From assembly GCA_963662715.1 (NCBI GenBank), contig OY759724.1, positions 2,714,662 to 2,778,661 of the forward strand: a stretch of DNA of 64,000 nt, given 5' to 3'. Positions 1 through 64,000 of the stretch are shown here, piece after piece. The notes beneath the pieces were generated by a model that searched no databases, had not been told where the DNA came from, and saw only the letters and a program-made list of their open reading frames with translations. This DNA comes from Candidatus Omnitrophota bacterium (GTDB taxonomy: Bacteria > Omnitrophota > Gorgyraeia > Zapsychrales > JANLHA01). The translations under genes and the position numbers were made by a program. The stretch's first letter is position 1; the number at the start of each line of letters is the position of its first letter.

Positions 1-34
1 GGACGGTCAGCGCTTTAGCCGCATCCGGGAGCGT

Positions 35-982
35 TTGGCGGAGAAGGAAATGCAGATAAAAACACAGGATGATCAGATGAAAGTTCTTCGGGAGGAGCTG
101 ACGGCTGTCCGTCTGCAATTTGCCGATATGCAGGCGAAAATGAACACGACCGACCAGAAATTAGCCGTGTTAACGAAGGAACTTGCCGGGATGTCCCTGG
201 ATGTTTTGAGCAAAGAAAAACTCATTGAAAAAAGGAACGAGACGATAGAGGATCTGAACGCGCAATTAGAGGAAGCACAGGCACAAATGCAGCTTATTCA
301 GGGCATTATTCAGGAGAAGGATGGCCAGATCACCGAATTTAAGAAACAATTGAATCAGATGAAAGAGCTCGTTGAGACCCGGGAGACATCCGTATTTAAC
401 CAGCCGGAAAGGATCCCGGAAGATATGTATCCTGAGGACGACACGGTTGTTTTCACCGATGAAGCGCAGAATAAACTGGATAGCTTTGAACAGAAACTGG
501 AAGCCCTGACTTTAAAATATCAGACATTAGAAGGCGTTGTCCAGGAAAAGGAGGCGCAGATCGATCAGCTGAACCAACTCGTGGGTGTTTTAGACGGGAA
601 AATTATTTCCTACCGGCAGACAAACACAAAAAAGATCCGGGAACTGAACCAGGTCTACGGAATATTGGAAATTTATAAAGGCCGGTTGGAACAAACATGT
701 GATCTTCTCAAGAAGAAAGAACAGTATATCATAGAAGTTGAACAGCAGCTGCGTGGCCTAGAAAGCCTTTTTGACAAACATTCATTCGATTTAACGGGTG
801 AATCTCTCCCTGCCGAAGAAGAGACGGATGAAGAGGAATACGTTCCCCCCGCAGAGTCTCTGATTCAAGAACCTCCGGAGAAATCTCAAGAGTCTCCTGT
901 CTTTGAAAGTACAAAGCAGCATATTCAGAGTTTGCTTATGAATGCCAGGCCCCTGAATTACAGTATTATTCATTTTGAATAA
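35..982 (+). CDS. Coiled-coil protein with acidic C-terminal tail; reading frame is open back to base 2, so the gene may begin upstream of the window
   Basis: ORF 35..982; heptad-like E/K/Q/L-rich sequence throughout; AAGGA Shine-Dalgarno 4 nt before the ATG at 35; no stop in frame between 2 and 34. Confidence 0.55.
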   Translation: MAEKEMQIKTQDDQMKVLREELTAVRLQFADMQAKMNTTDQKLAVLTKELAGMSLDVLSKEKLIEKRNETIEDLNAQLEEAQAQMQLIQGIIQEKDGQITEFKKQLNQMKELVETRETSVFNQPERIPEDMYPEDDTVVFTDEAQNKLDSFEQKLEALTLKYQTLEGVVQEKEAQIDQLNQLVGVLDGKIISYRQTNTKKIRELNQVYGILEIYKGRLEQTCDLLKKKEQYIIEVEQQLRGLESLFDKHSFDLTGESLPAEEETDEEEYVPPAESLIQEPPEKSQESPVFESTKQHIQSLLMNARPLNYSIIHFE

Positions 983-1003
983 ATCATAACAATATATCTA
1001 CGG

Positions 1004-2494
1004 ATGGAGTTATTTATGAAGAAAGCAGTAACCTGTTGTATTCTTTCTGTATGCCTCTGTTGTGTCATCCCTTCTCAGGGGCATTGCAAGGACCATCGTG
1101 ATTCCGTGGTTAAGATTTTTGTGACTTCAAACAGCATGGATTATTACCGCCCCTGGCAGTCCCGGGGAAGCTATTCATCGACTGGGTCGGGATGCGTCCT
1201 CGAGGGGCAGCGCATTATTACCAATGCGCATGTTGTGGCGGATAATACGTTCATTCAAGTGCGGAAGGAATCAGACCCGACCAAATATACGGCAAAAGTG
1301 GAGGCTGTCGGTCATGACTGTGACTTGGCTATTCTTAAAGTCGACAATCCGGAATTTTTTGCCGGAATTACCCCTCTGCAATTCGGGGAGCTTCCCCAGT
1401 TGCAGGATACCGTCGTTGTCCTCGGTTTCCCGCAGGGAGGAGACAAGTTGTCCATTACGGAGGGTGTGATTTCGAGGATTGAAATAGTCCCTTATGTGCA
1501 GAGCTCCAAAAGACTCCTGGCCGTGCAGATCGATGCGGCCATAAATCCGGGGAATAGCGGCGGGCCGGTTATCAAGGATGGCAAGATTGTCGGCGTGGCC
1601 ATGCAGGCGATGAGCCACAGCCAGAATATCGGGTATATGATCCCGGTGCCGATTATTGAACACTTTCTTGAGGATTTGGAGGATAACGGTGAATACAACG
1701 GGTTCCCCAGCTTGGGCGTGGAATACAATAATACGGAAAGTCCCGCTTTAAGGGATTATTATCGCTTGGAAAAGCAGCATGGGGGCGTTTACATTACAAG
1801 GGTCTTGCCGTTCTCTTCCGCTGACGGGATTTTAGAGGAGGGAGACGTGGTCCTGGAAGTCAACGGCGTTCCTATCGGGATGGACGGGACTTTCGAGTTT
1901 CGCGAGAATGAACGCTTGAGTTTTTCTTACCTCGTGCATAACCAGTATATTGGAAATTCTGTCCCTGTTAAAATTGCCAGAGACGGTAAAATCTTGGAAG
2001 AAACCGTTCGTTTCAAACAATTCGTCGGGATGATCCCTCATCCGCATTATTATGAAAAACCCTCTTATTATATTTACGGAGGATTTGTCTTCACGGTTTT
2101 AAGTACGGATTTGTTGCGTTCCTGGGGAAAGCAATGGTGGGAAAAAGCTCCTTTGGTTTTTCTTAATCATTTTATGGGCAATGGCCGGTTGAATTTGGAG
2201 CGGAAAAAGGAGGTCGTTGTCCTTTTGCAGGTTCTGCCGGACGATATCAATATCGGTTATCATGATATGAGCAACGAGGTGATCGAGAAGGTCAACGGGA
2301 AAGAGTTTTCTTCTTTCAGGGAATTTATTGAGATAATCGCCAATACAAAACCACCTGTTACTTTTATCGAGACAGGCCTGCATCACCACATTATTATTAA
2401 CAATAACGAAATAAATCAGATTACCCGGAACATTATAGAACGTAACAATATCCCGGCGCAGTTTTCTGAAGATGTCGCTGGCTGGTTGCCGTGA
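1004..2494 (+). CDS. HtrA/DegP-like trypsin-fold serine protease with C-terminal PDZ domain, signal peptide
   Basis: Catalytic triad contexts TNAHVV (His), DCDLAILKV (Asp) and GNSGGPV (Ser); PDZ-like GVYITRV...GDVVLEVNGVPIG; hydrophobic Cys-rich N-terminus. Confidence 0.8.
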   Translation: MELFMKKAVTCCILSVCLCCVIPSQGHCKDHRDSVVKIFVTSNSMDYYRPWQSRGSYSSTGSGCVLEGQRIITNAHVVADNTFIQVRKESDPTKYTAKVEAVGHDCDLAILKVDNPEFFAGITPLQFGELPQLQDTVVVLGFPQGGDKLSITEGVISRIEIVPYVQSSKRLLAVQIDAAINPGNSGGPVIKDGKIVGVAMQAMSHSQNIGYMIPVPIIEHFLEDLEDNGEYNGFPSLGVEYNNTESPALRDYYRLEKQHGGVYITRVLPFSSADGILEEGDVVLEVNGVPIGMDGTFEFRENERLSFSYLVHNQYIGNSVPVKIARDGKILEETVRFKQFVGMIPHPHYYEKPSYYIYGGFVFTVLSTDLLRSWGKQWWEKAPLVFLNHFMGNGRLNLERKKEVVVLLQVLPDDINIGYHDMSNEVIEKVNGKEFSSFREFIEIIANTKPPVTFIETGLHHHIIINNNEINQITRNIIERNNIPAQFSEDVAGWLP

Positions 2495-2715
2495 TTTCCG
2501 GAGCTATACGTAAAATTTTTTCATATCCTTAGCCTGTTGACCGGTTTTTCCGGCAGATCTAATTCGCCGGGGGCAGGTCTCTTTTTCTTCTTTTTTCGCT
2601 TCTTACATCCCCTGTATTCTGCTGAAATTTTTTAAGGACGTATCTCCCTGTAATATAAATATTTATAGAATAGAAATTTCTGTACTTTAGCTTATATTTT
2701 TAGTAAAATATTGCT

Positions 2716-4101
2716 ATGAGGAAAATAAAATATGGCATTTTTTTGCAGATTTTGGCGGTTTTTTTAGTTCTTGTCTTTTGCTGGGATCAGAAATTATACG
2801 CTGCGGTGACGTTAAGCGTTTCTCCTGATGAGGGAGGGAATAGCCTGCGGTTCGGTAGGGTCGATACGTTCTCCTCCGTAGACAAGGAAGTCCGGATCCG
2901 GGTGACCGGCAGTGAAGGCAATCAGTATCAGGTTTTTCAGAGAATGATGGCTCCTTTGGTCAATGAGAAAGGCGAATCTCTTGACCGTTCAGTGATATTG
3001 ACCGGCGGGTTGTTAGGGTCGAATGCCCGGGGGAGTCTGTATATCCAGGACGTAGAACAGTTGGGTTTTTCGGATCAGCAGGTTTATTCCTCTGATCAGG
3101 CGGGCACGGCGGATTCATTTGTGCTTCTTTACCGGGTCGATCCATCGGCGATTTCTGCAACAGGCTCTTTTCAGGGGCAGCTCCTTTATACTGTCCGGCC
3201 TATCGGAGGGAGCAGTTTTGACGAAGTTGTTCTTACTTTGACCCTGGATGCCGGAGGTGATTTGAAAATTGAGGCCCAGGGGCCGGACGGCTCCGACCGG
3301 GTAAGGTTGACGACGGCCGAACGACATATTCAGGACAGTGCTTTTTCTGTTTCCTTTTCCAGTAATATCGGGGGAAGCAAGATCCGTATCTATCAGGAGG
3401 TGGAATCGTTGCCCCGAGATGAACTTCTGCAGCCCGTAGAGGAAGGTTTGGTCCAGTATCTGGCGCTGGGAGGGGAAAACGGGGATATTCAGCAGGCCAG
3501 TTCTGCTGCCCTGCGTCCGGGAAGGGAGCTTTTGTATGAAAGTACGGCGACTCATGATACCGTTGATGTCTTTTTCAGCGTGAATGCAGATGTGGTGCAG
3601 GAATATAAGGCCGGGGATTATGAAGGCAGCATTCGTTATATTATCGAAAGCCGTAACGGGGAGCAGACCGTGGATTGCGTGCTGGCTTTAAATGTAGCGT
3701 CTGTCTTTGAACTGAATGTTGAATATCCTCAGGAAGGAATGAGTTTCCGGGGGGCTTTGGAGTCCGATCCCCCGCAGGTACGGGAAGTGCAGGTAACAGT
3801 GAAATCCAACCTGGGCAAACCTTATGTTATTAACCAGCTGATTCAAGCCCCGTTAACCAATGAAAAAGGCGTTGAATTTTCCCATGAATTTTTTACTATG
3901 AAAGAGGAGGTTCTGGACGGGGACGGGCATATCCCGCATGATGATTTTTCACCAGTTGGCATCGGTGAGGTTCCTTTGTACGTTTCTGATGACCAGGGGT
4001 CATCCGCAGAGTTGAAAATAAGCTATCGTATGAAGCCTTACCATTTTATGCAAGCTGGAAGTTATAAACTGCAAGTTGTTTATTCTTTAGGCGCTATTTA
4101 A
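2716..4101 (+). CDS. Secreted two-module protein; each module ends in an SCPU/Csu-pilin-like C-terminal strand motif
   Basis: Signal peptide; internal duplication (QVFQRMMAPLVNEKGESLDRSV ~ VINQLIQAPLTNEKGVEFSHEF); module ends GSFQGQLLYTV and AGSYKLQVVYSL; N-terminal AAVTLSVSP resembles a donor strand. Confidence 0.45.
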   Translation: MRKIKYGIFLQILAVFLVLVFCWDQKLYAAVTLSVSPDEGGNSLRFGRVDTFSSVDKEVRIRVTGSEGNQYQVFQRMMAPLVNEKGESLDRSVILTGGLLGSNARGSLYIQDVEQLGFSDQQVYSSDQAGTADSFVLLYRVDPSAISATGSFQGQLLYTVRPIGGSSFDEVVLTLTLDAGGDLKIEAQGPDGSDRVRLTTAERHIQDSAFSVSFSSNIGGSKIRIYQEVESLPRDELLQPVEEGLVQYLALGGENGDIQQASSAALRPGRELLYESTATHDTVDVFFSVNADVVQEYKAGDYEGSIRYIIESRNGEQTVDCVLALNVASVFELNVEYPQEGMSFRGALESDPPQVREVQVTVKSNLGKPYVINQLIQAPLTNEKGVEFSHEFFTMKEEVLDGDGHIPHDDFSPVGIGEVPLYVSDDQGSSAELKISYRMKPYHFMQAGSYKLQVVYSLGAI

Positions 4102-4128
4102 CTGTTTTCCTGAAAGGAGGGAAATGAA

Positions 4129-4773
4129 ATGCGAAAATTGATTTGGTTAGCGATTTTTCTTGCCGGAGCCATGATGTGTTTGAGCCCGGCCGTCTACGCG
4201 CAAACAAGTTCTGCGGCGTATGATATCTCTGTCACCATTGATAATGCCAGTACAGCCACGTTTGTGGTCTATCAGATAGATGCCGGTGTTTTCACGGCCT
4301 GGACAGACACGACGCTGTCATTCAATCCGGTCCTGACCGATGTCAGAGAAGACCCGGCCGACCCGCCTGCCTATGCCTATTTAGGGGATGTGTATTATGC
4401 CATCGATGTTTTCCCGTACGGGGCAGGGGCCTTGAACGTAACACTGTCCTACAGCAATGCTGATCCGGCTTATGATCTGGGTGTGCATGCCATCGGAACT
4501 CCGGTTTCGAATGATGATAATGGAACACCAACGATTTATACTGACGATACTGAGACTCCGGTAGGGGTTAAAGCAATCCTGAACAGTATTGCTCAGACAA
4601 TATATGCCTCCGATATCCTCGCTAACGGGGATTACTTGCGTTTTTACGTCGGTTTGGCCACGGGTGATCCCACTGAGAATGAACCGTCCGGCGCTGTCCC
4701 GTTTAATCCCGGTGATACCCCTGGTCATTATGAAGGCACGTTAACAATGACAGTGGCAGCACCTGGGCCATAG
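4129..4773 (+). CDS. Secreted candidate fimbrial subunit (Csu/SCPU-like C-terminal motif)
   Basis: Strong RBS AAGGAGGG; signal peptide ending AVYA; C-terminus PGHYEGTLTMTVAAP resembles the CsuA/B terminus GDYKDTLLVTVNF. Confidence 0.45.
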   Translation: MRKLIWLAIFLAGAMMCLSPAVYAQTSSAAYDISVTIDNASTATFVVYQIDAGVFTAWTDTTLSFNPVLTDVREDPADPPAYAYLGDVYYAIDVFPYGAGALNVTLSYSNADPAYDLGVHAIGTPVSNDDNGTPTIYTDDTETPVGVKAILNSIAQTIYASDILANGDYLRFYVGLATGDPTENEPSGAVPFNPGDTPGHYEGTLTMTVAAPGP

Positions 4774-4793
4774 TCAGATCTTGAAAATTATTT

Positions 4794-4829
4794 TATTATG
4801 CGGGCAAGGGATTCCTTGCCCGCATAATA
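4794..4829 (+). terminator. Perfect 16-bp inverted repeat (hairpin, 4-nt loop) between subunit gene and downstream assembly genes; candidate attenuator or mRNA-stabilising stem-loop
   Basis: tATTATGCGGGCAAGG gatt CCTTGCCCGCATAATa read directly; no canonical U-tract follows. Confidence 0.45.
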
Positions 4830-4842
4830 TGTCCTGTGATAT

Positions 4843-5655
4843 ATGAAAAATTTTTATCTGGTATTACTATTTATTTGTATTTTTTATGGGGGGATCCCGT
4901 CTCCGGCGGAAGCCCAACTGGTCCTGCAGAAGAGTGTCGTCCAACACGATATCCCGAAGGGCGGGACTGTCGTTGATTCTTTTGATGTCACTAACAGCAC
5001 CAACAAGCCTTTAGGGATAAAATTGTACTGGCAGGATTTTATTTATAAAGCTCCTTACGACAAGGGGGCAAAAGATTTTATGCCGGCGGGGACATCCGAT
5101 TATTCCTGTGCGGATATGGTGACCTTCAGCCCCACAAATCTGACGTTGCCGCCGTTCGGCAAGGAGAATATCAAATATTCTTTCAAAACCCCTGAAGATT
5201 TCCAGGGGGGCTGTGATGGCGTGCTCTTTTTTGAAATGGACCGGGATGTCAGTAAGGCCAAAATGGGCATGAGTTTTGTGACGCGTATCGGGGCGCTGTT
5301 TTTCCTGGAATCAACGGATAAAGATAAAACGGCTGATGTGAAAGATTTTTCTTTCGATCAGGCCCGTCTGCAGGGGTCCTTTCATAATCAGGGGAATATT
5401 GTTCTTTTCCCCAAAGGCATTTATTATATTCTCAATGAGGACGGTCTGGTGGAGGACCGGGGCGAGGTGAACAAGCTTTATATCCCTCCCGGCGCCAGAG
5501 CCGACTTTCATTTTTCTGTGCCGGAAGCGTTGGATGCCGGGACCTATACGGTTGTCCTGACGTTCGATCTTGACGGCGGGGACAGTATTGTTAAAGAAGC
5601 TGATTTCACGAAAAGTCCTGCCGGGGCTTTTCGTCTTATCGCCACAAGGGATTGA
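4843..5655 (+). CDS. Secreted protein with PapD-like periplasmic chaperone motif and Csu-like C-terminal strand
   Basis: Signal peptide; VTNSTNKPLGIKLYWQDF resembles the PapD N-domain N..NK.P.L.Q.W motif; C-terminal DAGTYTVVLTF. Confidence 0.4.
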   Translation: MKNFYLVLLFICIFYGGIPSPAEAQLVLQKSVVQHDIPKGGTVVDSFDVTNSTNKPLGIKLYWQDFIYKAPYDKGAKDFMPAGTSDYSCADMVTFSPTNLTLPPFGKENIKYSFKTPEDFQGGCDGVLFFEMDRDVSKAKMGMSFVTRIGALFFLESTDKDKTADVKDFSFDQARLQGSFHNQGNIVLFPKGIYYILNEDGLVEDRGEVNKLYIPPGARADFHFSVPEALDAGTYTVVLTFDLDGGDSIVKEADFTKSPAGAFRLIATRD

Positions 5656-5818
5656 TGGTTTTTGCGTAAAATATATAAGATAAGGTGGTGAATGTATTTC
5701 TGTGTTTCGATTTCACGTCCAAGTTCCATGTTCATTGCCGTAATGCGCTGAGCGTGAAATTGATGCTTGCTCACAAAGTAGAATATTATGCACAGGAGCC
5801 GCAGAATAGCCGTCGGGT

Positions 5819-8554
5819 ATGACAAAACTTTCGTTGGGGATTCTTATAGCCGCATTATTAGCTGTCTTTTTTTGCGGAACAAGCTATGCAGACTCGGAGA
5901 CAGATTACCATTATTACATGGTCCTGGGGATCAGAGCTTTTGATAAAGGTTTCTATGATAAAGCGATTTGGTATTTTGAAGAAGCCCAGGCTGTAGACCC
6001 TACCAAAAGCACTCCTTTAAAATATATCAAGCTTATTAAACGGTTCAAGGAAGGCCGTTTGTCTGTTGTTCAGCCGCCCGTTCGGCAGAAAAAAGGGGCG
6101 CCCACACCCGTTGCGCAGGAAAAGTCCGTCATTGAACAGCACCTTGCGACATCCCGAAAAATGATCGAAGCTAAAGACATGGTCCTGCAGCCTAAGGAGG
6201 CTGAAGTTCTTGTCCTGAATGATCAGTTCTGGTCTCTGCAGCCTAACCTGGAACTGGAAATTGAAACGAACAAGGTTTATGTTTTTCAGGGACAAAATGT
6301 CAAACGTTTTTTAAGTGTCAAAGAAGGCGTGCTGGATGTCGACCGTCTTGATAAGGACCGTATCAGCATATCAGCCAAGAACCGCGCATCGACATTTTTC
6401 CATGTCTGGGACGACCGCGGACGCTGGACTTTTCATGTCCAGGGGAAGCTCCCGGTTCTTTATCAGAATACCCGGGCTCAACAGTTTAAGGATACAGGGA
6501 TGGAAGACAATCCTCCTTTAAAGATAGCTTATTCTAATAACTGGGGGGCTATTTATCGGGGCAACAGTATTCCGGACATGGAACGTTCGAGTTTGACATT
6601 TACCCAGTGGGTCGGGACACACGGAAGAATCCCATACGGAAACTTTGATGCCTCCATGAATTTTTACAAATATGCAGAATCCACGGAAAGAATCGGTGAA
6701 CGGATGGGCTTGGGGGACGGACGCATCGGCCCGTTTAAGGATTTTAATATACGCGGCTTTGATACCGAAGTCTATTTGTCGGATTTCTCCGTGCCGGGGC
6801 GAAGCTTCCGAGGGGTGCGGTTTGACAGTTACGCATTTAACCGGAGATTGAATTATACATTATTTCAGGGGCAGGACAGGGCCCAGTTCCTTTTTATCAG
6901 CCCTTCCATTCTGGATGTCCGTAAGACCTATATTGAAGGCGCCAGTGCCACCTTGTTCCCGGACAGTGACCATAACTACACGATTAATTACGCCCGGGGC
7001 TACGGAGACTACCGGGATAACTTTTTGAAAAATAAAGCATTTTCTGCTGAAACCGAACATAAGTTTTATAATTTAAAGGTCTCCGGGGAAGTGGGGTACG
7101 ATGAAGACGTCTATAGCGAAGTTATACGGACAGAATTTAAAAGATATAATCACACTCTGAATGTGAATGTCCGCGATATTCATAAGGATTATGTTACCGT
7201 TGTCGGACGCCCTTCCGGCCGGGGGGAAGCCGGCGGGAATATCCGTTATAATTTGAAACTGGAAAAGACGCGTTTTAATTCCAACCTCGACGTTTACCGG
7301 AACCGCTATCTGAACAACCCTGAACAGGACGGGGTGAATTTTGACTGGAACGGCTCCATGAATCATACCTTGTCTTCCAGCTCTTCCTGGTCCGCGGCAG
7401 CATTTGTCTCCTATACGCCGCAGCTTGTTTCCCCGCATCAAAGCATGAGCCTGACAAACTATTATCATAAAAGGTTCCCTTTCCTCTACGGTCAGGCCAT
7501 GTCGATGTCTTTGGGGCATTCTTTCCAGAGAAATCGTTATGAAGAATCTCCCTTCGCGGAATTTGACCGCAACACGTTATCGGCGGGCTTTAGAATCCCG
7601 CTGTTCCCGGACGTGGGTTTTTTTGCCAATTATGATTACTCTTTTGTCCATAATATCCAGGAAGACCTGCAGACTTATCCCCAGGTCTTCACAGCCGGCG
7701 TGGACTATAATAAAACCCTGTATAATCATGTCATCGGCCGGTGGAGCCTCCGTTATCGTAATGAGGAAAATGCCACCGGTCAGTTCAGTTTTTTATCGGG
7801 AGAAGATTCGATCCGGGGAACAGTGGGCCTCAGTTACCGCCCGAATCCCGGTTTTGAAATTTACCTGGACAGTAATGTCCGCAGTGTCTGGACAGAGGAC
7901 CCGGATAACCCCGCTTTTAATGATGCCGATGTCCGAATCGGTTTTCGCTCCAGTTGGGACACGTTCTTCCATTGGAATCCCACCGGGATTTTCCAGGGAC
8001 GGGTCTTTAATGATAGCAACGGCAATGCCCGGTACGACCCGGGGGAAGAGGGGCTGGCTGACATTGGGGTGAAAGTCGGAGATAAGACCGTTAGGACCAA
8101 CAGCCGGGGAGAGTATTTTGCCACGGTCAGGGCGAAAAAAGTGCGTGTCGCTTTGGATCTGGGATCTTTACCCATGGGATACATCAATTCAGACGGTTTT
8201 ATGCGGGATATTGTCGTGGAACATAGACAGGTTAATGCGGTTGACTTTGGCCTGACCAGCCAGGCCGGGATTTACGGTGTCGTTTATATCGACCGGAACC
8301 TGACCGGAACGCTGGATCAGGGAGATGAGTTTATCGCAAGGGCGAAGATTATCCTTGATGGACAGCATGTCGCGTACAGTGATTTTGAAGGGACATACAG
8401 CTTTGATAACATTAAACCCGGTCAACATGTCATCTCGATCGATATCAATTCTCTTCCGCTCCAATATATCCCGCTTATCAAGCTCAACAATGAGATTGAA
8501 GTCGGGGAAGGGATCACGTATGTTTTTAATATCCCGTTAAAGGAAGGAAAATAA
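5819..8554 (+). CDS. Large outer-membrane protein: TPR-like N-terminus, CpaC/secretin-N-like beta domain, Tyr/Asn/Gly/Arg-rich putative beta-barrel, two C-terminal CarboxypepD_reg-like domains
   Basis: Signal peptide; segment VLVLNDQFWSLQP...RFLSVKEGVLDVDRLDKDRISISAKNRASTFFHVWDD resembles the CpaC N-domain; aromatic-rich alternating beta pattern; C-terminal SNGNARYDPGEEGLADIGVKVGDKTVRTNSRGEYF. Confidence 0.5.
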   Translation: MTKLSLGILIAALLAVFFCGTSYADSETDYHYYMVLGIRAFDKGFYDKAIWYFEEAQAVDPTKSTPLKYIKLIKRFKEGRLSVVQPPVRQKKGAPTPVAQEKSVIEQHLATSRKMIEAKDMVLQPKEAEVLVLNDQFWSLQPNLELEIETNKVYVFQGQNVKRFLSVKEGVLDVDRLDKDRISISAKNRASTFFHVWDDRGRWTFHVQGKLPVLYQNTRAQQFKDTGMEDNPPLKIAYSNNWGAIYRGNSIPDMERSSLTFTQWVGTHGRIPYGNFDASMNFYKYAESTERIGERMGLGDGRIGPFKDFNIRGFDTEVYLSDFSVPGRSFRGVRFDSYAFNRRLNYTLFQGQDRAQFLFISPSILDVRKTYIEGASATLFPDSDHNYTINYARGYGDYRDNFLKNKAFSAETEHKFYNLKVSGEVGYDEDVYSEVIRTEFKRYNHTLNVNVRDIHKDYVTVVGRPSGRGEAGGNIRYNLKLEKTRFNSNLDVYRNRYLNNPEQDGVNFDWNGSMNHTLSSSSSWSAAAFVSYTPQLVSPHQSMSLTNYYHKRFPFLYGQAMSMSLGHSFQRNRYEESPFAEFDRNTLSAGFRIPLFPDVGFFANYDYSFVHNIQEDLQTYPQVFTAGVDYNKTLYNHVIGRWSLRYRNEENATGQFSFLSGEDSIRGTVGLSYRPNPGFEIYLDSNVRSVWTEDPDNPAFNDADVRIGFRSSWDTFFHWNPTGIFQGRVFNDSNGNARYDPGEEGLADIGVKVGDKTVRTNSRGEYFATVRAKKVRVALDLGSLPMGYINSDGFMRDIVVEHRQVNAVDFGLTSQAGIYGVVYIDRNLTGTLDQGDEFIARAKIILDGQHVAYSDFEGTYSFDNIKPGQHVISIDINSLPLQYIPLIKLNNEIEVGEGITYVFNIPLKEGK

Positions 8555-8716
8555 TTGCACAGGGCGCGCTTTCTTTGTTCGTGTGTGGAAGTCTTCATCC
8601 GGGGGTGCGTTCGTAAAATTATGAATCAACAATTTTGTAAATGGTCTTATTCCGGGTTCGGTGATCCGTGAGCCGGTGAAGAAACCGGAGGGGAATTTTT
8701 GGTCCTGCTCTGCGGT

Positions 8717-8977
8717 TTATTTGGCGACGATGGTTTTTCGAATAACCGTGTGCCCGTCTTCCTGTATTTCTTCCGTAAAGACATTGAATTGAGCTTTTAT
8801 CGGCGCGTTATCAACAGTTTCTTCAGACATGTTTTCCATCGGGGCATTAATACCGGGTACGGCCGGTATATAAACGACGATCCTGAAATCCTGGGAGGCC
8901 GTCGCCCCGTAAATATCCTGGCACAGGGATGCGAGGATTATCGCTGTGACCATGCCTAAAAAGTATATATGTTTCAT
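8717..8977 (-). CDS. Small secreted protein (86 aa)
   Basis: Signal peptide MKHIYFLGMVTAIILASLCQDIYGA; AGGGAG-like SD just upstream; the antisense + ORF lacks such features. Confidence 0.35.
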   Translation of the reverse strand: MKHIYFLGMVTAIILASLCQDIYGATASQDFRIVVYIPAVPGINAPMENMSEETVDNAPIKAQFNVFTEEIQEDGHTVIRKTIVAK

Positions 8978-9000
8978 GATGTCTCCCTACAGTTAAAGAA

Positions 9001-9027
9001 AAAGCCCTTCGAAAGATTCGAAGGGCT
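9001..9027. terminator. 11-bp stem / 3-nt loop hairpin flanked by A/T-rich runs; possible bidirectional terminator or 5'-UTR structure
   Basis: aaaGCCCTTCGAA aga TTCGAAGGGCt; T-rich run on the minus side (TTTTTCTTTAAC) and TCATTATTT on the plus side. Confidence 0.3.
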
Positions 9028-9337
9028 CATTATTTACGAAACCGGACGGTTACGGTAGCCAGACAACCATGTCATGCTCCTTATATTTAAGGAAGAGTTA
9101 GGTTCACGGCTTTGCGCCCTATTCTTTCGAATAGTTTACCTTTCTATTTGTCAATAAAAGTATAACATATAAGGAGTTGCCCCTGCCAGTAAGCCTCTTT
9201 TTTGGGAAAGCGTTTTTTCGCCGCATAGAAAAGGATAAAAGTGGCAAACGGCGGGGAATTCCGACTTTCCTGAATGCTTGCGAGGCCGTGGGCGAGATTT
9301 TTTGAAACTTTTCTTTCCAAAATAAAAGGCGCGATGT

Positions 9338-10330
9338 ATGATGGTAAATCACGATAAGCAGGAAAGAGAGGCTGTCTCCATGAATAACATTGATCAAAAA
9401 TATACTGCCGCCCCAAGAGGGATTCCTAAACTTGTGGGGATCGGCATTTGTATGGGCGCGGCCAATATTATCCCCGGAGTATCGGGGGGAACCATCGCCT
9501 TTATCTTTGGAATATATGCGGACCTGATCAGGGCTATTAAGCTTTTTGATTTTGAAGTGTTGAAAATGGCTTGCCGGCGACAATGGAAAAAGTTGTTGGA
9601 TTATTTTCCCTGGAGATTCCTGGCGGCGATTCTCTCCGGAGTGGTCCTGGCGATATTTTCTTTTGCCAAATTGATGAGCTGGCTGCTGCAGTATCAGCCG
9701 GTCCCGACTTTCGCCTTTTTCTTCGGCCTGATTCTGGCCACCGCTCCGGTTATCGGCCGGACGATTAAACAATGGAATCCGTCTGTTGTGGCCCTGGGCA
9801 TCATTTCAACCATCGGTATGTATTTTTTTGTCGGCATGGTTCCGGTGAACACTCCGGATTCCTTGTGGTTCCTTTTCCTCTGCGGGGCCATTGCGGTCAG
9901 CACCATGATTTTACCCGGGATATCGGGATCTTTTGTCTTGGTGATCCTGGGGAAATATCAATATATCATAGACTGCATTTCACACAGAGATATTGTCCCG
10001 TTGGGGGTTGTGGCTTTGGGCTGTGCCGTGGGAATACTCATTTTTATCCGTATCCTGAACTGGCTGCTGAACCGTTACCATGATCAGACATTGGTCGTCC
10101 TGGCGGGCATGGTTTTGGGGTCTCTGCGTAAGGTGTGGCCCTGGAAGGAAACGCTTAAAGTCACGGTATCCAGTAAGGGTAAAATCATCCCCATTGAGCA
10201 AATCAACCAGCTCCCCGCTGAATTTTCTCCGGAGGTCGTACTCGCTGTTATTCTTTTCGTGCTGGGCCTGCTCCTCGCCTGGAACCTGGGCGGGCGTTCG
10301 GAATCTCAGAATCTGCAGACAGAGGAGTAA
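9338..10330 (+). CDS. DUF368-family polytopic membrane protein (family recently linked to undecaprenyl-phosphate translocation); the start may be the ATG at 9380
   Basis: Two repeated PG[VI]S[GR]xG motifs (IPGVSGGTIAFIFG, LPGISGSFVLVILG); ~8 predicted TM helices. Confidence 0.55.
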   Translation: MMVNHDKQEREAVSMNNIDQKYTAAPRGIPKLVGIGICMGAANIIPGVSGGTIAFIFGIYADLIRAIKLFDFEVLKMACRRQWKKLLDYFPWRFLAAILSGVVLAIFSFAKLMSWLLQYQPVPTFAFFFGLILATAPVIGRTIKQWNPSVVALGIISTIGMYFFVGMVPVNTPDSLWFLFLCGAIAVSTMILPGISGSFVLVILGKYQYIIDCISHRDIVPLGVVALGCAVGILIFIRILNWLLNRYHDQTLVVLAGMVLGSLRKVWPWKETLKVTVSSKGKIIPIEQINQLPAEFSPEVVLAVILFVLGLLLAWNLGGRSESQNLQTEE

Positions 10331-10464
10331 TCCCTGTCTTTCCTGTTTGTTAAAGTTTTTTTTTGTGCTTCAATGAGGCGTTTTGGGGAGAATTTGCCGT
10401 TTTTCCGCGTTCTGCCAGCGTCCCCCGGGAAAAAGATTGAGTCTGTCCGGGGCCGTCCGTCATT

Positions 10465-11235
10465 TTAGGGGGCGAGATGCTGTGCGATCCCTTTTAGCAG
10501 AGTTCCCGCTTTTTGCGAAGCTTTCTGGATTTTTATTTTGTCAAGCACAGACCAGGCGCGATGAGCGTGCTTGACGTTAAGGATGTCCGTTACATAAAGA
10601 AGGGCGGCGGCTTTTTTTTGGGTTACGGTTGCTGCCTGAAAAAGGGCTGCGGTTTCCATATCAAGAATGTTGATTTTGTGGCGTTCGAAATATCCGGAAT
10701 ATTCCGGCTCCAGGGCGAAAGAGGCGAAACTGCAACAGGCTTCGACGGAGCGGACCTGTCCTTGGGAAAGCCGAAACGTGAGGTCTAACAATTCATTATC
10801 CGCCGGAAAGAAAGCCGGCGGGATTGTCTGCCGGGATAACGTCTGGGAGAAGGAATCTACGGCATAGCTGCCCCGCGGCGTTGTTAGTTGGCCGATATCC
10901 AAATGATCCTGCCCGGCCCCGGTCGCTCCGCAGGCGCCTAATAAAACCAGATACTGACAGGGGCTGTCTTCCAAATAAAGGACCGCATCCCCCAGGAACG
11001 TTGCGCCCATGCGTGTATGAATGAGCGATAAATGCTCGCTGTTCCCGGAGGCGTATATTGTCCCTTTTCGCAATTTTGGCACCCCCAGGACCTTTAAAAG
11101 TTGCTGGTCATAAAACGGCGCCAGGACACAAAATTTTTTTATGTCTGTATTTTTTTGCCCGAAAAGTTGCTTGAACGATATCATATGCTCCTGGTTCTTC
11201 CTGAAGTCCTGCTGACTACCTTTTGCTTTTATCAA
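10465..11235 (-). CDS. Nucleoside phosphorylase superfamily (PNP_UDP_1) protein, MTA/SAH-nucleosidase or futalosine-hydrolase-like
   Basis: DMETAALF motif typical of PNP/MTAN active-site region; GACGATGAG glycine-rich stretch; ~256 aa. Confidence 0.6.
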   Translation of the reverse strand: MIKAKGSQQDFRKNQEHMISFKQLFGQKNTDIKKFCVLAPFYDQQLLKVLGVPKLRKGTIYASGNSEHLSLIHTRMGATFLGDAVLYLEDSPCQYLVLLGACGATGAGQDHLDIGQLTTPRGSYAVDSFSQTLSRQTIPPAFFPADNELLDLTFRLSQGQVRSVEACCSFASFALEPEYSGYFERHKINILDMETAALFQAATVTQKKAAALLYVTDILNVKHAHRAWSVLDKIKIQKASQKAGTLLKGIAQHLAP

Positions 11236-11293
11236 AGCAGTTGTGATAGAATAGCGTCATTATATCATAGTCTTTAAATTATTACCGGGTCTT

Positions 11294-12214
11294 ATGGAAT
11301 ATAAAAGAATACCGCAAATGGATTTTGAAATGTCAGCGCTGTCCCTGGGAACATGGGTGTACGGGGGGGACGGCTGGGGGGAAACTTCGGACAAGGAGAG
11401 CCAGGATGCGATAAGAACAGCCTTGGATATGGGGGTGAACACGATTGATACGGCTCCGGTATATGGCCAGGGACGAGCCGAAACCTTAGTCGGAGAAGCG
11501 GTCAAGAAACAAAGGCACCGGTGTTTTTTGGCCACAAAATGCGGGCTGGTGATGCAGGGGAAAAAAATCGCGCTGAATCTTAAAGGCCCTTCGGTCCGTG
11601 CGGAATTGGAGCATTCTTTGCGTCGCCTGCAGACGGATTATATTGATCTTTATCAGTGCCATTGGCCTGACCCCCGAACCCCGGTTGAAGAGACGATGCA
11701 CACCTTAAACGCTTTGAAGCAGGAAGGCAAGATCCGTTATATCGGTATTTCTAATTTTCCCCTGCCGCTTTTGCAGGAATCCCTGTCATACGCCGCTGTT
11801 ATGTCCGTCCAGAATCAATATTCCCTTTTAGACCGAAGGATAGAGGAAGGCCTGTTGCCTTTTTGCCGTCAGCAACAACTGGCGGTTTTGACATACGGAT
11901 CATTAGCCGGAGGGATATTAACCGGAAAATATCAGGTTCCGCCAGACTTCCAGAAGTCGGATGTCAGAAGGTTTTTCTACCGGTATTATGAGGGGAGGAC
12001 TTTTGAGAGGATATGCTCCCTTATGAACAGTTATCAGGATTTGAAAAGACCCTGGAATGAAATTGCCCTTAACTGGGCGCGGCAACAAAAAGGCGTAACG
12101 AGCGTCATTGTGGGCTGCCGTTCTCCACGACAGGTCCGGGAGAATATAAAAAGTTTGTCCTGGGATTTGTCCGAGGATGAACTGGCGCGCCTGAATTCAA
12201 CGGAATTTTTATGA
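11294..12214 (+). CDS. Aldo/keto reductase family oxidoreductase
   Basis: N-terminal LSLGTWVYGG...DTAPVYGQGRAETLVGEA AKR signature; ~306 aa. Confidence 0.85.
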   Translation: MEYKRIPQMDFEMSALSLGTWVYGGDGWGETSDKESQDAIRTALDMGVNTIDTAPVYGQGRAETLVGEAVKKQRHRCFLATKCGLVMQGKKIALNLKGPSVRAELEHSLRRLQTDYIDLYQCHWPDPRTPVEETMHTLNALKQEGKIRYIGISNFPLPLLQESLSYAAVMSVQNQYSLLDRRIEEGLLPFCRQQQLAVLTYGSLAGGILTGKYQVPPDFQKSDVRRFFYRYYEGRTFERICSLMNSYQDLKRPWNEIALNWARQQKGVTSVIVGCRSPRQVRENIKSLSWDLSEDELARLNSTEFL

Positions 12215-13572
12215 GTGTGAATATCCGACAAGTGGAGGTTTTTGCTGAACAAACCTTTCCTGATTTCGGAGTTAATAAGAGACGGGAGATTATAAGGCTT
12301 TTATATGAGATTGCCAAAAGGGAAGGATGTGCCGTGGAGACGATCCTACACGAGGACCTCCGGAGGACAAGGTCTTTCCGTGCGGTAAAGTCCTATCTTC
12401 TGAAACGCCGCTACCCCGGAACCACGCCGGGTGAGAGGGGGGGGCATCATCGCTTTTTAAAGGTCACGGCGCCTTGTGCCGCAGCTCTCCCGGAGAGTGA
12501 CGTCAGGGATTTGTCTCCCGAAATAATATCTGTTGAGGAAGAGTTGCTTGATCATCCGTTTGTCATGCGGATGCGGCAGACTTTTCGGGATGCTGAATTC
12601 CGGGGCATGGCTTCATACAGGGATGAGATAAGGAGGCGTGCTGTTTTCGGGGAACAGGATTACAATGAGCGGAACAGCCATTTTTTTATTGTAAAAGAAC
12701 GATTTCAATTCTGGCTCGATTGCCCTTGTTCCGCAAAATCCGTTCCTTGCGGATACACGATCCTCAACCTCGGACAGGGCTGTCCCTTTAACTGTTCCTA
12801 CTGTTTTCTGCAGGGCTATGTGAATTCTCCGGGACTGGTTTTCCCCGTCAATACGGATGATTTCTTTAAGGCCTTGGAAGAGCACGGGGGGCCCTGGCGT
12901 ATCGGGACAGGACAGTTTACGGACTCACTGGCGCTGGATCATCTGACGCGGTATTCGTTGGGCATCATAGATTTTATGCGTAAGCGCCCGGATTGGGTCT
13001 TTGAATTTAAAACGAAAAGTGATAATATAGATCGGCTGTTGACTGTCGAAGCCCCGGCCAATGTGTTTGTCGGCTGGTCGTTAAATCCGGAAGAGTTTGT
13101 CCGGGAAAATGAAAAGGGGACGGTGTCCCTGGCCAGGAGGATAAAAGCCGCGCGTGCCTGCGCCCGGCAGGGATATAAGCTGACCTTTCATTTTGATCCC
13201 ATTGTTTTTTTTCGGGGATGGGAGGAGGAGTATAAGAGGGTGATCGATTTGCTTTTTGACAAGATTGCTCCTGACCGGATAGCCTGGATCAGTTTGGGGT
13301 GTCTGCGTATGACCCCGAGGTTAAAACAGGCTGTCGAGACCCGTTTCCCTGATTCTTCGATATTGGACGGTATTCTTGTCCCGGGCTTTGACGGGAAATT
13401 AAGGTATCCCCGTTCCCGGAGGATGGAGATTTATAGGTTGATGTTGCATTGGATTCGCGAAAAGGCGGAAAGGGTCCCGGTTTATTTATGTATGGAAGAG
13501 CCGGATTTGTGGATGATCCCCGGCCTGGAGAAGAATTTAAACAAATATATTTTGAGTCAGGATTATGAATAA
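12211..13572 (+). CDS. Radical SAM protein of the spore-photoproduct-lyase (SPL) family with ~170-aa N-terminal extension
   Basis: CPFNCSYCFLQGY (CX3CX2C followed by aromatic, as in SplB); 4-nt overlap (ATGA) with the upstream AKR gene. Confidence 0.55.
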   Translation: MSVNIRQVEVFAEQTFPDFGVNKRREIIRLLYEIAKREGCAVETILHEDLRRTRSFRAVKSYLLKRRYPGTTPGERGGHHRFLKVTAPCAAALPESDVRDLSPEIISVEEELLDHPFVMRMRQTFRDAEFRGMASYRDEIRRRAVFGEQDYNERNSHFFIVKERFQFWLDCPCSAKSVPCGYTILNLGQGCPFNCSYCFLQGYVNSPGLVFPVNTDDFFKALEEHGGPWRIGTGQFTDSLALDHLTRYSLGIIDFMRKRPDWVFEFKTKSDNIDRLLTVEAPANVFVGWSLNPEEFVRENEKGTVSLARRIKAARACARQGYKLTFHFDPIVFFRGWEEEYKRVIDLLFDKIAPDRIAWISLGCLRMTPRLKQAVETRFPDSSILDGILVPGFDGKLRYPRSRRMEIYRLMLHWIREKAERVPVYLCMEEPDLWMIPGLEKNLNKYILSQDYE

Positions 13573-14455
13573 TAAGCCGAAAATGTGTGTTGAATGTCTT
13601 GAATTGGTTGAAGTCGGGCGGGCTGTTGGTGATCTTGCCAGGGCGCTTCTGCAGGAAATTAATAATAAAAATATCAAGTTATTTGATCTCCCGGCGCATA
13701 AGAGAATTTTTTTGTTTATTTTGACCCGGGCTATTAAGACTTTTACTGCCATTGAAGTTTTATGTCTTCAGGGATTCGGGCAGGATGTCGCCGCCCTTAT
13801 CCGGAGTCTGCTGGAAAATTTGATCACGGCCCAGTATATTATTTTTGACGAAAAGACAGCGGATCATATGGCGAAGCGATTTGTCGAATATAAATGGGTG
13901 ATATTCAAGCGTTCCCTGGCGGAGGAGGAACGGGGGTTGCGTCGTTCTGCTGACGAGGAGAAGGTAGAGTTTAACGAGAAGAAGGAATTGATTCTTAAGC
14001 ATGTGGAAGAGTTTAAAAAGAGATATGACATCAAATCCGACCGGGCTTTGATAACTTGGTCAGGTAAAACCGTCAAGGACATGGCTCGGCAGGTCAGTAA
14101 AGAATTGTACGACGAGTATGAGTCAACCTTCAGGAGATGCTCTAGATTTTCTCACCCCACAATATTAGGCGATAAAGAATACATCGTGCAGGATCAAAGA
14201 TCCTTGACGTTTTCTCCCAGGCCGTCTGCTGTCGGCGTGGACATGAACTATCAGGCAGGCATCCGTTATTTTATGGCTTATCTTGATTTGGTGAATAATT
14301 TATTTAAATTGCAGTTCGCTGAAGACCTCAGCGCCCTCCGGAAGAAATTCCAGGATGTTCAGGATCTGCTGAACAAAAAAAACTCCGCGGTATCTCCCCG
14401 AGAAGAATCCCGCGCGACGAATATTCGAGAAGTAAATATATATTTTGATTATTAA
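13565..14455 (+). CDS. Hypothetical protein, AT-rich gene translationally coupled to the radical SAM gene
   Basis: ORF overlaps the stop of the upstream gene by 8 nt; markedly lower GC than flanking genes; no recognised motif. Confidence 0.45.
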   Translation: MNNKPKMCVECLELVEVGRAVGDLARALLQEINNKNIKLFDLPAHKRIFLFILTRAIKTFTAIEVLCLQGFGQDVAALIRSLLENLITAQYIIFDEKTADHMAKRFVEYKWVIFKRSLAEEERGLRRSADEEKVEFNEKKELILKHVEEFKKRYDIKSDRALITWSGKTVKDMARQVSKELYDEYESTFRRCSRFSHPTILGDKEYIVQDQRSLTFSPRPSAVGVDMNYQAGIRYFMAYLDLVNNLFKLQFAEDLSALRKKFQDVQDLLNKKNSAVSPREESRATNIREVNIYFDY

Positions 14456-14602
14456 AGATGACTCTTTAATGATTGTCATAGTGTTTCCGGGTTTGTCCTT
14501 GTCCAAGGTTGTCCGGCTCTGTCATGTTGACAATTTTATCAAAATGCATTAAAAAGTGTGAGGCTAAAACTTCAAAACCGTAACAATGCAGAAGGGATAA
14601 GC

Positions 14603-15457
14603 ATGAATTTCAATACGTTACTGGGGTACTTTGAAGAAGCGCAAGGATTCAAACATATTCAAGAGGTTATTTGTATCCTGTGCGGAGCCTCTTTGGAAAT
14701 CCGATCTTTGGACGGCCGGATTTTTAAATGCAACTTTTCCCCCTCTCTGAGTAAAAAATCCTATGAAAGCAAAGCAGATTTTCATGTCGATTGCCAGCAC
14801 CGCTCGGAAGCGTGCAAGTGTCTTGTTTCAAATATAATAGAGAAGGCAACGATTTCCGGCCAGACCCAGATCAATAAATGTCAGGCCGGCCTCACGCAGA
14901 TATTATTGCCCATTCATATCAGAAAGGAAATCGTCGGTTATCTCATCGTCCTTGAAAATCAGTTCTTCCGACTCAGCTATGTGCAGATCAAAGCGATTAT
15001 TAATCTGCTGGAGAATTTTATCAAGGATATTCAGGCTGAGCTCGACCTGTTCCCGAATTTAAAGAAAGACAACCTGAGTTATCAGCAAATGATCGTTCAC
15101 AAGGTTGTGCAGTATATTAGCGAACATTATCATCAGCCGGAACTTACTCTTAAACAGGTTTCGGAGGCCAACGGCATCAGTTATCATTATTTAAGCCGTT
15201 TAATCAAAAAGGTCCTGAAAACGACCTTTTCTCAGTATTTGAATCAAACGAGGCTGGAAGTCGCTTCGCGTCTTCTGCAGAACCGCAGTTTGTCGGTCAG
15301 TGAGATCGCCTATACCTGCGGTTACGAAGATCCGGGATATTTTTGCAAGCTATTCAAAAGAATGTACGGGAAATCCCCCGGGATATTCCGGCTGAATCCT
15401 CCCAATAGAATCTCTTCTCCCAAGGTAAAACAGAGACTGTTTCCGGCCAGATCCTGA
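14603..15457 (+). CDS. AraC-family transcriptional regulator with N-terminal sensory (PocR-like) domain
   Basis: C-terminal AraC HTH (SQYLNQTRLEVASRLLQN...GYEDPGYFCKLFKRMYGKSP); ATG at 14603 with AAGGGA SD preferred over the upstream GTG at 14558. Confidence 0.75.
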   Translation: MNFNTLLGYFEEAQGFKHIQEVICILCGASLEIRSLDGRIFKCNFSPSLSKKSYESKADFHVDCQHRSEACKCLVSNIIEKATISGQTQINKCQAGLTQILLPIHIRKEIVGYLIVLENQFFRLSYVQIKAIINLLENFIKDIQAELDLFPNLKKDNLSYQQMIVHKVVQYISEHYHQPELTLKQVSEANGISYHYLSRLIKKVLKTTFSQYLNQTRLEVASRLLQNRSLSVSEIAYTCGYEDPGYFCKLFKRMYGKSPGIFRLNPPNRISSPKVKQRLFPARS

Positions 15458-15881
15458 TCAATTGCTTTTCCTGCAGGGTTTTTTCCTTACTTTAGACCTG
15501 TTTTCCTTCACTAAGATTATGAATAATGGCGTTTATTCGAGAGAAATGAGTCAATAGCAAATATTTCCCATAAATGAGCAAATGCGTCCATTGAATAAAT
15601 TTTAAAAGATGATATCCTTTTTTGGGTTATTAAATAGGACTTCAGACAATATGAAAAATTCCAAAAGCACATATAAACCAAACGCTGGCCCGGACGTCAC
15701 ATGCTCCGTCGTGATGCCGGGTTTTTATTTTGTTTTTAAAGCTGAAAGGAGGTGAGTTAAAACCGCTGTATTTTTTTAGGAGAAATTTTTAACGATTAAT
15801 TAAGAAGTAAATTGAAGGAAAAAGGGTTAATGAAGGACAGCATCGAGTTCTTCGCCCTCTATTGTCAAAGTGAGGAATGAA

Positions 15882-18218
15882 ATGAAAAAATTATTAATTT
15901 GGATTTTAGCAATAGCTTTTGCAGCATATCCGGTGGCCGGTTATGCCGAAAGCATCGCTCTTTCTGATTCAGAAATGGATGAGATTGCAGCGGGTGAATG
16001 GGTGGTTCTTGCTGAAGGCGAAACTGTTGAAGATGTTTTTTTCAGCCAGAACGAACTCCAGTCCACTGACGGTTCCCTGAATGAAGTGTCAGGTTTGAGC
16101 GTTGTAAACAGTGTTGACAGTGCGGTTGCCGTGCAGGCTAACGTCGGCAATTCCGAAGATTTGGCGGAAGTTGAAGCCAATCAGGCCAACGAAGCCAACG
16201 TGCTCAACATGAATCCTTCGGTTGACAACTCAACTTCGAACACGGTCACCAACATCACTGAGCAGGATCAAGTGAATGCCTGGTCCAAAGAGACATCGAC
16301 AACGGTCACTTTCTCTCATGAAGATGAAAACAATACCCAGATTTACGACAATGAGCAGTCATCTTCAGCCAACAGCTCTTCCGAATCCACATCAGCGACT
16401 TTAGATGCATCCGCTTCCGGATCTGCCTCATCTCAGGAAGAGCAGTCTGGTTCAACAACAGACTCAACTCTAAACGAAAATCATACAGCCAACACAGATA
16501 ACACGGCTTTCCAGTATGACTATTCGGATGACACAACTTTTGATCTGGATGCTCAAGAGCAAGATTCATCTGCTTCTACGGCTGACACTCAAGAAGAAGA
16601 GTCCACATCGGCCAGTTTAGATGTGCAGGCCGATTATTCTGACAGTGCTGCTGAACAGTCAGAAGAGTCCACATCAGCGAGTTTAGATACACAAGCTGAT
16701 TATGCTAACAGTTCTGCTGAACAATCAGAAGAGTCCACATCAGCCGGTTTAGACGTGCAGGCCGATTATTCTGACAGTGCTGCTGAACAATCAGAAGAAT
16801 CCACATCAGCTAGCTTGGATACTCAATCCGAATATTCTGACAGTTCTGCTTTTGACGCCAACGCCAGTCAATCAGCGCAGGCTGAAAGCAGCTCCCAATC
16901 AGAAGACAGCACATCAGCAACTTTGGATGCCAACCTGTCCGCTTCCGAAAGTGCATCAGAGCAGGCTGCAGCCGAAGACGCGACATCAGCTTCCTTGAAC
17001 GCTGATGCGCAGTATTCTGACAGCGCAACAACGGATTCCACAACTGATTTTTCAGCGACTGAAGGAGAAACAACAGCAAGTTCACAAAGTGTTGACGGAA
17101 CTTATAATCAGACCACAGACACTTGCGCAGATTGTGACACCTCCACAACGACTTTTGAGGGAACAGCTGCCACAAGTGACTATTCTGACAGCAAAGATTA
17201 CACCGCGGGCACAACAGCCGGTACAACGGAAAACACAGATGCTTCTGGTTCGCTTGCCGGGACATATGATGCTTCTTCGGCAGAGTCCAGTTCAGCAGAG
17301 TCCAGCAGTGAAGCCTCAGGTGGGTTAAATGCCACTTATGATGATTCTTCTTCTGAATCCGCGAGCGAAGCTTCTTCTTCAGATGCTTCAGGATCAGTTG
17401 CTGCGTCTAATGACACAACAGCATCAGGTTCTTTGAATGCCGCTTATGATGATTCAGCTTCTTCATCTTCTTCAGAAGACACAACAGCGTCAGGTTCTTT
17501 GAATGCTTCCTACGATGATTCAGCTTCTTCTGCTGCTTCAGAAGACACGACAGCGTCCAATTCTTTGAACGCCGCCTACGATGATTCAGCTTCTTCATCT
17601 TCTTCAGAAGACACAACAGCATCAGGTTCTTTGAATGCTTCCTATGATGATTCTTCTTCCGCATCTACTTCCGAAGCCGAATCATCTGATTCTTCATCAA
17701 GCTTGGTTGTCGGTTACACAGATGCTGATTCAGAATCTGTTGCTGCTTCTCATGATGTTGCTGCATCCACAGATAATATCAACACCACAGACCATGCTGA
17801 TGAACACAGCTCATCATCATCAAACAGTTTCGAAGCTGAAGGCGCTTTATCTACATCTTTTGATCATGAAGAAGAGCAGGCCTCCGAATCAGCAGAAGCC
17901 CGCAACAATGATGAATTCAAAGATGAATACGAAAAGACGGAAGTGTCTTTTGAGACAAAAGATACTGAAGCAACAACTAATGATGCTTCTCAGGTTCTCA
18001 CCAACATCACTGAAACGAAAAACACAGATCGCAAGAACAAGAGTGAAAAGAATGTGTTGATCATTTCCGGTTCATCACAGTCCGGAGTCAGCTCGTTGAG
18101 CACAGTGAATGCTGTTGGTTCAGCTGTTGCCGTTCAGTCCAACGTTATTAATGCCACAGGCAGTTTGACTGGTTCTATCAACCAATCAAATATTGCGAAT
18201 GTGACAAACGGTCTTTAA
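15882..18218 (+). CDS. Secreted highly acidic Ser/Asp/Thr-rich repeat protein with N/Q/V/A-rich curli/Fap-like terminal repeats (candidate major fibre subunit)
   Basis: Signal peptide ...PVAGYA; N-terminal LSVVNSVDSAVAVQANVGNS...NQANEANVLN and C-terminal LSTVNAVGSAVAVQSNVINATG...NQSNIANVTNGL repeats; ~600-aa low-complexity acidic middle; ATG at 15882 preceded by GAGGAA. Confidence 0.6.
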   Translation: MKKLLIWILAIAFAAYPVAGYAESIALSDSEMDEIAAGEWVVLAEGETVEDVFFSQNELQSTDGSLNEVSGLSVVNSVDSAVAVQANVGNSEDLAEVEANQANEANVLNMNPSVDNSTSNTVTNITEQDQVNAWSKETSTTVTFSHEDENNTQIYDNEQSSSANSSSESTSATLDASASGSASSQEEQSGSTTDSTLNENHTANTDNTAFQYDYSDDTTFDLDAQEQDSSASTADTQEEESTSASLDVQADYSDSAAEQSEESTSASLDTQADYANSSAEQSEESTSAGLDVQADYSDSAAEQSEESTSASLDTQSEYSDSSAFDANASQSAQAESSSQSEDSTSATLDANLSASESASEQAAAEDATSASLNADAQYSDSATTDSTTDFSATEGETTASSQSVDGTYNQTTDTCADCDTSTTTFEGTAATSDYSDSKDYTAGTTAGTTENTDASGSLAGTYDASSAESSSAESSSEASGGLNATYDDSSSESASEASSSDASGSVAASNDTTASGSLNAAYDDSASSSSSEDTTASGSLNASYDDSASSAASEDTTASNSLNAAYDDSASSSSSEDTTASGSLNASYDDSSSASTSEAESSDSSSSLVVGYTDADSESVAASHDVAASTDNINTTDHADEHSSSSSNSFEAEGALSTSFDHEEEQASESAEARNNDEFKDEYEKTEVSFETKDTEATTNDASQVLTNITETKNTDRKNKSEKNVLIISGSSQSGVSSLSTVNAVGSAVAVQSNVINATGSLTGSINQSNIANVTNGL
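16590..16860 (+). repeat. Tandem array, 4 near-identical 66-bp units (22-aa EESTSASLDVQADYSDSAAEQS) plus a degenerate fifth
   Basis: Unit motif GAGTCCACATC recurs at 16599, 16665, 16731 and 16797 (period 66). Confidence 0.85.
17412..17675 (+). repeat. Tandem array, 4 x 66-bp units (22-aa DTTASGSLNAAYDDSASSSSSE); units 1/3 and 2/4 are pairwise most similar (132-bp higher-order repeat)
   Basis: GACACAACA/GACACGACA recur at 17412, 17478, 17544 and 17610. Confidence 0.85.
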
Positions 18219-18229
18219 TAAGTAATAAA

Positions 18230-18281
18230 AGGGTTGGGGGGAGGCATCTCCCCTCAACCCTGATTTTAAATGATGGTTTTT
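18230..18281 (+). terminator. Intrinsic terminator-like hairpin (12-bp G/C-rich stem incl. one G-U) followed by T-rich tract; candidate partial terminator or attenuator after the major subunit gene
   Basis: aGGGTTGGGGGg aggcatct CCCCTCAACCCT then GATTTTAAATGATGGTTTTT. Confidence 0.5.
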
Positions 18282-18300
18282 AAAAAGGAGATGGTCTGCG

Positions 18301-18756
18301 ATGTCTAGAAAGATAGGGTTTCTACTATTAAGTGTAGTTTTTCTGAATATGATTATCAACCCTGTGTTTGCAGATGGAAACGCAGTCGTCCTGTCTGATG
18401 AAGAGTTGGATCAAGTATATGCGCAGGGATTTAATTTTAATTTTGATGAGTTTCTGGGAAATCTGGACAGCATTCTTTCTTCTCCTGACCTAAAAGTTGA
18501 TTTAGATTTAGCCAAGGGTGGAACCGTGACTTTTACCGGTGATTCCGGAGTAGAGCAGCAGATATTTGCTACAGAAACCGGTGATATCAATTATATCAAT
18601 TTGCAAGATTATGCCCAGCAATTTGCCAATAGTCTGATCAATGTGAATGCCGCAGGAAGCAATGTCCTGGTCGGGTTAAATTTGACCGTCCTCGTCAATT
18701 CGGTTGTGAACGGGGACATCAAAAGTTATAATTTCAATAACAACAGTTCCAGGTAA
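18301..18756 (+). CDS. Small secreted paralog of the 15882 protein (candidate nucleator or minor subunit)
   Basis: Signal peptide; shares N-terminal LSDEELDQV motif and C-terminal N/V/A/G-rich repeat (NSLINVNAAGSNVLVGLNLTVLVNSVVNGD) with the large repeat protein. Confidence 0.55.
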   Translation: MSRKIGFLLLSVVFLNMIINPVFADGNAVVLSDEELDQVYAQGFNFNFDEFLGNLDSILSSPDLKVDLDLAKGGTVTFTGDSGVEQQIFATETGDINYINLQDYAQQFANSLINVNAAGSNVLVGLNLTVLVNSVVNGDIKSYNFNNNSSR

Positions 18757-18815
18757 AGAAGCTTTTTATACATAATCATTGCGCCCTCCTTTTCTTTCAT
18801 TTAATATATATCATT

Positions 18816-19499
18816 ATGAATAATAAAATTTTTATAATTTTAAGTGTTTTTTACCTTTTTGTTGCTCCCGGCCATGCGGCTAGCATTTCGGTGGGGGGCG
18901 TCAGTATAAACAAAAAGGTCAAAAATTTAAAAGAGCTTCGTCAGGAAAATGTTGTCACGCAAAGCCTTGATTATAGTTGCGGGGCCGCGGGTTTGTCGAC
19001 CCTTTTGAATTATTATTTGAATGATCCTACCCCTGAAATCGTTATCATCGATGCCCTGCTCAAAACCATCCCTTTGCAAAAAGTGCAAGCACGCCAGGGA
19101 TTCTCTTTATTCGATTTAAAGAAATTCGCGGAATCCAGAGGATACCAGGTAACCGGGTATAAGATGGACTTCGAATTTTTAAAATCCATAGGCAAACCGC
19201 TTCTTGTCCCGATAAAATTCAAGAATTACCGGCATTTTGTCGTGGTTAAAGGTGTTGTCGGTGACAGGGTTTTTATCGCCGATCCGGCCGTAGGGAATAT
19301 GACAATGAAAGATGAAAAGTTCAAAGCCATTTGGACCAACGGCATCGGCTTTGTGGTTGAGCATCCGGAAGGCTCAAGGAACGAAGATTATGCTTTGCGT
19401 ATTGAAAATGAAGATGTCCGTATGGCGAATTATCAATCCTTGAAGCGTCTCACCAGTCCTGCCTGGGTCCGGACAGCAATATTTACAAACGAATGGTGA
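18816..19499 (+). CDS. Stand-alone periplasmic C39-family (bacteriocin-processing-type) cysteine peptidase, FapD-like
   Basis: Sec signal peptide; QSLDYSCGAAGLSTLLNYY matches the C39 catalytic Cys context; ~227 aa with no ABC transporter fusion. Confidence 0.7.
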   Translation: MNNKIFIILSVFYLFVAPGHAASISVGGVSINKKVKNLKELRQENVVTQSLDYSCGAAGLSTLLNYYLNDPTPEIVIIDALLKTIPLQKVQARQGFSLFDLKKFAESRGYQVTGYKMDFEFLKSIGKPLLVPIKFKNYRHFVVVKGVVGDRVFIADPAVGNMTMKDEKFKAIWTNGIGFVVEHPEGSRNEDYALRIENEDVRMANYQSLKRLTSPAWVRTAIFTNEW

Positions 19500-19505
19500 T
19501 CTTTT

Positions 19506-20966
19506 ATGCGTTTTAACCGAATATTATCAACAATATTGGTAGTGCTTTTCGTATGCTTTTTTGGGGTCTTCGTGTCCCGGTCGCGCCTTAGATATCCGGA
19601 AATTGATTTGACCGCTATTAAAAGGCAGTTAAGGGAGGAGATTAAAGACGAATTGCGCGCCGAACTGCTGCTTGAAATGGGAGATGTCATAACCCGGGAA
19701 GTTCAAAAAGAGGTTCATCTTTATCTTGCGCAGATACACAAGCAAAAGGCTGATACAGAAAAGTATAGCCATTTGCAGCCCTCTGCTTCCTATGATGATG
19801 CTCTTGCCCGCAATTCCCTGACCCAGCAAGAGGAAAGAGAAACGATTCGGGAGGCTATCCAGCGGACGGTACGTGACGTCGTTCAGGAATACAATGCACA
19901 GCTTTCTGATGAGGAATTAGCCGCAACCGTAGCCAGCGGCGGACTTGATCCTGCGGTGACTCTTCCGGGCAGTTTGTCAAAAACCGTACAGGATGACCCT
20001 GTCCTGTTAGCGGCGGCCGAGGCATCCGCGGGGAGCCAAAAGCAGACATCCTCTTCTCAGCCGGTTCCCGTGAATTCAAAAGACGCGACAGCCGGTTCCA
20101 ATTCCGGTAAAGTTGATTCTATTGAAAGGACATTGGTCCAAAAGGGAAGCATCCTCTTGCCTAAGGGGAGATTGCAGTTTGAACCCAGCCTGACCTATGC
20201 GCATTCCTCTTCCAACCGGCTATACATCGACGGCTTTAGTATCCTTCCGGTCCTTGTGGTCGGCGATATCTCTACAGAAAAAGTGCAGCGGGACGTTTTC
20301 ATTAATACCTGGACATTCAAATACGGTTTAAGGCACAACCTGCAGACAGAAGTCAGGGTTCCTGTCCGGTTTGAATATGACCGCATTACGAACACCGACA
20401 GCACAACGTTTGACCAGACGGATAATAAAGGCGGCCTGGGCGATATCCAGGTTTCTGTGAGCCGCCAGATCGGGTGGGAACACGGTCTCATCCCGGATTT
20501 GGTCGCGAATCTATCGGTGAAGTCCAATACCGGGGATGAACCTTACAATACGGATATTGCCTTGGGAACCGGGCACTGGGCTGTCAGCGGGGCTCTGGTT
20601 GCGGCCAAGGCCAGCGATCCTGCTGTTATTTTTGGCAGTTTGAATTATACGTATAATATCCCCCGCAGCGATATCGAAAACTACGGAAAAATAGACCCGG
20701 GAGACTCGATAGGTTACAGTTTGGGAACCGCCATCGCGTTGAGTTATCAAACAGCCATCAATTTTTCATTTGATCATTCTATTACCGATAAAATGGTCAG
20801 GAACGGCCAAAAGGTCCCCGGCTCTTTCCTGAATGCCGCTAATTTCAAGACCGGTTTTAACTGGGCTTTGAATGAACGGGCTTCCGTGGATTGTTCTCTC
20901 AGCTTTGGCTTGACTCAGGATTCTCCTGATTTCACATTTGAACTCCGTTTCCCGTATAATTTCTGA
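19506..20966 (+). CDS. Outer-membrane beta-barrel protein with N-terminal coiled-coil domain (FapF-like architecture)
   Basis: Signal peptide; ~100-aa E/K/R/L-rich predicted coiled coil; Ser/Ala/Gln-rich linker; C-terminal alternating beta pattern ending FELRFPYNF; starts 7 nt after the C39 gene stop. Confidence 0.5.
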   Translation: MRFNRILSTILVVLFVCFFGVFVSRSRLRYPEIDLTAIKRQLREEIKDELRAELLLEMGDVITREVQKEVHLYLAQIHKQKADTEKYSHLQPSASYDDALARNSLTQQEERETIREAIQRTVRDVVQEYNAQLSDEELAATVASGGLDPAVTLPGSLSKTVQDDPVLLAAAEASAGSQKQTSSSQPVPVNSKDATAGSNSGKVDSIERTLVQKGSILLPKGRLQFEPSLTYAHSSSNRLYIDGFSILPVLVVGDISTEKVQRDVFINTWTFKYGLRHNLQTEVRVPVRFEYDRITNTDSTTFDQTDNKGGLGDIQVSVSRQIGWEHGLIPDLVANLSVKSNTGDEPYNTDIALGTGHWAVSGALVAAKASDPAVIFGSLNYTYNIPRSDIENYGKIDPGDSIGYSLGTAIALSYQTAINFSFDHSITDKMVRNGQKVPGSFLNAANFKTGFNWALNERASVDCSLSFGLTQDSPDFTFELRFPYNF

Positions 20967-21102
20967 TCCCCTCTTGGGACATCTTCCCCTCTTATAAGAT
21001 ATATTGTCGTTGTGCCAGGAAAGATTATTATGATTGCCAAAAGACAAAGCCGCATGCTATGATAAAAACTCTTTTGAAATTATTTTATTTTGAAAAGTAC
21101 TC

Positions 21103-21498
21103 ATGAACAGAAAGTTTTGCGCATTCTCGTTGATTCTTCTGAGCCTTGGCCTTGTATCGATCGTGAACATTGGTCAAGGGGCGGATTTAACGCGGCCTAA
21201 GGGCCAGCAGGAGAAGGAATGCCGTGTCCAGAATTGTCACGGGCTCGAAATCCAATGCGGTTTCAGTGAACCCAAAGTGTGTACCGAGATGTATCAGTTG
21301 GGTGATTTTTGCCGCGCCTTTGCTGAATGTCGTTTTATAAAAGGTGAGTGTCAGTTTGTGAACAATGATCTTTTCCAGGGATGCAAAGACTGCGTTTTGG
21401 ATTGCGAACGCAATAAAGATGAGATCAATCCGTTTATTTGTGAGGTCAAATGCCGGAAGGAATTTGAGCCGTATATTTATGGAAAACCCCTTAATTGA
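21103..21498 (+). CDS. Small secreted cysteine-rich protein (14 Cys in ~105 mature residues)
   Basis: Signal peptide MNRKFCAFSLILLSLGLVSIVNIGQG; Cys spacing consistent with multiple disulfides. Confidence 0.45.
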   Translation: MNRKFCAFSLILLSLGLVSIVNIGQGADLTRPKGQQEKECRVQNCHGLEIQCGFSEPKVCTEMYQLGDFCRAFAECRFIKGECQFVNNDLFQGCKDCVLDCERNKDEINPFICEVKCRKEFEPYIYGKPLN

Positions 21499-21685
21499 AT
21501 ATCTGTCTTTCGCACAACGCATACTCGTATTAACAGGGGCCGGTATTTCCACGGAAAGCGGTATCAGTGACTACCGAAGCCTTGGCGGATTATGGGATAG
21601 ATTTCAGCCTGTCACCTTTCAGGAATTTTTTTCCCCTGTCAGCTATGAAAAAGAAAAAAATACTCGTCAAAGCCGTCCTTTTTGA
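21479..21685 (+). pseudogene. Truncated sirtuin (Sir2/CobB) N-terminal fragment
   Basis: LVLTGAGISTESGISDYRSLGGLWDRFQPVTFQEFFS matches the sirtuin NAD-binding N-terminus (GAGIS..SGIP.FR); ORF stops after ~68 aa; overlaps neighbouring genes at both ends. Confidence 0.55.
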
Positions 21686-22313
21686 TATGGACGGTGTCAT
21701 CACAAACACCATGCCCGATCATTACCGCGCCTGGCGTTCGGTTCTGCGCGAGGAGGTCGGTATTGAAGTTTCTCACGAAGAGATATACAGACGGGAGGGG
21801 CAGAAGGGCATTGCCAGCGTGCAGGAACTTTTTGCCGAGCATAAGAAGTTTTATCTTCCGGAAACCGGAAAAGCTATCTTGCGGAAGAAAGAGGAGCTGT
21901 TTAAAAAGATTGTTAAAACGCGTTTCATTCAGGGAGCGAGACGTTTTCTTTCTTCCCTGCAGCGGCTGGGCCTTGAAATGGCGTTAGTGACAGGCACTTC
22001 GACGCATGAGATGCATCGTATCCTTCCGGACGCGATCTACCGGCGTTTTTCTGTCGTGGTGACAGGGAACCATGTCACGGAAGGCAAGCCGTCCCCGGAA
22101 CCCTATGCCCTGGCTTTAAAAAAACTGGGAATGAAACCCCGGGATGCTGTTGTTATTGAGAATGCCCCTTTTGGCGTCCGTTCGGCCAAATCCGCGGGGA
22201 TAAAATGTTTCGCAATTGCAACTTCTCTTCCGGCGTGTTATCTTAATGAGGCTGACGAGATATTTTCTTCGTTCCGCGACCTGAATCAAAAAATCGAATT
22301 TGCCTTGGTTTAG
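21645..22313 (+). CDS. HAD-superfamily hydrolase (subfamily IA, beta-phosphoglucomutase-like)
   Basis: Motif I VLFDMDGVITNT; ATG at 21645 (MKKKKIL) preferred over the upstream start. Confidence 0.8.
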   Translation: MKKKKILVKAVLFDMDGVITNTMPDHYRAWRSVLREEVGIEVSHEEIYRREGQKGIASVQELFAEHKKFYLPETGKAILRKKEELFKKIVKTRFIQGARRFLSSLQRLGLEMALVTGTSTHEMHRILPDAIYRRFSVVVTGNHVTEGKPSPEPYALALKKLGMKPRDAVVIENAPFGVRSAKSAGIKCFAIATSLPACYLNEADEIFSSFRDLNQKIEFALV

Positions 22314-22414
22314 GAACCGGGCGAATCAAAGCACCATTCGTTTCGTGTCCGTATAGGTCCCCTAACCCGTGTTTGTCCGGGGATGTTATTTTTTAAATCA
22401 TCCGGCATTTTTTT

Positions 22415-23278
22415 ATGAAGATCAAAAAAATACTGCTTTTGTACAAAAAGAGCACTTATAAACATTATTGTCAGAGGTATTCTGCCGATTCCCGGCAGAT
22501 GAAGACGAATTCCCGTTTTATCCGCAGATTTAAGAGGACTCATGATGAACATTATAAAAATTTGTCTGTCATCCAGCATGTTTTAAAAACGAAGAAGTTC
22601 AACTACGATTCTGTCGCGCGCGGGTCACCCTGCGATTATGCGTTATATGACTTGATTATCACTGTCGGGGGAGACGGCACTTTCCTGGAAGGGGCCCGTT
22701 TCGCTGCTCAGCAGCCTGTCCTGGGGGTGAATTCTGACCCGCAATGGAGTGTGGGGCGTTTTTGTTCGTCGACCACGCAGTCTTTCCCCCGTATTCTGGA
22801 GAAAGTTTGTGCAGGTCAGGCGAAAATATTATTGTTGAACCGGATGAAGGTGAGCCGGAACGGTTCGCAGGAATCGGTTTTGGCCTTAAATGATATCCTT
22901 ATCTGCCATAAGAATCCGGCGGCGATGAGCCGTTATATCATAAAAGTCTCCGGCAAACAAGAAGAACAGAGCAGTTCCGGAATATGGGTTGCAACCGCTG
23001 CCGGCTCGACCGGCGCCATATATTCCGCGGGAGGGGATAGGCTGCCTTTGACGAGCCGGATGCTGCAGTTCCGGGTTCGGGAGCTATACCGGGGATGCGG
23101 CAAAACACATTGTTTTCATGCCGGATTGATTAACCCAAGACAATCCTTGCAGGTGACTTCCCTGATGAAAGAAGGCATGATTTATATCGATGGGTCTCAT
23201 GTAAAACAGGATTTCAGTTTCGGTGCACATATAAAAATCCGGTCTGCCAGTGATGCCTTAAGGTTTATCACGGTCTGA
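22415..23278 (+). CDS. nadK: NAD+ kinase
   Basis: GGDGT motif in DLIITVGGDGTFL; NDILI conserved segment; length 287 aa. Confidence 0.85.
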   Translation: MKIKKILLLYKKSTYKHYCQRYSADSRQMKTNSRFIRRFKRTHDEHYKNLSVIQHVLKTKKFNYDSVARGSPCDYALYDLIITVGGDGTFLEGARFAAQQPVLGVNSDPQWSVGRFCSSTTQSFPRILEKVCAGQAKILLLNRMKVSRNGSQESVLALNDILICHKNPAAMSRYIIKVSGKQEEQSSSGIWVATAAGSTGAIYSAGGDRLPLTSRMLQFRVRELYRGCGKTHCFHAGLINPRQSLQVTSLMKEGMIYIDGSHVKQDFSFGAHIKIRSASDALRFITV

Positions 23279-23366
23279 CTTGCCTTTTTGTCTTTTTCTT
23301 TCTTCCCCTGTTTTAGCCATATCATAACAATATCTTTCGTATGGATAAGACAATAAGATCTAAAAT

Positions 23367-24416
23367 ATGAATGATTCCGTGTTTAGAGAAAAACTGCTTT
23401 TGTGGTATAAAAAAAATGCCAGAAAATTGCCCTGGAGGCGTACGCGAGATCCTTATAAGATATGGATCTCTGAAGTCATGCTCCAGCAAACTACGGTCAA
23501 AGCCGTTATCCCTTACTATCAGAGTTGGATTAAGCAATTTCCGGATATCCATTCTGTCTCCCGGGCTTCTTCTGAAACGGTCCTTAAAGCCTGGCAGGGA
23601 CTGGGGTATTACCAGAGAGTGCGGAATATTCATAAATCAGCCAGGATGATTTGCGAGCGCTACAACGGAAGAATCCCGGCGGATAAGGAGATTTTGCGCC
23701 GGCTTCCGGGGTTTGGGCCTTATACGACAGGAGCCGTGCTCAGCATGGCTTTTGATCAGCCCGAGGTCATTATTGATGCCAACATTCGCAGAGTATTGAT
23801 GCGGGTTCTTGATATCACAGGTTATGCTGACTCAAAACATGATCCCCGGATTTTAAAAGTATTAAAAAAGATTCTTCCGTTAAAGGCGTCCGGCTGTTTT
23901 AATCAGGCTTTAATGGAGCTCGGGGCCGTAATATGCCGCAGTTCCTGTCCTTTATGTCTGCCGTGCCCGGTCAGCAGGGAATGCAGGGCTTACCGGAAAG
24001 GGACCCAGGAAATAATCCCTCAGCCGAAAACCAAGACTTTGATCCGGCAGCATGCCGTTGTCGCTCTAATCAAACATCGGAAAAAATATTTTATCCAGAA
24101 ACGTCCTTCGAAGGGGCTGTTGGCGGATTTATGGGAATTCCCCGGAGGCAAGATCGAACCAGGGGAAACAAGCCGGCAGGCCTTAGTCAGGGAGGTCCGG
24201 GAAGAACTGAAAGTTGAAATTGAGAAGGCGCGGCATATGATGAACCTTACGCACTATTACACATGTTACAAGGTCCATTTGTCGGTATGGCTGTGTTCAG
24301 CCTGTCCGCTCCCCGGCGAAGACCGGACGCATCGTTGGGTCAGGCAAAAAGAACTTTCGGATTATGCGATGCCTTCCGGAAGCGCAAAAATAGTCGAAAG
24401 GATAAAAGTTTTGTAA
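23367..24416 (+). CDS. mutY: A/G-specific adenine DNA glycosylase with C-terminal NUDIX-like domain
   Basis: HhH-GPD N-terminal LPWRRTRDPYKIWISEVMLQQT; 4Fe-4S Cys cluster CRSSCPLCLPCPVSRECRA; NUDIX-like LWEFPGGKIEPGE...REVREEL. Confidence 0.85.
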   Translation: MNDSVFREKLLLWYKKNARKLPWRRTRDPYKIWISEVMLQQTTVKAVIPYYQSWIKQFPDIHSVSRASSETVLKAWQGLGYYQRVRNIHKSARMICERYNGRIPADKEILRRLPGFGPYTTGAVLSMAFDQPEVIIDANIRRVLMRVLDITGYADSKHDPRILKVLKKILPLKASGCFNQALMELGAVICRSSCPLCLPCPVSRECRAYRKGTQEIIPQPKTKTLIRQHAVVALIKHRKKYFIQKRPSKGLLADLWEFPGGKIEPGETSRQALVREVREELKVEIEKARHMMNLTHYYTCYKVHLSVWLCSACPLPGEDRTHRWVRQKELSDYAMPSGSAKIVERIKVL

Positions 24417-24514
24417 AATTGTGGTAAAGAGATTAATCTTATAATATCATTGCATTAAATATCTAATAAAAGATATAATCGTATAAATATATTGTTATAA
24501 TTAAGGAGAATCAT

Positions 24515-25300
24515 GTGCGAATATTGGTTACGAATGACGATGGGATTTATGCCGAGGGATTATATGCTTTGGTTTCGGAAATAAAAAAAATCGGCACGGT
24601 TACCGTTGTCGCTCCCGACAGCGAACGCAGTTCCGTCGGGCACGGGATTACGTTGGCTCATCCGATTTGGTACAAGAAAGTCGTCCGTAAAGGACGTTTT
24701 TTTGGCTATGGCATCAGCGGCACACCGGCGGATTGCGTCAAGTTCGCTATTAAAATCCTGCTGAAAGACAAGCCGGACCTGATCATTTCCGGCATAAATC
24801 TTGGCAGTAATGATGGTTGCAGCGTATTTTATTCCGGGACGGTCGCCGGTGCGCGCGAAGGGGCTTTGAACGGCATTCCTTCTCTTGCGGTCTCTCTGGA
24901 TACGTTTGTCAGGCCTGATTATAAACTGGCGGCTAAAATCGCCCGGCTGGTTTCAAAAATGATTTCTCAGGAAGGGCTGCCTCAAGGAACATTTTTGAAT
25001 ATTAATGTGCCGAATCAGCCCTTGCGGCATATCAGGGGGATCAAACTTGCTCAGCAGTGCACGCGTCCCATTGAGGGGATATTCCAAAAACGGCAGGATC
25101 CCCAGCTCCGGACATATTACTGGATGAGCGGGAAAGCCCCTCGCACGAAAGGGTCTCAAAATAATGATACAAAAGCCCTAAAAGAAAAATACGTCACGAT
25201 TTCACCTGTTCATTGTGATTTGACGGATTATCATTTTCTTCAGGAGATGAAAAACTGGAATGTCGACGGGATATCAAAAAGGTTGTTGAAGAAATCATAA
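24515..25300 (+). CDS. surE: 5'/3'-nucleotidase SurE (GTG start)
   Basis: MRILVTNDDGIYAEGL...APDSERSSVGHGITL signature. Confidence 0.85.
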   Translation: MRILVTNDDGIYAEGLYALVSEIKKIGTVTVVAPDSERSSVGHGITLAHPIWYKKVVRKGRFFGYGISGTPADCVKFAIKILLKDKPDLIISGINLGSNDGCSVFYSGTVAGAREGALNGIPSLAVSLDTFVRPDYKLAAKIARLVSKMISQEGLPQGTFLNINVPNQPLRHIRGIKLAQQCTRPIEGIFQKRQDPQLRTYYWMSGKAPRTKGSQNNDTKALKEKYVTISPVHCDLTDYHFLQEMKNWNVDGISKRLLKKS

Positions 25301-25328
25301 CTGTTAAAAAATGAAATAGAGGTTAAGA

Positions 25329-26396
25329 ATGTTGCCTAAGAATCAGACCGCGCATACGCGTATTCTTATCGTTGATGATCAGAAACTGCATGGATTGTAC
25401 TTGAAGAAAGTTTTGGCAGAAGAGGGGTTCGAAAATGTCGAATATTCTAATGATCCCCTTAAAGTCCTTCAGCTTGTCCGTGATTTTCACCCGGAGATTA
25501 TCGTGCTGGACCTTTTTATGCCGCACCTGGACGGTTTTCAGATCATGGAGCAGTTAGCGGAATTCCGGAAAGATCATTATTTGCCTGTTTTAGCTTTGTC
25601 CTCTGAGAAAAGTTCTGATGTGCGGCTGCGGGCCCTACAGTCGGGCGCGACGGATTTCCTGAATAAACCCTACGAAAACATGGAAATCATTTTCCGTATC
25701 AGAAACATGATCGAAATGCGTACTCTTCATATGGAAGTTAAAAACCAGAATAAGATCCTGGAAAGTAAAGTGCAGGATAGAACCAAGGAACTGAGAGATA
25801 CGCAGTTAGACATTATCCGCCGCTTGGCGCAGGCGGCGGAATTCCGTGATAGTGACACGGGGATGCATATTATCCGTATGAGTCAGTATTGTCAGAAATT
25901 CGGTGTCGCCATGGGGATGAGCCTGCCCGAATGCGATTTGTTGCTGCACGCGAGTCCTCTGCATGACATAGGAAAGATCGGGATCCCCGATGCGATCCTG
26001 CTTAAGCCCGGCCGCTTGACGGAAGAGGAATATGAAATAATGAAAACGCATACGGTCATTGGAGCAAAACTGCTTGCCGGCAGCAATTCTCCCGTTATGA
26101 AAATGGCGCAAATCATTGCGATGACTCATCATGAAAAATGGGACGGCTCCGGCTATCCTAAACAGTTGAAAGGGGATGAAATCCCGCCCGAGGGACAGAT
26201 CGTCAGTATTTGCGATGTTTTTGATGCCTTGACATCCGATCGCCCCTACAAACAAGCCTGGACCAGTGATGTTGCCGTTGAAGAAATTGTCCGCATGAAA
26301 AGCAAGCATTTTTCTCCGATTATTGTTGATCGCTTCCTGGAAGTGCTTCCGCTTATTGAAGATATCCGGCAAAAGAACTCGGATGGAACAACTTAA
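25329..26396 (+). CDS. Response regulator with HD-GYP c-di-GMP phosphodiesterase domain
   Basis: Receiver domain (ILIVDDQ...VLDLFMPHLDG); HD motif HDIGKIGIP; HHEKWDGSGYP (HD-GYP). Confidence 0.85.
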   Translation: MLPKNQTAHTRILIVDDQKLHGLYLKKVLAEEGFENVEYSNDPLKVLQLVRDFHPEIIVLDLFMPHLDGFQIMEQLAEFRKDHYLPVLALSSEKSSDVRLRALQSGATDFLNKPYENMEIIFRIRNMIEMRTLHMEVKNQNKILESKVQDRTKELRDTQLDIIRRLAQAAEFRDSDTGMHIIRMSQYCQKFGVAMGMSLPECDLLLHASPLHDIGKIGIPDAILLKPGRLTEEEYEIMKTHTVIGAKLLAGSNSPVMKMAQIIAMTHHEKWDGSGYPKQLKGDEIPPEGQIVSICDVFDALTSDRPYKQAWTSDVAVEEIVRMKSKHFSPIIVDRFLEVLPLIEDIRQKNSDGTT

Positions 26397-26612
26397 ATTT
26401 ATAAGATCTGTGCTTTGTTTTCAGGAAAAGTGATGTTATAGTGAGGGATGAGTTTTTCGTATTGGGCCCTGTGAACAGACAAGGGGGACTCTTTAAGACT
26501 GTGAATCCTGTTTGCGCAGGGCGGGAAAAGGCCTCGCAGGAGATGTCCGGCGAGAACTTTTGTCAGGATTATGTGCGTCGAAGAGCCATGTGATTTATAA
26601 AACGGAGACAGC

Positions 26613-28898
26613 ATGACCGCAGAAAAAAAAGAATTCTTCTCCCGTGTCCCGGAACTCGATATGTCTGAAGGCACGGAGATGCTTACGGATTTTTCCCGGG
26701 AAGCGCAGCGCCATCTTATTGCCGCCCGTAATGCCCTGCTTATCCTGGAAACTGTCCCCTCTGATAAAGAGGCCATCGAGGATATTTTTAAAACTTTCCA
26801 TACCATTAAAGGTCTGGCTGATTTCCTGGAACTGCATGACATCTTTTCGCTCACCTCTTCCTCCGAAACATTGTGCGATAAATTCCGGAAAAATTTGCTG
26901 CAAGTCGATAATGACATGATTCATCTCATTACGCAATCTATTGAAGCTTTGCAGAAGTTGCTGGAGCTGCTGGATGACCAGATCGCCAATGGGGGAGTTC
27001 TTAAAGGAGAATATTTAGATGTCAAGGACATTATTCTTGCGATAGAAGAAACCGTCAGCAGGAGTTCGGCGGTTGCCCGGCCCGTTAAACAGCTTGTAAA
27101 AAACATCCCCAAAATCAACTTTGAGCCGGACATGACGACATGTTCGCAATTGAAAAAACAGCTGGACCAAGGGGGAGACGGCGTCCCCTGTGATTCCGAA
27201 ACGCTCGCGAAGCTCCTGCAGGATTTCGAAGAGACAAGCCGGGAGTTGAAAGTCGCTCAAAGCAAATTGCATGAACGGCAGAGGGAATTGATAAAAGAAA
27301 GAGAGTTGGCCATCAAGCTGACTCAGCAGGCCCAGGAAGAAGCCAGGACGAAAAGTGAGTATCTTGCCAACATGTCGCATGAAATCAGAACGTTGATCAA
27401 TGCGATTTTAGGTTTTACGGATCTTCTGAAGGAGAGCGGACTTAATGCCAAGCAGATGGAGCATTTGAACACCATTATTGTCAGCGGCAGGATGCTCCTC
27501 GAGATTGTTAATGATATCCTGGATTTTTCAAAGGTGGAGTCAGGCAAACTCAAGCTCGAAAAAATCGCGTTTGATCTTGATTACGTCGTTGAGGAAGTTT
27601 TTAAGATTATCCGCACCCGGATGGTGGGGAAATCCATTAATTTGTATTTTAATATTGAGGAAGATGTCCCCCGGGGGGTGTTGGGAGACCCCACCCGCCT
27701 GAAGCAGATTTTTATTAATCTTATTGATAATGCCATAAAATTTACCGATCACGGAGAAATAGGCCTGAATGTCAGTTTGATTGAGCAGGAAACGGGATTC
27801 AATGCCAATCCCTCTATTAAATTTGTCGTCAGGGATACCGGCGTGGGAATCCCTGACGATCGGCAGAGTGCTGTGTTCGATACCTTTACCCAGGCGAATG
27901 ATTCCACCACCCGTATCTATGGCGGGTCGGGCCTAGGACTGGCCCTTTGTAAAACATTTGTTGAGACGATGGGTGGAAACATCTGGCTGGAATCAAAGCT
28001 GGGGGAGGGAAGCCGGTTCAGTTTCATCATTACTTTTCAAGAAAGCCAGGAACCTGCGCCGCAAAAGAACCTTGATGTCCTGAAAGACAATGCCGGGGCC
28101 GAAGTGCTGATTGTGGATATGCACGAAACCTCGATACGCCAATTTATCCCGCAATCCGAAAAGGCCAAGCTGGACGTTATCGCCGTGTGCCATTCCGCCA
28201 AACAGGCTACGGAGCTGCTTTTAGTCAGAGAAAAAGAAAACCAAAGCCTGCCGGCGGTTATCTTTGTTGATTTGCTGCTTCCGGATAAGCAGGGTTTTAT
28301 GCTGGCGTACAAGCTTAAACAACAGGAGCATTACAAGAATATTAAGGTCGTCGGGGTTTCATCGGATGTGAAAGTCGAAACGTCGGAAGAATTCCATCAG
28401 GCGGGTTTTGACGCTTTCCTGCCTAAACCCCTCATCCCCGAAGAATTTTTTGACCTTCTGCAAAGGGTCCTGGGAGAGAAGACCGACCATGTCCGAGTCC
28501 TGTCCGATGAGATGATTCAGAAAATATCCTGTTCCGGGGTCAGGGTGCTGGTCGCGGAAGACAGTATCCCGAACATGGAACTTTTAAAAATACATTTTGA
28601 AACATTGGAATGCACGTGTGATTATGCCTCGAATGGACAGGAAGCCATTGACTTCTTGCGGCAGAATGATTATGACGTCTGTTTCATGGATTTGCAGATG
28701 CCTGTGATGGGGGGGATCGAAGCCGCACGGGTTATCCGTAATGAACTGAAAAAGGGGCTGCCAATTATTGCTTTGACTGCGGCAGAACTCGAGGACGAAA
28801 AGGAACGCTGCCTTCAGGCGGGGATGACGGATTATCTGCCTAAGCCGTTTGGGGTGGATGAGCTGAAGGAAAAAATTATCCGTAATACAAAAATGTAA
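26613..28898 (+). CDS. Cytoplasmic hybrid sensor histidine kinase: N-terminal CheA-P1-like HPt, HisKA, HATPase_c, degenerate receiver, intact receiver
   Basis: FHTIKGLADFLE (HPt His); MSHEIRTLINAILGF (H-box); GGSGLGLALCKTFVETMGG (G2 box); C-terminal REC with CFMDLQMP...LPKPF; no TM segments. Confidence 0.85.
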   Translation: MTAEKKEFFSRVPELDMSEGTEMLTDFSREAQRHLIAARNALLILETVPSDKEAIEDIFKTFHTIKGLADFLELHDIFSLTSSSETLCDKFRKNLLQVDNDMIHLITQSIEALQKLLELLDDQIANGGVLKGEYLDVKDIILAIEETVSRSSAVARPVKQLVKNIPKINFEPDMTTCSQLKKQLDQGGDGVPCDSETLAKLLQDFEETSRELKVAQSKLHERQRELIKERELAIKLTQQAQEEARTKSEYLANMSHEIRTLINAILGFTDLLKESGLNAKQMEHLNTIIVSGRMLLEIVNDILDFSKVESGKLKLEKIAFDLDYVVEEVFKIIRTRMVGKSINLYFNIEEDVPRGVLGDPTRLKQIFINLIDNAIKFTDHGEIGLNVSLIEQETGFNANPSIKFVVRDTGVGIPDDRQSAVFDTFTQANDSTTRIYGGSGLGLALCKTFVETMGGNIWLESKLGEGSRFSFIITFQESQEPAPQKNLDVLKDNAGAEVLIVDMHETSIRQFIPQSEKAKLDVIAVCHSAKQATELLLVREKENQSLPAVIFVDLLLPDKQGFMLAYKLKQQEHYKNIKVVGVSSDVKVETSEEFHQAGFDAFLPKPLIPEEFFDLLQRVLGEKTDHVRVLSDEMIQKISCSGVRVLVAEDSIPNMELLKIHFETLECTCDYASNGQEAIDFLRQNDYDVCFMDLQMPVMGGIEAARVIRNELKKGLPIIALTAAELEDEKERCLQAGMTDYLPKPFGVDELKEKIIRNTKM

Positions 28899-28930
28899 CA
28901 ACCTTATTTTTAAAATAAAGGAATAGGCGT

Positions 28931-29341
28931 GTGGAAGAATTAAATCATGGTAAAATACTCGTCGTTGACGATTCAGACCTTGAGCGGGAGCTCCTCATTG
29001 AAGTTTTAAAAGGCGCGGGAGTGCAGAATGCTTTTCTGCAGGCCAAGACCGGAGAAGAGGCCATTGAGATATTAGGGACACATTTTAAGGAGGTCGGTCT
29101 TATTCTTCTTGACTGGCAGATGCCAAAAATGTCGGGGATGGAATTTATGGAAGCGGTTGTGAAGGTGCCGCAGGTCGCCAGTAAAGCTATTATCATGGTT
29201 ACTGCTTCCGGGACGGATGAAAACAAGAAGAAGGCCTGGGCCGTCAATCCTAATCTTGTGGGGTACGTTGTCAAGCCGTATACGCCGGAATCTTTACTGG
29301 ATGTCATTTATCCATTTGTTCAACTCAAGTCTTCGGATTAA
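28931..29341 (+). CDS. Single-domain response regulator (CheY-like), GTG start
   Basis: KILVVDDSDLE...ILLDWQMPKMSGMEF...VVKPY. Confidence 0.75.
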   Translation: MEELNHGKILVVDDSDLERELLIEVLKGAGVQNAFLQAKTGEEAIEILGTHFKEVGLILLDWQMPKMSGMEFMEAVVKVPQVASKAIIMVTASGTDENKKKAWAVNPNLVGYVVKPYTPESLLDVIYPFVQLKSSD

Positions 29342-29359
29342 AGTCGTGGGATTAAAGGG

Positions 29360-29947
29360 ATGTTTTTTTTAGGTAAAAAAAATAAAGAACTGGACAAATT
29401 CGCTGATTTGCTGGAGCAGGGAACGGTCGCGCTGTTCAAGGAGCGGGGCGATTTGCGCTTCTCCTCCGATCCCGTCAAGAGTAAACGGAGGATCATTGAA
29501 TTTGAAGGGAAAATGCGGGCTGACGGCATGGAAAAGTTCGATAATGAGCCGACATATGTTTCTGCGGTTAATTTTTATGCCAGTGAGAGGGATATGGAAA
29601 AGAAGAAAACCCTGGGAGCCCTGGTTGTCTATGTGGAGCAGTCTTACATCGCAAAAATGATGAAACTCCTCAAATACCCTCCTATTGATGATGAAAGTGA
29701 CGCCGCTATGCAGGATTCCTGCGGGACTTTATGCAATATCATCTCAGGCCGTTTCAAATCAGAAATCTCCTCTGCGGGCTATATTGAGCTTGAAATGTCC
29801 CATTTCATGAATTACCGCAACTCCGCCTTTGCGGGCGTCGATTTCTGTTTCAATGAGTTTGACATGTGTGAGATTTCTTTTAACCTGGATAATGTGAAAC
29901 GGCTTGTTATTGACATGACTATGGGCGCCGTTCCGAAGTTGAGATGA
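29360..29947 (+). CDS. Hypothetical protein, possibly CheX/CheC-like phosphatase fold
   Basis: Embedded in the phosphorelay cluster; DSCGTLCNIISGRF loosely resembles the CheC/CheX ExxN segment; weak. Confidence 0.35.
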   Translation: MFFLGKKNKELDKFADLLEQGTVALFKERGDLRFSSDPVKSKRRIIEFEGKMRADGMEKFDNEPTYVSAVNFYASERDMEKKKTLGALVVYVEQSYIAKMMKLLKYPPIDDESDAAMQDSCGTLCNIISGRFKSEISSAGYIELEMSHFMNYRNSAFAGVDFCFNEFDMCEISFNLDNVKRLVIDMTMGAVPKLR

Positions 29948-29960
29948 CAAGGAGTATGCC

Positions 29961-30302
29961 ATGCCCCTCATCGTTGATTTAGACAAGAATTGTGCACAGT
30001 TAAAAATCGGTAAAGACATATATCTTAAAATTTTAAACAAGGCCATCACTCAGTCGACAGGGGATATGGAAGAGCTCAAGCGCGCTGTGCAGGAAACAGA
30101 CCTGGATACGGTGCAGACGCTGTCCCATCGGCTGAAGGGAGATTATGATAATATGCGCATTACGGAAATTGCCGCCGTAGCGCGTACGATGAATAATTTG
30201 GTTAAGACCGGGAATGTTGATCAGGAGGAATTATCCCGTCTTTTTGCAGAATTATCCGAGATATTTCAGGAACTCAAATTTTTTGCTGATAACTTGGCCT
30301 AA
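29961..30302 (+). CDS. Stand-alone HPt phosphotransfer protein
   Basis: LSHRLKGDYDNMRITEIA (HxxKG motif); ~113 aa, all-helical composition. Confidence 0.65.
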   Translation: MPLIVDLDKNCAQLKIGKDIYLKILNKAITQSTGDMEELKRAVQETDLDTVQTLSHRLKGDYDNMRITEIAAVARTMNNLVKTGNVDQEELSRLFAELSEIFQELKFFADNLA

Positions 30303-30328
30303 AAAGACTATGGGGGATTTTAAATATT

Positions 30329-30673
30329 ATGGATGAACCTTTTCAGCTGGATATTGAGCAAATTAGTGCGGATTTAAAAATAAGATCGGATATTTATCTG
30401 CGTATTGTGAAAAGCTTTTCCGGGACCCTTAAGGACAAAATAAGTGCTTTGGAAGAAGCTTTGCAGTGTTTTGATAAAGAAACCATGCGGAAAATACTGC
30501 ATGAGATTAAAGGAACGGCGAGTAATTTAAGATTGACAACGATTAATGAGGCTGAAAATTTAATGCATGTGGAAGTGAAAGGGACGGCAGATAAGGAGAA
30601 ATTGAAAGAATACCTGGATATGCTTAAAAAAGAAACAGATAAATTTTCACAATTTATTAATCAAATTCATTAA
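30329..30673 (+). CDS. Stand-alone HPt phosphotransfer protein (paralog)
   Basis: ILHEIKGTASNLRLTTINE; similar N-terminal SADLKIRSDIYLRIVKSF to the upstream HPt. Confidence 0.65.
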   Translation: MDEPFQLDIEQISADLKIRSDIYLRIVKSFSGTLKDKISALEEALQCFDKETMRKILHEIKGTASNLRLTTINEAENLMHVEVKGTADKEKLKEYLDMLKKETDKFSQFINQIH

Positions 30674-30706
30674 TACCTGATATAATAGGGCATAATTTAG
30701 GAGAAA

Positions 30707-31111
30707 ATGATGCATAAAATACTTGTTGTGGATGATAATTTTGAGAATCGGCAACTGCTGGCAGAGATTTTAAGAGAGGTCGCGGAATGTGATTTTGCTG
30801 CCAGCGGAAAAGAGGCTATCGACGCTTATAATTTATCTCTGCAAAGAAGTGACCAGTACAGCCTGATTTTGTTGGATATTGAACTTCCGGAGATTAACGG
30901 ATTGGAAATCCTTGGTAAGATCAGAGAAAGCGAGAAAAATGCCGGCATCGCCCTGGGTGACGGCATTCCTATTATTATCGTCACGGCTTATGAGAAGCGT
31001 TTCCTGGAAGCCTATGAGAAGGGATGCGATGACTACGTTCTTAAACCCATAGATGCTAACGTGTTATTAGCAAAACTGGCCTCTGTCTTAGAAAAATCTG
31101 ACCAAGATTAG
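30707..31111 (+). CDS. Single-domain response regulator
   Basis: KILVVDDNFENRQLL...ILLDIELPEINGLE...VLKPI. Confidence 0.8.
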   Translation: MMHKILVVDDNFENRQLLAEILREVAECDFAASGKEAIDAYNLSLQRSDQYSLILLDIELPEINGLEILGKIRESEKNAGIALGDGIPIIIVTAYEKRFLEAYEKGCDDYVLKPIDANVLLAKLASVLEKSDQD

Positions 31112-31225
31112 TCCCCTTTCCTGTTTAACCTGTTTAATGGGTTCCCATTTAAAGTTGAAAAGGCAAAGTGTTTGTAATATAATACTTTGCAATATTCAAG
31201 ATCTTATAAGAAAGAGGTGTCTACT

Positions 31226-32518
31226 ATGTCTGAAAAAGTTAAGTTAATTATTAAGGGCCATACGCATGAATTATCGGTTATCGAAGGGACCGAAGGGGAA
31301 AAAGGTTTTGATATTTCCAAACTCAGACAACAGACGGGATATATTGCTTTAGACAGTGGTTTCGCGAATACCGGGGCCTGTCAGAGCGCTATTACTTTTA
31401 TCGATGGTGAAAAAGGTATCCTCCGTTACCGGGGTATCCCTATCGAACAGCTGGCGGAAAAGGCCACCTTTGTGGAAACGGCGTATTTGTTAATCAACGG
31501 GCATCTGCCTACGAAAGAAGAATTAACGAGATATTCCAATGCTTTTACCCGTCATGCCAACCTGCACGAGGATATGAAGAAGTTTTTCAACGGGTATCCG
31601 GCGGCCGGTCATCCCATGGCCATGCTTTCGGCCATGGTTTGCGCCCTTTCGGTCTATTACCCGGAACTCATCAAGCCGGATCCCAAACCTGAGGATATTG
31701 ATTTGACGGCCATTGAACTTATGGCGAAGATCCGGACGATCGTGGCCTGCACGTATAAAAAATCCATCGGGGAGCCGTTTATGTACGCCCGCGAAGATTA
31801 TGAATATGTGGCGAATTTCCTTCATTTGATGTTTTCTACTCCAACGCATGAGTATGAATTCAATAAGAAGGTCGTAGACGCTTTACGTATCCTGCTTTTG
31901 CTTCATGCGGATCATGAACAGAATTGCAGCACCTCTACGGTCAGAATGGTGGGCAGTGCCTGGGCGAATTTGTTTGCTTCGGTATCGGCCGGGGTCTGTG
32001 CGTTATGGGGGCCGTTACACGGGGGAGCTAACCAGAAAGTCGTGGAAATGCTGGAAATGATCCTTGAAGACGGAGGAGATATCGACAAATATATTGAGAA
32101 AGCCAAGAATCCCAAAAGCCGTTTCCGTTTGATGGGGTTCGGTCATCGTGTTTATAAAAGTTATGACCCGCGGGCAAAGATCATTAAGAAGAAGACACAT
32201 GAAGTGCTTAAAACCCTGAAGGTGCACGATCCCCTGCTGGACCTTGCCGTGGAACTGGAAAGTAAAGCTTTGGCAGACGATTACTTCATTGAAAGGCGGC
32301 TGTATCCGAACGTGGATTTTTATTCCGGCCTTATTTATAAAGCCATCGGTATCCCGACTCAAATGTTCCCTGTCATGTTCGCGATCGGGCGCTTGCCGGG
32401 ATGGATCGCCCACTGGAAAGAGATGCGGGAAAATCCGCATACGCGTATTGCCCGGCCGAGACAAATTTATGTGGGGTCGGAAAAACGAGACTATATCCCG
32501 ATTGAGAAAAGAGGTTGA
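31226..32518 (+). CDS. gltA: Citrate synthase
   Basis: GFGHRVYKSYDPRA and LYPNVDFYSGLIY citrate synthase signatures; GAAAGAGGTG RBS before the ATG at 31226. Confidence 0.9.
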   Translation: MSEKVKLIIKGHTHELSVIEGTEGEKGFDISKLRQQTGYIALDSGFANTGACQSAITFIDGEKGILRYRGIPIEQLAEKATFVETAYLLINGHLPTKEELTRYSNAFTRHANLHEDMKKFFNGYPAAGHPMAMLSAMVCALSVYYPELIKPDPKPEDIDLTAIELMAKIRTIVACTYKKSIGEPFMYAREDYEYVANFLHLMFSTPTHEYEFNKKVVDALRILLLLHADHEQNCSTSTVRMVGSAWANLFASVSAGVCALWGPLHGGANQKVVEMLEMILEDGGDIDKYIEKAKNPKSRFRLMGFGHRVYKSYDPRAKIIKKKTHEVLKTLKVHDPLLDLAVELESKALADDYFIERRLYPNVDFYSGLIYKAIGIPTQMFPVMFAIGRLPGWIAHWKEMRENPHTRIARPRQIYVGSEKRDYIPIEKRG

Positions 32519-32553
32519 TCGTTTTCTAATTCTCAGCCTGGAAAGGAAATGAT

Positions 32554-34008
32554 ATGTTAGATTTTCGTCCTAAATTAATGCTGGATCAGCCTGCGCTTAT
32601 TATCTTAAGCGGGAAAAAGGCTTATGAGCAGAAAAACTGGCTGAATCAGTTCCCGGCCGAGTTAAGGCCGTCTTTGTCGGCTCTGCAACAAAGTCAAAAA
32701 TTCAAAGCGGAAAAAGGAGAAATATTCCCGCTTATTCTCAAGAACAAAGTTGTGCTTGCCGTGGGGCTCGGAGAACAGGGGCCGGGATATTTCACCGCAT
32801 TAAGGTCGGTCACCCGAAAGGCCCTTTTATCGGAATTTGTCAGAAATATTAAGGAAGTTGAACTCTACCCGGCGGTAAAACAGGATGCCGAAATCGCGGC
32901 TGTTATTGAGGGCGTTTTAATCGGCGGGTACAACTGGGATAAATACCGGACATTCAAAAAGAACGAATTTCCTGCTCATCAGCGGCAGGTTTTTTTGGTG
33001 GCTAAGGAGAAAAAGGCGTTCCTTGATGCCGTGATAACATGCCGGGGCGTTAACCTGACGCGGGATCTGGTGAATGATAATGCTGATACCATTCATGCCG
33101 AATCTTTTGAAGAGGCGGTTATTTCTGTTATTAAAGGGTGTAAGCAGGCGAGCCTGACCGTTCTGAACGAGGAAGATTTAAAGGAAAAAGGCCTGAATCT
33201 TCATCTTGCGGTTAATAAAGGAAGCCAGTATCCTCCCAAACTTATTATCGTGAAGTACCGGGGGGCTGCCAAGGAAGCCAAAACAACAGCTCTGGTGGGA
33301 AAGGGGATTACCTTTGATGTCGGAGGCCTTAATTTAAAACCCTCCGGCCATCTGGAAACCATGCGTTGTGATATGAGCGGCGCTGCGGCGGTCTTGGGAA
33401 CCCTGCACAATGTTATTCATCTCAGACTTAAAAAGAATCTTATTTTTGCTTTTGGCCTGGCTGAAAACGCCATCGGCCCTTTTTCCTATAAACCCGGAGA
33501 TATTGTTAAAAGCTACAGCGGCAAGACGGTTGAAGTGGCCAACACGGATGCCGAGGGCCGCCTGGTGCTGGCCGACGCTATTTCTTATCTTGTCAAAAAT
33601 TACAAACCCTCCCGGATCATTGATATCGCAACCCTGACCGGGGCCTGCGTCATCGCCCTCGGCCACGATTACAGCGGTTTGGTGTCGTCAAATAATCTTT
33701 TGGCCGAGAAGCTGCTTAAGGCCTCCGAGGTTACCGATGACCGGTTGTGGCGCCTGCCATCGTATCCGGAACTTAAGGATTCCGTGGAATCGCAGGTCGC
33801 GGATATCCGGAACCTGGGATTCCCGCGCGGCGCAGCCGGAACCATCACGGCCGCGGAGTTTTTGCGGCAGTTTACCGGCAACACGGCGTGGGCCCATATT
33901 GACATTGCCGGGACAGCCTTTCGGGAAGGGAAAGAAAGATTTTATTATTCCTCCGGCGCATCCGGTGCCGGGGTCCGGTTATTAACCGAATTTATCAAGA
34001 AGAATTAA
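32554..34008 (+). CDS. pepA: Leucyl aminopeptidase (M17 family)
   Basis: NTDAEGRLVLADAISY M17 signature; metal-binding GKGITFDVGG. Confidence 0.9.
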   Translation: MLDFRPKLMLDQPALIILSGKKAYEQKNWLNQFPAELRPSLSALQQSQKFKAEKGEIFPLILKNKVVLAVGLGEQGPGYFTALRSVTRKALLSEFVRNIKEVELYPAVKQDAEIAAVIEGVLIGGYNWDKYRTFKKNEFPAHQRQVFLVAKEKKAFLDAVITCRGVNLTRDLVNDNADTIHAESFEEAVISVIKGCKQASLTVLNEEDLKEKGLNLHLAVNKGSQYPPKLIIVKYRGAAKEAKTTALVGKGITFDVGGLNLKPSGHLETMRCDMSGAAAVLGTLHNVIHLRLKKNLIFAFGLAENAIGPFSYKPGDIVKSYSGKTVEVANTDAEGRLVLADAISYLVKNYKPSRIIDIATLTGACVIALGHDYSGLVSSNNLLAEKLLKASEVTDDRLWRLPSYPELKDSVESQVADIRNLGFPRGAAGTITAAEFLRQFTGNTAWAHIDIAGTAFREGKERFYYSSGASGAGVRLLTEFIKKN

Positions 34009-34009
34009 C

Positions 34010-35575
34010 GTGAATTCGAAAATAATCCGTTTTTTATCTATTATCCTGTTATTATTCTCCTTTTGCGCCGGGAGTCTTTTCCTGCAGGGAAAAGCTGCCG
34101 GGGCCAGGAACCAGGTCTTTTTCATTCAGCTGAATGACGATACGATTAATCCCATCACCGCTGAATTCATTTCCCACGCCATCGATCAGGCGGAAGAACA
34201 GCAAGGCCAGTGCTTGATTCTGCAGCTGGATACGCCCGGCGGCCTGCTGGCGTCCACCAGGCAGATCGTCAAGCGGATTTTAGCCGCGAATATTCCAATT
34301 GTTGTTTATATCGCCCCCAGCGGATCGAGGGCCGGTTCGGCCGGTGTCTTTATCACGTATGCCAGCCATATTGCGGTGATGGCCCCTTCCACCAATATCG
34401 GCGCCGCGCACCCTGTGCAAATGGGCGGAGGGGGACGGAAAGGGCGGGACAAGGAATTCTGGGAAGATTTAAAAGAGATGCTCGATAAGTCGGCGGAAGA
34501 GGAATCATCGGCAGATAAACCGGAAGCCGGCCAGGAAGGTAAGGAACAGGACAAAAAAGAAGAGGAAGAAACAGCAGCTTCGGAAGAGAAACCGGCCGCA
34601 ACAACGGAAGAGGCGGCGGAAGACGCACAAGGAAAAACGCAGGACACGGAAGAGGCCCTGGAGGCCGGGGACCTGACCCCGGACGAGAACCCGATGGACA
34701 CCAAAATCTTGCAGGATACGGTGGCGTTTATCCGGGCTTTGGCCAAACAAAGGGGCCGGAATGTTGATTGGGCCATTAAAAGTGTCACGAAGAGTTTTTC
34801 TGTCACGGAAACAGAAGCGCTTGACCTGGACGTGATTGATTTTATCGCCAGAGATGAAACCGAATTGCTGGAGAAGCTTGACGGGACCCCGGTGGACATC
34901 CGGGGGGGAACCGTCACTTTGAACACAAAAGACGCTTCCGTGGTCCGTCTGGAAATGAATGCGCGGGAGAAATTTTTTAATATCCTGGCCAACCCGAATA
35001 TCGCCTACTTTCTTTTAATCCTGGGATTTTACGGTTTGCTGTATGAAGTGACTCATCCGGGGTTCGGTGTGCCGGGGATTATGGGGACGATTTTCCTGAT
35101 CTTGGCTTTTTACAGCATGCAGACCTTGCCGACGAATTATACGGGGCTGGCGCTGCTTGTGTTCGGTTTGGCCCTTCTGGTGGCAGAAGCCTTTGTCCCG
35201 GGGTTCGGGGTGCTGACCGCAGGGGGAATTATCAGCATGTTCCTCGGTTCCATTTTACTGTTTGATTCCCCGGAACCGATCATGCGTGTTTCCTTGCCTA
35301 TCATTATTTCCATGCTGGCGACCACGGCTTTTTTGACCATTTTTATGGTGCATCTGGCGATCAAATCCTTCAGGAAGAAGGCTGTGACCGGGCAGGAGGG
35401 GATGCGGGGCGCGCAGGGAGTCGTTAAGAAAAAGATTTCCGGCGGGCAGGACGGCAAAGTCTTTGTGCACGGTGAACTCTGGAACGCTGTCTCGGACGAG
35501 CCCCTTGAACCGGGAGATAAAATTATTGTCGAAGACATTAGCGGTCTGACTCTCAAGGTGAAGAAAGCCGCATAA
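34010..35575 (+). CDS. NfeD-family membrane-bound serine protease (ClpP-class), long form with acidic insert and C-terminal OB-fold; GTG start
   Basis: IPIVVYIAPSGSRAGSAGVFITYASHIAVMAPSTNIGAAHPV; multiple TM helices; partner SPFH gene downstream. Confidence 0.8.
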   Translation: MNSKIIRFLSIILLLFSFCAGSLFLQGKAAGARNQVFFIQLNDDTINPITAEFISHAIDQAEEQQGQCLILQLDTPGGLLASTRQIVKRILAANIPIVVYIAPSGSRAGSAGVFITYASHIAVMAPSTNIGAAHPVQMGGGGRKGRDKEFWEDLKEMLDKSAEEESSADKPEAGQEGKEQDKKEEEETAASEEKPAATTEEAAEDAQGKTQDTEEALEAGDLTPDENPMDTKILQDTVAFIRALAKQRGRNVDWAIKSVTKSFSVTETEALDLDVIDFIARDETELLEKLDGTPVDIRGGTVTLNTKDASVVRLEMNAREKFFNILANPNIAYFLLILGFYGLLYEVTHPGFGVPGIMGTIFLILAFYSMQTLPTNYTGLALLVFGLALLVAEAFVPGFGVLTAGGIISMFLGSILLFDSPEPIMRVSLPIIISMLATTAFLTIFMVHLAIKSFRKKAVTGQEGMRGAQGVVKKKISGGQDGKVFVHGELWNAVSDEPLEPGDKIIVEDISGLTLKVKKAA

Positions 35576-35618
35576 TGCATCCGTGAAACATTATTTTCTC
35601 TCAAGAAAGGAGTGATCT

Positions 35619-36368
35619 ATGTTTTTTATCGGAGTTTTGCTTATTTTGTTTTGGTGGGCTTTTAACAGTTTTAAGATTGTCAGAGAATATGAGCGGATTG
35701 TCGTGTTCCGCTTAGGGAAAATCACCGAAGCTCCCAGGGGCCCGGGCCTGGTTTTTGTCTTTTTCCCCATAGAGACCGGCGTGACGGTGAGCTTGCGCTT
35801 GATCACCCTGGATGTCCCGCCCCAGGACATCATTACCAAGGACAATATTTCGGCCAAAGTGAATGCCGTGGCTTATTTCCGGGTCATGGACCCTATTAAG
35901 GCGATTGTGGAGGTGCAGAATTTCCAGTATGCCACGTCGCAGATGGCCCAGACGACACTGCGGAGCGTTCTTGGGGAAATGGAACTCGATGATCTTTTGG
36001 CCCAACGCGAAAAGATTAATGACAGCCTGCAGACACTGTTGGATAAACAGACCGATCCCTGGGGGATTAAAGTCACCAATGTGGAAGTCAAACATGTGGA
36101 TATTTCCGATGAATTAAGAAGGGCCATGGCCCGTCAGGCCGAAGCCGAAAGGGAGCGCCGGGCCAAAATCATTGCCGCGGAAGGGGAGTTCCAGGCTGCG
36201 GAAAAAATATGTCAGGCAGCCACTATGATGGAAAAAACGCCGATGGCCCTGCAGCTGCGCTATCTGCAGACCCTGGTCGAGATTGGCAGTGAAAATAACA
36301 CAACGACGCTTTTTCCTATCCCCATTGACCTTTTAAAGTCATTAACCCCGCAGAAACATGGCGAATAG
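35619..36368 (+). CDS. SPFH/band-7 (stomatin-like) protein
   Basis: VVFRLGKI...[10 protein letters not shown]...[18 protein letters not shown] band-7 core; N-terminal TM; C-terminal coiled coil. Confidence 0.85.
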
Positions 36369-36383
36369 AAGGACGTTATTATT

Positions 36384-37772
<1,389 letters not shown>

Positions 37773-37781
37773 TCCCGTAAC

Positions 37782-39134
37782 ATGATGGATGCGATTAATC
37801 AACAGTATAACGAGCTGATAGCCACCCGTTCAGCCGAAAGCCAGGAAGCTTTTTTAAAATTGCTGGCGGATATGGAACGTCAGGACTGCAAGTTCGGCGA
37901 CAAACTTATCCCGACTTTTTTTAAGCCGATTTTTATTTCCCATGAACAGGCCGGGCGTATCGAGTCTATCCTTTTTCACATCATTAATGTTTTGGAAAAA
38001 ATTACCCGGCTTTATTTCTCAGAACCATCACTTCGGAAGTTTTTTCAGGTCGGAGACAGGGAAGCCTCCCTCGTTGAGATAGACCCCGGGTACTCGAAAT
38101 CCGTGCTGATTTCAAGGCCGGATTCTTTCTTCGTGGACGGCACCCTGCGTTTTGTCGAGTTTAATTGTGATTCGCCGGCCGGGGCGGGGTATACGGATAC
38201 TGAAGAGAATATCCTGCGGGCGCTTTTCCCTTTTGATCTTCTGCGGGAGCGCTATGAATTTGCCGTGACGAAAAGGCTGGAGGGGCTTACCCGGACCCTG
38301 CTGAGATCATATGAAGAATTTGCCGGTTCGGGGAAAAATCCGCAGGTGGCCATTGTTGACTGGCATGATGTCCGGACCGTGAACGAATTCCGTATTATCC
38401 AGCGGTTCCTGAAAAACAAGGGGATAGAGGCCATCGTGGCTGACCCCCGGGAGCTGAAATTCACAAACGGCCGATTGTCCCATAAAGGATTTCATATAGA
38501 TTTGATTTACCGCCGGGTGATCTTCCGCGAACTTATGGAAAAATATGATGATGTTCAGGACATGCTCACGGCTTACCGTGAAGGAAAAGTTTGTGTTGTC
38601 AATCCCCTCAGGTCAAGACTGGCTTCCAATAAAGCCATTTTGGCGATTATGACAAACATGAAGGAATACCGGCAGTTTTTCAGCAAAGAGGAAGTGGCCG
38701 TTATTCAGAAACATGTCCCCTGGACCAGAAGGGTTCTCGATATTCAAACCCATTATGAAGATAATACCGTGTTTTTGAAAAGGCATATTAAGACGCACCG
38801 CGACCATCTTGTCCTTAAGCCAGCGGACAGTTACGGAGGCAAGAATGTCGTGATTGGCTGTGAATGTGAACAGCAGGAATGGGATAACCTGGTCGAGCGC
38901 ATTCTTGTCAACCGGGAAGACTGGGTTGTTCAGAGATACGTCACGATCAATCAGCTGGACGTCCCGGTTATGGCAGGAGAAAAGTTGACGTTCGCCGAAA
39001 AGAAATTTAATATTAATCCGTTTGTTTTTGACGGCTTGTACTGCGGAAGTGTCGCCCGTCTTTCCGATCAGAGCGTCATCAACGTCAGTGCCGGCGGGGG
39101 CCTGGTTCCGGTTGTCGAATATAAAGAGGTCTGA
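37782..39134 (+). CDS. Glutathionylspermidine-synthase-like circularly permuted ATP-grasp protein (YgiC/YjfC family)
   Basis: Segments FVEFNCDSPAGAGYTDTEE, SNKAILAIMTNM and LKPADSYGGKNVVIG parallel E. coli YgiC (LENNADTPT, SNKALLPLLWEM, VVKPIFSREGANV). Confidence 0.5.
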   Translation: MMDAINQQYNELIATRSAESQEAFLKLLADMERQDCKFGDKLIPTFFKPIFISHEQAGRIESILFHIINVLEKITRLYFSEPSLRKFFQVGDREASLVEIDPGYSKSVLISRPDSFFVDGTLRFVEFNCDSPAGAGYTDTEENILRALFPFDLLRERYEFAVTKRLEGLTRTLLRSYEEFAGSGKNPQVAIVDWHDVRTVNEFRIIQRFLKNKGIEAIVADPRELKFTNGRLSHKGFHIDLIYRRVIFRELMEKYDDVQDMLTAYREGKVCVVNPLRSRLASNKAILAIMTNMKEYRQFFSKEEVAVIQKHVPWTRRVLDIQTHYEDNTVFLKRHIKTHRDHLVLKPADSYGGKNVVIGCECEQQEWDNLVERILVNREDWVVQRYVTINQLDVPVMAGEKLTFAEKKFNINPFVFDGLYCGSVARLSDQSVINVSAGGGLVPVVEYKEV

Positions 39135-39154
39135 TCAATATAACGAGGAGCAAA

Positions 39155-39907
39155 ATGGGGAAAAACATTATTTTTGACGTGCATAATCATCTGGGGGTCA
39201 GCCCTGATGGGGGGGAAAGCTCCCTGGAGAGCATTTTGGAGAACATAAAAAAATACCGGATCGGGCGGCTTGTCCTGTTCGCGATCGATGAGGAGGACTC
39301 CGGCCAGACATTTGAAAAAGTCAATGACCGGGTGATTCAGGCCCAGAAGAAATACCCGGATAAGATTATCGGTTTTGTCCGCATCGTCCCGTCAGCAGGA
39401 GAGGCTGCCCTGCTGGAGCTGAACCGGTGTCTGGAAGCAGGCGTGCGGGGCATTAAAATGAAAGCCCTGGACGGCTATCCTGTCACGGAAACCTTCTCGG
39501 TGCTCGACTGCATCAAAGGCATTCCCGATTTCATCGTGATTGTCCATACCGACCACCGCCCCGGCTCAACCCCGTTTGACTGGCAGCCGGTGATTGAAAA
39601 ATATCCCGATATCTATTTTGTGCTGGCTCATGGCGGAAAGGACCGTTACCGGGATTGCGCGGATGTTGTGAACCGTTATCCTAACACGTATGTTGAAACC
39701 TCCACGCTGTCCTATAACCGGACAAAATACATTTATCGCCATGTTGATGTGGACCGCATCCTGTTTGCTTCCGATTACCCCTATTCTCATCCGGCCATTG
39801 AAATGGCTAAATATGAAGTTCTTGTGCAGAAAGAAGAGGACTTGCAGAAGATTTTTTTCCTTAACGCCTGCCGTTTGTTTGACCTGGAGCCCCGGTCTTT
39901 GTTATGA
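39155..39907 (+). CDS. Amidohydrolase-2 family metal-dependent TIM-barrel hydrolase
   Basis: N-terminal IIFDVHNHLG; conserved His/Asp positions (VHTDH, AHGG, ASDYPY); ~250 aa. Confidence 0.6.
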   Translation: MGKNIIFDVHNHLGVSPDGGESSLESILENIKKYRIGRLVLFAIDEEDSGQTFEKVNDRVIQAQKKYPDKIIGFVRIVPSAGEAALLELNRCLEAGVRGIKMKALDGYPVTETFSVLDCIKGIPDFIVIVHTDHRPGSTPFDWQPVIEKYPDIYFVLAHGGKDRYRDCADVVNRYPNTYVETSTLSYNRTKYIYRHVDVDRILFASDYPYSHPAIEMAKYEVLVQKEEDLQKIFFLNACRLFDLEPRSLL

Positions 39908-41868
39908 AAATATTCCGACATGTCAAGACTATCCGGTTTGCGTTCATCATCCTGTTTATCCTTTTTATGCCGCTTCCGTCAGGGGCCGGCATTGTGGAGC
40001 ATTTAAGACATAAAAAGGCCCCGAATTTCCGGGAGCAGCTGGATTGGCTTAACACGGAAAGCCGTTTAACGTTAAACGATTTGCAGGGGAGATTTGCCCT
40101 GCTGAATTTCTGGGCATATTCCAGCGTTAATTGTCTTAATGTCCTCCCGGATTTAAAAAAACTGCAGAAAAAATACCCGGGAGAACTTGTCGTTATCGGC
40201 ATTCATTCCGCAAAATATCCCGCTGAGCGGGACACGGTGAATATCCGGGCAGCCGTGATGCGGTATGACCTGCCATATCCGGTCGTTAATGATTATCAGC
40301 TTCGCATCTGGCGCGATTACAATATTCATGCCTGGCCGACGACCGTTCTGATCGACCCGGATGGCGTTATCATCCATCGGCAATCCGGAGAGAATATTTT
40401 TGACAGTGTTGACGCGGTTTTAAGATCCCATCTGCACCATAAACACAAGAACCTTAAAAAGGGGCCTTTGCCGCTCTTGCTGGAGAAGTATAAATCTCCG
40501 AGGACGATGCTTAAGTTCCCGGGAAAAGTCCTGGCCGCGGAGGATGGCCGGCTCTTTATATCTGATTCCGGACATGACAGGGTCGTCCTTGCCGACCGGC
40601 AGGGACATGTCCTGGAGATTATAGGGAGCGGGTCTCCGGGATTTCAGGACGGCCCTTTTGAGACGGCCCGCTTCTCCGATCCGCAGGGGCTGGCTTTAAA
40701 AGGAGATGACCTGTATATCGCTGACCGGGCTAATCACGCTGTCCGGTGCGCGAATTTAACGTCGAGACGCGTCTCGACGTTTGCCGGGACCGGGCAGAAG
40801 GGAACGGTCCGCCTCCCCCAGGGCCCGGCCGCAGAGGCGGACCTCAATGCCCCCTGGGATTTAACCGTTCATAAGGACAAACTTTACGTGGCCATGAGCG
40901 GGGCTCATCAAATATGGGTGATTGATCTTGTCTCCCGGGATCTCAAGGTCTTTGCCGGTTCCGGAGTGGAAAACCTTATTAACGGCTCTCTCCTTAAAAG
41001 TTCTTTTGCCCAGCCATCCGGGATTGCCGTTTCGGAAGATACGCTTTATATCGCGGATAGCGGAGCAAATGCTGTTCGGAAAATTCCGTTAAGATTCGCG
41101 GCGCCTGTTGAAACTGTTCTGGGGCAGGGGCCGTTTCGCTTCGGGGATAAGAACGGGAGCGGAGATGTTGCTCTTTTACAGTATCCGCTGGATATCGCTC
41201 CGGTTCCCGGCGCTTTGGCTGTAGCCGATAGTTATAATAATAAAATTAAAGTCATTGATTTGAATTCCGGCAGTATAGAAACTCTGACCGGGGCCAGGCC
41301 GGGAGGGTACCGGGACGGCCTGTTTCAAAATGCGCAATTTGACGGACCTGCCGGGTTGAGTTATGCCGATCACAAACTGTTCATTGCGGACATGAACAAT
41401 CATTGTGTGCGTGCTTTGGACCTCAAGACAAAAATGGTCGGGACATTGATTTTAAGAGGGCCGAATCAGGAGTTGTTCGGCCGCACAAAATTAAAGGATT
41501 TTAAAGGCCCTCAATATAAAGTCCGTAAGCCCTGTTCAAACAATATCGGACAACTGGTTTTTAAGATCAGGCTGCCGAGAGGATATAAAATTCTTTATTC
41601 CGGGAAACCTTTTTTCAAGCTTTTTACCCAGGACGGATCTTACCAGAATATTTATGGAATTTATGATGAAGAGTCAATATTTGATGTTTACGAAAAATTT
41701 CATACGGATAAACTTTATGCCGAAGTCCGCCTGACCTACTGCCGGGAGGATGGGCAGGGGCAGTGCCTGGTTAATAGTTTTTTGTACATTATCACTTTGA
41801 AAGGCGACAGCCATATGGAAGATGTTTCTTTAACCTATAAAGCTCAAGCAGATAGGAGCAAGCCTTAA
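39904..41868 (+). CDS. Thioredoxin-like (redoxin) domain fused to NHL-repeat beta-propeller (NHLRC2-like)
   Basis: LLNFWAYSSVNC redoxin segment (single Cys, not CxxC); repeated LYIAD..N..VR..DL NHL motifs x5-6; signal peptide. Confidence 0.75.
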   Translation: MKIFRHVKTIRFAFIILFILFMPLPSGAGIVEHLRHKKAPNFREQLDWLNTESRLTLNDLQGRFALLNFWAYSSVNCLNVLPDLKKLQKKYPGELVVIGIHSAKYPAERDTVNIRAAVMRYDLPYPVVNDYQLRIWRDYNIHAWPTTVLIDPDGVIIHRQSGENIFDSVDAVLRSHLHHKHKNLKKGPLPLLLEKYKSPRTMLKFPGKVLAAEDGRLFISDSGHDRVVLADRQGHVLEIIGSGSPGFQDGPFETARFSDPQGLALKGDDLYIADRANHAVRCANLTSRRVSTFAGTGQKGTVRLPQGPAAEADLNAPWDLTVHKDKLYVAMSGAHQIWVIDLVSRDLKVFAGSGVENLINGSLLKSSFAQPSGIAVSEDTLYIADSGANAVRKIPLRFAAPVETVLGQGPFRFGDKNGSGDVALLQYPLDIAPVPGALAVADSYNNKIKVIDLNSGSIETLTGARPGGYRDGLFQNAQFDGPAGLSYADHKLFIADMNNHCVRALDLKTKMVGTLILRGPNQELFGRTKLKDFKGPQYKVRKPCSNNIGQLVFKIRLPRGYKILYSGKPFFKLFTQDGSYQNIYGIYDEESIFDVYEKFHTDKLYAEVRLTYCREDGQGQCLVNSFLYIITLKGDSHMEDVSLTYKAQADRSKP

Positions 41869-42023
41869 ATATTTTCCGGCAGAAATCCTTATGTGCCGGC
41901 CGTTGCCTTAATCCGGTTTGTAGGTTAAAATATTTTATGGTGTGGGCATAAGGTACTTCTTGACTATTGCGGTTTTAACGTTTATCCTTATAGTAAACGC
42001 AATCCCGGCTTAATGAGGTAAAA

Positions 42024-42425
42024 ATGGTCAAACAATCGACTAACGAGAAAAGACACGCGATAAGAGCCAAACGGATATTAAGCATTCAATATCGTGTGGT
42101 CAAAACCAAAGTCAAGAACGCGGATAAACGCTGGCATCTTTCCACCACGCATGATATGAGTTTCTTAGGGCTGGCTTTTTTTTCGGATGTCCCTCTGCAT
42201 GTTGACGATGTCCTTGAACTTAATGTCGTGATGTCCGGTATCCTGGATATTTTCAAAGGTTACGGCAAGGTTGTCAGAGTCGAAAAGAAGGTCACCGGGG
42301 CTTTTTTTCTGGTGGCGATTAGATTCGTAGAACTTAAGAAGACAACACCGAAATCCCGCAAGAAAACTTCCCGCACGTCAAGTGTTCCCGCCAAGCGAGT
42401 TAAACGCAAATCCGTTAAATCATAA
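42024..42425 (+). CDS. PilZ-domain protein with lysine/arginine-rich C-terminal tail
   Basis: RHAIR (RxxxR) and HDMSFLG (DxSxxG) c-di-GMP-binding motifs; tail KKTTPKSRKKTSRTSSVPAKRVKRKSVKS. Confidence 0.55.
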   Translation: MVKQSTNEKRHAIRAKRILSIQYRVVKTKVKNADKRWHLSTTHDMSFLGLAFFSDVPLHVDDVLELNVVMSGILDIFKGYGKVVRVEKKVTGAFFLVAIRFVELKKTTPKSRKKTSRTSSVPAKRVKRKSVKS

Positions 42426-42561
42426 TTTTTATTCTACCGTCTGCTGCAATTTATCATTCTTTGCAGCACAAGGGATAATCCATAGTTCCCTACAGCCGCA
42501 GCAACAGGGGATTTTCTTTCCTCGGATTTGTGTCCATTCAGCTGGCAGGAGAGAGGTGAGT

Positions 42562-43956
42562 TTAATGGTTGGCTAACTCTTTGAACTCTGAGACCAGGCC
42601 TTGAATGGATGCTTTCGCATCCCCGAACAACATGCGGGTGTTCTCAAAGAAAAAGAGCCCGTTCTGTATCCCGGCAAAACCCGTGGCCATGGATCTTTTC
42701 AGGACAATAACGGTTTTGGCTTTATCGACATTGATAATCGGCATTCCGTAAATAGGGCTGTCTTCATCATCCCGGGCCGCGGGGTTGACCACATCATTGG
42801 CCCCGATGACAATGCAGACATCGACCGTATCCATAAGAGGATTAATGTCGTCCATTTCCACAAGCTGGTCATAGGACACGTTCGCTTCCGCAAGCAGGAC
42901 ATTCATGTGGCCCGGCATTCGGCCGGCGACAGGATGGATCGCGTAACGGATCTCAGCGCCGTTGTCTTCCAGCAGTTCTCCCAGTTCCCTCACCACATGT
43001 TGCGCCTGGGCCACGGCTAAGCCATAGCCGGGGACAAAGACAACAGAGCGGGCTGCTTCAAGGATGTAAAAAGCGTCTTCAACGTTGACCGGTTTCACTT
43101 CGCCTTGGATTTCTTTGCCGGACTTATGCCGTCCGGATCCGAAGCCGCTGAAAAGGACATTGCCCAGTGAACGGTTCATCGCTTTGCACATAATCCGGGT
43201 CAGGATCAGGCCGCTGGCCCCCACAAGAGACCCGGCGACAATTAAAATATTGTTCCGGATCACAAAACCTGCCGCGCAGGCCGCTAGTCCCGAATAGCTG
43301 TTTAATAAAGAAATAACGACCGGCATATCAGCGCCGCCTATCGGGATAACCACTAAAACGCCTAATATCAAAGAGAGGAGAATGATTAGAAGGAAAATCC
43401 CGTAGGATTGGGAGGCGTTAAGGCAGAAGAGAACACCGCTTAAGACAATCACCCCGAGAATGATGATATTAACAAACTGCTGCCCTTGGTAGAGCACGGG
43501 TTTGCTGACAATTTTTTCACTTAATTTGCCCCAGGCAATAACACTGCCCGTAAAAGTGACGCCTCCGATCAGCACAGAGAGGAATATGGTGGTGACCGTG
43601 AGCAACGGGGCCTCCGGCTGAGAGTGATAGACCGCCCAGCCCACCAAAAGGCTCGCTAACCCGCCGGACCCGTTAAGGAGCGCAACCATCTCCGGCATGG
43701 CTGTCATAGCAACCATACGGGCCGCCAGAACACCCAGAACCGTTCCGGCGATGCCTCCGATAAATATCCATTGAAAACTCAATCCCTGACTCAAGAGAGT
43801 CGCGGCAACGGCCAGGAGCATGCCGCCGGCGGAGATCAGGTTGCCTTTCCGGGCGCTGGCCGGGGAGCTTAAAAGCTTCAGGCCGAAAATAAAAAGCACG
43901 GCCGAAACGATGTAGGCGAAATTGATCAGAAGGTCTGTGTTCACGGGCTTCTCCAA
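42562..43956 (-). CDS. pntB: NAD(P) transhydrogenase subunit beta
   Basis: Polytopic N-terminal domain; C-terminal NADP(H)-binding domain VFVPGYGLAVAQAQH...IHPVAGRMPGHMNVLLAEA. Confidence 0.9.
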   Translation of the reverse strand: MEKPVNTDLLINFAYIVSAVLFIFGLKLLSSPASARKGNLISAGGMLLAVAATLLSQGLSFQWIFIGGIAGTVLGVLAARMVAMTAMPEMVALLNGSGGLASLLVGWAVYHSQPEAPLLTVTTIFLSVLIGGVTFTGSVIAWGKLSEKIVSKPVLYQGQQFVNIIILGVIVLSGVLFCLNASQSYGIFLLIILLSLILGVLVVIPIGGADMPVVISLLNSYSGLAACAAGFVIRNNILIVAGSLVGASGLILTRIMCKAMNRSLGNVLFSGFGSGRHKSGKEIQGEVKPVNVEDAFYILEAARSVVFVPGYGLAVAQAQHVVRELGELLEDNGAEIRYAIHPVAGRMPGHMNVLLAEANVSYDQLVEMDDINPLMDTVDVCIVIGANDVVNPAARDDEDSPIYGMPIINVDKAKTVIVLKRSMATGFAGIQNGLFFFENTRMLFGDAKASIQGLVSEFKELANH

Positions 43957-43972
43957 AGCAAAGTTGAAAAAG

Positions 43973-44269
43973 TTAATGCGGCTTGGTTTCCTTTTTTTTG
44001 AACATGGCCAGCATCCGGTCGGTCACCAGATAGCCTCCGACGACGTTAATCGTCGCAAAAGCGACGGCCAGCGTCCCCAGGACCGTGTTCATCACGGAAT
44101 GTTCTGTCCCGGCAGAAATCAGCGCGCCGACCAGCGTAATGCCGGAAATGGCATTGGCCCCTGACATGAGAGGCGTATGTAATGTGGCCGGGACTTTGGA
44201 TATCAGTTCAAATCCGAGAAAAATGGACAGCATTAAAACAAAAAATAGATATATAATATTGGCATCCAT
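43973..44269 (-). CDS. pntAB: NAD(P) transhydrogenase subunit alpha part 2 (membrane)
   Basis: ~98-aa, 3 TM helices; typical split-alpha arrangement between pntAA and pntB. Confidence 0.85.
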   Translation of the reverse strand: MDANIIYLFFVLMLSIFLGFELISKVPATLHTPLMSGANAISGITLVGALISAGTEHSVMNTVLGTLAVAFATINVVGGYLVTDRMLAMFKKKETKPH

Positions 44270-44281
44270 AACCGTGTCCTT

Positions 44282-45418
44282 TTAGGTTGTCAGGGCCTTA
44301 ATGCGTTCCTGGACGATTTGTCCCTGGTGTGTGACGACCGCGGATTGACAGATATCGTCCGATAAATCAAGACGGAACGTTTTCTCCTGTTCATCCCAGA
44401 ATGTTTCAATGAAGTTGGTTAAATTCTGGGCATACATCTGGCTTGCGTGGACACTCACCCGCCCGGGCAGGTTTCTTAAGCCGATAATCCGAACCTGATT
44501 CAGTTCAATCTCTTCTCCGATACATGACCCTTCGACGTTTCCTCCGGACTCAACGGCTAAATCGACAATAACGCTGCCCGGTTTCATATCCTGAATCATA
44601 TCTTTCGTGATAATCAAAGGGGCCTTTTTGCCGAAAATCTGCGCGGTTGTAATGACAATATCGGACTGGGCGCATATTTTTGCCATAGCGGCTCTCTGCT
44701 GAGCCAACTGTTCATCCGTCAGCTTTTTGGCGTAACCGTCTTTGGTCTGTCCGGTTTCTCCGAGGTCGATCTTGATGAATTTGGCCCCCAGAGACGCGAC
44801 TTGTTCTTCAACAACCGGCCGGGTATCAAAAGCATCAACCCTGGCCCCGAGCCGTTTGGCTGTTGCGATGGCCTGCAATCCGGCAACCCCGGCCCCGATA
44901 ACAAAGACCCGGCAGGGCGCTATGGTGCCGGCAGGCGTCATCATCATGGGCAGGATCTTATTCAGGCGTTCCGCCGCCGTGATAACGGCGACATAGCCGG
45001 CTAAATTTGCCTGTGAACTGAGCGCGTCCATTTTCTGCGCGATTGTGGAACGGGGGATCATTTCCATGCTGACAGCTGTGATGTTATGCTCTCTGAATAA
45101 TTTGATGAGATCCAGGCGCTGGAAAGGGTCCAGAAAACTGATATGAACGGCATCGCGTTTCATGACAGGAATTTCTTCCGGGGGCGGGGGCAGGACTCTG
45201 AGAATAACATCCGAGGACGTCAGAATATCCTGACGGTCCATGATGTCCGCCCCGGCGTTTTTGTAATCCTCATCTGTGGCCTGAATGGATTTCCCGGCCC
45301 GGGATTCGATATTGACCGTATGGCCTTTTTGGACGAGGCGCTGGGCTGTGGCCGGAGTTATCGCGACCCGGGTTTCAAAACTTTCTGTTTCCCGCGGCAT
45401 ACCGATCCGCATTTTCAC
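44282..45418 (-). CDS. pntAA: NAD(P) transhydrogenase subunit alpha part 1 (NAD(H)-binding, AlaDH-like)
   Basis: MKIGIPRE-like N-terminus MRIGMPRETESFETRVAITP; Rossmann VFVIGAGVAGLQAIATAKRLGA. Confidence 0.9.
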   Translation of the reverse strand: MKMRIGMPRETESFETRVAITPATAQRLVQKGHTVNIESRAGKSIQATDEDYKNAGADIMDRQDILTSSDVILRVLPPPPEEIPVMKRDAVHISFLDPFQRLDLIKLFREHNITAVSMEMIPRSTIAQKMDALSSQANLAGYVAVITAAERLNKILPMMMTPAGTIAPCRVFVIGAGVAGLQAIATAKRLGARVDAFDTRPVVEEQVASLGAKFIKIDLGETGQTKDGYAKKLTDEQLAQQRAAMAKICAQSDIVITTAQIFGKKAPLIITKDMIQDMKPGSVIVDLAVESGGNVEGSCIGEEIELNQVRIIGLRNLPGRVSVHASQMYAQNLTNFIETFWDEQEKTFRLDLSDDICQSAVVTHQGQIVQERIKALTT

Positions 45419-45650
45419 TCCTTTGGATGTTTTTAGCAGACGGGAGCGTTATTGGTCCCTAACAATGTTCATAATATTCATATCAGAAGTTCATCTAAAG
45501 TCAAGAAGAAACTGGGTCAAAAGTAAATTAAATTTTTATATTGCAAAAGAAGGTGCGGGAACCCATACCTCATCTTGGAGGAAAGCCCGTTGTCCAGCCG
45601 GAACCGGACTATTCCGGGGCCAAAATTCTCCTCAATATTTCATTTGTGGC

Positions 45651-45679
45651 TTGACAATTATTCTTTACAAAGATATATT
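45651..45679 (+). promoter_or_regulatory. Sigma70-like promoter for the rseC-rnf operon
   Basis: TTGACA - 17 bp - TATATT, ~37 nt upstream of the ATG at 45716. Confidence 0.4.
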
Positions 45680-45715
45680 AAAGCCATTAACTAACCGCAG
45701 GAAAGTAAAAGTGAA

Positions 45716-46150
45716 ATGGCGGAATCCAGGCAGGTTGTTGAACACGAAGGCATTGTTAAAGATATTACCGGCCGGGATGTTTATGTCGAATTATTAAAGA
45801 CTTCCGCCTGCGGGAGTTGTGAAGCTAAAGACCGTTGCGGCCTCGCAGAAAGCCAGTATAAGGTGTTGGTTTTTCAAGATGCGGGAACCGGCTATTTTAT
45901 AGGCCAAAAGGTCATGGTCGTATTAGAAGAATCTCAAGGGATCAGAGCCCTTGTCCTGGCCTATTTGCTTCCGCTTTTAATCGTTGTTTTCTCAATCCTG
46001 TTTTATTCCATTTTCGTTAAACAAGAGTATCTGGTAGGTTTATGCGCGTTATTCATGTTAATCCCGTATTATCTCCTGCTGTATCTTTTTCGCCATAAAC
46101 TTAAACAGTCTTTTCGGATGAAGCTGTATCCGGACAGCACGCATTTATAA
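45716..46150 (+). CDS. RseC/MucC-family small membrane protein (SoxR-reducing-system component type), Rnf-associated
   Basis: N-terminal Cys pair SACGSCEAKDRC followed by two TM helices; position immediately upstream of rnfB. Confidence 0.55.
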   Translation: MAESRQVVEHEGIVKDITGRDVYVELLKTSACGSCEAKDRCGLAESQYKVLVFQDAGTGYFIGQKVMVVLEESQGIRALVLAYLLPLLIVVFSILFYSIFVKQEYLVGLCALFMLIPYYLLLYLFRHKLKQSFRMKLYPDSTHL

Positions 46151-46157
46151 TTACGGT

Positions 46158-47021
46158 ATGTTGATTATTTATACAATCTTGACATTAAGTATCCTGGGCG
46201 TCTCGGCTGCGGTCATCCTTTTCCTGGTCGCGCAGAAGTTCAAAGTCCACGAAGATCCCCGGATTGACCAGGTCGAAGAAGCTTTGCCTGCCGCCAATTG
46301 CGGCGGCTGCGGTTATCCCGGATGCCGTAATTTTGCCGAAGCCTGCGTCGCGGCCGATGATTTGACCGACCTTTTTTGCCCGGTCGGCGGGCAGGAATGT
46401 ATGCACGCGGTCGCCAAGTTATTGGGAAAAGAACTTTCCGTTAACGATCCGATGATCGCCGTGGTCCGTTGCTCCGGGACCTTCGAGCACCGGCCCAAAA
46501 CGAGTGTTTATGACAGTGCCCCGACCTGTGCCATCGCCGCCGCCGTTTACGGCGGGGACACCGGATGCTCTTACGGCTGCCTGAGCCTGGGAGATTGCGT
46601 CAGGGCCTGTAAGTTTGATGCCATATATATAGATGAAAAGACCGGGCTGCCGGTTGTTATCGAGGATAAATGCACGTCCTGTGGGGCCTGTGTGAAAGCC
46701 TGTCCGAGGAACATTATTGAACTGAGGAAAAGAGGCCCGAAGAACAGGCGTATTTATGTGTCCTGCGTCAGCCAGGACAAGGGGCCTGCGGCACGGAAGG
46801 TGTGCAAGGCCGCCTGCATCGGCTGCGGTCTTTGCGTCAAAGCCTGCCCCTTTGAAGCCATCACGTTAGAAAACTCCCTTGCCTATATTGATTTTAATAA
46901 ATGTAAGCTGTGCCGTAAATGCGCTCCGGTGTGCCCGACTCATGCTATTATGGAAATCAATCTGCCGGAACGAAAACCCAAAGAGAAACCCGTTGAGAGT
47001 CCGCAGAAGACAACGACATAA
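46158..47021 (+). CDS. rnfB: Rnf electron-transport complex subunit B (polyferredoxin)
   Basis: N-terminal TM anchor; CGGCGYPGC motif; multiple CxxCxxCxxxCP clusters. Confidence 0.85.
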   Translation: MLIIYTILTLSILGVSAAVILFLVAQKFKVHEDPRIDQVEEALPAANCGGCGYPGCRNFAEACVAADDLTDLFCPVGGQECMHAVAKLLGKELSVNDPMIAVVRCSGTFEHRPKTSVYDSAPTCAIAAAVYGGDTGCSYGCLSLGDCVRACKFDAIYIDEKTGLPVVIEDKCTSCGACVKACPRNIIELRKRGPKNRRIYVSCVSQDKGPAARKVCKAACIGCGLCVKACPFEAITLENSLAYIDFNKCKLCRKCAPVCPTHAIMEINLPERKPKEKPVESPQKTTT

Positions 47022-47036
47022 AGTTTTTAAAATGAC

Positions 47037-48389
47037 ATGAGCCAAAAAAATGTTAAAACTTTTCCGCAGGGCGGCGTTCACCCGAAAGATCATAAATTGT
47101 CTGCGGACCGGACTGTGCGCAGACTTCCGCTGCCCAAGACCGTAAGCATCCCGTTCTCCCAGCATATCGGCGCTCCGGCTGTCCCGCTGGTTAAGGCCGC
47201 GGACGAGGTTAAGACGGGCCAGCTGATCGCCCAGTCGGCAGGGTTTATCTCGGCCAATATTCATTCCTCGGTCTCCGGGAAGGTGAAAAAAATCGACCAG
47301 GTCAAAGATTTAACCGGGTACAAACGCCCGGCGTTTATTATTGAGGTGCAGGAAGACGCGTGGGCGGAAGGCATTGATCTGAGCCCTGATTTGGTCAAGG
47401 ACATTTCTTTGTCGCCGGAAGACATTGCCGCTAAAGTCGCCGCCGCCGGGATTGTCGGTATGGGGGGGGCCACGTTTCCCTCGCATGTCAAGCTGGCGCC
47501 GCCCAAAGACAAGAAGGTTGAGTTTCTCATGATCAATGGCGTGGAATGCGAGCCTTACCTGACCTCGGATCACCGGCTTATGCTCGAGAAAAATGAAGAG
47601 ATTATGGTGGGCATACAGATCATGTTAAAAGCCCTGGGGATTGATCAGGCTTTTATCGGGATCGAGGACAACAAGCCCGATGCCATCAACCTTTTAAAAG
47701 AGACCGCGAAAAAGTATCCCGGGATTTCGGTCGAACCGCTGAAAGTCTGGTACCCTCAGGGAGGGGAAAGGCAGCTTGTCAAGGCTTTGACAGGACGGGA
47801 AATCCCGCCGCCGCCGAAAGGGCTGCCGATCGATGTCGGCTGTGTCGTGTTCAATGTCGGAACGGTTTTTGCGGTTTATGAAGCCGTACAGAAAAACAAA
47901 CCGCTGATCGAGCGGGTTGTCACCGTAACCGGTCCGGCGGTTAAAAAACCGTCTAATTTCTGGGTGAGGGTCGGGACATCCATCGCTGAACTTATTGAGG
48001 CTGCGGGAGGTTTGCCGGACAATACCGGCAAGATTGTGTCCGGCGGGCCGATGATGGGCAAGGCCCTTGATTCGGCAGACGTTCCCGTTACGAAAGGGAC
48101 TTCCGGAATCCTTCTGCTCCCGCAGACAGAGGCTAAACGGTGGGAAAAACTGCCTTGTATCCGTTGTGCCAAATGCGTGTCCGCCTGCCCGCTAGGATTA
48201 GAGCCGTATTTATTGATGGCCCTGGTTGACCGGCAGATGCTGGACCGGGCAGAACAGGAACGCATCCTGAATTGCTGTGAATGCGCCTGTTGCAGTTTCG
48301 CCTGTCCGTCCAACCGGCCTTTGCTGGATTATATCCGTTACGGGAAAGCGACAATTTTGAAAAAGTTAAGGGAAAAAGCGAAAAAATGA
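47037..48389 (+). CDS. rnfC: Rnf complex subunit C (NADH-binding, 2x[4Fe-4S])
   Basis: CIRCAKCVSACP and CCECACCSFACPS; RnfC-N and SLBB regions; ~450 aa. Confidence 0.9.
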   Translation: MSQKNVKTFPQGGVHPKDHKLSADRTVRRLPLPKTVSIPFSQHIGAPAVPLVKAADEVKTGQLIAQSAGFISANIHSSVSGKVKKIDQVKDLTGYKRPAFIIEVQEDAWAEGIDLSPDLVKDISLSPEDIAAKVAAAGIVGMGGATFPSHVKLAPPKDKKVEFLMINGVECEPYLTSDHRLMLEKNEEIMVGIQIMLKALGIDQAFIGIEDNKPDAINLLKETAKKYPGISVEPLKVWYPQGGERQLVKALTGREIPPPPKGLPIDVGCVVFNVGTVFAVYEAVQKNKPLIERVVTVTGPAVKKPSNFWVRVGTSIAELIEAAGGLPDNTGKIVSGGPMMGKALDSADVPVTKGTSGILLLPQTEAKRWEKLPCIRCAKCVSACPLGLEPYLLMALVDRQMLDRAEQERILNCCECACCSFACPSNRPLLDYIRYGKATILKKLREKAKK

Positions 48390-49375
48390 GTTCTCAATTA
48401 TTAACGGTATCGCTGTCTCCGCATACTTACGGCGGGGAGACGGTTAAGAAACTTATGTCAGGGGTTTTGATCGCCTTGCTGCCGGCCTGGATTGTCTCGG
48501 TCATTGTGTTCGGCCTGGCGGCGGTCAAGGTGAGCGTTCTCGCCGTAGCTTCGGCGGTCCTGTTTGAATATCTGATTCAGAAGTATGTCCTGAAAGTCGA
48601 TCCTTCCGTGACAGACGGCTCGGCGGCCCTGACGGGCCTGTTGTTGGCGTTCAATGTTCCGGCCACATTGCCCGGCTGGATTGTCGTTTTAGGCAGTTTT
48701 GTCGCGATTGCCGTCGGCAAGATGTCGTTCGGCGGGCTGGGCAACAACCCTTTCAATCCGGCGTTAGTCGGCAGAGTCTTTTTGCTGGTATCCTTCCCGG
48801 TCGCCATGACAACCTGGCCGAAACCTTTCAGCGGAGCCATGGCTGTGGCGGACGGGATAACAACGGCAACGCCTTTAGCGGTGATCAAAGAAGGTTTGAA
48901 GAACGGCCAGACCCCTCAGGAATTGCTGGCCGAGCTTCCGGGATATTCTGATTTGTTGTTGGGTAAGATGGCCGGATCCCTGGGGGAAATTTCCGCGCTT
49001 GCTTTAATTCTCGGCGGCCTGTTTTTAATATATAAAAGAATCATTACCTGGCACATCCCCGTTGCCGTGATAGGCAGCACAGCGGTCTTTTCCGGGCTGT
49101 TATGGCTGGTTCATCCGGATCAATTTATGGACCCTGTTTTTCATCTGCTGACCGGCGGTCTGTTGCTCGGCGCGTTTTTTATGGCGACGGACTATGTCAC
49201 GTCCCCGATGACCCCAAAAGGCATGCTGATTTTTGGCGCCGGAATAGGGATACTAACGGTTACGATACGTGTTTTCGGCGCTTACCCGGAAGGGATGTCT
49301 TTTGCGATTTTAATCATGAATGCCTTTGTGCCGCTGATTAACCGCACCTGTAAACCGAGACGTTTCGGAGAGTGA
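48386..49375 (+). CDS. rnfD: Rnf complex subunit D (start overlaps the rnfC stop as ATGA)
   Basis: Polytopic; FMN-attachment region GITTATPLAV; internal ATG at 48386 preferred over the overlapping ORF start at 48281. Confidence 0.85.
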   Translation: MSSQLLTVSLSPHTYGGETVKKLMSGVLIALLPAWIVSVIVFGLAAVKVSVLAVASAVLFEYLIQKYVLKVDPSVTDGSAALTGLLLAFNVPATLPGWIVVLGSFVAIAVGKMSFGGLGNNPFNPALVGRVFLLVSFPVAMTTWPKPFSGAMAVADGITTATPLAVIKEGLKNGQTPQELLAELPGYSDLLLGKMAGSLGEISALALILGGLFLIYKRIITWHIPVAVIGSTAVFSGLLWLVHPDQFMDPVFHLLTGGLLLGAFFMATDYVTSPMTPKGMLIFGAGIGILTVTIRVFGAYPEGMSFAILIMNAFVPLINRTCKPRRFGE

Positions 49376-49376
49376 A

Positions 49377-49955
49377 ATGGCAAAGAAAGAATCGACATTC
49401 GGGAATATGGTCTTAACGCTTTTTATCGTGACCTTTGTTTCGTCGACAGCGTTAGGGTATGTTTACGAAGTGACCAAAGGCCCCAAGGCCAAGGCAGAAC
49501 TGGAGAAGAAAATTAAGGCGATCAGTGAAGTCGTGCCGGATTTCGACAATTCTCCCATTGAGGAGAAAGTCGAACGCTGCGCCGGTGAACAGTGTGTAAT
49601 GTTTTATCCGGCCAAAAAAGACGGACAGCTTGTCGGAACCGCTGTCGAAGTGACGACCAACAAAGGGTTTGCCGGCAATATTACGCTGATGGTCGGGTTC
49701 CTGCCCGACGGCGTGATTTTTGATACCGCCGTGGTTGAGCATAAAGAAACCCCGGGGTTGGGGGATAAAATAGACAAGAAGAAATCCGGTTTTGCGGAGC
49801 AGTTTAAAAATAAAGATCCGCAGAATTTTCGTTTAAGTGTCAAAAAGGACGGGGGAGACGTGGATGCGATCACGGCAGCCACGATCAGTTCCCGGGGGTT
49901 CTGTGACGCGGTCAAGAAAGCTTATGATTCTTACCGAAAGGAGTTTAAAGATTAA
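49377..49955 (+). CDS. rnfG: Rnf complex subunit G (FMN-binding)
   Basis: N-terminal TM; [15 protein letters not shown]-binding motif. Confidence 0.85.
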
Positions 49956-49959
49956 TCCA

Positions 49960-50535
49960 TTGCAGAATTTCAGTAAAGGCTTTGTTAAGGAAAATCCCGT
50001 TTTTGTTCTGCTGCTGGGATTGTGTCCGACTTTGGGGGTGACCACTTCGGCCGTTAACGGGCTGGGGATGGGGCTGGCCACGACCTTTGTCCTGGTTATG
50101 TCCAACACGGTCGTCTCTCTGATCAAATCCTTAATCCCGGATAAAGTCCGGATTCCCTGCTTTATTGTTGTCATCGCTTCTTTTGTCACGATTGTCGACC
50201 TTGTTATGGCGGCGTTTGCCCCGGCGTTACACGCTCAGTTGGGATTGTTTATCCCGTTAATTGTCGTGAACTGCATTATCCTCGGCCGGGCTGAAGCTTT
50301 TGCTTCAAAGAACACCTTGCTGTCGTCTGCCATTGACGGACTGAGCATGGGCCTGGGATTCGCCTTTGCGCTGACTCTCCTGGGCGGAGTCAGGGAACTT
50401 TTAGGGGTAGGCGCTTTATTCGGGTACAAATTTATTTCCGGGGACGGTATTTTGGTCTTTATCCTGGCTCCCGGAGCCTTTATTGCCCTGGGGTACATGA
50501 TCGCTCTTATTAATTGTCTTAACAAATCGGAATAA
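49960..50535 (+). CDS. rnfE: Rnf complex subunit E (start uncertain; TTG at 49960 just after the rnfG stop)
   Basis: [29 protein letters not shown] typical of RnfE/RnfA family; the ORF is open from 49837 but overlaps rnfG. Confidence 0.75.
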
Positions 50536-50540
50536 ACTTT

Positions 50541-51116
50541 ATGGAGTATATTCTCATCATTATTTCCGCCACTTTGGTCAATAATATCGTATTGACCCGC
50601 TTTTTAGGCCTTTGCCCGTTTCTGGGTGTGTCCAACCGTTTTTCCAACGCCCTGGGGATGTGCGGGGCCGTGGCTTTTGTCATGACCCTGGCCACGATCG
50701 TGACGTACCTCATAAATACCTACATTCTCGTTCCTCTTCAGATCGGGTATATGCAGACGGTAACGTATATTCTGGTTATTGCGTCTCTGGTGCAGATGGT
50801 GGAAATTATTTTAAAGAAAGTGAGCCCGGCGCTTTACCAGGCCCTGGGCGTTTTTCTCCCCTTGATTACCACAAACTGTACTATCCTCGGTGTGGCCATT
50901 TTAGTTGTTCAGAAAGAATACAATCTTATCCAAAGCGTTGTCTTCGCCATAGCCAATGCCGCGGGTTTTGCCCTGGCTTTGATCCTTTTTTCGAGTATCA
51001 GAGAACAGCTTGACCTCGTGGATGTCCCGGAAGGGATGCGGGGTGTTCCGATCGCTTTGGTTATCGCGGGATTGCTTTCCCTAGCCTTTATGGGCTTCGC
51101 CGGAATCGTCCATTAA
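50541..51116 (+). CDS. rnfA: Rnf complex subunit A
   Basis: LTRFLGLCPFLGVSNRFSNALGMCGAVAFVMTLA; 6 TM; 191 aa. Confidence 0.9.
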   Translation: MEYILIIISATLVNNIVLTRFLGLCPFLGVSNRFSNALGMCGAVAFVMTLATIVTYLINTYILVPLQIGYMQTVTYILVIASLVQMVEIILKKVSPALYQALGVFLPLITTNCTILGVAILVVQKEYNLIQSVVFAIANAAGFALALILFSSIREQLDLVDVPEGMRGVPIALVIAGLLSLAFMGFAGIVH

Positions 51117-51192
51117 TAAGATATTTTAGGTATCAAGAAAACAGGCCAACCTTGCCGCCGATCCTGTCTTTCGGCCCTTTTTTTGAGCCGCT

Positions 51193-51263
51193 GTTCAGAT
51201 GCCCTGCGTTCGTTCGCGGTTCCAAGCTCTCTCACGCACGGCATCTGAACCGGTACCTTTTTT
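51193..51263 (+). terminator. Imperfect 16-bp inverted repeat with large loop followed by T6; candidate terminator of the rnf operon (a T7 tract also lies at 51177-51186)
   Basis: GTTCAGATGCCCTGCG ... CGCACGGCATCTGAAC then CCGGTACCTTTTTT. Confidence 0.35.
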
Positions 51264-51373
51264 CCGCGGAGCCCCCACGGCCTGATTTAGTGTTTATAAA
51301 AATTCTTGTCATAAACCAGGGAACATACTAGACTAATATTCAAACATTACCCGGAACAATCTTTGGGATTTTT

Positions 51374-52402
51374 ATGGCTCAGGAACAGAACAGTTACGTA
51401 GCCCGCTACTGGGAGAAACTCGATAACGGAGACATTGTCTGTTACCTGTGTCCCCGTGCCTGCCGGCTCAAAGAAGGCCAGCGGGGCTTTTGTTTTGTGC
51501 GGCAGAATATCGGCCAGCAGCTGATTTTAACCACCTACGGGCGAAGCAGCGGTTTTTGTGTGGACCCCATCGAAAAAAAACCTCTCAATCACTTTTATCC
51601 TCAAACAACAATTCTGTCCTTCGGCACGGCAGGATGTAACCTGGGCTGTCAGTTTTGCCAGAACTGGGACTTAAGCCGGTCCAGGTCTTTTGACCGGATG
51701 TCTGAATACGCATCCGCCGATGACGTTGTGATCCGGGCCAGGTCAGCCGGCTGTAAAAGCGTGGCCTTTACTTATAATGATCCGGTTATTTTCGCGGAAT
51801 ATGCCATAGATATTGCCGAGGCCTGTCATAAACAGGATATTAAAACCGTCGCTGTCACGGCCGGGTACATCAGCGACCGGGCCAGGCCGGACTTTTTTCA
51901 GGTGATGGATGCCGCCAACGTTGATTTAAAAGCTTTTTCGGAATCGTTTTACCGGAAATATTGCCAGGGGGCCCTGCAGCCGGTGCTGGATACCCTGCTT
52001 TACCTGAAAAAGGAGACCCGGGTCTGGTTTGAAATAACGACTCTGCTTATCCCGGGATTAAACGATTCGGACCGGGAACTGGATCAAATGACGGACTGGA
52101 TATTAGAGCATTTGGGCGCGGATGTCCCGCTGCATTTAACGGCTTTTCACCCGGCGTACCGGGTATTAAACATACCCGCGACAAGCTATGAAACCCTTTC
52201 CCGGGCAAGACAGCTGGCCCGGGATAAAGGCCTGCATTATGTCTATACGGGCAATGTCCTTGACCCGGAAGGGAGCAGCACATATTGTCATGCCTGCGGG
52301 AAACTGCTTATTAAAAGGGAATGGTTTCATATCAGCGCCAATCATATCGTTGACGGGCATAATTGTGCGTATTGCGGGGCAGAATGTGCGGGAATTTTTT
52401 AG
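51374..52402 (+). CDS. amrS: AmmeMemoRadiSam-system radical SAM enzyme
   Basis: N-terminal YWEKLDNGDIVCYLCPRACRLKEGQRGFCFVRQN and DPIEKKPLNHFYP...GTAGCNLGCQFCQNWD (CX3CX2C), hallmarks of the AmrS family. Confidence 0.85.
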   Translation: MAQEQNSYVARYWEKLDNGDIVCYLCPRACRLKEGQRGFCFVRQNIGQQLILTTYGRSSGFCVDPIEKKPLNHFYPQTTILSFGTAGCNLGCQFCQNWDLSRSRSFDRMSEYASADDVVIRARSAGCKSVAFTYNDPVIFAEYAIDIAEACHKQDIKTVAVTAGYISDRARPDFFQVMDAANVDLKAFSESFYRKYCQGALQPVLDTLLYLKKETRVWFEITTLLIPGLNDSDRELDQMTDWILEHLGADVPLHLTAFHPAYRVLNIPATSYETLSRARQLARDKGLHYVYTGNVLDPEGSSTYCHACGKLLIKREWFHISANHIVDGHNCAYCGAECAGIF

Positions 52403-52454
52403 CTGCCGGAAGACAGGCTCGGCCGTCCGTCCGGCGGGATAAGGAGGTGTTCTG

Positions 52455-53219
52455 ATGAAGCTGATCAGCTGGAATGTCAACGGCATCCGGGCTATCATGA
52501 AAAAAGGGTTTAACGAGTGGATGAAAGAGGCGTCCCCGGATGTTTTATGCCTGCAGGAAACCAAGGCGCATCCCGAACAGCTCTCACAGGCTGTTTTATC
52601 TCCTGCCGGATATCATTCGTTCTGGTCATCGGCGGAAAGAAAGGGCTACAGCGGGGTTGCCGTTTACACCCGCCAACAACCTCTTGCTGTTGAAGAGGGG
52701 CTGGGGATTAAAGAATTTGACCAGGAAGGACGTGTTTTAATATTAACTTATCCTGATTTTATCTTATTTAACCTTTATGTCCCTAACGGAGGCAACGGGA
52801 ACAAAAGGGTCCCTTTTAAAATGGATTTCAACGAAATCCTGCAGAACAAACTTGAGGATTTACGGAGAAAAGGTAAAAGTCTTGTGATCTGCGGAGACAT
52901 TAATACCGCCCATACGGAAATCGATCTGGCCCGTCCCAAGGCCAACGAGAAAAATACCGGGTTTTTGCCGGAAGAACGGGCCTGGATCACTCAGTTCCTG
53001 TCCCTGGGCTATGTCGATACATTCCGCCATTTCTGCCCGGAGCCGGAACATTATACATGGTGGGATTATAAAACCAAAGCCAGGGACAGGAATGTCGGAT
53101 GGAGGATTGATTATTTTTTTATAACGGTTGATATGACGTCAAAATTAAAAGACGCTTTTATCCTGAAAGATGTCCTTGGCTCAGACCATTGTCCGATCGG
53201 TATTATCCTGGATGTTTGA
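52455..53219 (+). CDS. xth: Exodeoxyribonuclease III (AP endonuclease)
   Basis: MKLISWNVNGIRA...LCLQETK...SDHCPI ExoIII/APE1 signatures. Confidence 0.9.
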   Translation: MKLISWNVNGIRAIMKKGFNEWMKEASPDVLCLQETKAHPEQLSQAVLSPAGYHSFWSSAERKGYSGVAVYTRQQPLAVEEGLGIKEFDQEGRVLILTYPDFILFNLYVPNGGNGNKRVPFKMDFNEILQNKLEDLRRKGKSLVICGDINTAHTEIDLARPKANEKNTGFLPEERAWITQFLSLGYVDTFRHFCPEPEHYTWWDYKTKARDRNVGWRIDYFFITVDMTSKLKDAFILKDVLGSDHCPIGIILDV

Positions 53220-53271
53220 TCCTTTTGTGAGGGATATTTATAAAAATTTTTTTAAAAATAAGGAGGATGTC

Positions 53272-53790
53272 ATGAGAATAATAAAAACATCCGGTTTTAT
53301 GTTCTTTCCTGCCTGTTTGTTGCTGCTGATGTTCGATCAACCCGGAATGGCTCAGACTGCCTTTCAACTGACCAGTCCGGCTTTTAAGCATAATCAAATG
53401 ATCCCGGTTAAATATACCTGTAAAGGCGAAGATATCAGTCCGCCGCTTCACATTCAGAATATCCCTGCCGGGACCGAAGCCCTGGTCCTCATCGTGGATG
53501 ACCCTGACGCCCCGATGGGAACCTGGGTGCACTGGGTGGTTTATGATATCCTGCCGTCAGAATATATCGCGGAGAACTCTGTCCCCGGACGGCAAGTTGT
53601 GAACAGTTTCGGCAAGATTGAATACGGCGGACCATGCCCGCCCAGCGGGACACACCGGTATTTTTTTAAGCTGTACGCGCTTGATACGAGGTTAATGTCT
53701 TTAGAAGAAGGGACACTGAAAGATGTCGTAAAAGCCATGGAAGGTCATGTCTTGGGGAAAGCTGAGTTGATCGGCTTGTTTAAGAAATAA
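53272..53790 (+). CDS. PEBP/YbhB-YbcL-family protein with signal peptide
   Basis: DDPDAP...HWVVYDI...GGPCPPSGTHRYFFKLYALD PEBP signature; AAGGAGGA RBS before the ATG at 53272. Confidence 0.8.
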   Translation: MRIIKTSGFMFFPACLLLLMFDQPGMAQTAFQLTSPAFKHNQMIPVKYTCKGEDISPPLHIQNIPAGTEALVLIVDDPDAPMGTWVHWVVYDILPSEYIAENSVPGRQVVNSFGKIEYGGPCPPSGTHRYFFKLYALDTRLMSLEEGTLKDVVKAMEGHVLGKAELIGLFKK

Positions 53791-53964
53791 TAGTTTGCTT
53801 TAACAAAAATCAAGTTTTTATGCCGGGGGGCAAGGCAGAGGGGGATACGGCCGGGGCAGCCGCCGGGGGCGTGTAAATAATCATTTTTAATGTAGATTGT
53901 TATAATAAATATTGGTATATTTATTAAACAGCCCTTTTTATTATAATTTCACCGAGGAACACGC

Positions 53965-54063
53965 ATGAAAGACATCACCCCGTTATTAAAGAAAGCCTGC
54001 ATATTCGGATTTATTGCCATTTTTTTGATCGCTCTTGCCTGGGTCCTGATCGCTGGGCGATAA
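53965..54063 (+). CDS. Candidate small hydrophobic ORF (32 aa, MKDITPLLKKACIFGFIAIFLIALAWVLIAGR) in the moeA upstream region
   Basis: GAGGA RBS 7 nt upstream; TATAAT-like box ~25 nt upstream; single predicted TM helix; below the ORF-track cutoff. Confidence 0.25.
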   Translation: MKDITPLLKKACIFGFIAIFLIALAWVLIAGR

Positions 54064-54136
54064 AACCCTGAATATGATATTTTCAAAATCAAAGCCCCAT
54101 CCTGTCAGAATTTGACTCTACGGATTGTTTTAAAAA

Positions 54137-55345
54137 ATGATACCTGTTCTCCAAGCTGAAAGCCTGATCCTCAATCAGGCCGTTCTTTTTTCTGCTGAGC
54201 CTTGTCCGTTGGAAAAGGCAGGGGGCCGGATATTGCGTGAAGATATTTTTGCCGACCGCGATTCTCCGGCCGAGAGCTGTTCAGCCATGGACGGGGTTGC
54301 TATCCCTATGTCTTCCTGGAAAAAAGGACAGCGGGAATTCCGGATCCTCGGCACTCAGCGCGCCGGGGTGCCCCGGGTTTCTCTTCCCGATGCCTCCTGC
54401 TGTTACGAAGTCATGACCGGAGCTTTAATCCCCCGGGGCTACGATTGCGTTGTCCCGGTTGAAGATATTGTTATCAGGGGGGGACGGGCCGTTGTCCCGG
54501 GGAAGCTATCTCTGAAAAAGCATCAGTACATCAGGAGTAAAGGCAAGAATTTCCATCAGCAGGACCTTTTGATCCCGCAGGGCACTGTTTTGGCTCCGCC
54601 TCAGGTTGCGCTCGCGGCTTCAGTCGGTAAGACCACTGTCTTAACGGCTGAACCCCCGGCCATTGCCTTTATCGGCACAGGGGATGAAGTCGTGTCCTGT
54701 GACCGGCCGGTTTTAGCCCATCAGGTCCGGTCGGCCAATGTCCGGGCGGTGGGAGCTGCTCTCAGCCAACACGGTTTTACCAGAAACACATCTTTTCATC
54801 TTCCGGATAATTATGCTGTTATCCGGAGCCGGGTGAAAAAGATTCTGGCGGACCACGATGTCGTTATCTTCAGCGGCGGGGTGTCTATGGGGAAATATGA
54901 TTACATCCCGAAAGTTTTACAGGAACTTGGAGTGAAAACGGTCTTTCATAAAGTCTCTCAGCGGCCGGGCAAACCTTTATGGTTCGGCCTGACCGGGAAA
55001 TCACAGCCGGTCTTCGGCCTGCCGGGAAACCCGGTTTCGACTTTGATCTGTACATACAGATACGTCCTGCCTTTTTTATTGAGGTGCGCCGGGGCCGCTC
55101 ATACTCAGGAAGATCTGACGCTGCTGGAAGATTCTTGTGAGAATGAATCGGAATTAACTTTCTTTTTCCCGGTTGATAAAAGTTCTGATCCAAAAATTCC
55201 TTTATATAAACGCATCATCCCTTATCGCGGTTCGGACGATATCCTTTCTTTGACCCGGAGCGCGGGATTTGTCGAGATCCCGGCCAGGACAGCCATTGCC
55301 GCCGGGAAAGACCCGGTCCGTTTCTTCCCGTGGGCCTTAATATAA
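54137..55345 (+). CDS. moeA: Molybdopterin molybdotransferase MoeA
   Basis: MoeA N-domain; AFIGTGDEVV and VIFSGGVSMGKYDY; ~402 aa. Confidence 0.85.
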   Translation: MIPVLQAESLILNQAVLFSAEPCPLEKAGGRILREDIFADRDSPAESCSAMDGVAIPMSSWKKGQREFRILGTQRAGVPRVSLPDASCCYEVMTGALIPRGYDCVVPVEDIVIRGGRAVVPGKLSLKKHQYIRSKGKNFHQQDLLIPQGTVLAPPQVALAASVGKTTVLTAEPPAIAFIGTGDEVVSCDRPVLAHQVRSANVRAVGAALSQHGFTRNTSFHLPDNYAVIRSRVKKILADHDVVIFSGGVSMGKYDYIPKVLQELGVKTVFHKVSQRPGKPLWFGLTGKSQPVFGLPGNPVSTLICTYRYVLPFLLRCAGAAHTQEDLTLLEDSCENESELTFFFPVDKSSDPKIPLYKRIIPYRGSDDILSLTRSAGFVEIPARTAIAAGKDPVRFFPWALI

Positions 55346-55355
55346 TTCTGACGCC

Positions 55356-55805
55356 ATGAATATGACCTTAATCATGAACGGATGTGTTGTCAGTCTGGGA
55401 TGCCTTTCGGTTTTACTGCCGTTTTGGGGCTGTCTGCTGTTTAATCCCAGGCATACGGCGGATTTTTACCGCCGTTATTTATTCCTGTATAATATTCTGC
55501 TCGGCCTGACCCTGATCTGCAGCTTTTTTTCCGGCATGGATGTTTATGCTAAAATGCTCGTTGTGTTTTGGAAAGTTTTTGCGGTGGTCATAAGCCGCAT
55601 GAACTGGCATAAAAAGAAAATCGGCAGACCGGTATTTTTTCTTTTGTTTTTCTGCGGAGTTTTTTGTTATATGCTGATTTCTGCCGGTCTTCTGAAAGGG
55701 ACGGGACTGGCCCGCGGATGGGTCTTTGCGGCGGGTCTGGGGTTGAGTGCTCTCATTCACCTGGGGCAAGCAAAGCGAGGGAATATATCCGTGGTCAGGG
55801 AATGA
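55356..55805 (+). CDS. Hypothetical polytopic membrane protein
   Basis: 4 predicted TM helices; no recognised motif. Confidence 0.4.
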   Translation: MNMTLIMNGCVVSLGCLSVLLPFWGCLLFNPRHTADFYRRYLFLYNILLGLTLICSFFSGMDVYAKMLVVFWKVFAVVISRMNWHKKKIGRPVFFLLFFCGVFCYMLISAGLLKGTGLARGWVFAAGLGLSALIHLGQAKRGNISVVRE

Positions 55806-55933
55806 CCGGTTTGCGGCAGATTCTACGTAACCCTTTTTTAGCAAAAGAATTAAAGGATGAACGGATAAAAATTTTTTTTGTAACTTTTTTTGCCGGGACG
55901 CGTTAAAAAGACAGGAGAGAGACAGAAGAGGAT

Positions 55934-56515
55934 ATGACGCACGCTGACGAAGAACTGATTTTAGAGTTTCAAAACGGCAATGAATCGGCTTTTGAAGATT
56001 TGTTTCAAAAGTATAAAACGCCTATCTTTAACTTTGCGATGCGCTTCCTGGGGACCCGGGCGGATGCGGAGGATGTTGTGGCAGAAGTTTTTTTGAAATT
56101 ATACACACAAAAAAATGCCTACCGGCCCAAAGCCAAGTTTTCAACCTGGCTGTTCACCGTGGCCCGCAACACCAGTATCTCTAAAATCCGTTCCAGGAAG
56201 AGATTTGTGTCCATGTGGTTTGTCCGTGATGAGAAAGACACGTATGAAGAAATCGATGTCCAGGATACGGCCCCGCTTCCGCGGGAAGAGATCATGAACC
56301 GGGAAACGGCAGCCGCTGTGCAGCTCGCTGTCCAAAAACTGCCTCCGGATCAGAAAGAGGCCCTGATCTTGCGGGAATATCACCGTTTTAAATATGACGA
56401 CATCGCTCTGATTTTAGGGTGTTCTTTAGAGAATGTGAAAATACTTATATACAGGGCCCGGGCCCGTTTGCGTCGAGATTTACCATCACAATTGATGGAG
56501 GGGCAAGATGACTGA
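55934..56515 (+). CDS. ECF-type RNA polymerase sigma factor (sigma-70 family)
   Basis: Region 2 FEDLFQKYKTPIFNFAMRFLG..AEDVVAEVFLKLY; region 4 DQKEALILREYHRFKYDDIALILGCSLENVKILIYRAR. Confidence 0.85.
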   Translation: MTHADEELILEFQNGNESAFEDLFQKYKTPIFNFAMRFLGTRADAEDVVAEVFLKLYTQKNAYRPKAKFSTWLFTVARNTSISKIRSRKRFVSMWFVRDEKDTYEEIDVQDTAPLPREEIMNRETAAAVQLAVQKLPPDQKEALILREYHRFKYDDIALILGCSLENVKILIYRARARLRRDLPSQLMEGQDD

Positions 56516-59147
56516 ACATGAAAGAATCCAGATGCTGATTTCAGCTTATGTTGATCAGGAATTGCCTGATGATGACCGGCAGACTGTTGAAAACCATTTG
56601 TCGGAATGCCAGGAGTGTCAGCGTTTTTACAAAGATGTCCGAAGAATTTCCTCTTCTCTTAAAAGCTGGACACCGGAAACTCTCTCTCCCGATTTAGAAC
56701 AGAGAATCGCCAGCCAAGTTAAAGCTCGAAAGAGCCGGGAGGAGCAGACCATGCGTAAATATTTTAATATCCCGTACAGTGCCGTGAGCACGCTTGTGAT
56801 TTGTATGCTTGTTTTAACCGTGTCATTACGTGTTTATATGAAGAGGAATGTCCAGACGGCTTTTAAAGAGGCCGGGGATGCCGTGACAGAGGAGCATTTG
56901 GTGCAGGAAACGGAACGGCAGATCAGGAGAAAGGAAGATGCTGCAGCCGTGCGTTCGTCTTCAGAAATCCCGGAGACGGTTGAACAGCAAAAATCTGTCC
57001 GTCTGGATGAAGCTGACAGTATTGAAATTGAGCCGTCCCGGCAGGAGACAGCCCCGCCGGTTGAAGCGTTTAAGTCGGCCCGTTTCGGTCAGAAAGGGGA
57101 ACGCCGGGTGGCCATAGCCCCTTTGTTGGATAAAGAAGAAAAGGCCGGGCCGGATAAAAGTGTTGATCATAAAGATATGTCCCGGCTTTCCGGGTTAAAT
57201 CATGAAATGACCAGTAAAGAGGTGACGGCAAGGGCCGGAGAACAAGGGGCCGTGTCTGCCGGTAAAACCACGGGATATGTCTCTCAGCCGGCTATTGATA
57301 TTGTTCAGAGCCAGGTGTCTTCCGCTTCCGCCGTAAACGGCAGAGATCAGTCCCGGAGTGTGCTTTTTAAAGGACAGGCCGTTTCAAAGGCCGCGTTTAC
57401 GGGCTCAGCGGCGGATGAAGGCGGCGTGGCCGGACAGGTGTATCTTGGCGAAAGCAAGAAAAAGATCCCGGCAGATAAACTGTATTTTGAAGCAGCCGAC
57501 GGGAATTTTGCCGCTTCAGCCAGAGGAACAGCCCCGGCCGGAGCCGCTTTGTCGGTGATGGATGCCCGGCTGCGCGGTCCCGCTGTAACAGAAGAAGCCG
57601 AATACTGGGGGGATGCCTCATCCAGTGCCGTTATTTACCCGGACACGGGTGTCTCACCCATGAGGCCGGGTTTTATGATCGTTAAACCGGAAGAAGGCTG
57701 GGAAGAACCGTATGATCAGCCCTGGCAGGACCATAATGCCGAAGAATACGACCGTATTTATGAAAATGAATTCCTGGCGGCGATAGACAATCCGTTATCC
57801 ACCTTCTCGATCGACGTTGACACGGCTTCTTATGCCAATATCCGCCGTTTTCTGAACGACGGACAGATGCCGCCGCAGGACGCCGTCCGGATAGAAGAGA
57901 TGGTGAATTACTTTGTCTATGATTATCCTCAGCCGGATAAAGGGGAGCCGTTTTCGATCAATACCGAGACCGCCCCCTGTCCGTGGAACAGAGGGCATTT
58001 GTTGACCATGATCGGCCTGCAGGCCAAACAGTTATCCGCCGGTGAAATGCCGCCCAGCAATCTGGTTTTCCTGGTTGACGTGTCCGGGTCCATGAACCGG
58101 CCGAACAAACTTCCGCTGTTAAAGTCGGCCCTGCACATCATGGTTGACCAACTGCGGGAGGAGGAGCGGATATCTATCGTGACCTACGCCGGGCAGGCAG
58201 GCCTGGTGCTGGAATCGACCCCGGGGTATGAAAAAGAACGGATACGTCAGGCCATCGACCGTCTGCAGGCCGGCGGGTCTACGGCCGGGGAACAGGGCAT
58301 ACAGCTGGCGTACCGGATCGCCCAGCAGAATTTTATCCCCAGCGGGAATAACCGCGTTATCCTGGCGACGGACGGCGATTTTAACATCGGGATCAGCAGC
58401 GACGCGCAGCTCGTGCGGGTGATTGAAGAGAAGCGGGACCAGGGGATCTTTCTGAGCGTTCTGGGATTCGGGAAAGGAAATTATAAAGACTCCAAAATGG
58501 AAAAGCTTGCGGATAAAGGCAACGGCAATTATTATTATATCGATACTTTGAACGAAGCGCAGAAAGTTTTGGGCTCTGAACTGGGGTCGATGCTGTTTCC
58601 GGTGGCCAAGGACGTGAAAATCCAGATAGAGTTTAACCCGTCGCAGGTTAAAGCTTACCGCCTGATCGGGTATGAAAACAGGGCTTTGGCCAAGGAGGAT
58701 TTTAATGATGATACGAAAGACGCCGGGGAACTGGGCGCCGGACACACGGTGACGGCTTTTTATGAAATTGTGCCCATTGATTCTGAAGAGGAACACCGGA
58801 AGATTGATCCTCTGAAATATATGCGCACGGTTGTGCAGCAGAGCGAGGATCTGATGACCGTTAAGTTAAGGTATAAAGACATTCAGGACAGCAAAAGCCA
58901 GCTGCTGACCCGGGCTGTTAAAGGGCGGGAGATCAAAGAGCCGTCAGCGGTTTCAGACAACTTCCGCTTCGGGACAGCTGTGGCGGAGTTCGGGTTGCTG
59001 CTCAGGCAATCCCCGCATAAAGGCGAGGCTTCTTATCTGAATGCCCTGCAACGGGCCAAGGGGTCTTTAGGGGAAGACCCGTGGGGATACCGCGCCGAGT
59101 TTATCCGTTTGGTTGAAAAAGCGGTGGTTTTGGATAAAGGCTATTGA
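56508..59147 (+). CDS. Anti-sigma factor (zinc-finger) fused via TM helix to large extracytoplasmic region with von Willebrand factor A domain
   Basis: N-terminal HLSECQECQ anti-sigma zinc-binding motif; TM segment VSTLVICMLVLTVSL; VFLVDVSGSMN (MIDAS DxSxS) vWA domain; overlaps the sigma gene stop. Confidence 0.75.
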   Translation: MTEHERIQMLISAYVDQELPDDDRQTVENHLSECQECQRFYKDVRRISSSLKSWTPETLSPDLEQRIASQVKARKSREEQTMRKYFNIPYSAVSTLVICMLVLTVSLRVYMKRNVQTAFKEAGDAVTEEHLVQETERQIRRKEDAAAVRSSSEIPETVEQQKSVRLDEADSIEIEPSRQETAPPVEAFKSARFGQKGERRVAIAPLLDKEEKAGPDKSVDHKDMSRLSGLNHEMTSKEVTARAGEQGAVSAGKTTGYVSQPAIDIVQSQVSSASAVNGRDQSRSVLFKGQAVSKAAFTGSAADEGGVAGQVYLGESKKKIPADKLYFEAADGNFAASARGTAPAGAALSVMDARLRGPAVTEEAEYWGDASSSAVIYPDTGVSPMRPGFMIVKPEEGWEEPYDQPWQDHNAEEYDRIYENEFLAAIDNPLSTFSIDVDTASYANIRRFLNDGQMPPQDAVRIEEMVNYFVYDYPQPDKGEPFSINTETAPCPWNRGHLLTMIGLQAKQLSAGEMPPSNLVFLVDVSGSMNRPNKLPLLKSALHIMVDQLREEERISIVTYAGQAGLVLESTPGYEKERIRQAIDRLQAGGSTAGEQGIQLAYRIAQQNFIPSGNNRVILATDGDFNIGISSDAQLVRVIEEKRDQGIFLSVLGFGKGNYKDSKMEKLADKGNGNYYYIDTLNEAQKVLGSELGSMLFPVAKDVKIQIEFNPSQVKAYRLIGYENRALAKEDFNDDTKDAGELGAGHTVTAFYEIVPIDSEEEHRKIDPLKYMRTVVQQSEDLMTVKLRYKDIQDSKSQLLTRAVKGREIKEPSAVSDNFRFGTAVAEFGLLLRQSPHKGEASYLNALQRAKGSLGEDPWGYRAEFIRLVEKAVVLDKGY

Positions 59148-59205
59148 GCTGGAGCAGGACAGGATTTAGGCGGAAGGGGCATTAAGGTGTGCCTTGTCCG
59201 GGAAT

Positions 59206-59238
59206 AAAAAAACCATGTTTTCAAGGCATGGTTTTTTT
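59206..59238. terminator. A7-stem-T7 terminator-like element after the anti-sigma gene (short CCATG/CATGG stem)
   Basis: AAAAAAACCATG ttttcaagg CATGGTTTTTTT. Confidence 0.35.
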
Positions 59239-59447
59239 ATTTCTTGAGTAGCGGTTGATTCGGCTGCAGAGCTCGTTTATAATAACGAAATAAACCGGGA
59301 GTTTGTTAAGAAACAGTAAGAGCGTTTTGGCTGCCTGAAAATATATCGGTCGTGCACAGCGTCCTGCCATGTTTTTTGGGGGACGGCTGCGGTACGCGTT
59401 GTGTCAGATGTTTTTAAGGAGGCCAAGGCCTGAAAGGACTGAACACG

Positions 59448-59840
59448 ATGCAAAATTATAAAAATAAAATTATTGTTTCCGTTCTTATCCTGTTATGCGC
59501 AGGCTGCGCCAGTGTCCCTGTTCAGGAACAGTATGATCTTGTTAAAAGGGATGACGGGATCAGTGAAAAGGAAGCTGTCATTATCGGGCAGTATGAACTT
59601 ACGGAAGCCGCGCTTACCAATCGTTTCCATATTAAAAAAGGGATGATCCTGGACGACCGTCTGGTCGAGCCTTATCCGGATTACTGGTTTGTTTCCTTTT
59701 ATCCCATTGCCTATGACGATCATTTCCGCCGGTTCCTGGTTGTGATTGACAAGAAAAACGGGAATGTCGTCCGTGCCGAAATGTACAGGCCCTTACGCGT
59801 GTTTGATTATGAATGGGTTTTTAACGGCAGCCAGCCGTAA
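59448..59840 (+). CDS. Putative lipoprotein
   Basis: Lipobox LLCAGCAS (signal peptidase II site). Confidence 0.5.
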   Translation: MQNYKNKIIVSVLILLCAGCASVPVQEQYDLVKRDDGISEKEAVIIGQYELTEAALTNRFHIKKGMILDDRLVEPYPDYWFVSFYPIAYDDHFRRFLVVIDKKNGNVVRAEMYRPLRVFDYEWVFNGSQP

Positions 59841-59882
59841 AAAAGGGAGGACCGGGTTATTTACTCGGTGCCTCCCTTTTTT
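59839..59882. terminator. Bidirectional intrinsic terminator between convergent genes
   Basis: A6-GGGAGG-ACCGGGT tattt ACTCGGT-g-CCTCCC-T6; near-continuous 13-bp stem flanked by A-run and T-run. Confidence 0.6.
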
Positions 59883-59901
59883 GAGAGCTTTTTATTGATC
59901 C

Positions 59902-60180
59902 TTATTGATTCGCTAAAGGTTCTTTGTGCTCAGTGATCACGGGAAGGTTCGGGGCTTTTTCGGCGTTGAGCTGAATAAAACTCTGCCATTTTTCCGGGAC
60001 TTCTTCCGCCGGATGGATGGCCTGAACCGGACATTCCGGCACGCACGCGCCGCAGTCAATGCAAACTTCCGGATCAATGACGACCATTTCTTCGTCCTCC
60101 CGAAAACTTTCCACCGGGCAGACTGTGACACATTGAGTGTATTTGCATTTAATACACGGTTCGCAAACAACATGTGGCAT
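59902..60180 (-). CDS. fdxA: 7Fe ferredoxin ([3Fe-4S][4Fe-4S], Azotobacter FdI type)
   Basis: CIKCKYTQCVTVCPV and CIDCGACVPECPVQA match the FdI CIKCKYTDCVEVCPV / CIDCALCEPECP pattern. Confidence 0.85.
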   Translation of the reverse strand: MPHVVCEPCIKCKYTQCVTVCPVESFREDEEMVVIDPEVCIDCGACVPECPVQAIHPAEEVPEKWQSFIQLNAEKAPNLPVITEHKEPLANQ

Positions 60181-60222
60181 GGGATTACCTCCTGATAAGT
60201 AAAAAATAATTAACTTTGCCTA

Positions 60223-60251
60223 AATTTAACAGATTGTCTTCCGGCTGTCAA
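60223..60251 (-). promoter_or_regulatory. Candidate sigma70-like promoter for fdxA on the minus strand
   Basis: Minus-strand TTGACA - 17 bp - TAAATT ~35 nt upstream of AGGAGG RBS and the fdxA ATG. Confidence 0.3.
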
Positions 60252-60288
60252 ATAAAATTCCCCTTAGATGAGAATGCCTCCGGAGGCT

Positions 60289-61737
60289 TTAAGCCCGTCG
60301 GAGCCTGGCGGATATCTTGGAAAGAAAATAATTTATAAAAGCTCCGAACCCGTAAACCTTCCGCCGTAAATCCCCCGGGCTTCTGATCGAAATCAGCATG
60401 CGCCAAATCTGTTCGGGCCGCAGATAAAATTCTTTGAGCCCTTTGTCAATGAAAGCGTCAATCTCTGTGCTGGACAGCTGCGGGTAGGACAGCAGGGTCC
60501 GCTGTTCCTTCTCCGCGGTCAGCCATTCGTTCCAGTCCCTGGCCAGAAGAAAACCGTTGCCCTTGGCCCATTGATACAGCGTTGTCCCCGGATAACAGGC
60601 CATGCCGGTGATTTGGGCCGTATCCAAAGGCAGTTCTTTGGCGAGATTGATGGTCTGCCGGGCGGAGGCCCGTGTCTCTCCGGGAGCCCCGATCATAAAA
60701 CACCCGTGAATGATAAAACCCAGTTCATGGGCCTTATGCGCAAACGCCCGGGCCATTTCAACATTGACGCCGCCTTTGCGTACGGCCCGGAAGGCTTCAT
60801 CATAACCGAATTCAAACCCGACCATGAGCATGCGGCAGCCGGCGGATTTCATTAAAGGAAGGACATCCAGCGGCGTGTTGATGCGCATATTGCAGGACCA
60901 GGAGATTTTTTTGTGTACGCCTCTGCGGATGATCTCCCGGCAGACGGCTTCGGCATGTTCGCGGCTGGCGGCAAACGTGTCGGTCTCAAACATGATTTCC
61001 CGGATCTGCGGATGCACGGACAAATCGTATTCCATTTCATCAACGACTTTTTCGGCCGAGCGCATGCGCAGGCGGTAGCCGTACATCAACTGCGGGTCGC
61101 GGCAGAATGTGCAGGCATTATTGCACCCGCGTCCGCTCAGCAGAGTGAGGAAGGGGAATTTTTTCCCTCCGTCCGGATACCACTCCGGTTGGATCAACGG
61201 CCAGGCCGGGAAGGGGAGGTCATTGACATCCAGCGGCGGCCGATCGGGATTGTCGGCGATACGGTCTCCGTCCCGCCAGCTCAGCCCGGCAATGTCTTTT
61301 GCGGGATGACCGTCGGCCAGATCGCGCAGGGTGAAATCATATTCGGCCCTTAAAATAAAGTCAACAGCGCCTCGGCTGATTTCAAATGTGTTGCGGACTT
61401 CTGCGGACACATGCTGTCCGACGAAAGCTATTTGCGCTCCGGTCTGTTTCTTGACGGCCCGGGCCTGTTCGATATCGTTATAAATGGACGGTGTCGTGGC
61501 GTGAATGACGACCAGGTCCGGCTGAAACGCCCGGATGATGTCATACGACTGTTCGGGAGTGAAGTTGCGGGCCGCGGCTTCAATGAACCGCACGTCGTGG
61601 CCGGCGTCAATGAGAACCTGGGCGGCCGTGAGCAGGTATTCGGGATGGCGCTGGACGCGGCCGCGCGACTTGGCTGCCCAGCGGGCTACGCGGACAAAAT
61701 TATCCCCGAAGGAAGGATTGAAAATAGCCACTTTCAT
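60289..61737 (-). CDS. B12-binding-domain radical SAM protein (class B); an alternative GTG start at 61797 adds 20 aa
   Basis: N-terminal cobalamin-binding-like region; GRGCNNACTFC radical SAM CX3CX2C motif. Confidence 0.75.
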   Translation of the reverse strand: MKVAIFNPSFGDNFVRVARWAAKSRGRVQRHPEYLLTAAQVLIDAGHDVRFIEAAARNFTPEQSYDIIRAFQPDLVVIHATTPSIYNDIEQARAVKKQTGAQIAFVGQHVSAEVRNTFEISRGAVDFILRAEYDFTLRDLADGHPAKDIAGLSWRDGDRIADNPDRPPLDVNDLPFPAWPLIQPEWYPDGGKKFPFLTLLSGRGCNNACTFCRDPQLMYGYRLRMRSAEKVVDEMEYDLSVHPQIREIMFETDTFAASREHAEAVCREIIRRGVHKKISWSCNMRINTPLDVLPLMKSAGCRMLMVGFEFGYDEAFRAVRKGGVNVEMARAFAHKAHELGFIIHGCFMIGAPGETRASARQTINLAKELPLDTAQITGMACYPGTTLYQWAKGNGFLLARDWNEWLTAEKEQRTLLSYPQLSSTEIDAFIDKGLKEFYLRPEQIWRMLISIRSPGDLRRKVYGFGAFINYFLSKISARLRRA

Positions 61738-62358
61738 TGCTTTTGTGATACTCCCTTGTTTGCAGGGGGGTGAACAAATATAAGATTGTTTGAACACGTT
61801 TTGACTACAGAAAGCTTAATTTCATTCATAGTATACTCTTTTTTTGAAAAAATAAAAGGGACAGGGCAAAATAAGAAATAAGAAGTAAGAAGGACCGGGT
61901 CCTCATTATGCTTAGAGCTGCAGGAAGTTGAGAGAGAAGTGTCCCCTGATGCTGAATACTGCTATTCAGGCTTTCCCTATAATGTGTTTCTTGACAAAAT
62001 AAAATGGGTCGGTTAAAATAAAATATCTTTTTCCATCTTTCCCCGGGAAGCAAGCAGATTTTTGCTGCCCATTTACCCCACATTATTTTTGTTTTTCACA
62101 TTAAACTTAATTTAAAAATTTTTAAGCCCGGACTTTTTGTCTTGTTGCGTAAATATTTTATTTATTAGTGGTTGGGCGATTCTGAAAAATATTTTTGTAT
62201 CCAAGTTTAAGAAAAGTCAGTTTTTGGTCGAGTCTGGCAATTGTGCGGATACAGACATTAGATTACAATGATATCAATTGACTGATGCTTGTTAAAATTT
62301 TTTGTTAAGAAAAACAGCTAAGGGGCTGGCTATATATTTTAAATATTAATCTGGAGGA

Positions 62359-63033
62359 GTGAGTATGCTGAAAATGAATTGTAGAAATATTGGGTCTTTT
62401 AATCGATATGTTATTATTTCTTTTACCTTTATTCTAAATTTATTATGTTTCCAGCTCCCGGTTCATTCTGCCGACGTTGAAAATCCCTGGCATCTCAGCA
62501 TGTACGGCGGGGGTGTTTTTCCTACTGACGATACCATTGAAGAAACATTTACAATCGGCGGCCGTTTTACCTATGAACTGCTGGAAAATCTGGAAGTCGG
62601 GGTTGATCTTTCCTGGCAGCAGTATGAAGACAAGTATCTGGGGCTTACATTAGGTGATGTGAACCATATCCCGGTCTATGCCGTTGTGAAATACAATATT
62701 GTCTTTAATCCGGATAATACCAGGTTTGTTCCCTATTTGTTGGGCGGGATCGGCTTTTCATACTGGAATTATCATGAAGAATTGTCAACCATATCCGCAG
62801 ATGATGATATCAGTTTTACCGGGAAAATCGGCGGGGGCGTTGACATGGCTCTGAACGAGCAGACATCTCTGTTCCTGGAGGGCGGTTTTTCGTGGGCAAA
62901 GTACGACCTGTCAGGTACAGTCCAGATGATAATCCCTGTTTCATCAACACCGATTGTTAGAACTGTTAGTGTCTCCAGTTCCACTGATCTCAATACGGCT
63001 TTTGCAAAAATCGGGATCAGGATCAATTTTTAA
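62359..63033 (+). CDS. Small outer-membrane beta-barrel protein (OmpA-like / OMP_b-brl family)
   Basis: Signal peptide; alternating aromatic beta pattern; C-terminal GIRINF ending in Phe. Confidence 0.55.
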   Translation: MSMLKMNCRNIGSFNRYVIISFTFILNLLCFQLPVHSADVENPWHLSMYGGGVFPTDDTIEETFTIGGRFTYELLENLEVGVDLSWQQYEDKYLGLTLGDVNHIPVYAVVKYNIVFNPDNTRFVPYLLGGIGFSYWNYHEELSTISADDDISFTGKIGGGVDMALNEQTSLFLEGGFSWAKYDLSGTVQMIIPVSSTPIVRTVSVSSSTDLNTAFAKIGIRINF

Positions 63034-63097
63034 GGATTTTAAGGGACAGTCCACAACCTCTAATATTAAATTATTTTCAAATGGAAAGGAGCGAGCT

Positions 63098-64000
63098 ATG
63101 TCTCGTTTTAGGTTGATTTTGAGCTTGCTGATTTTTTGCGCGTTTGTCCTTGTTTTCCCTAACTCAGCGCAGAGTTTTTATCCAGGGAGAATAGTTTTCA
63201 TACATGAGGCGGATTATCATAATTCAGAAAACGAAACCGAAATCTATACTATGAATATTGACGGTTCAGATGTTCGGGTGCTGACAGATAATGATTTTGC
63301 CGATATGGACCCTCTCTGGTCACCTGATGGTCAATATATTTCTTTCTATTCTAACCGTACCGGAACAGGTGATGTGTTTGTTATGGATCAGAACGGCGAT
63401 AATGTGATAAACGTCAGTAATAACCAGGATCATTCCAACTACCGTCAAACCTGGTCCCCAGACAGCCAACAGCTTACTTACGTGGAAAACATAGACCCGA
63501 CTAATATAAATATATGGACCAGCACTTTAGATGGCAGTCCGTCTCAAAAGATTAACCAGGAACAGGGAAGTTTTTCTTTCCCAAGATGGTCAGGTGCCGG
63601 AGACCGCATCGCTTACAGTAAGTATGACAGTGATACCAAAATTTATATCGCTGACAGTGATGGTTCAAATACTGTTATCTTGTCGGGCGTCAGCACGATG
63701 TTTAATTGGTCTCCTTCAGGAGACAGGCTTCTTTATGTGCAGGATGGCAATTTGTGGACCGTTGATCCTTATGGTTTAGATGCAGAAATGCTTTATGATC
63801 CTTCGAATGGGAACGTTTTCTTCTCAGCAAATCCTGTTTGGTCTTCCGACGGTGAATCCATCGCTTTTGTTGTATCGGAAAGCACGGAAGAGGGGTTCAC
63901 GCGTGCCCTTTATACCATAGGGGCCGATGGGCAAGGGCTTAATATGCTTTTTGATATACCACAGTATTCTACCGTAGGCTATCTGAATTGGACGCCTGAC
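63098..64000 (+). CDS. TolB-like periplasmic beta-propeller (PD40/WD40-like repeats), 3'-truncated by the window end
   Basis: GGAAAGGAGCGAG RBS; signal peptide; repeated WSPDGQYISF / WSPDSQQLTY / WSGAGDRIAYS / WSPSGDRLLY / WSSDGESIAF PD40 motifs; no stop before base 64000. Confidence 0.7.
   Translation, partial: MSRFRLILSLLIFCAFVLVFPNSAQSFYPGRIVFIHEADYHNSENETEIYTMNIDGSDVRVLTDNDFADMDPLWSPDGQYISFYSNRTGTGDVFVMDQNGDNVINVSNNQDHSNYRQTWSPDSQQLTYVENIDPTNINIWTSTLDGSPSQKINQEQGSFSFPRWSGAGDRIAYSKYDSDTKIYIADSDGSNTVILSGVSTMFNWSPSGDRLLYVQDGNLWTVDPYGLDAEMLYDPSNGNVFFSANPVWSSDGESIAFVVSESTEEGFTRALYTIGADGQGLNMLFDIPQYSTVGYLNWTPD

Follow-up and report, generated by a model that had tools for sequence, protein, structure and literature searches.

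A five-gene cluster conserved in Candidatus Omnitrophota and most likely encoding a very divergent relative of chaperone-usher pili

Introduction

In chaperone-usher pathways, ushers are defined by an insertion between strands 6 and 7, the plug domain, and the C-terminal strand of the pilins is strand F, not strand G. The other described system that has to be considered here is the WxL cluster, which most commonly contains one WxLIP, one small and one large WxL protein, and in which the WxLIP is regarded as a partner bound stably at the surface, not as a transient chaperone (PMC10599100).

The locus described here lies in a window of 64,000 nucleotides (the whole stretch of DNA analysed) from Candidatus Omnitrophota. 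An earlier note had described it as four genes for Csu/SCPU-like subunits, a PapD-like chaperone and a non-usher outer-membrane partner. Based on sequence comparison and structural models, it is most likely a very divergent and previously undescribed relative of chaperone-usher pili, encoded by a conserved five-gene cluster.

Results

Five genes and one stable hairpin were assigned to the cluster:

2716-4101, + strand: gene A, ORF of 461 aa
4129-4773, + strand: gene B, ORF of 214 aa
4794-4829, no strand assigned: hairpin in the B-C intergenic gap
4843-5655, + strand: gene C, ORF of 270 aa
5819-8554, + strand: gene D, ORF of 911 aa
8717-8977, - strand: gene E, ORF of 86 aa, outside the range covered by the earlier note (2716-8554)

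The order A-B-C-D was conserved in approximately 72 of 81 Omnitrophota loci, representing about 80 species-level genomes. The four ORFs described previously are all present, exactly at the coordinates listed above, and all four carry Sec signal peptides as claimed, recognised by eye from their basic n-region, hydrophobic core and AxA-type cleavage site; N-terminal helices were also present in the AF2 models of C (residues 2-16) and D (residues 4-17). A-B-C-D is supported as a conserved operon for secreted or envelope proteins. Even in a much more distant branch the adjacency of C and D is kept (locus L094), where the gene after that of a 3-domain C-like protein encodes a D-like protein of 1,077 aa, matched by the D_barrel HMM at 4e-42. 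The four-gene description missed the hairpin behind B and the fifth gene, E, both of which belong to the system. The cluster differs from classical chaperone-usher operons in having the large protein first and a convergent gene E, and none of its components was matched by the Pfam models PapD_N, Usher, SCPU, Fimbrial or WxL.

The AF2 model of C (pLDDT 89.7) consists of two beta-sandwich domains, the fold expected of a PapD-like chaperone. With hhalign, C reached 82-86% against EcpB and 81% against six archaic CsuC-type chaperones over 209 columns (full-length), while in the same assay the archaic chaperones scored 20% against FimC and 13% against EcpB, both below the scores of C. A profile of C against PDB sequences found EcpB (0.015), and its Foldseek matches included CfaA (TM 0.63-0.66), Caf1M, EcpB, DraB, FimC and PapD. 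An F1-like strand (GVLFFE, aa 126-131) and a G1-like strand (T-R-I-G-A-L-F-F-L-E, aa 147-156, within nt 5272-5313) were located, and residues R148, G150, L152, F153, E131, D65 and F66 were invariant in 82 C sequences, 93% of which have Lys or Arg at position 32. In the alignment with archaic chaperones, R148 coincides with their conserved G1-strand Arg, and E131 with the F1 'idElP' segment. The fold, the Foldseek matches, these hhalign scores and the invariant G1 Arg bear out the earlier proposal that the 270-aa protein, which has the quoted N..NKPL..LYW motif at aa 49-63, is the chaperone. Sequence and model together support C as a soluble periplasmic two-domain chaperone of the PapD/WxLIP type.

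The best Foldseek E-values of C, however, were to E. faecium WxLIP (9i1y/9i25, 2e-12). The Pfam search suggested earlier gave no PapD_N match in 20 C family members, 12 of which matched WxLIP_PGBD (PF06030, best 6.9e-6) and two WxLIP_HBD. The nearest out-group homologues of C have the full WxLIP architecture including a transmembrane helix. These findings could be explained by a static surface complex without a fibre, in which C is a stable WxLIP-type partner that retains the large A and the small B in the envelope through inserted strands, a model put forward for the WxL clusters of Gram-positives, and D is merely a pore or anchor placing the complex at the outer membrane. The gene content, one two-Ig protein with a large and a small client, does mirror the commonest WxL cluster (PMC10599100). 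We consider this explanation unlikely, as C is a predicted soluble protein with neither a C-terminal transmembrane helix nor a lipobox, and the WxL domain (PF13731) was found in 0 of 132 A and B homologues. C also aligns over its full length to genuine archaic chaperones, including the G1 Arg, and in this diderm host it is tightly linked to a dedicated usher-like barrel. In addition, the duplication of B and its conserved N-terminal strand, described below, suggest polymerisation.

The usher-like fold of D was derived from its AF2 model (pLDDT 85.2), in which the following elements, all on the + strand, were defined by DSSP:

aa 24-77, nt 5888-6049, + strand: TPR-like helices
aa 84-114, + strand: disordered linker of variable length
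aa 129-210, nt 6203-6448, + strand: PF13629-like beta-domain
aa 214-226, + strand: helix
aa 235-714, nt 6521-7960, + strand: barrel of about 26 strands with no inserted plug
aa 722-909, nt 7982-8545, + strand: two C-terminal SdrD_B/CarboxypepD_reg-like beta-sandwiches

The best 12 Foldseek matches of D in the PDB were all FimD or PapC (E 6e-21 to 2.5e-14, 750-850 aligned columns), and the next-best barrel, FadL (5.5e-9), was about five orders of magnitude or more weaker. The TM score was 0.46 to the FimD translocation domain and 0.31-0.46 globally to ushers, which is low, so the Foldseek signal may partly reflect a common architecture, with beta-sandwiches behind a large barrel. The turns of the barrel alternate between short (2-5 residues) and long (4-16 residues), which fits 26 strands with both ends in the periplasm. 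D shares with ushers the order of a periplasmic N-domain, a large barrel and two C-terminal beta-sandwiches, but ushers have 24 strands and a plug, and their N-terminus differs from the TPR plus secretin-N-like one of D.

By sequence, no similarity of D to ushers was detected by hhalign (<=1.6% against FimD, EcpC and five archaic ushers). The description of D as a non-usher protein thus holds for its sequence, and D is atypical, but for its fold the description is wrong. The weak domain hints given earlier are real, although mostly sub-threshold in Pfam (SdrD_B 6.8e-7, CarboxypepD_reg 0.002, T2SS-T3SS_pil_N 0.11 and TPR_2 0.18); precomputed annotation places PF13629 on about 17 of 55 D homologues, and a profile search against PDB sequences matched only TPR and SdrD. 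Judging from the model, D is most likely an outer-membrane usher-like translocon.

Gene A had been thought to encode two modules, but it has three tandem, beta-rich domains that are homologous by hhalign (d1-d3 99.1%, d1-d2 98.9%, d2-d3 96.1%):

aa 30-166, nt 2803-3213, + strand: A domain d1
aa 167-318, nt 3214-3669, + strand: A domain d2
aa 319-461, nt 3670-4098, + strand: A domain d3

Each domain ends with a strand of the form G-x-[YF]-x-G-x-x-x-Y-x-V (nt 3163-3195, 3610-3645 and 4054-4089). A conserved amphipathic strand follows d1 and d2 and is absent after d3 and after B. In the alignment the N-terminal LSVxP strand of A falls on the opening strands of d2 and d3 and therefore belongs to the domain itself. 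A was single-copy per locus in 73 loci and never duplicated. B is a small, secreted, Thr/Ser/Ala-rich beta protein and the most divergent of the families A-D (mean column identity 30%), present in 2-4 tandem copies in 10 loci. Its mature N-terminal strand is conserved (F-x-V-S-A-T-x-P-x-A-T-G; aa 25-38, nt 4201-4242 in the window), as is its C-terminal strand (G-T-Y-T-G-T-L-T-x-T-A-T; PGHYEGTLTMTV in the window, aa 198-209, nt 4720-4755). Neither the A family (65-74 homologues; Pfam and PDB sequences) nor the B family (67 members; Pfam, NCBIfam and PDB sequences) had a significant match.

The likeness of A and B to Csu pilins had been based on a strand motif near the C-terminus of A, B and C. 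All of the strings quoted for it were found, GSFQGQLLYTV at aa 150-160 and AGSYKLQVVYSL at aa 447-458 of A, the B strand given above, and AGTYTVVLTF at aa 232-241 of C, and CsuA/B does end in GDYKDTLLVTVNF. As literally written, however, the motif matched none of the four strings. A relaxed form, G.[YF].[GDSKTEL].h.h.h, had 4 matches in the 945 aa of A, B and C against 3 in the 15,004 aa of the other window ORFs, an approximately 20-fold enrichment. Of these matches, A has three (150, 448 and a previously missed copy at 300), B has one and C has none. The string in C lies within chaperone domain 2, about 30 residues before the C-terminus; it is a GxY strand of the kind generic to beta-sandwiches and no C-terminal strand of the subunit type. 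The strand label G used for the comparison should also be replaced by F.

As the GxY strand also closes the internal domains of A and is common in beta-sandwiches, it is not pilin-specific on its own. The tail behind it is fixed, with 11 residues after the last motif Tyr in 72 of 74 A and 54 of 67 B sequences, compared with 12 of 548 in the background. An association in another lineage also favours the chaperone-usher-like reading: three monoderm-type loci encode TM-anchored WxLIP-like homologues of C (E 1e-15 to 1e-21 with the 82-sequence C HMM) beside secreted proteins whose C-terminal strand is the same and whose tail is fixed at 12 residues, with Tyr or Phe as the last one. Bona fide Csu/SCPU pilins served by a PapD-like chaperone and exported by a non-usher outer-membrane protein would agree with the lack of usher sequence similarity in D and with B itself, whose strand GtYtGTLtiTaT resembles aGtYtDtv.vTlt of SCPU and whose N-terminal FxVSATxP resembles tFxVsAxI. 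We regard this as very improbable. In 17 of 17 archaic pilins and tip subunits the distance from Tyr to the C-terminus is 10 residues, not 11, and the A and B tails, unlike those of SCPU pilins, have no terminal aromatic residue. Against 12 genuine SCPU pilins with signal peptides removed, B scored 6% (local) and 13% (global) by hhalign, with the likeness confined to 18 C-terminal columns, and the A domains <=0.9%, whereas SCPU against Fim pilins gave 89.5% in the same assay. PF05229 (SCPU) matched no window protein and none of the 67 B and 65 A homologues (0/132), and the closest structural neighbours of D are ushers. On the zero PF05229 matches and the low hhalign scores, Csu/SCPU is not supported as the family of A and B, and their earlier assignment to it is largely refuted.

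Gene E, which is convergent with D and abuts the D stop codon, encodes a small secreted protein of 86 aa (about 60 aa when mature). The N-terminal strand of the mature protein, F-x-I-S-V-T-I-P-A-I-P-G-x-N, is similar to the B N-terminus (hhalign 53%, E 1.4e-4, 22 columns), and the C-terminus of E is conserved as R-[ND]-N-x-x-V-x-V-x-S-I-V-x-[LKP]. The E motif occurred in 28 of 4,559 ORFs, and 23 of the 28 lay immediately behind D. By HMM, E was found in 49 of the 70 loci with sequence after D, and 48 of the 49 genes were convergent with and adjacent to D (median gap about 9 nt). We propose E as an accessory component, either a terminator or anchor or a trans-acting plug.

The hairpin has a 16-bp stem with 8 G-C pairs and a 4-nt loop, and the 69-nt B-C gap containing it folds at -28.3 kcal/mol. 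About 35 of about 60 loci had a B-C gap of 50-140 nt with a folding energy of -0.35 to -0.53 kcal/mol per nt, compared with -0.02 to -0.27 kcal/mol per nt for A-B gaps of similar length. No T-run was present 3' of the hairpin on the + strand, and it is proposed to act as an mRNA attenuator or 3' stabiliser raising A/B expression over C/D.

Discussion

The C and D evidence would be equally compatible with secretion without polymerisation, in which A and B, exported by C and D, are monomers that remain on the surface or are released (adhesins, S-layer-like or matrix proteins), with the fixed C-terminal strand serving as a recognition signal for chaperone and translocon only. There is no direct evidence of an N-terminal extension outside the fold, the LSVxP strand of A being part of its domain, and A is large and multi-domain, unlike typical pilins. 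This possibility also appears doubtful to us, as d3 and B lack the closing strand seen after the internal domains of A, leaving a groove that must be permanently filled. The conserved amphipathic N-terminal strand common to B and E would suit such filling, and B is duplicated, as in pilin families.

A very divergent chaperone-usher-like pathway across Omnitrophota is what we regard, with some reserve, as the probable explanation, and a donor-strand-type mechanism, which we infer, as its best reading. A, B and E would enter the periplasm via Sec, where C would capture A and B by direct contact, its G1-like strand (R-phi-G-x-L-F-F-phi-E) pairing with the C-terminal G-x-Y...T strand of the client and the invariant Arg148 (and Lys/Arg32) anchoring the client carboxylate. 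C could then hand A and B to the periplasmic N-terminal docking region of D, formed by the TPR-like helices and the secretin-N-like beta-domain, and the clients would reach the surface through D. With three domains, a single copy and no spare N-terminal strand, A is proposed to go first, as the distal tip or adhesin, and the often duplicated and most divergent B to polymerise behind it as the shaft subunit, its N-terminal strand inserting into the last domain, left open, of the subunit ahead. E, with a B-like N-terminal strand and little else, would come last and terminate or anchor the fibre, or else gate the plug-less barrel, while the hairpin after B may keep A/B transcripts above those of C/D.

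For Candidatus Omnitrophota, the most likely role of this cluster is the export and cell-surface assembly of two secreted beta-rich proteins by a chaperone and an outer-membrane protein.

Conservation and surroundings of the cassette

The four plus-strand ORFs, here called A, B, C and D, were found at exactly the coordinates proposed for them in the earlier note. A fifth gene, E, lies beyond those coordinates and is absent from that note. The region comprises the following features, in window positions.

35-982, coiled-coil protein, directly upstream of the cassette
1004-2494, HtrA/DegP-family serine protease with a PDZ_3 domain, directly upstream of the cassette
2716-4101, plus strand, A, ORF of 461 aa
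4129-4773, plus strand, B, ORF of 214 aa
4794-4829, G+C-rich hairpin of 16 bp in the B-C intergenic gap
4843-5655, plus strand, C, ORF of 270 aa
5819-8554, plus strand, D, ORF of 911 aa
8717-8977, minus strand, E, secreted protein of 86 aa (about 60 aa mature), convergent with D and abutting the D stop codon

All four large proteins carry Sec signal peptides, as had been read from the sequence, and these appear as N-terminal helices in the AF2 models of C and D. The starts of the A, B and C ORFs (2716, 4129 and 4843) share a reading frame, the offsets of 1413 and 2127 nt being multiples of 3, which is probably a coincidence.

The named homologues of the cassette proteins come from Candidatus Omnitrophota. 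A scan with one genome per species gave 90 relatives of C, from which 79 loci were retained, nearly all of them labelled Omnitrophota or Omnitrophica and some bearing 'Planctomycetales' or other labels assigned automatically. Of 81 loci examined, about 72 keep the order A-B-C-D, the exceptions being mostly truncated contigs. None of the four families has a specific annotation; existing records give only an SdrD_B domain at the C-terminus of D and, for some C homologues, names that are generic or transferred, for example 'P pilus assembly chaperone PapD' from JGI. Neither the window proteins nor the members of the families gave a SCPU, PapD, Usher, Fimbrial or WxL match in Pfam and NCBIfam. In one Omnitrophota locus (L074, 2523-11032), several chaperone-subunit pairs are clustered, with three chaperone genes like C and four genes like B.

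The coiled-coil and HtrA-like protease genes are syntenic with the cassette only in the 8-9 closest loci. A periplasmic quality-control protease beside a pilus-like operon is suggestive, although lineage synteny alone may explain its placement. Downstream of E, at 9338-10330, lies a gene for a VCA0040-like membrane protein (undecaprenyl phosphate translocase-like, PF04018, 8.5e-86), which showed no synteny with the cassette at the other loci examined.

Protein C is a PapD-like chaperone

The AF2 model of C (20-sequence alignment, pLDDT 89.7) consists of two beta-sandwich domains, and the protein ends at domain 2 without a TM helix. In Foldseek searches of the PDB, the best match was the E. faecium WxLIP (2e-12), and many chaperone-usher (CU) chaperones were found (E 1e-9 to 3e-11); the class-5 chaperone CfaA matched at a TM-score of 0.63-0.66, with further matches to Caf1M, EcpB, DraB, CupB2, FimC and PapD. 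EcpB was also the sole solved relative recovered by the C family profile from PDB sequences (E 0.015). Profile-profile comparison with hhalign gave 82-86% for C against EcpB and 81% over 209 columns, a full-length alignment, against the archaic chaperones, represented by six annotated CsuC-type proteins taken from plasmids. Against FimC, C scored only 0.7-1.2%. In the same assay, the archaic chaperones themselves reached 20% against FimC and 13% against EcpB, and because the recognised branches of the superfamily score so low among themselves, C ranks with them. The fold and the homology therefore bear out the proposal that C, with its N..P..L..W motif, is the chaperone of the cassette. The PapD profile match expected along with it was not obtained, as PF00345 (PapD_N) and PF02753 (PapD_C) had zero matches at E<=10 in 20 members of the C family. 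The WxLIP families were closer: PF06030 (WxLIP_PGBD) matched below threshold in 12 of these members (best 6.9e-6) and PF11797 (WxLIP_HBD, DUF3324) in two. A tblastn search of C against plasmids gave nothing useful, and the weak 'bindosome BasC' and 'UpsA' matches of C are regarded as noise.

Seven residues are invariant across 82 C sequences (D65, F66, E131, R148, G150, L152 and F153). R148 begins the strand R-phi-G-x-L-F-F-phi-E. The archaic G1 strand 'mRysiPlF' lines up with this segment, its conserved Arg falling on R148, and the C segment 'GVLFFE' was aligned to the archaic F1 segment 'idElP'. Position 32, in the first strand, is basic (K/R) in 93% of members. In PapD, Arg8 and Lys112 are the conserved basic cleft residues that anchor the C-terminus of the subunit; R148 and the residue at position 32 would be the candidate equivalents in C.

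Protein D has an usher-like architecture

The AF2 model of D, built from 53 homologues (pLDDT 85.2), divides as follows.

N-terminus, signal peptide
aa 24-77, TPR-like helices
aa 84-114 (nt 6068-6160), disordered linker, pLDDT < 50
aa 129-210, beta-domain coinciding with a weak PF13629 match
aa 214-226, helix
aa 235-714, barrel of 26 long strands (DSSP of the AF2 model)
aa 722-909, two C-terminal beta-sandwiches, SdrD_B 6.8e-7

The linker, which in L001 has a high content of Pro, Lys, Glu and Gln, varies in length by up to about 300 residues, and the homologues range from 911 to 1,230 aa (among them P0025, P0033, P0040 and P0048). Precomputed annotation places PF13629 on about 17 of 55 D homologues. 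The turns of the barrel alternate between short (2-5 residues) and long (4-16 residues), which fits a barrel whose two termini both lie in the periplasm.

The twelve best fold matches of D were FimD and PapC (E 6e-21 to 2.5e-14, 750-850 aligned columns), followed among barrels by FadL (5.5e-9) and then by TonB-dependent transporters and porins. As ushers outranked every other barrel, a polysaccharide porin of the PgaA/BcsC/AlgE type (TPR and barrel; AlgE at only about 1e-6) and an LptD-like barrel were both rejected. Global TM-scores against ushers are low (0.31-0.41), of which domain orientation is part of the cause; against the FimD translocation domain alone the TM-score was 0.46. D shares with these ushers a periplasmic N-domain, a large barrel and two C-terminal beta-sandwich domains in the same order, so that the description of D as a non-usher is untenable at the level of architecture. 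At the level of sequence, no similarity to ushers was detected: D was unmatched by the Pfam Usher family (PF00577), its profile found only TPR and SdrD proteins among PDB sequences, and hhalign gave at most 1.6% against FimD, EcpC and five archaic ushers. This negative is not decisive, because the same assay scored an archaic usher at 99.6% against FimD and at only 0.5% against EcpC, thereby failing with a known usher.

D is nonetheless atypical. The barrel of ushers has 24 strands and is gated by a plug domain that sits between strands 6 and 7. The model of the D barrel has about 26 strands and no plug insert; the gap between strands 6 and 7 is 4 residues and the longest loop 16 residues. The N-terminal region of D is also unrelated to the usher NTD.

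The proposed clients A and B are new families with fixed C-terminal tails

Neither A (65 members) nor B (67 members) had a significant match in Pfam, NCBIfam or PDB sequences; a match of A to DUF7411 was judged to be noise. A consists of three homologous domains, d1 to d3 from the N-terminus (hhalign d1-d3 99.1%, d1-d2 98.9%, d2-d3 96.1%), each of which ends in a G-x-[YF]-x-G-x-x-x-Y-x-V strand. A is present once at every locus, and B in 2-4 copies at 10 loci. B is the most divergent family, with a mean column identity of 30% compared with 45% for A and 50% for C.

A strand motif had been described as common to A, B and C. Every string quoted for it is present in the proteins, but in its literal form the motif matches none of them; a relaxed form is enriched about 20-fold in A, B and C (4 matches in 945 aa, compared with 3 in 15,004 aa of the remaining window ORFs), with three matches in A, one in B and none in C. 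The string AGTYTVVLTF, quoted for the motif in C, sits within domain 2 of the chaperone fold, where it is a strand of generic beta-sandwich type.

The assignment of A and B to the Csu/SCPU pilin family is not borne out. PF05229 was unmatched in A and B of the window and in all 67 B and 65 A homologues. Mature B aligned with 12 annotated SCPU pilins over 18 C-terminal columns only (6% local, 13% global; an initial score of 68% was an artefact of aligned signal peptides and fell to these values after their removal), and the A domains reached at most 0.9%; in the same assay SCPU and Fim pilins scored 89.5%. Comparisons of A and B with EcpD, EcpA, Fim pilins and CsuE-type tips were negative, as was that of A with C, and the WxL domain PF13731 had no match at E<=1 in the 132 A and B homologues. 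The literal reading of the cassette as SCPU pilins with a non-usher partner would retain the G-x-Y strand of the clients and the sequence distance of D from ushers; with these profile results and the usher architecture of D, it is very unlikely.

Judged from sequence, the likeness to SCPU pilins that remains appears to be at the level of motifs and confined to the two termini. The C-terminal strand of B resembles the SCPU strand aGtYtDt..vTl.[YWF]-COOH, with Gly for Asp and without the terminal aromatic residue. Counted from the motif Tyr, the C-terminal tail is 11 residues long in 72 of 74 A proteins and in 54 of 67 B proteins (13 in the window's own clade), and it is 10 residues long in 17 of 17 motif-bearing archaic pilins and tip subunits; G-x-[YF] was found at that position in only 12 of 548 unrelated ORFs. 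Anchoring of the carboxylate in a chaperone cleft would account for such constancy, and the likeness of the termini would in this way carry functional information.

Conserved amphipathic strands ('LNVFLE' and 'FxIDLE') follow d1 and d2 of A, ahead of the first strand of the next domain; nothing equivalent comes after d3 or after the B motif. From this absence we infer that neither d3 of A nor B has a closing strand, which would be the sequence signature of a donor-strand acceptor. That the clients are exported without polymerisation is an improbable alternative in our estimation; tails held in a chaperone cleft would be consistent with it, and the putative acceptor signature points to assembly.

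Gene E and the B-C hairpin

E was found by HMM in 49 of 70 loci with sequence beyond D, and in 48 of these 49 it is convergent with and adjacent to D, the median gap being about 9 nt. The N-terminus of mature E, F-x-I-S-V-T-I-P-A-I-P-G-x-N, could be aligned with that of mature B over 22 columns (hhalign 53%, E 1.4e-4).

Structures as stable as the hairpin between B and C, at -0.35 to -0.53 kcal/mol per nt, were found in the B-C gap in about 35 of about 60 loci and not in the A-B gaps. No T-run follows the window hairpin on the plus strand, therefore it is not a canonical intrinsic terminator. Stem-loops come after the major-subunit genes in the pap and fim operons, and the resemblance to these suggests, by analogy, that A and B may be produced in larger amounts than C and D.

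Wider relatives of C and the likeness to WxL complexes

A profile search of 5.8 billion proteins returned a tight Omnitrophota cluster at E <= 1e-50 and, beyond a large gap in E-values, three proteins of about 333 aa (P0151-P0153) with a signal peptide, two Ig domains, a C-terminal TM helix and a charged tail. This layout is the WxLIP architecture, with PF06030 on one of them, and the three score 1e-15 to 1e-21 with an HMM of 82 C sequences. The loci of these proteins are metagenomic and of monoderm type, and they encode TM-anchored, WxLIP-like C homologues, sometimes two per locus.

L090, 4605-9868
L091, 2-2625
L092, 2446-6727

These loci contain no D-like gene. Their secreted neighbours end ...AAGNYQNALIFTAVPNY, ...EAGNYENEVIYTATATF, ...ASGTYVSTLTYICTPTF, ...AAGQYATTVLYIVVPSY and ...PAGSYTGTVILVATPTY, all of them with [AS]G-x-Y followed by a fixed tail of 12 residues that ends in Tyr or Phe. 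By its motif, this strand is the same as that of A and B, and two-Ig proteins occur together with a client strand fixed at the C-terminus in monoderm-type and diderm loci alike.

In an exhaustive search of 1.84 billion representatives, the C profile matched 183 proteins at E <= 1e-30, a number that rises to 1,743 at E <= 1e-10 and to 6,998 at E <= 1e-3. Intermediate relatives retain the signature motifs and add one to three Ig domains; a distant branch has an extra C-terminal Ig domain (P0282, 367 aa) or several more (P0255). In L094 (1-4230), an extended C is directly followed by a D-like protein of 1,077 aa (D_barrel HMM 4e-42, D_N 2e-14, D_C 3e-58) with three C-terminal CarboxypepD/SdrD-like domains and without TPR; the contig is cut off upstream of the pair. 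As a D-like gene adjoins so distant a relative of C, the C-D pair is an old module.

A static complex like those of the WxL clusters of Firmicutes has to be considered here. WxLIP (DUF916, DUF3324 and a TM helix) tops the Foldseek E-values of C, the stoichiometry of one two-Ig protein with one large and one small client is the same, AF2 predicts insertion of a WxLIP strand into WxL (PMC10599100), and the monoderm-type loci join anchored C homologues to clients with the same strand. However, C has no TM helix, A and B have no WxL domain, the Omnitrophota host is diderm and has a dedicated outer-membrane barrel, and WxLIP is regarded as a stable surface component and not as a periplasmic shuttle. 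A static complex is therefore unlikely.

Comparison with chaperone-usher systems

Archaic (sigma) CU pili, such as Csu of Acinetobacter (CsuA/B-A-B-C-D-E) and CupE of Pseudomonas, have been reported from a wide range of phyla (PMC9452303). The cassette shares with them a two-domain periplasmic chaperone, subunit genes ahead of the chaperone and outer-membrane genes, clients with a similar terminal strand, G-x-Y-x-x-T-x-x-x-T, at a fixed though different distance from the C-terminus (10 residues in SCPU, 11 here) and an outer-membrane protein made of a large barrel followed by two beta-sandwich domains. It differs in the lack of PF05229, PF00345 and PF00577 signal, in the three-domain A without similarity to SCPU, in the TPR and PF13629-like N-terminus of D in place of the usher NTD, with SdrD_B-like domains at its C-terminus, and in the small convergent E, instead of a tip-adhesin gene, after the usher-like gene.

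With ECP/Mat of E. coli (EcpA-EcpB-EcpC-EcpD-EcpE), the cassette shares a chaperone of this kind, EcpB being the best hhalign match of C, a pairing of small and large subunits (EcpA 195 aa, EcpD 547 aa), and an outer-membrane protein so divergent that, as with EcpC, the archaic-usher profile misses it. A and B are unlike EcpD and EcpA, D is unlike EcpC, and the gene order and accessory genes differ. FimD and PapC, the best structural neighbours of D, have the equal domain order; D differs from them in its strand number, in having no insert longer than 16 residues, in its unrelated N-terminal region and in the undetected sequence homology.

A probable divergent chaperone-usher-like pathway

A divergent chaperone-usher-like pathway is the best-supported model of the cassette, and we consider it moderately likely. 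The clients would be exported by Sec into the periplasm, where C would capture A and B through strand pairing and anchoring of their carboxylates. C would then deliver them to D for translocation and assembly at the surface, with A as the distal unit and B as the repeating unit, and E could act as a terminator, anchor or gate. We infer all of these physical interactions, together with the polymerisation and the order of the subunits.

To our knowledge, WxL/WxLIP complexes and chaperone-usher pili are thought to be unrelated systems. A more tentative idea, which we regard as possible though rather doubtful, is that the cassette is a living intermediate between the two. The ancient core would be a two-Ig binder of the fixed-length C-terminal G-x-Y strand of the clients, anchored in the membrane in monoderms and turned in diderms into a soluble periplasmic shuttle with a plug-less barrel of about 26 strands, either an ancestor of the usher or an independently recruited analogue. 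Either E or the N-terminal beta-domain of the barrel protein itself would gate this barrel in trans.

A literature search on Omnitrophota with chaperone-usher or usher found nothing relevant. What is new here is that no defining profile family is matched, that the translocon has no plug and that the subunits form new families. The chaperone-usher principle would be extended to a phylum and to a set of components missed by every profile library, and, with an usher-like translocon that lacks the canonical plug, it has to be asked how so large a pore is gated. The likeness of C to CsuC and EcpB and to the Gram-positive WxLIP, together with the shared client strand, makes the origin of donor-strand systems directly testable. 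As a practical gain, four protein families could be annotated. Omnitrophota are widespread, mostly uncultured and often ultra-small, and host-dependent lifestyles are suspected for them; if they attach to partners or surfaces, a conserved machine for surface fibres or adhesins would be a prime candidate for the means.

Follow-up and report, generated by a model that had tools for sequence, protein, structure and literature searches.

The four consecutive genes described here, A to D, on balance probably encode a Fap-like two-step secretion system of the FapD/FapF type that has a cargo family of its own, not described before. In such a system, a C39 enzyme would recognise and probably cleave a leader, and a pore would export a polyanionic surface or matrix protein capable of self-association. 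The genes lie in a 64-kb window (the whole stretch of DNA analysed, 64,000 nucleotides) in the following context:

13565..14455, + strand: DUF5677 gene, 296 aa, without signal peptide (Pfam DUF5677, 2e-22)
14558..15457, + strand: AraC/PocR regulator gene (Pfam HTH_18 3e-22, PocR 2e-7)
15458..15881, + strand: AT-rich intergenic region of 424 bp 5' of gene A, presumed promoter/operator
15882..18218, + strand: gene A, 778 aa, ATG at 15882 (ORF call)
18230..18261, + strand: GC-rich hairpin directly 3' of gene A, a 14-bp stem followed by GATTTTAAAT, terminator-like site
18301..18756, + strand: gene B, 151 aa (ORF call)
18816..19499, + strand: gene C, 227 aa, C39 peptidase
19506..20966, + strand: gene D, 486 aa, C-terminal ...RFPYNF, outer-membrane transporter

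All four reading frames are consecutive and on the + strand, as the first-pass annotation had placed them; A, which it had called giant and given 779 aa, has 778 aa and is not giant. The genes are real and their arrangement is beyond chance, since the order DUF5677, AraC/PocR, A, B, C39, OMP is found again in some 20 independent Omnitrophota loci or genomes. Among the Omnitrophota loci having upstream sequence to inspect, nearly all carry the DUF5677 gene immediately before A or before the AraC gene. Most Omnitrophota loci also have an AraC/PocR homologue on one side of the cassette, up- or downstream; the regulator already pointed out upstream of the cassette is thus a conserved neighbour, and probably a dedicated regulator. 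By sequence inspection, a Shine-Dalgarno GAGGA (15872-15876) precedes the ATG of gene A, and the 424-bp region contains sigma-70-like matches, weak ones only. The nearest systems outside Omnitrophota belong to Marinobacter, Nitrospinota and an unclassified MAG, where the cargo family also adjoins C39 and OMP genes. No compositional anomaly was found at the cassette, and no description of an A-B-C39-OMP cassette in the literature searched, in agreement with the earlier view that the system is undescribed. One relative cassette adjoins a PilZ-containing cellulose synthase and BcsS, a matrix context. The A-B spacer holds a comparable hairpin in 14 of 15 loci (z <= -4 against shuffles) with divergent sequence, and this putative element may be an attenuator, a terminator or an mRNA-stabilising structure.

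The machinery genes were assigned by homology. C matches Pfam Peptidase_C39 (3e-23) and, among NCBIfam models, FilB (3e-41) and FapD (4e-32), neither of which reaches its equivalog cut-off. Its catalytic residues Gln49, Cys55, His140 and Asp156 align with those of the LahT150 GG-protease 6mpz, and the Gln/Cys/His/Asp set is conserved without exception in 121 homologues, which likewise retain an N-terminus resembling a signal peptide. Judged by its residues, then, the enzyme is not catalytically dead, and we identify C from its sequence as a Sec-exported stand-alone C39 cysteine peptidase of the FapD/FilB type. D matches FapF (5e-45 over residues 184-486) and FilC (3e-19) in NCBIfam. Its best PDB sequence match is the solved FapF (phmmer 5e-32), and the top 18 Foldseek matches of its AlphaFold model, in which barrel pLDDT is high, are all FapF (E 4e-23, TM(target) 0.78-0.86). 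D consists of an N-terminal hydrophobic segment, a long helix (35-87), a variable linker, a conserved helix (192-213) carrying SIERTLvQKGSILLPKG, and a beta-barrel (223-486) that terminates in Phe. The hydrophobic segment is long and, in this clade, has no clear signal-peptidase site. Where a coiled coil had been proposed, AlphaFold confidently predicts the long helix 35-87. Sequence and predicted fold together identify D as a FapF homologue, a FapF-type outer-membrane transporter, and the expected structural likeness to such transporters was borne out (E 4e-23, TM 0.81-0.86). It is exceedingly unlikely that D is a mere COG4313/Phenol_MetA_deg-type uptake channel for hydrophobic compounds with unrelated neighbours. 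Pfam does put D in Phenol_MetA_deg (5.5e-12), and the COG4313 channel 4rl8 is its next fold match (7e-16). However, FapF scores seven orders of magnitude better than 4rl8 in E-value and also leads in identity (27% versus 16%), D always adjoins a C39 peptidase and leader-bearing proteins and carries a leader itself, and C39 peptidases are unreported in COG4313 operons (PMC6173800).

The putative cargo proteins A and B are built from the following parts:

15882..15947, + strand: A signal peptide, Sec-type, residues 1-22, MKKLLIWILAIAFAAYPVAGYA, predicted from its n/h/c-region pattern
15948..15995, + strand: A leader, residues 23-38, ESIA-LSDSEMDEIAAG, double-glycine-type (alignment and regex)
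16050..16214, + strand: A module 1, residues ~57-111, N/Q/V/A-rich, ...LSVVNSVDSAVAVQANV...NQANEANVLN (module HMM, i-E 4e-13)
16215..18050, + strand: A linker, ~600 aa, Ser/Thr/Ala/Asp/Glu-rich and strongly acidic (composition)
18051..18215, + strand: A module 2, residues ~724-778, NVLIISGSSQSGVSSLSTVNAVGSAVAVQSNV...NQSNIANVTNGL (module HMM, i-E 3e-18)
18373-18429, + strand: B leader, residues 25-43, DGNAVV-LSDEELDQVYAQ-G (alignment)
18589-18732, + strand: B module, single, residues 97-144 (module HMM and alignment)

The signal peptide of A has small residues at -3/-1, a pattern kept in its homologues; that of B is predicted at residues 1-24. Composition counts agree with the linker of ~600 Ser/Asp/Glu/Thr-rich residues between N/Q/V/A-rich modules given in the first-pass annotation: residues 116-700 hold 123 D+E, 6 K+R, 222 S+T and zero Pro. 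Within it, Tandem Repeats Finder located two arrays of a 22-aa (66-nt) repeat, at nt 16595-16850 and 17412-17676 (period 66; 3.9 and 4.0 copies). Homologues of A range from 305 to 1055 aa and keep both termini, the C-terminal one strongly conserved, while the S/A/T/D/E linker varies (net charge -8 to -148). B is less like A than had been thought when it was described as having the same termini without a linker. Whole-protein BLASTP between them gives only E = 0.003, and what they have in common is the leader motif that follows the signal peptide and a single module, C-terminal in B; moreover, B carries a Pro-rich linker in most relatives. Its AlphaFold model is uninformative (pLDDT 41.7).

The module comprises ~50 aa rich in N, Q, V and A. 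Its three copies, two in A and one in B, align gap-free, and of all six-frame ORFs in the 64-kb window the module HMM picks out A and B alone. Gene A matched no Pfam or NCBIfam family, and a B-homologue profile retrieved 128 clusters among 1.84 billion representatives; A and B thus make up a small family of putative cargo proteins, so far neither annotated nor described. A is presumed to be the major exported subunit and B a minor one. On a rough, indicative hydrophobicity/aggregation scale, the aggregation hot spots lie almost all in the A termini and the B module, with A residues 606-612 as the exception. We conjecture that the modules self-associate, by beta-strand stacking or as amyloid.

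A could also be a non-polymerising surface coat or adhesin, exported in the same way but monomeric and held via its terminal modules (for example to B or D), with the acidic linker acting as a brush that binds cations or prevents fouling. The Omnitrophota are regarded as nanobacteria that live attached to surfaces or depend on a host, which would suit such a role, as would the extremely acidic, Ser/Thr-rich linker that dominates A; B with its single module could be the anchor, and the two A modules might pair intramolecularly. We nevertheless regard a monomeric coat as somewhat unlikely. Relatives with tandem arrays of the module (3, 4-5 or >= 13 copies) and little linker resemble stacking repeats rather than anchors, nothing observed points to an anchoring partner, and the brush is dispensable, since some A paralogues have short linkers and measure only ~305 aa.

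The cargo proteins and the transporter are linked by a leader. A and B share an element of 12 residues, L-S-D-x-E-[LM]-D-x-[IV]-x-A-G, located 4-6 residues past the predicted signal-peptide cut; in A it fits the pattern L-S-x-x-E-[LM]-x-x-I-x-A-G and is followed by an invariant E-W-V. The same element recurs in D:

19902..19943, + strand: leader-type element of D, residues 133-146, LSDEELAATVASGG, within the periplasmic linker

This element follows the long N-terminal helix and precedes the conserved, plug-like helix ahead of the barrel, is present in most D homologues and weakly matches the RiPP leader model LxmA_leader (0.005). Across nine Omnitrophota OMPs (consensus LSDEELDxYVASGG), no column before residue 197 is invariant except D135 and A143. 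The leader regex gave 61 matches among 3095 six-frame ORFs against 0.12 in shuffles, all of them in A, B or OMP homologues or in small neighbouring proteins. Relatives whose leader ends in GG at the same register score 16.5 and 15.7 bits on TIGR01847 bacteriocin_sig (curated cut-off 15.7) and also match lantibiotic, lactococcin and ComC leader models; the leaders of A and B, which end in A-G and A-Q and not in G-G, reached no GG-leader model. The final leader position differs widely within the family (G, Q, H, E, R, A), and FapE has Arg there. No cut site can therefore be assigned, and the element might serve for docking without ever being cleaved.

A protease and pore pair with a GG-type leader also occurs in the Neisseria nap locus, where small peptides with a GG motif are handled by the C39 peptidase NapP and by NapF, a homologue of FapF (PMC11798529). 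The cassette might by analogy be an export island for a bacteriocin, autolysin or peptide signal, and several small leader-bearing proteins (100-220 aa) do adjoin the machinery in some outgroup loci. We consider this very improbable: the polyanionic A of 778 aa and B of 151 aa are not cationic peptides of less than 10 kDa, the cassette has no immunity-like gene, the locus has been kept by vertical descent with a constant gene order throughout a phylum and shows no compositional anomaly, and the conserved modules point to self-association.

In the two-step secretion system that we favour, A, B, C and D would all reach the periplasm via Sec, and removal of the signal peptide would leave A and B with a 16-18-residue double-glycine-type leader at their start. 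The periplasmic C39 peptidase would recognise this leader and probably cut at its end, as C39 domains of bacteriocin exporters do on LSxxELxxIxGG leaders. Because D bears the leader element in its periplasmic linker, the peptidase probably also docks on or processes D, which would couple cargo recognition to gating. Still unfolded, A and B would traverse the FapF-type 12-stranded barrel. Outside the cell the ~50-residue N/Q/V/A-rich modules may associate by beta-strand stacking, with A as a bivalent major subunit whose ~600-residue polyanionic linker would give rise to a fibre, mesh or brush that is hydrated and negatively charged, and B as a monovalent minor subunit serving as nucleator, anchor or cap. 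The hairpin 3' of gene A would keep A more abundant than B, C and D, and the AraC/PocR protein would turn the cassette on.

C and D belong to the FapD and FapF types and are relatives of the amyloid-export machinery of Pseudomonas; A and B are not FapC and FapB by sequence. In Fap, FapD is periplasmic and its catalytic Cys is required for FapC secretion, while its substrate is unknown (PMC5557850; PMC6173800). The cassette could itself be a true functional-amyloid operon, with A equivalent to FapC, B to the nucleator FapB, and formic-acid-resistant cross-beta fibrils as the product. Besides the FapD/FapF homologues, this is supported by the build of FapC, likewise repeats split by variable linkers (PMC6173800), by the many tandem modules in relatives, by a loose pattern h-N-h-N-A-A-G-S-x-V common to the module and FapC repeats (e.g. 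GNIGANIAAGDSNVQGN), and by a marginal match of the small-protein profile to Aeromonas FapB (E = 0.043). However, NCBIfam FapB, FapC, FapE and FilA models, which detect the Aeromonas and Acinetobacter proteins as positive controls, found nothing in A or B even at E <= 10. The module HMM missed Aeromonas FapB and FapC, and hhalign gave the module and the Fap repeats a probability of 1.6%. No sequence matched the cargo at E <= 10 in a PDB set that may or may not include the chains of FapC fibrils, whose cryo-EM structures are published. The likeness of the module to Fap and curli repeats is thus one of composition and pattern only. FapB and FapC, moreover, lack the leader borne by A and B. We therefore think a genuine Fap operon unlikely, and the first-pass equation of A with FapC and B with FapB does not hold; its remark that FapA and FapE are not recognisable does, no counterpart of either being present in the cassette.

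The same 12-residue element, in the form [LIM]-[KN]-D-x-E-[LM]-x-x-L-R-G-R, occurs at about residue 29 in 73/73 Pseudomonas-type FapE proteins, and in none of the FapB, FapC, FapD and FapF homologues detected in 80 Pseudomonas-type fap loci nor in any of the 978 other ORFs there. FapE is also the one Fap protein whose N-terminus was unseen by mass spectrometry (PMC5557850). The leader common to A, B, D and canonical FapE had been overlooked in the first-pass annotation. It appears to link A and B in function with FapE, and not with FapB and FapC, and it offers a testable answer to what the C39 protease recognises.

The cassette consists of four consecutive open reading frames on the forward strand, which lie where the first-pass annotation had put them, with minor corrections only. 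The cassette genes and their neighbours are as follows.

13565-14455, + strand: DUF5677 protein without signal peptide, upstream of the cassette
14558-15457: AraC-family regulator with a PocR sensor domain, upstream of A
15882-18218, + strand: gene A, presumed cargo protein, 778 aa
18301-18756, + strand: gene B, presumed cargo protein, 151 aa
18816-19499, + strand: gene C, C39 peptidase, 227 aa
19506-20966, + strand: gene D, FapF-type outer-membrane pore (OMP), 486 aa
21103-21498, + strand: secreted-looking Cys-rich protein, 131 aa, about 14 cysteines, no family match

The intergenic spacers A-B, B-C and C-D measure 82, 59 and 6 bp. Gene A, the ATG of which comes after a GAGGA ribosome-binding site, is preceded by a 424-bp AT-rich gap.

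A Fap-like secretion locus had been proposed for these genes, and for the machinery the proposal stands: C matches FapD by profile HMM, and D matches FapF by profile HMM, sequence and fold. C scored 3e-23 against Peptidase_C39, 3e-41 against FilB and 4e-32 against FapD (NF058616). In an alignment with the LahT150 double-glycine protease (6mpz), its active-site residues correspond to Gln49, Cys55, His140 and Asp156 of C; they are intact in C and invariant in 121 homologues, all of which have a signal-peptide-like N-terminus. C is predicted to be a stand-alone C39 peptidase with a Sec signal and an intact active site. D matches the NCBIfam FapF model (NF058560) at 5e-45 over residues 184-486, and FilC more weakly (3e-19). 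Searching the PDB with phmmer returned FapF (5e-32 over residues 210-486), and the FapF crystal structures (PDB 5O65/5O67/5O68) are the only solved relatives of D by sequence. The AlphaFold model of D, a monomer built on 16 homologues, contains a long helix at 35-87 (pLDDT ~80-86), a conserved helix at 192-213 and, just behind it, a confident barrel at 223-486. Its top 18 Foldseek matches are all FapF chains (E down to 4e-23, TM(target) 0.78-0.86, ~27% identity), with the COG4313 uptake channel next (7e-16), and the model thus points to a 12-stranded beta-barrel of the FapF fold. The N-terminal hydrophobic segment of D has no clear signal-peptidase site in this clade. C reaches 111 bits against a cut-off of 330 for FapD and 141.6 against 475 for FilB. 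D reaches 69.6 against 630 for FilC and 154 against the equivalog cut-off of 700 for FapF, with a match covering profile positions 92-420 only. As these scores are far below the NCBI equivalog cut-offs, C and D are family members and not orthologues of FapD/FapF or FilB/FilC.

For the subunits the proposal fails. A had been taken for a FapC-like and B for a FapB-like protein; A, B and their isolated modules gave no match to FapC (NF058558) or FapB (NF058557) at E <= 10, and A and B gave none to FapE (NF058559) or to the FilA model. As positive controls, the NCBIfam FapB, FapC, FapE and FilA models recognise the Aeromonas and Acinetobacter proteins (8e-22 for FapB, 1e-50 for FapC and 2e-12 for FapE of Aeromonas). 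We also considered that the module shared by A and B could be homologous to the repeats of the FapB/FapC profiles, which are of the type GN-h-G-V-N-h-A-A-G-x-x-N-x-Q-x-N. This was rejected, since the HMM searches failed while the controls of the Fap models were positive and profile-profile comparison by hhalign gave a probability of 1.6%. The remaining signals were marginal (FapB at E 0.043; alphaproteobacterial small proteins at E 0.3-0.4). Cryo-EM structures of FapC fibrils have been published, and PDB sequence searches with B and with the termini of A returned nothing at E <= 10.

A and B belong to no Pfam or NCBIfam family. After a signal-like N-terminus, the central ~600 residues of A are extremely rich in Ser, Thr, Ala, Asp and Glu, with 123 acidic residues, 6 basic ones and no proline between residues 116 and 700. 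This linker contains two arrays of 22-residue tandem repeats. At 16227-17981 a short motif in which hydrophobic and aromatic residues are spaced out, [ST]-A-S-L-[DN]-x-x-A-[DY]-Y-[SD]-D-S, returns at intervals of about 22 residues, and the linkers of A homologues carry similar L-x-A-x-h-x-Y motifs. A homologues span 305-1055 aa and keep both termini around a variable but always acidic S/A/T/D/E linker. B homologues, of 151-778 aa, usually have a Pro-rich linker, which is missing in the clade of the window.

When aligned, A and B have two parts in common, a post-signal-peptide motif and a ~50-residue N/Q/V/A-rich module with the pattern (N)-x-h-x-h-S-x-x-[SA]-Q-x-x-h-x-A-h-x-N-h-N-A-[VA]-[GD]-S-x-V-x-V-Q-x-N-h... 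A has two copies of the module (~57-111 and 724-777) and B has one (97-144); the module HMM, run over all six frames of the 64-kb window, matched these two proteins only. Beside C39/OMP genes, it also found proteins in the cultured Marinobacter iranensis (locus L006; a two-module protein of 398 aa and others of 517 aa and 143-151 aa), in a Nitrospinota MAG (three modules) and in an unclassified MAG; it matched neither FapB, FapC and FapE of Aeromonas nor FilA of Acinetobacter. B as a word-indexed query gave six matches, and an exhaustive search of 1.84 billion representatives with a profile of B homologues gave 128 clusters only, most of them unnamed proteins of 130-170 aa. The typical plan of this family is a signal peptide, LSDxELDxVTAGG, a spacer and DNAQQNLxSLxNxNAVNSxVxVLLNLN. 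Judged by these searches, A and B make up a new family of presumed cargo proteins, and not a FapC/FapB pair. A and B are not members of FapB, FapC or FapE, the cassette matches none of FilA-F as a member, and C and D are not orthologues of FapD and FapF. We class the cassette as a variant of FapD/FapF-type secretion that comes with a new cargo family.

Some relatives have 3, 4-5 or at least 13 modules in tandem. At L036 (3395-10094; GCA_024280065.1) and L037, a related cassette immediately adjoins BcsS and a GT2/PilZ cellulose-synthase gene, a neighbourhood of biofilm-matrix type; it encodes three proteins with the leader (83, 346 and 141 aa), a C39 peptidase and a short barrel of 326 aa that lacks the N-terminal helix. 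Tandem modules and a cellulose-synthase context would fit a stackable beta unit in an extracellular matrix. The AlphaFold model of B was uninformative (pLDDT 41.7), and the aggregation profile of the cargo was drawn on a rough scale and is only indicative.

The second part shared by A and B is a leader of the double-glycine type. C39 peptidase domains recognise LSxxELxxIxGG leaders. The recognition of double-glycine leaders by C39 enzymes is also stated in PMC5557850 and PMC11798529. In A and B the element begins four to six residues past the predicted signal-peptide cut. In A it is L-S-D-S-E-M-D-E-I-A-A-G, with an invariant E-W-V behind it, and in B it is L-S-D-E-E-L-D-Q-V-Y-A-Q, with G-F-N behind it. 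D has its own copy at residues 133-146 (LSDEELAATVASGG), as do most of its homologues; among nine OMPs, no column N-terminal of residue 197 is invariant except D135 and A143. The classical leader is defined by L-S-x-x-E-L-x-x-I-x-G-G, with hydrophobic residues at -4, -7 and -12 and Glu at -8. A (LSDSEMDEIAAG), B (LSDEELDQVYAQ) and D (LSDEELAATVAS(GG)) all agree with it in register, and end in A-G, A-Q and A-S, respectively, instead of G-G. The element is specific: a regular expression for it found 61 matches among 3095 six-frame ORFs from the window and 35 loci (0.12 in shuffles), and all 61 fall in A, B or OMP homologues or in small proteins adjoining the machinery. GG-ending family members reach the TIGR01847 bacteriocin_sig model in the same register (16.5 and 15.7 bits; cut-off 15.7), and also match the lacticin-481, mersacidin, lactococcin and ComC leader models; the A-G and A-Q leaders of the window itself matched none of these. 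Because the last position varies across the family (G, Q, H, E, R or A, with Arg in FapE), the scissile bond cannot be placed, and the element may be a docking signal only. A classical leader opens a cytoplasmic precursor and is removed by a C39 domain fused to an ABC exporter. That of A and B instead comes behind a Sec signal peptide; the peptidase stands alone and has a signal peptide of its own, and the cassette encodes no ABC exporter.

The same element leads back to canonical Fap. With FapF from the PDB as tblastn query, Fap and Fil operons for comparison were collected from 'plasmids' and metagenomes, the metagenomes yielding 80 Pseudomonas-type fap loci (L039-L118). In these, 73 of 73 FapE proteins have, near residue 29 and just past the signal peptide, the element [LIM]-[KN]-D-x-E-[LM]-[AS]-x-L-R-G-R, which lines up in register with the A and B leaders. 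None of the FapB, FapC, FapD and FapF homologues detected has it, nor does any of 978 other ORFs of the same loci (0.35 in shuffles). The element L-x-D-x-E-[LM]-x-x-h-x-[GA]-x behind the signal peptide is a FapE trait found here and not a published criterion. It ends in R-G-G in the FapE-like proteins of alpha- and betaproteobacterial variants, and FilA has M-D-D-A-A-L-S-A-A-T-G-Q behind its signal peptide. These proteobacterial variants are fap-like operons (L033, L035 and L034, the last, at 6464-7936, from the Cupriavidus metallidurans CH34 megaplasmid), which combine a long low-complexity repeat protein (Gly-rich, of NRASGYNT type, or acidic, of DNSIDVADSGN type) with a small leader-bearing protein, a C39 gene, the FapE-like protein and a pore; the linker of the Cupriavidus pore contains ...ESLARKRGG..., and the NCBIfam Fap models recognised none of their cargo proteins. 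According to Rouse et al. (PMC5557850), who reconstituted fap in E. coli, the target of FapD is unknown, and mass spectrometry missed the mature N-terminus of FapE alone among the Fap proteins. A 2018 review (PMC6173800) repeats that the FapD target is unknown, and we found no later paper settling it in the literature searched.

We hypothesize that all four cassette proteins are exported via Sec, and that C recognises the leader in the periplasm and probably cleaves it, while docking on or processing D at the copy of the element that D itself carries. Unfolded A and B would then pass through D, and their modules would associate outside the cell, with A as a bivalent major subunit with a polyanionic linker and B as a monovalent minor subunit. 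The AraC/PocR protein could control the cassette. A GC-rich hairpin lies immediately 3' of gene A in 14 of 15 loci, with differing sequences (18230-18261 in the window), a layout that is expected if the major subunit is made in excess over the downstream genes.

The cassette is a conserved unit. The order (DUF5677)-(AraC/PocR)-A-B-C39-OMP was found again in about 20 Omnitrophota loci, with OMPs 40-67% identical to D, and C39-OMP adjacency is kept in all related loci. The DUF5677 gene stands directly upstream in nearly all Omnitrophota loci (L001-L025); in the clade of the window it comes after a spore-photoproduct-lyase-like gene. A genome scan with an OMP profile from nine sequences returned mostly Omnitrophota, and C as database query found Omnitrophota relatives only. 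We considered horizontal transfer of the cassette and discarded it: base composition of the window is unremarkable, and synteny across the phylum argues for vertical inheritance. Of the other loci, only those of the closest relatives have the 131-aa Cys-rich gene in the vicinity, L001 and L007 directly downstream and L008 at a distance of about 4 kb downstream; as it is absent from the wider locus set we do not count it as a cassette member. Sister clades (L002-L005, L014, L017 and L022) have genes for an STT3-type oligosaccharyltransferase and for PilM/PilN/T2SS-K after the AraC gene of the cassette. A link to N-glycosylation was discarded, since no STT3 is present among the large ORFs of the window. 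Gene A appears in 2-3 ORFs in L002 (2989-6220), L005 (2683-5849) and L017 (4659-7825), and is intact in the near-identical sister assemblies L003, L004 and L022 (985 and 1055 aa); the split is probably an artefact, from misassembly or a frameshift within the repetitive acidic linker, and not a biological feature. Elsewhere in the window, two envelope-type proteins, one of 911 aa with an SdrD B-like domain (5819-8554, +) and one of 879 aa with zf-HC2, vWA and YfbK_C domains (56508-59147, +), showed no link to the cassette.

Pairs of fapD and fapF outside Proteobacteria were already noted in 2018, when co-localised homologues were reported from five further phyla with cargo undescribed (PMC6173800). 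In the literature searched, no paper links Omnitrophota with FapF or C39 cassettes, and the sole mention of C39 in Omnitrophota concerns giant proteins. The cargo family, the layout of a Sec signal plus a GG leader, the occurrence of that leader in the pore and its match to the N-terminal element of FapE appear undescribed there. FapD/FapF-type machinery is wider than Fap, and in Omnitrophota, Nitrospinota and Marinobacter would also handle an unannotated cargo family distinct from that of Fap. The order of signals is unusual, with a bacteriocin-type leader placed behind a Sec signal peptide, where its reader would be a periplasmic enzyme. With the leader on both cargoes and the pore, in FapE, and not in FapB, FapC, FapD or FapF, the question of what FapD acts on becomes open to direct experiment. 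It is conceivable, though we would sooner doubt it than assert it, that this post-Sec element is a general recognition or processing signal of all FapD/FapF-type 'hybrid' systems; its bearers would be FapE in Pseudomonas, FilA in Acinetobacter, all cargo proteins in Omnitrophota, Marinobacter and Nitrospinota, and, in some lineages, the periplasmic linker of the pore. If so, FapD-type enzymes would be periplasmic leader peptidases licensing outer-membrane translocation and the long-sought FapD substrate would be identified; the element would stand for a class of outer-membrane secretion signals of its own that spans phyla, and A and B of Omnitrophota for a new class of leader-dependent, module-stacking extracellular fibre. 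In Omnitrophota, which are ultra-small and may live attached to hosts, a secreted polyanionic fibre or coat could play a part in attachment, and the pair of leader and pore could provide an outer-membrane export tag for disordered proteins.

Among known systems, curli (CsgA/CsgB, CsgG) are alike in concept only, with N/Q-rich imperfect repeats, unfolded export via a dedicated outer-membrane channel, and a major and a minor subunit. They have no sequence or structural relation to the cassette, CsgG being a nonamer and not a FapF-type barrel, and use neither protease nor leader. The putative Fil pilus of Acinetobacter (NF050077-79) is nearer, as C is closer to FilB than to FapD, FilC is a FapF-type barrel and FilA has a related post-signal-peptide element. 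However, the FilB and FilC cut-offs are missed, A and B do not match FilA, FilC is the most distant OMP compared (1e-15), and the cassette neighbours include no counterpart of FilD (a long FadL-like OMP), FilE or FilF. In Acinetobacter baumannii CP040048.1 (L030, 6565-7404), FilB, the fil-operon C39 peptidase, is in two ORFs, 6565-7002 and 7012-7404, unannotated in the record, which suggests a frameshift or pseudogene in that strain.

Pseudomonas Fap, the FapF of which is a trimeric barrel of 12 strands plugged by a helix and has a periplasmic coiled coil at its N-terminus, shares with the cassette a periplasmic stand-alone C39 peptidase with an intact active site beside a FapF-fold barrel with an N-terminal helical periplasmic domain, a Sec-dependent low-complexity cargo, presumably unfolded, and, in FapE, the same 12-residue element as A and B. 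The cassette differs in having no FapA, FapB, FapC or FapE homologues, in its order cargo-cargo-protease-pore, in the polyanionic linker of its cargo and in its host, Omnitrophota instead of Proteobacteria; moreover, the leader is on every cargo and on the pore, whereas in Fap it is on FapE only. To the double-glycine systems of PCAT, ComA and LahT the cassette is related by a leader consensus in register, by GG-ending relatives reaching TIGR01847, and by the alignment of C with LahT150 and PCAT1, catalytic residues included. Unlike there, the leader comes after a Sec signal and would be read in the periplasm instead of the cytoplasm, C is not fused to an ABC transporter, the window leaders end in A-G or A-Q, and the cargo is a large structural protein rather than a peptide. 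In the nap island of Neisseria (PMC11798529), the C39 peptidase NapP and the FapF homologue NapF likewise serve a non-Fap cargo with GG-type processing signals. Nevertheless, Nap cargoes are cationic peptides below 10 kDa that promote autolysis, whereas those of the cassette are large, acidic and modular, and the nap island was horizontally acquired, whereas the cassette is vertically conserved. In summary, the protease and pore of the cassette resemble those of Fap, and its leader resembles that of bacteriocin maturation.

Follow-up and report, generated by a model that had tools for sequence, protein, structure and literature searches.

Double-glycine-type leader motifs behind predicted Sec signal peptides in two proteins encoded beside a stand-alone C39 peptidase and a FapF-like barrel in an Omnitrophota bacterium

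The window analysed here, a 64-kb stretch of DNA (64,000 nucleotides) from a Candidatus Omnitrophota bacterium, carries on its forward strand a series of neighbouring genes encoding two leader-bearing proteins, a cysteine peptidase and an outer-membrane beta-barrel. The first of these genes (15882..18218, + strand; open reading frame and translation), the class 1 cargo gene, is preceded by a Shine-Dalgarno sequence, AGGA, located 7 nt 5' of the start. It encodes a protein of 778 aa, and not of 779 aa as given in the initial annotation, which corresponds to the 779 codons including the stop. This protein is very acidic and rich in Ser, Thr, Asp and Glu, with 22% Ser and 147 Asp and Glu versus 13 Lys and Arg residues, and contains 22-aa tandem repeats that correspond to 66-bp DNA repeats at 16595-16850 and 17412-17676. 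Profile searches of the 778-aa protein against Pfam and NCBIfam gave no match; orthologues with the same leader were found at loci L001 and L002, among others. The loci of the nearest relatives were labelled as Omnitrophota or 'Planctomycetales' MAGs.

A second gene (18301..18756, + strand), designated class 2, encodes a small protein of 151 aa that belongs to a conserved family, whose members are found directly upstream of the peptidase in several phyla. An HMM of this family matched the equivalent small proteins of Acidobacteriota (L026), Marinobacter (L065) and Armatimonadota (L057). Between the two genes, directly 3' of the 778-aa gene, a scan for terminator-like structures revealed a GC-rich hairpin with a 14-bp stem and a T-rich tail (18230..18261, + strand), which might act as an intra-operon attenuator or terminator. 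Upstream of the operon, we found a gene for an AraC/PocR-type transcriptional regulator (14558..15457, + strand; Pfam HTH_18, 2.7e-22; PocR sensory domain, 2e-07), possibly the regulator of the operon.

Downstream of the 151-aa gene lies a gene for a stand-alone, FapD/FilB-like C39 cysteine peptidase of 227 aa with its own signal peptide (18816..19499, + strand). Its Pfam match to PF03412 (3.3e-23; 82.4 bits against a cut-off of 22) places it in family C39, the members of which have a papain-like fold. In NCBIfam, the best match was FilB (3.1e-41; 141.6 bits, cut-off 475), and FapD was also matched (4.3e-32; 111.2 bits, cut-off 330); a true FapD scores 424.8 bits on the latter model. LahT150 was the best sequence match in the PDB (6mpz, 2.4e-09), and the AF2 model of the peptidase (pLDDT 82) superposed on the peptidase domains of ComA, PCAT1 and LahT150, with ComA as the top Foldseek match (3k8u; TM 0.85, rmsd 2.1) and 3zua and 7sgr also among the fold matches. 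The initial annotation had named the lack of the catalytic His and Asp as grounds against its proposal; both are present, as His140 (19233-19235) and Asp156 (19281-19283), together with Cys55 (18978-18980) and the oxyanion Gln49 (18960-18962), and all four residues were invariant in the 82 peptidases compared. The next gene (19506..20966, + strand) encodes a FapF-like outer-membrane beta-barrel with an N-terminal coiled-coil/linker region, the presumed translocator, which matched the NCBIfam models FapF (5e-45; 154 bits, below the cut-off of 700) and FilC (3.1e-19; 69.6 bits, below the cut-off of 630). Residues 210-486 of the barrel matched the FapF structures 5o65 and 5o67 at 5e-32. According to the initial annotation, the peptidase has its own signal peptide and no transporter. 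The signal peptide and the lack of an ABC exporter were confirmed, but the peptidase does have a FapF-like barrel beside it, and a barrel homologue was found directly downstream of the peptidase in 76 out of 82 loci.

Both proteins encoded upstream of the peptidase begin with a predicted Sec-type signal peptide, called by eye and with a simple heuristic, and in both of them the leader motif starts 4-6 residues further on. In the 778-aa protein, the predicted signal peptide shows an n-h-c organisation and comprises M1-A22, ending in AGYA|E (15882-15947, + strand; MKKLLIWILAIAFAAYPVAGYA). It is followed by a predicted propeptide of 16 residues (15948-15995, + strand; ESIALSDSEMDEIAAG, then EWVV), which includes the core leader motif LSDSEMDEIAAG at window positions 15960-15995. 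In the 151-aa protein, the predicted signal peptide, read from the sequence, comprises M1-A24 and ends in PVFA|D (18301..18372, + strand; MSRKIGFLLLSVVFLNMIINPVFA), and the predicted propeptide counts 18-19 residues (18373..18429, + strand; DGNAVVLSDEELDQVYAQG, then FNFNF), written DGNAVVLSDEELDQVYAQ(G), with the core leader motif LSDEELDQVYAQG at 18391-18429. The translation thus agrees exactly with the placement of the two motifs directly behind the signal peptides in the initial annotation. When the 778-aa and 151-aa proteins were compared by BLASTP, significant similarity was confined to the leader region. In an AF2 model of the 151-aa protein, residues 33-38 formed a helix within a block of pLDDT 84, and the rest was of low confidence (overall pLDDT 67, pTM 0.25).

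To place these motifs, we used 80 unrelated genome loci, chosen by peptidase similarity alone. A strict regular expression gave 112 matches in the first 110 aa of same-strand open reading frames adjacent to the peptidase, versus none in about 476,000 aa of control N-termini. With a looser expression, 144 matches were obtained versus 14 in 422,370 control aa, and 140 of the 144 were located 0-22 residues past a stretch of 9 or more uncharged residues, as in the h-region of a signal peptide. Within the whole window (241 open reading frames, 36,038 aa), the strict motif was present only in the 778-aa and 151-aa proteins. An alignment of orthologues, suggested by the initial annotation as a check on LSDxELDxV..G, bore out its conservation: besides the 112 strict matches at the 80 loci, the motif was found in 100 out of 128 representatives (50% identity) of the 151-aa family, the other 28 being mostly N-terminally truncated fragments or differing just at P-1 (K, H, M). 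In six close homologues of the 151-aa protein the motif was invariant or nearly so, with a genuine GG in one of the six (YAGG). At least six phyla have the motif beside a periplasmic C39 peptidase, the cassette being found in Omnitrophota, Acidobacteriota, Desulfobacterota/Thermodesulfobacteriota, Nitrospirota, Armatimonadota and Pseudomonadota, and it is common to otherwise unrelated proteins, FapE and FilA among them.

In the canonical register, the family logo was characterized, towards the N-terminal side, by Leu at -12 (84-88%), Asp at -10 (91-98%), Leu or Met at -7 (about 100%) and Asp at -6 (85-98%) and, on the side of the cut, by Val or Ile at -4 (about 99%), Ala at -2 (97-98%) and Gly or Ala at -1 (86-96%). 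The determinants of double-glycine leaders, i.e., hydrophobic residues at -4, -7 and -12 and usually Glu at -8, are thus present, with about 100% hydrophobic residues at the three positions family-wide; the window motifs read L-12/E-8/M-7/I-4 (778-aa protein) and L-12/E-8/L-7/V-4 (151-aa protein). LahT150 reads the same three hydrophobic positions, -12, -7 and -4, which are docked in a hydrophobic groove (PMC6363468). The likeness to the C39 double-glycine leader core that the initial annotation had pointed out therefore extends to the docking positions of LahT150, and to a P-2 Ala in 97-98% of the family. Curated models of double-glycine leaders (bacteriocin double-glycine, Nif11, NHLP) did not match the full proteins in Pfam or NCBIfam. 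When ten isolated leader segments were searched against NCBIfam and Pfam with E up to 10, the FapE-type segments matched FapE and nothing else was found. No description of the motif was found in the open-access literature, subscription-only papers being outside the search.

Double-glycine leaders carry small residues at -2 and -1 (GG, GA or GS). The residues at the predicted cut differed between the two proteins. The initial annotation had read AG and QG in place of GG. In the 778-aa protein, -2/-1 is indeed A-G, and the C39 cut is predicted after Gly38 (AAG|EW). In the 151-aa protein, however, the canonical pair is A-Q, and Q-G is obtained only if the register is shifted by one residue, so that the cut is predicted after Q42 (canonical register) or G43. 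C39 enzymes favour Gly, Ala or Ser at P-1, and a bulky residue is unusual there; such a residue (Q/E/K/H/R) was nevertheless observed at P-1 in 53 of 226 unique leaders, and the P-1 residue of FapE is Arg. Gly was present at P-1 or P+1 in 222 of the 226. A single scissile register common to all substrates was considered but discarded, because some sequences lack a small residue at P-2 or P-1 in the canonical register, and likewise in the +1 register. As the pair in the 151-aa protein is A-Q with Gly at P+1 in the family register, the exact bond would be AQ|G or AQG|F. The predicted cut-spanning segments are ESIALSDSEMDEIAAGEWVVLA, DGNAVVLSDEELDQVYAQGFNFNF and SSAFKPIEMKDSELAELRGRFVMPGR, with AAG|E, AQ|G or AQG|F, and RGR|F as the predicted bonds.

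Among the known systems, the AMS/PCAT pairs (LahT150-ProcA, ComA-ComC, PCAT1-CtA) have a recognition unit of 12-13 residues like that of the window proteins: positions -12, -7 and -4 are hydrophobic, -8 is acidic, and the residues at the cut are small, as in the A-G pair of the 778-aa protein. Position by position, LSDSEMDEIAAG matches NLSDDELEGVAGG, the ProcA leader segment that served as a ligand of LahT150, and the peptidase fold and the Gln/Cys/His/Asp residues are common to the window peptidase. In AMS/PCAT systems, however, the leader is the extreme N-terminus, the cargo is a small peptide and the peptidase is a domain of an ABC exporter at the cytoplasmic face, whereas here the leader sits behind a Sec signal peptide of 22-24 residues, the leader cargo is 150-1000 aa long and the peptidase is a free, predicted periplasmic protein with its own signal peptide. 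From the ABC models only the peptidase region matched, and the cassette has no ABC gene. Moreover, P-2 is Gly in AMS/PCAT leaders versus Ala in the window family, in which P-1 is relaxed. Likewise, the EbfG proteins of Synechococcus elongatus are small biofilm/matrix proteins that need a double-glycine motif for export (PMC4997328). By implication, they would take the classical cytoplasmic ABC route, unlike the present one, and a Sec signal peptide, a periplasmic peptidase and a FapF-type barrel would play no part in it.

In the Fil system of Acinetobacter baumannii (FilABCDEF, a putative pilus system with FilB as its C39 peptidase and FilC as its barrel; locus L163), the signal peptide of FilA is followed by MDDAALSAATGQ, a degenerate form of the leader with Ala at -4 and G-Q at -2/-1. 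FilA thus bears a signal peptide and a leader-like segment, and no NCBIfam model scored higher than FilB on the window peptidase; nevertheless, the window peptidase and barrel score below the FilB (475 bits) and FilC (630 bits) cut-offs. The operon content also differs from that of L163, FilD, FilE and FilF being missing from the window.

The Fap system resembles the window in having homologues of its peptidase (periplasmic, C39) and barrel (trimeric-type) side by side, as well as a window-type leader module, which is found in FapE right behind the signal peptide. FapE of Pseudomonas and Aeromonas reads …DSELAELRGR|F/Y… at this place; FapE with the leader module was confirmed by NCBIfam at 354 bits and was observed at 79 Pseudomonas fap loci, and FapE-like proteins of Aeromonas and Croceicoccus also carry the leader. 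The differences are several. Pfam and NCBIfam searches of all window proteins revealed no FapA, FapB, FapC or FapE and no FapBC repeat domain, and the window peptidase (111 versus 330 bits for FapD) and barrel (154 versus 700 bits for FapF) both fall short of equivalog assignment. In fap operons, FapE is encoded downstream of the peptidase, whereas the window leader proteins are encoded upstream; the leader is borne by FapE only, versus both window cargo candidates; and the FapE site is R-G-[RG], versus A-[GA] in the window family. The 151-aa protein was also considered as a FapE homologue and rejected, BLASTP against FapE being not significant. The motif was absent from FapB and FapC, the main Fap cargo, and the leader is therefore not needed by every cargo of FapF-type barrels.

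Published data on Fap bear on the proposed cleavage. FapD is periplasmic and its Cys38 is required for secretion, and FapE alone among the Fap proteins gave no N-terminal peptides in mass spectrometry, the first FapE peptide in Supplementary Data 6 beginning at residue 72 (PMC5557850). In the UK4-like orthologue L081, trypsin would be expected to release the leader as SSAFKPIEMK and DSELAELR, and these leader peptides are missing from the published spectra. A cut located closer to the C-terminus would also fit the gap (residues 21-71). According to a review of December 2025, FapD is 'thought to' process FapE. The extension to FapD-like peptidases put forward in the initial annotation is favoured by the leader module of FapE and by this lack of peptides before residue 72.

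We consider it probable that both motifs are double-glycine-type leaders relocated to the periplasmic side, with Sec export, removal by the C39 peptidase and hand-over to the barrel. Sec would export both precursors and, judging from the sequences, signal peptidase I would cut at AGYA|E and PVFA|D. An N-terminal propeptide of 16-19 residues would remain, whose last 12 residues, L-S-D-x-E-[LM]-D-x-[IV]-x-A-[G/x], might form a short amphipathic helix. The periplasmic C39 peptidase (Gln49/Cys55/His140/Asp156) would then read Leu-12, Leu/Met-7 and Val/Ile-4 by a hydrophobic groove, like LahT150, ComA and PCAT1, and would cut after small residues, at Gly38 of the 778-aa protein and at Gln42 or Gly43 of the 151-aa protein. 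By analogy with PCATs and Fap genetics, the leader may finally serve as an address tag for the pair formed by the peptidase and the FapF-like barrel, its removal being coupled to a step in which the barrel receives the protein, still unfolded, for translocation across the outer membrane. The core of this proposal, a leader behind a Sec signal that is processed by the adjoining periplasmic C39 peptidase, is supported by sequence comparisons, and the two-step maturation (Sec, then periplasmic C39) suggested in the initial annotation is likewise favoured by the comparative evidence, from which we infer the cleavage.

Alternatively, the motif might be an uncleaved targeting or chaperone-binding tag, by which the peptidase or the coiled-coil of the barrel holds and delivers unfolded cargo, catalysis being aimed elsewhere, e.g., at the linker of the FapF-like barrel. 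The C39-like domains of RTX exporters do bind substrates without cutting them, and 3zua and 7sgr were among the fold matches; such domains, however, have lost the catalytic Cys, and here Cys, His, Asp and Gln are invariant (82/82). Although P-1 is often bulky, a binding tag gives no reason to keep P-2 small (Ala in 98%) or to keep Gly at P-1 or P+1 (222/226), and the N-terminus of FapE is missing in vivo. We therefore regard such a tag as unlikely, even though the FapF linker was weighed as a FapD target by Rouse et al. (PMC5557850). It is less likely still that the motif serves the structure or assembly of the secreted proteins once mature, e.g., as an N-terminal helix or strand for polymerisation, and is unrelated to the peptidase. 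The leader proteins do resemble fibre or matrix subunits, with repeats and N/Q/S-rich C-terminal modules, and AF2 puts a short helix at the motif, but this same motif is common to proteins with no other similarity, sits directly past the signal peptide (140/144), was found only beside C39 peptidase genes (none of the controls matched the strict expression) and reproduces the features by which a structurally defined leader is recognised by its C39 peptidase.

A motif typical of substrates of peptidase-containing ABC transporters might also mean that the signal peptides are unused and that the precursors leave the cytoplasm by a classical transporter of this type encoded elsewhere. The leader would then be internal, behind 22-30 hydrophobic residues, which to our knowledge has no precedent among PCAT substrates. 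In addition, the adjoining peptidase lacks an ABC domain and carries a signal peptide of its own, the cassette is kept together with its outer-membrane barrel in 76/82 loci, and FapD has been shown to act in the periplasm (PMC5557850), which makes this route highly improbable. Finally, the motif is short, and segments that are acidic and Leu-rich are common, but a chance likeness to the LSxxELxxIxGG consensus is refuted by the enrichment (112 matches at the predicted place versus none in about 476,000 control residues) and by its spread over at least six phyla; we give it a negligible probability.

Relocated double-glycine-type leaders thus being the preferred reading, FapD and FilB may work likewise, as implied by the leader module that FapE and FilA share with the window proteins. 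On a broader scale, the tandem of a Sec signal and a GG-type leader could be the sorting and activation signal of a widespread C39/FapF-barrel secretion family, in which cleavage is coupled to barrel loading as a periplasmic counterpart of the PCAT mechanism, and FapE (near R40|F41) and FilA would be the substrates of FapD and FilB; we give this family-wide reading about an even chance. FapD-type peptidases are essential for the secretion of Fap amyloid (Rouse et al., PMC5557850). As the tag occurs beside C39 peptidases in at least six phyla, FapE and FilA included, it provides a testable cut site for peptidases of this type, with an exact candidate position for the proteins of the window operon, for FapE of Pseudomonas and Aeromonas and for FilA of A. 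baumannii, a pathogen. At least six phyla would thus have adopted, for use in the periplasm and behind a Sec signal, a leader/peptidase pair that is familiar from ABC exporters, where it acts at the cytoplasmic face. The motif may also serve as a sequence signature for the cargo of otherwise unannotated systems, as a handle to block the secretion of biofilm matrix, and possibly as a portable tag for outer-membrane secretion.

Four co-oriented genes on the + strand, identified among the window ORFs, form one cassette. The first (15882-18218) encodes a very acidic, Ser/Thr-rich protein of 778 aa (22% Ser; 19% Asp+Glu, i.e., 147 residues versus only 13 Lys+Arg), and contains two arrays, each of ~four 66-bp (22-aa) tandem repeats, at 16595-16850 and 17412-17676. 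The second (18301-18756) encodes a 151-aa protein. The third (18816-19499) codes for a C39 peptidase of 227 aa (Pfam PF03412, 3.3e-23) that bears a signal peptide of its own and matched the NCBIfam models FilB (3.1e-41) and FapD (4.3e-32), both far under the cut-off. The fourth (19506-20966) encodes a 486-aa FapF-homologous outer-membrane protein (NCBIfam, 5e-45; PDB 5o65/5o67, 5e-32 across the barrel). An AraC/PocR-type regulator is located upstream of the cassette (14558-15457), and a Cys-rich 131-aa protein with a signal peptide and no family match in Pfam is encoded just downstream of the barrel gene (21103-21498). A strong, GC-rich hairpin (18230-18261; 14-bp stem with 9 GC pairs, T-rich tail) was observed 12 nt past the stop of the 778-aa gene, ahead of the 151-aa gene; from its sequence, it looks like a candidate intra-operon attenuator, similar to those setting major-subunit stoichiometry in fimbrial operons.

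Translation placed a double-glycine-type leader behind the signal peptide of both the 778-aa protein (MKKLLIWILAIAFAAYPVAGYA / ESIA-LSDSEMDEIAAG-EW) and the 151-aa protein (MSRKIGFLLLSVVFLNMIINPVFA / DGNAVV-LSDEELDQVYAQG-FNF), at the positions reported in the initial annotation, in which the larger protein had been counted as 779 aa. The strict motif was found nowhere else in the 64-kb window, and significant BLASTP similarity between the two proteins was confined to the signal peptide and leader. Neither protein, nor the leader itself, is covered by a Pfam or NCBIfam model. AF2 modelled the 151-aa protein poorly overall (pLDDT 67) but assigned a helix to leader residues 33-38.

By sequence, the window peptidase was closest in the PDB to the double-glycine protease LahT150 (2.4e-09), and the catalytic Cys, His, and Asp of the two align. 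The window peptidase as modelled by AF2 (pLDDT 82) superposed on the peptidase domain of ComA (TM 0.85, rmsd 2.1 Å), as well as on PCAT1 and LahT150. The initial annotation had named a missing catalytic His or Asp as evidence against cleavage; His140 and Asp156, like Gln49 and Cys55, were invariant in all 82 peptidases examined. Because of this invariance, these peptidases are read, at the sequence level, as active enzymes, unlike the binding domains of RTX exporters, which are Cys-less. A stand-alone C39 relative of 196 aa was also observed in Neisseria gonorrhoeae (L166, 5962-6552); among same-strand ORFs of at least 100 aa there, neither a FapF-like barrel nor a neighbour with the leader was obvious. 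For LahT150, the final 13 leader residues are enough for recognition, and the co-crystal ligand was Ac-NLSDDELEGVAGG (PMC6363468). Compared with LSDDELEGVAGG, the window leader LSDSEMDEIAAG is identical at -12, -11, -10, -8, -3, and -1, and conservative at -7, -6, -4, and -2.

As the hypothesis in the initial annotation required, the motif is conserved: it was near-invariant in close homologues of the 151-aa protein, one of which has a true GG (YAGG). An exhaustive profile search yielded 128 representatives of this family at 50% identity, 100 of which carry the strict motif directly behind the signal peptide; the others were mostly N-terminally truncated fragments or deviated at P-1 only. A stronger test against chance is provided by 80 genome loci gathered by peptidase similarity only, independently of the motif, in which all six-frame ORFs were scanned, with the N-termini of other-strand or distant ORFs as controls. 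The strict regex matched 112 times within the N-terminal 110 residues of ORFs adjoining the peptidase on its strand, versus none in ~476,000 control residues; 65 of the 80 loci had one or more matches. With a looser regex, most of the remaining ones were also picked up (144 matches versus 14 in 422,370 control residues), and four were left without a match: L029 and three loci with a contig end near the peptidase (L003, L021, L073). A hydrophobic h-region preceded the leader by 0-22 residues in 140 of these 144 matches. According to record labels, the loci originate from Omnitrophota, 'Planctomycetales' MAGs, Acidobacteriota, Geobacter/Thermodesulfobacteriota, Nitrospirota, Armatimonadota, and Gammaproteobacteria. 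In 76 of 82 loci, the gene after that of the peptidase codes for a FapF-like barrel.

In a logo of ~140 unique leaders aligned in the classical double-glycine register, the preferred residues were L at P-12 (84-88%), D at P-10 (91-98%), L/M at P-7 (~100%), D at P-6 (85-98%), V/I at P-4 (~99%), A at P-2 (97-98%), and G or A at P-1 (86-96%). Among 226 unique leaders (loci L001-L080 and proteins P0247-P0372), there is no single register in which P-2 and P-1 are both small in every substrate: Q, E, K, H, or R occupies P-1 in 53 of them, and Gly is then found at P+1. Overall, 222 of the 226 have Gly at P-1 or P+1 ('A-G-x' or 'A-x-G'). Either these periplasmic peptidases have a permissive S1 pocket, or the position of the cut shifts by one residue. 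In the Cupriavidus metallidurans CH34 megaplasmid (L164), the ORF at 5459-5947 and the one downstream of the peptidase have their leader-like motifs (...L..[VS]RGG/) ~95-130 residues from the N-terminus, not right behind the signal peptide, which points to far longer propeptides in this lineage.

The family of the 151-aa protein is conserved, and in several phyla its gene immediately precedes that of the peptidase. Its members share a C-terminal module, AQQ.L..LVNVNAAGS.V.V..NL.V.INS (~residues 100-145 of the 151-aa protein). Larger proteins with the leader contain multiple copies of this module (13 stretches in protein P0342), and the acidic core of the 778-aa protein lies between similar segments, VN.V.SAVAVQ.NV. 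The module may serve for polymerisation or barrel recognition. More speculatively, the small protein may act as a pilot or anchor in the manner of FapE, and the large acidic protein may be the bulk cargo.

The initial annotation had extended its proposal to FapD-like peptidases, and the leader module is indeed present in FapE. A genuine Pseudomonas fapABCDEF operon, retrieved starting with the FapF crystal-structure sequence, was confirmed by NCBIfam (FapD, 425 bits; FapE, 354 bits). Its FapE reads MNTYRWLTVLCLAASMPAYA / SSAFKPIE-MKDSELAELRGR-FVMPGR, with the same module and register as in the window (M-12, D-10, E-8, L-7, L-4, G-2), while FapA, FapB, and FapC of this operon lack the motif. 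All 79 Pseudomonas fap loci obtained from metagenomes by FapD similarity carry the leader ([LMIV]-x-D-x-E-[LM]-x-x-L-R-G-R/[YF]VMPGR). Aeromonas FapE reads LADGELAHLRGR/Y, FapE-like proteins of Nitrospirota and Croceicoccus end the leader in a canonical RGG/, and Acinetobacter baumannii FilA reads …SANAMA / MQS-MDDAALSAATGQ-DGI. The A. baumannii record (L163, NZ_CP104448.1; 4.09 Mb) and other PLSDB 'plasmids' records (Aeromonas caviae, 4.94 Mb; N. gonorrhoeae, 2.17 Mb) are whole, hardly annotated chromosomes.

FapD is periplasmic, its Cys38 is needed for FapC secretion, and FapE is the sole Fap protein for which N-terminal peptides were lacking (PMC5557850); FapE processing was still 'presumed' in a 2018 review and in a December 2025 review. 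The earliest FapE peptide in Supplementary Data 6 begins at residue 72 and was seen once, and the next begin at 97-100 (PMC5557850). Since the uncut UK4-like orthologue (L081) would be expected to yield the detectable tryptic peptides SSAFKPIEMK and DSELAELR, i.e., the leader itself, these data fit leader removal at the motif; they would also be compatible with a cut further downstream. The tryptic peptide after FVMPGR would span ~50 residues.

We propose that Sec export and signal peptidase I cleavage would expose a 16-19-residue propeptide, whose helix would be read by the periplasmic C39 peptidase. The 778-aa protein would be cut behind AAG38 and the 151-aa protein behind Q42 or G43, and the FapF-like barrel would then receive the unfolded protein. 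This hand-over is proposed on the analogy of peptidase-containing ABC transporters and of Fap genetics, where secretion stops when FapD activity or FapE is lost (PMC5557850).

The C39 peptidase, the FapF-type barrel, and the double-glycine leader are each of already-known kinds. Full-text searches of literature outside subscription-only papers turned up no account of a Sec-signal-plus-double-glycine-leader arrangement or of the FapE motif; what appears to be new is that these components are combined, that the leader has been identified, and that it is general. The finding opens the FapD question to direct testing.
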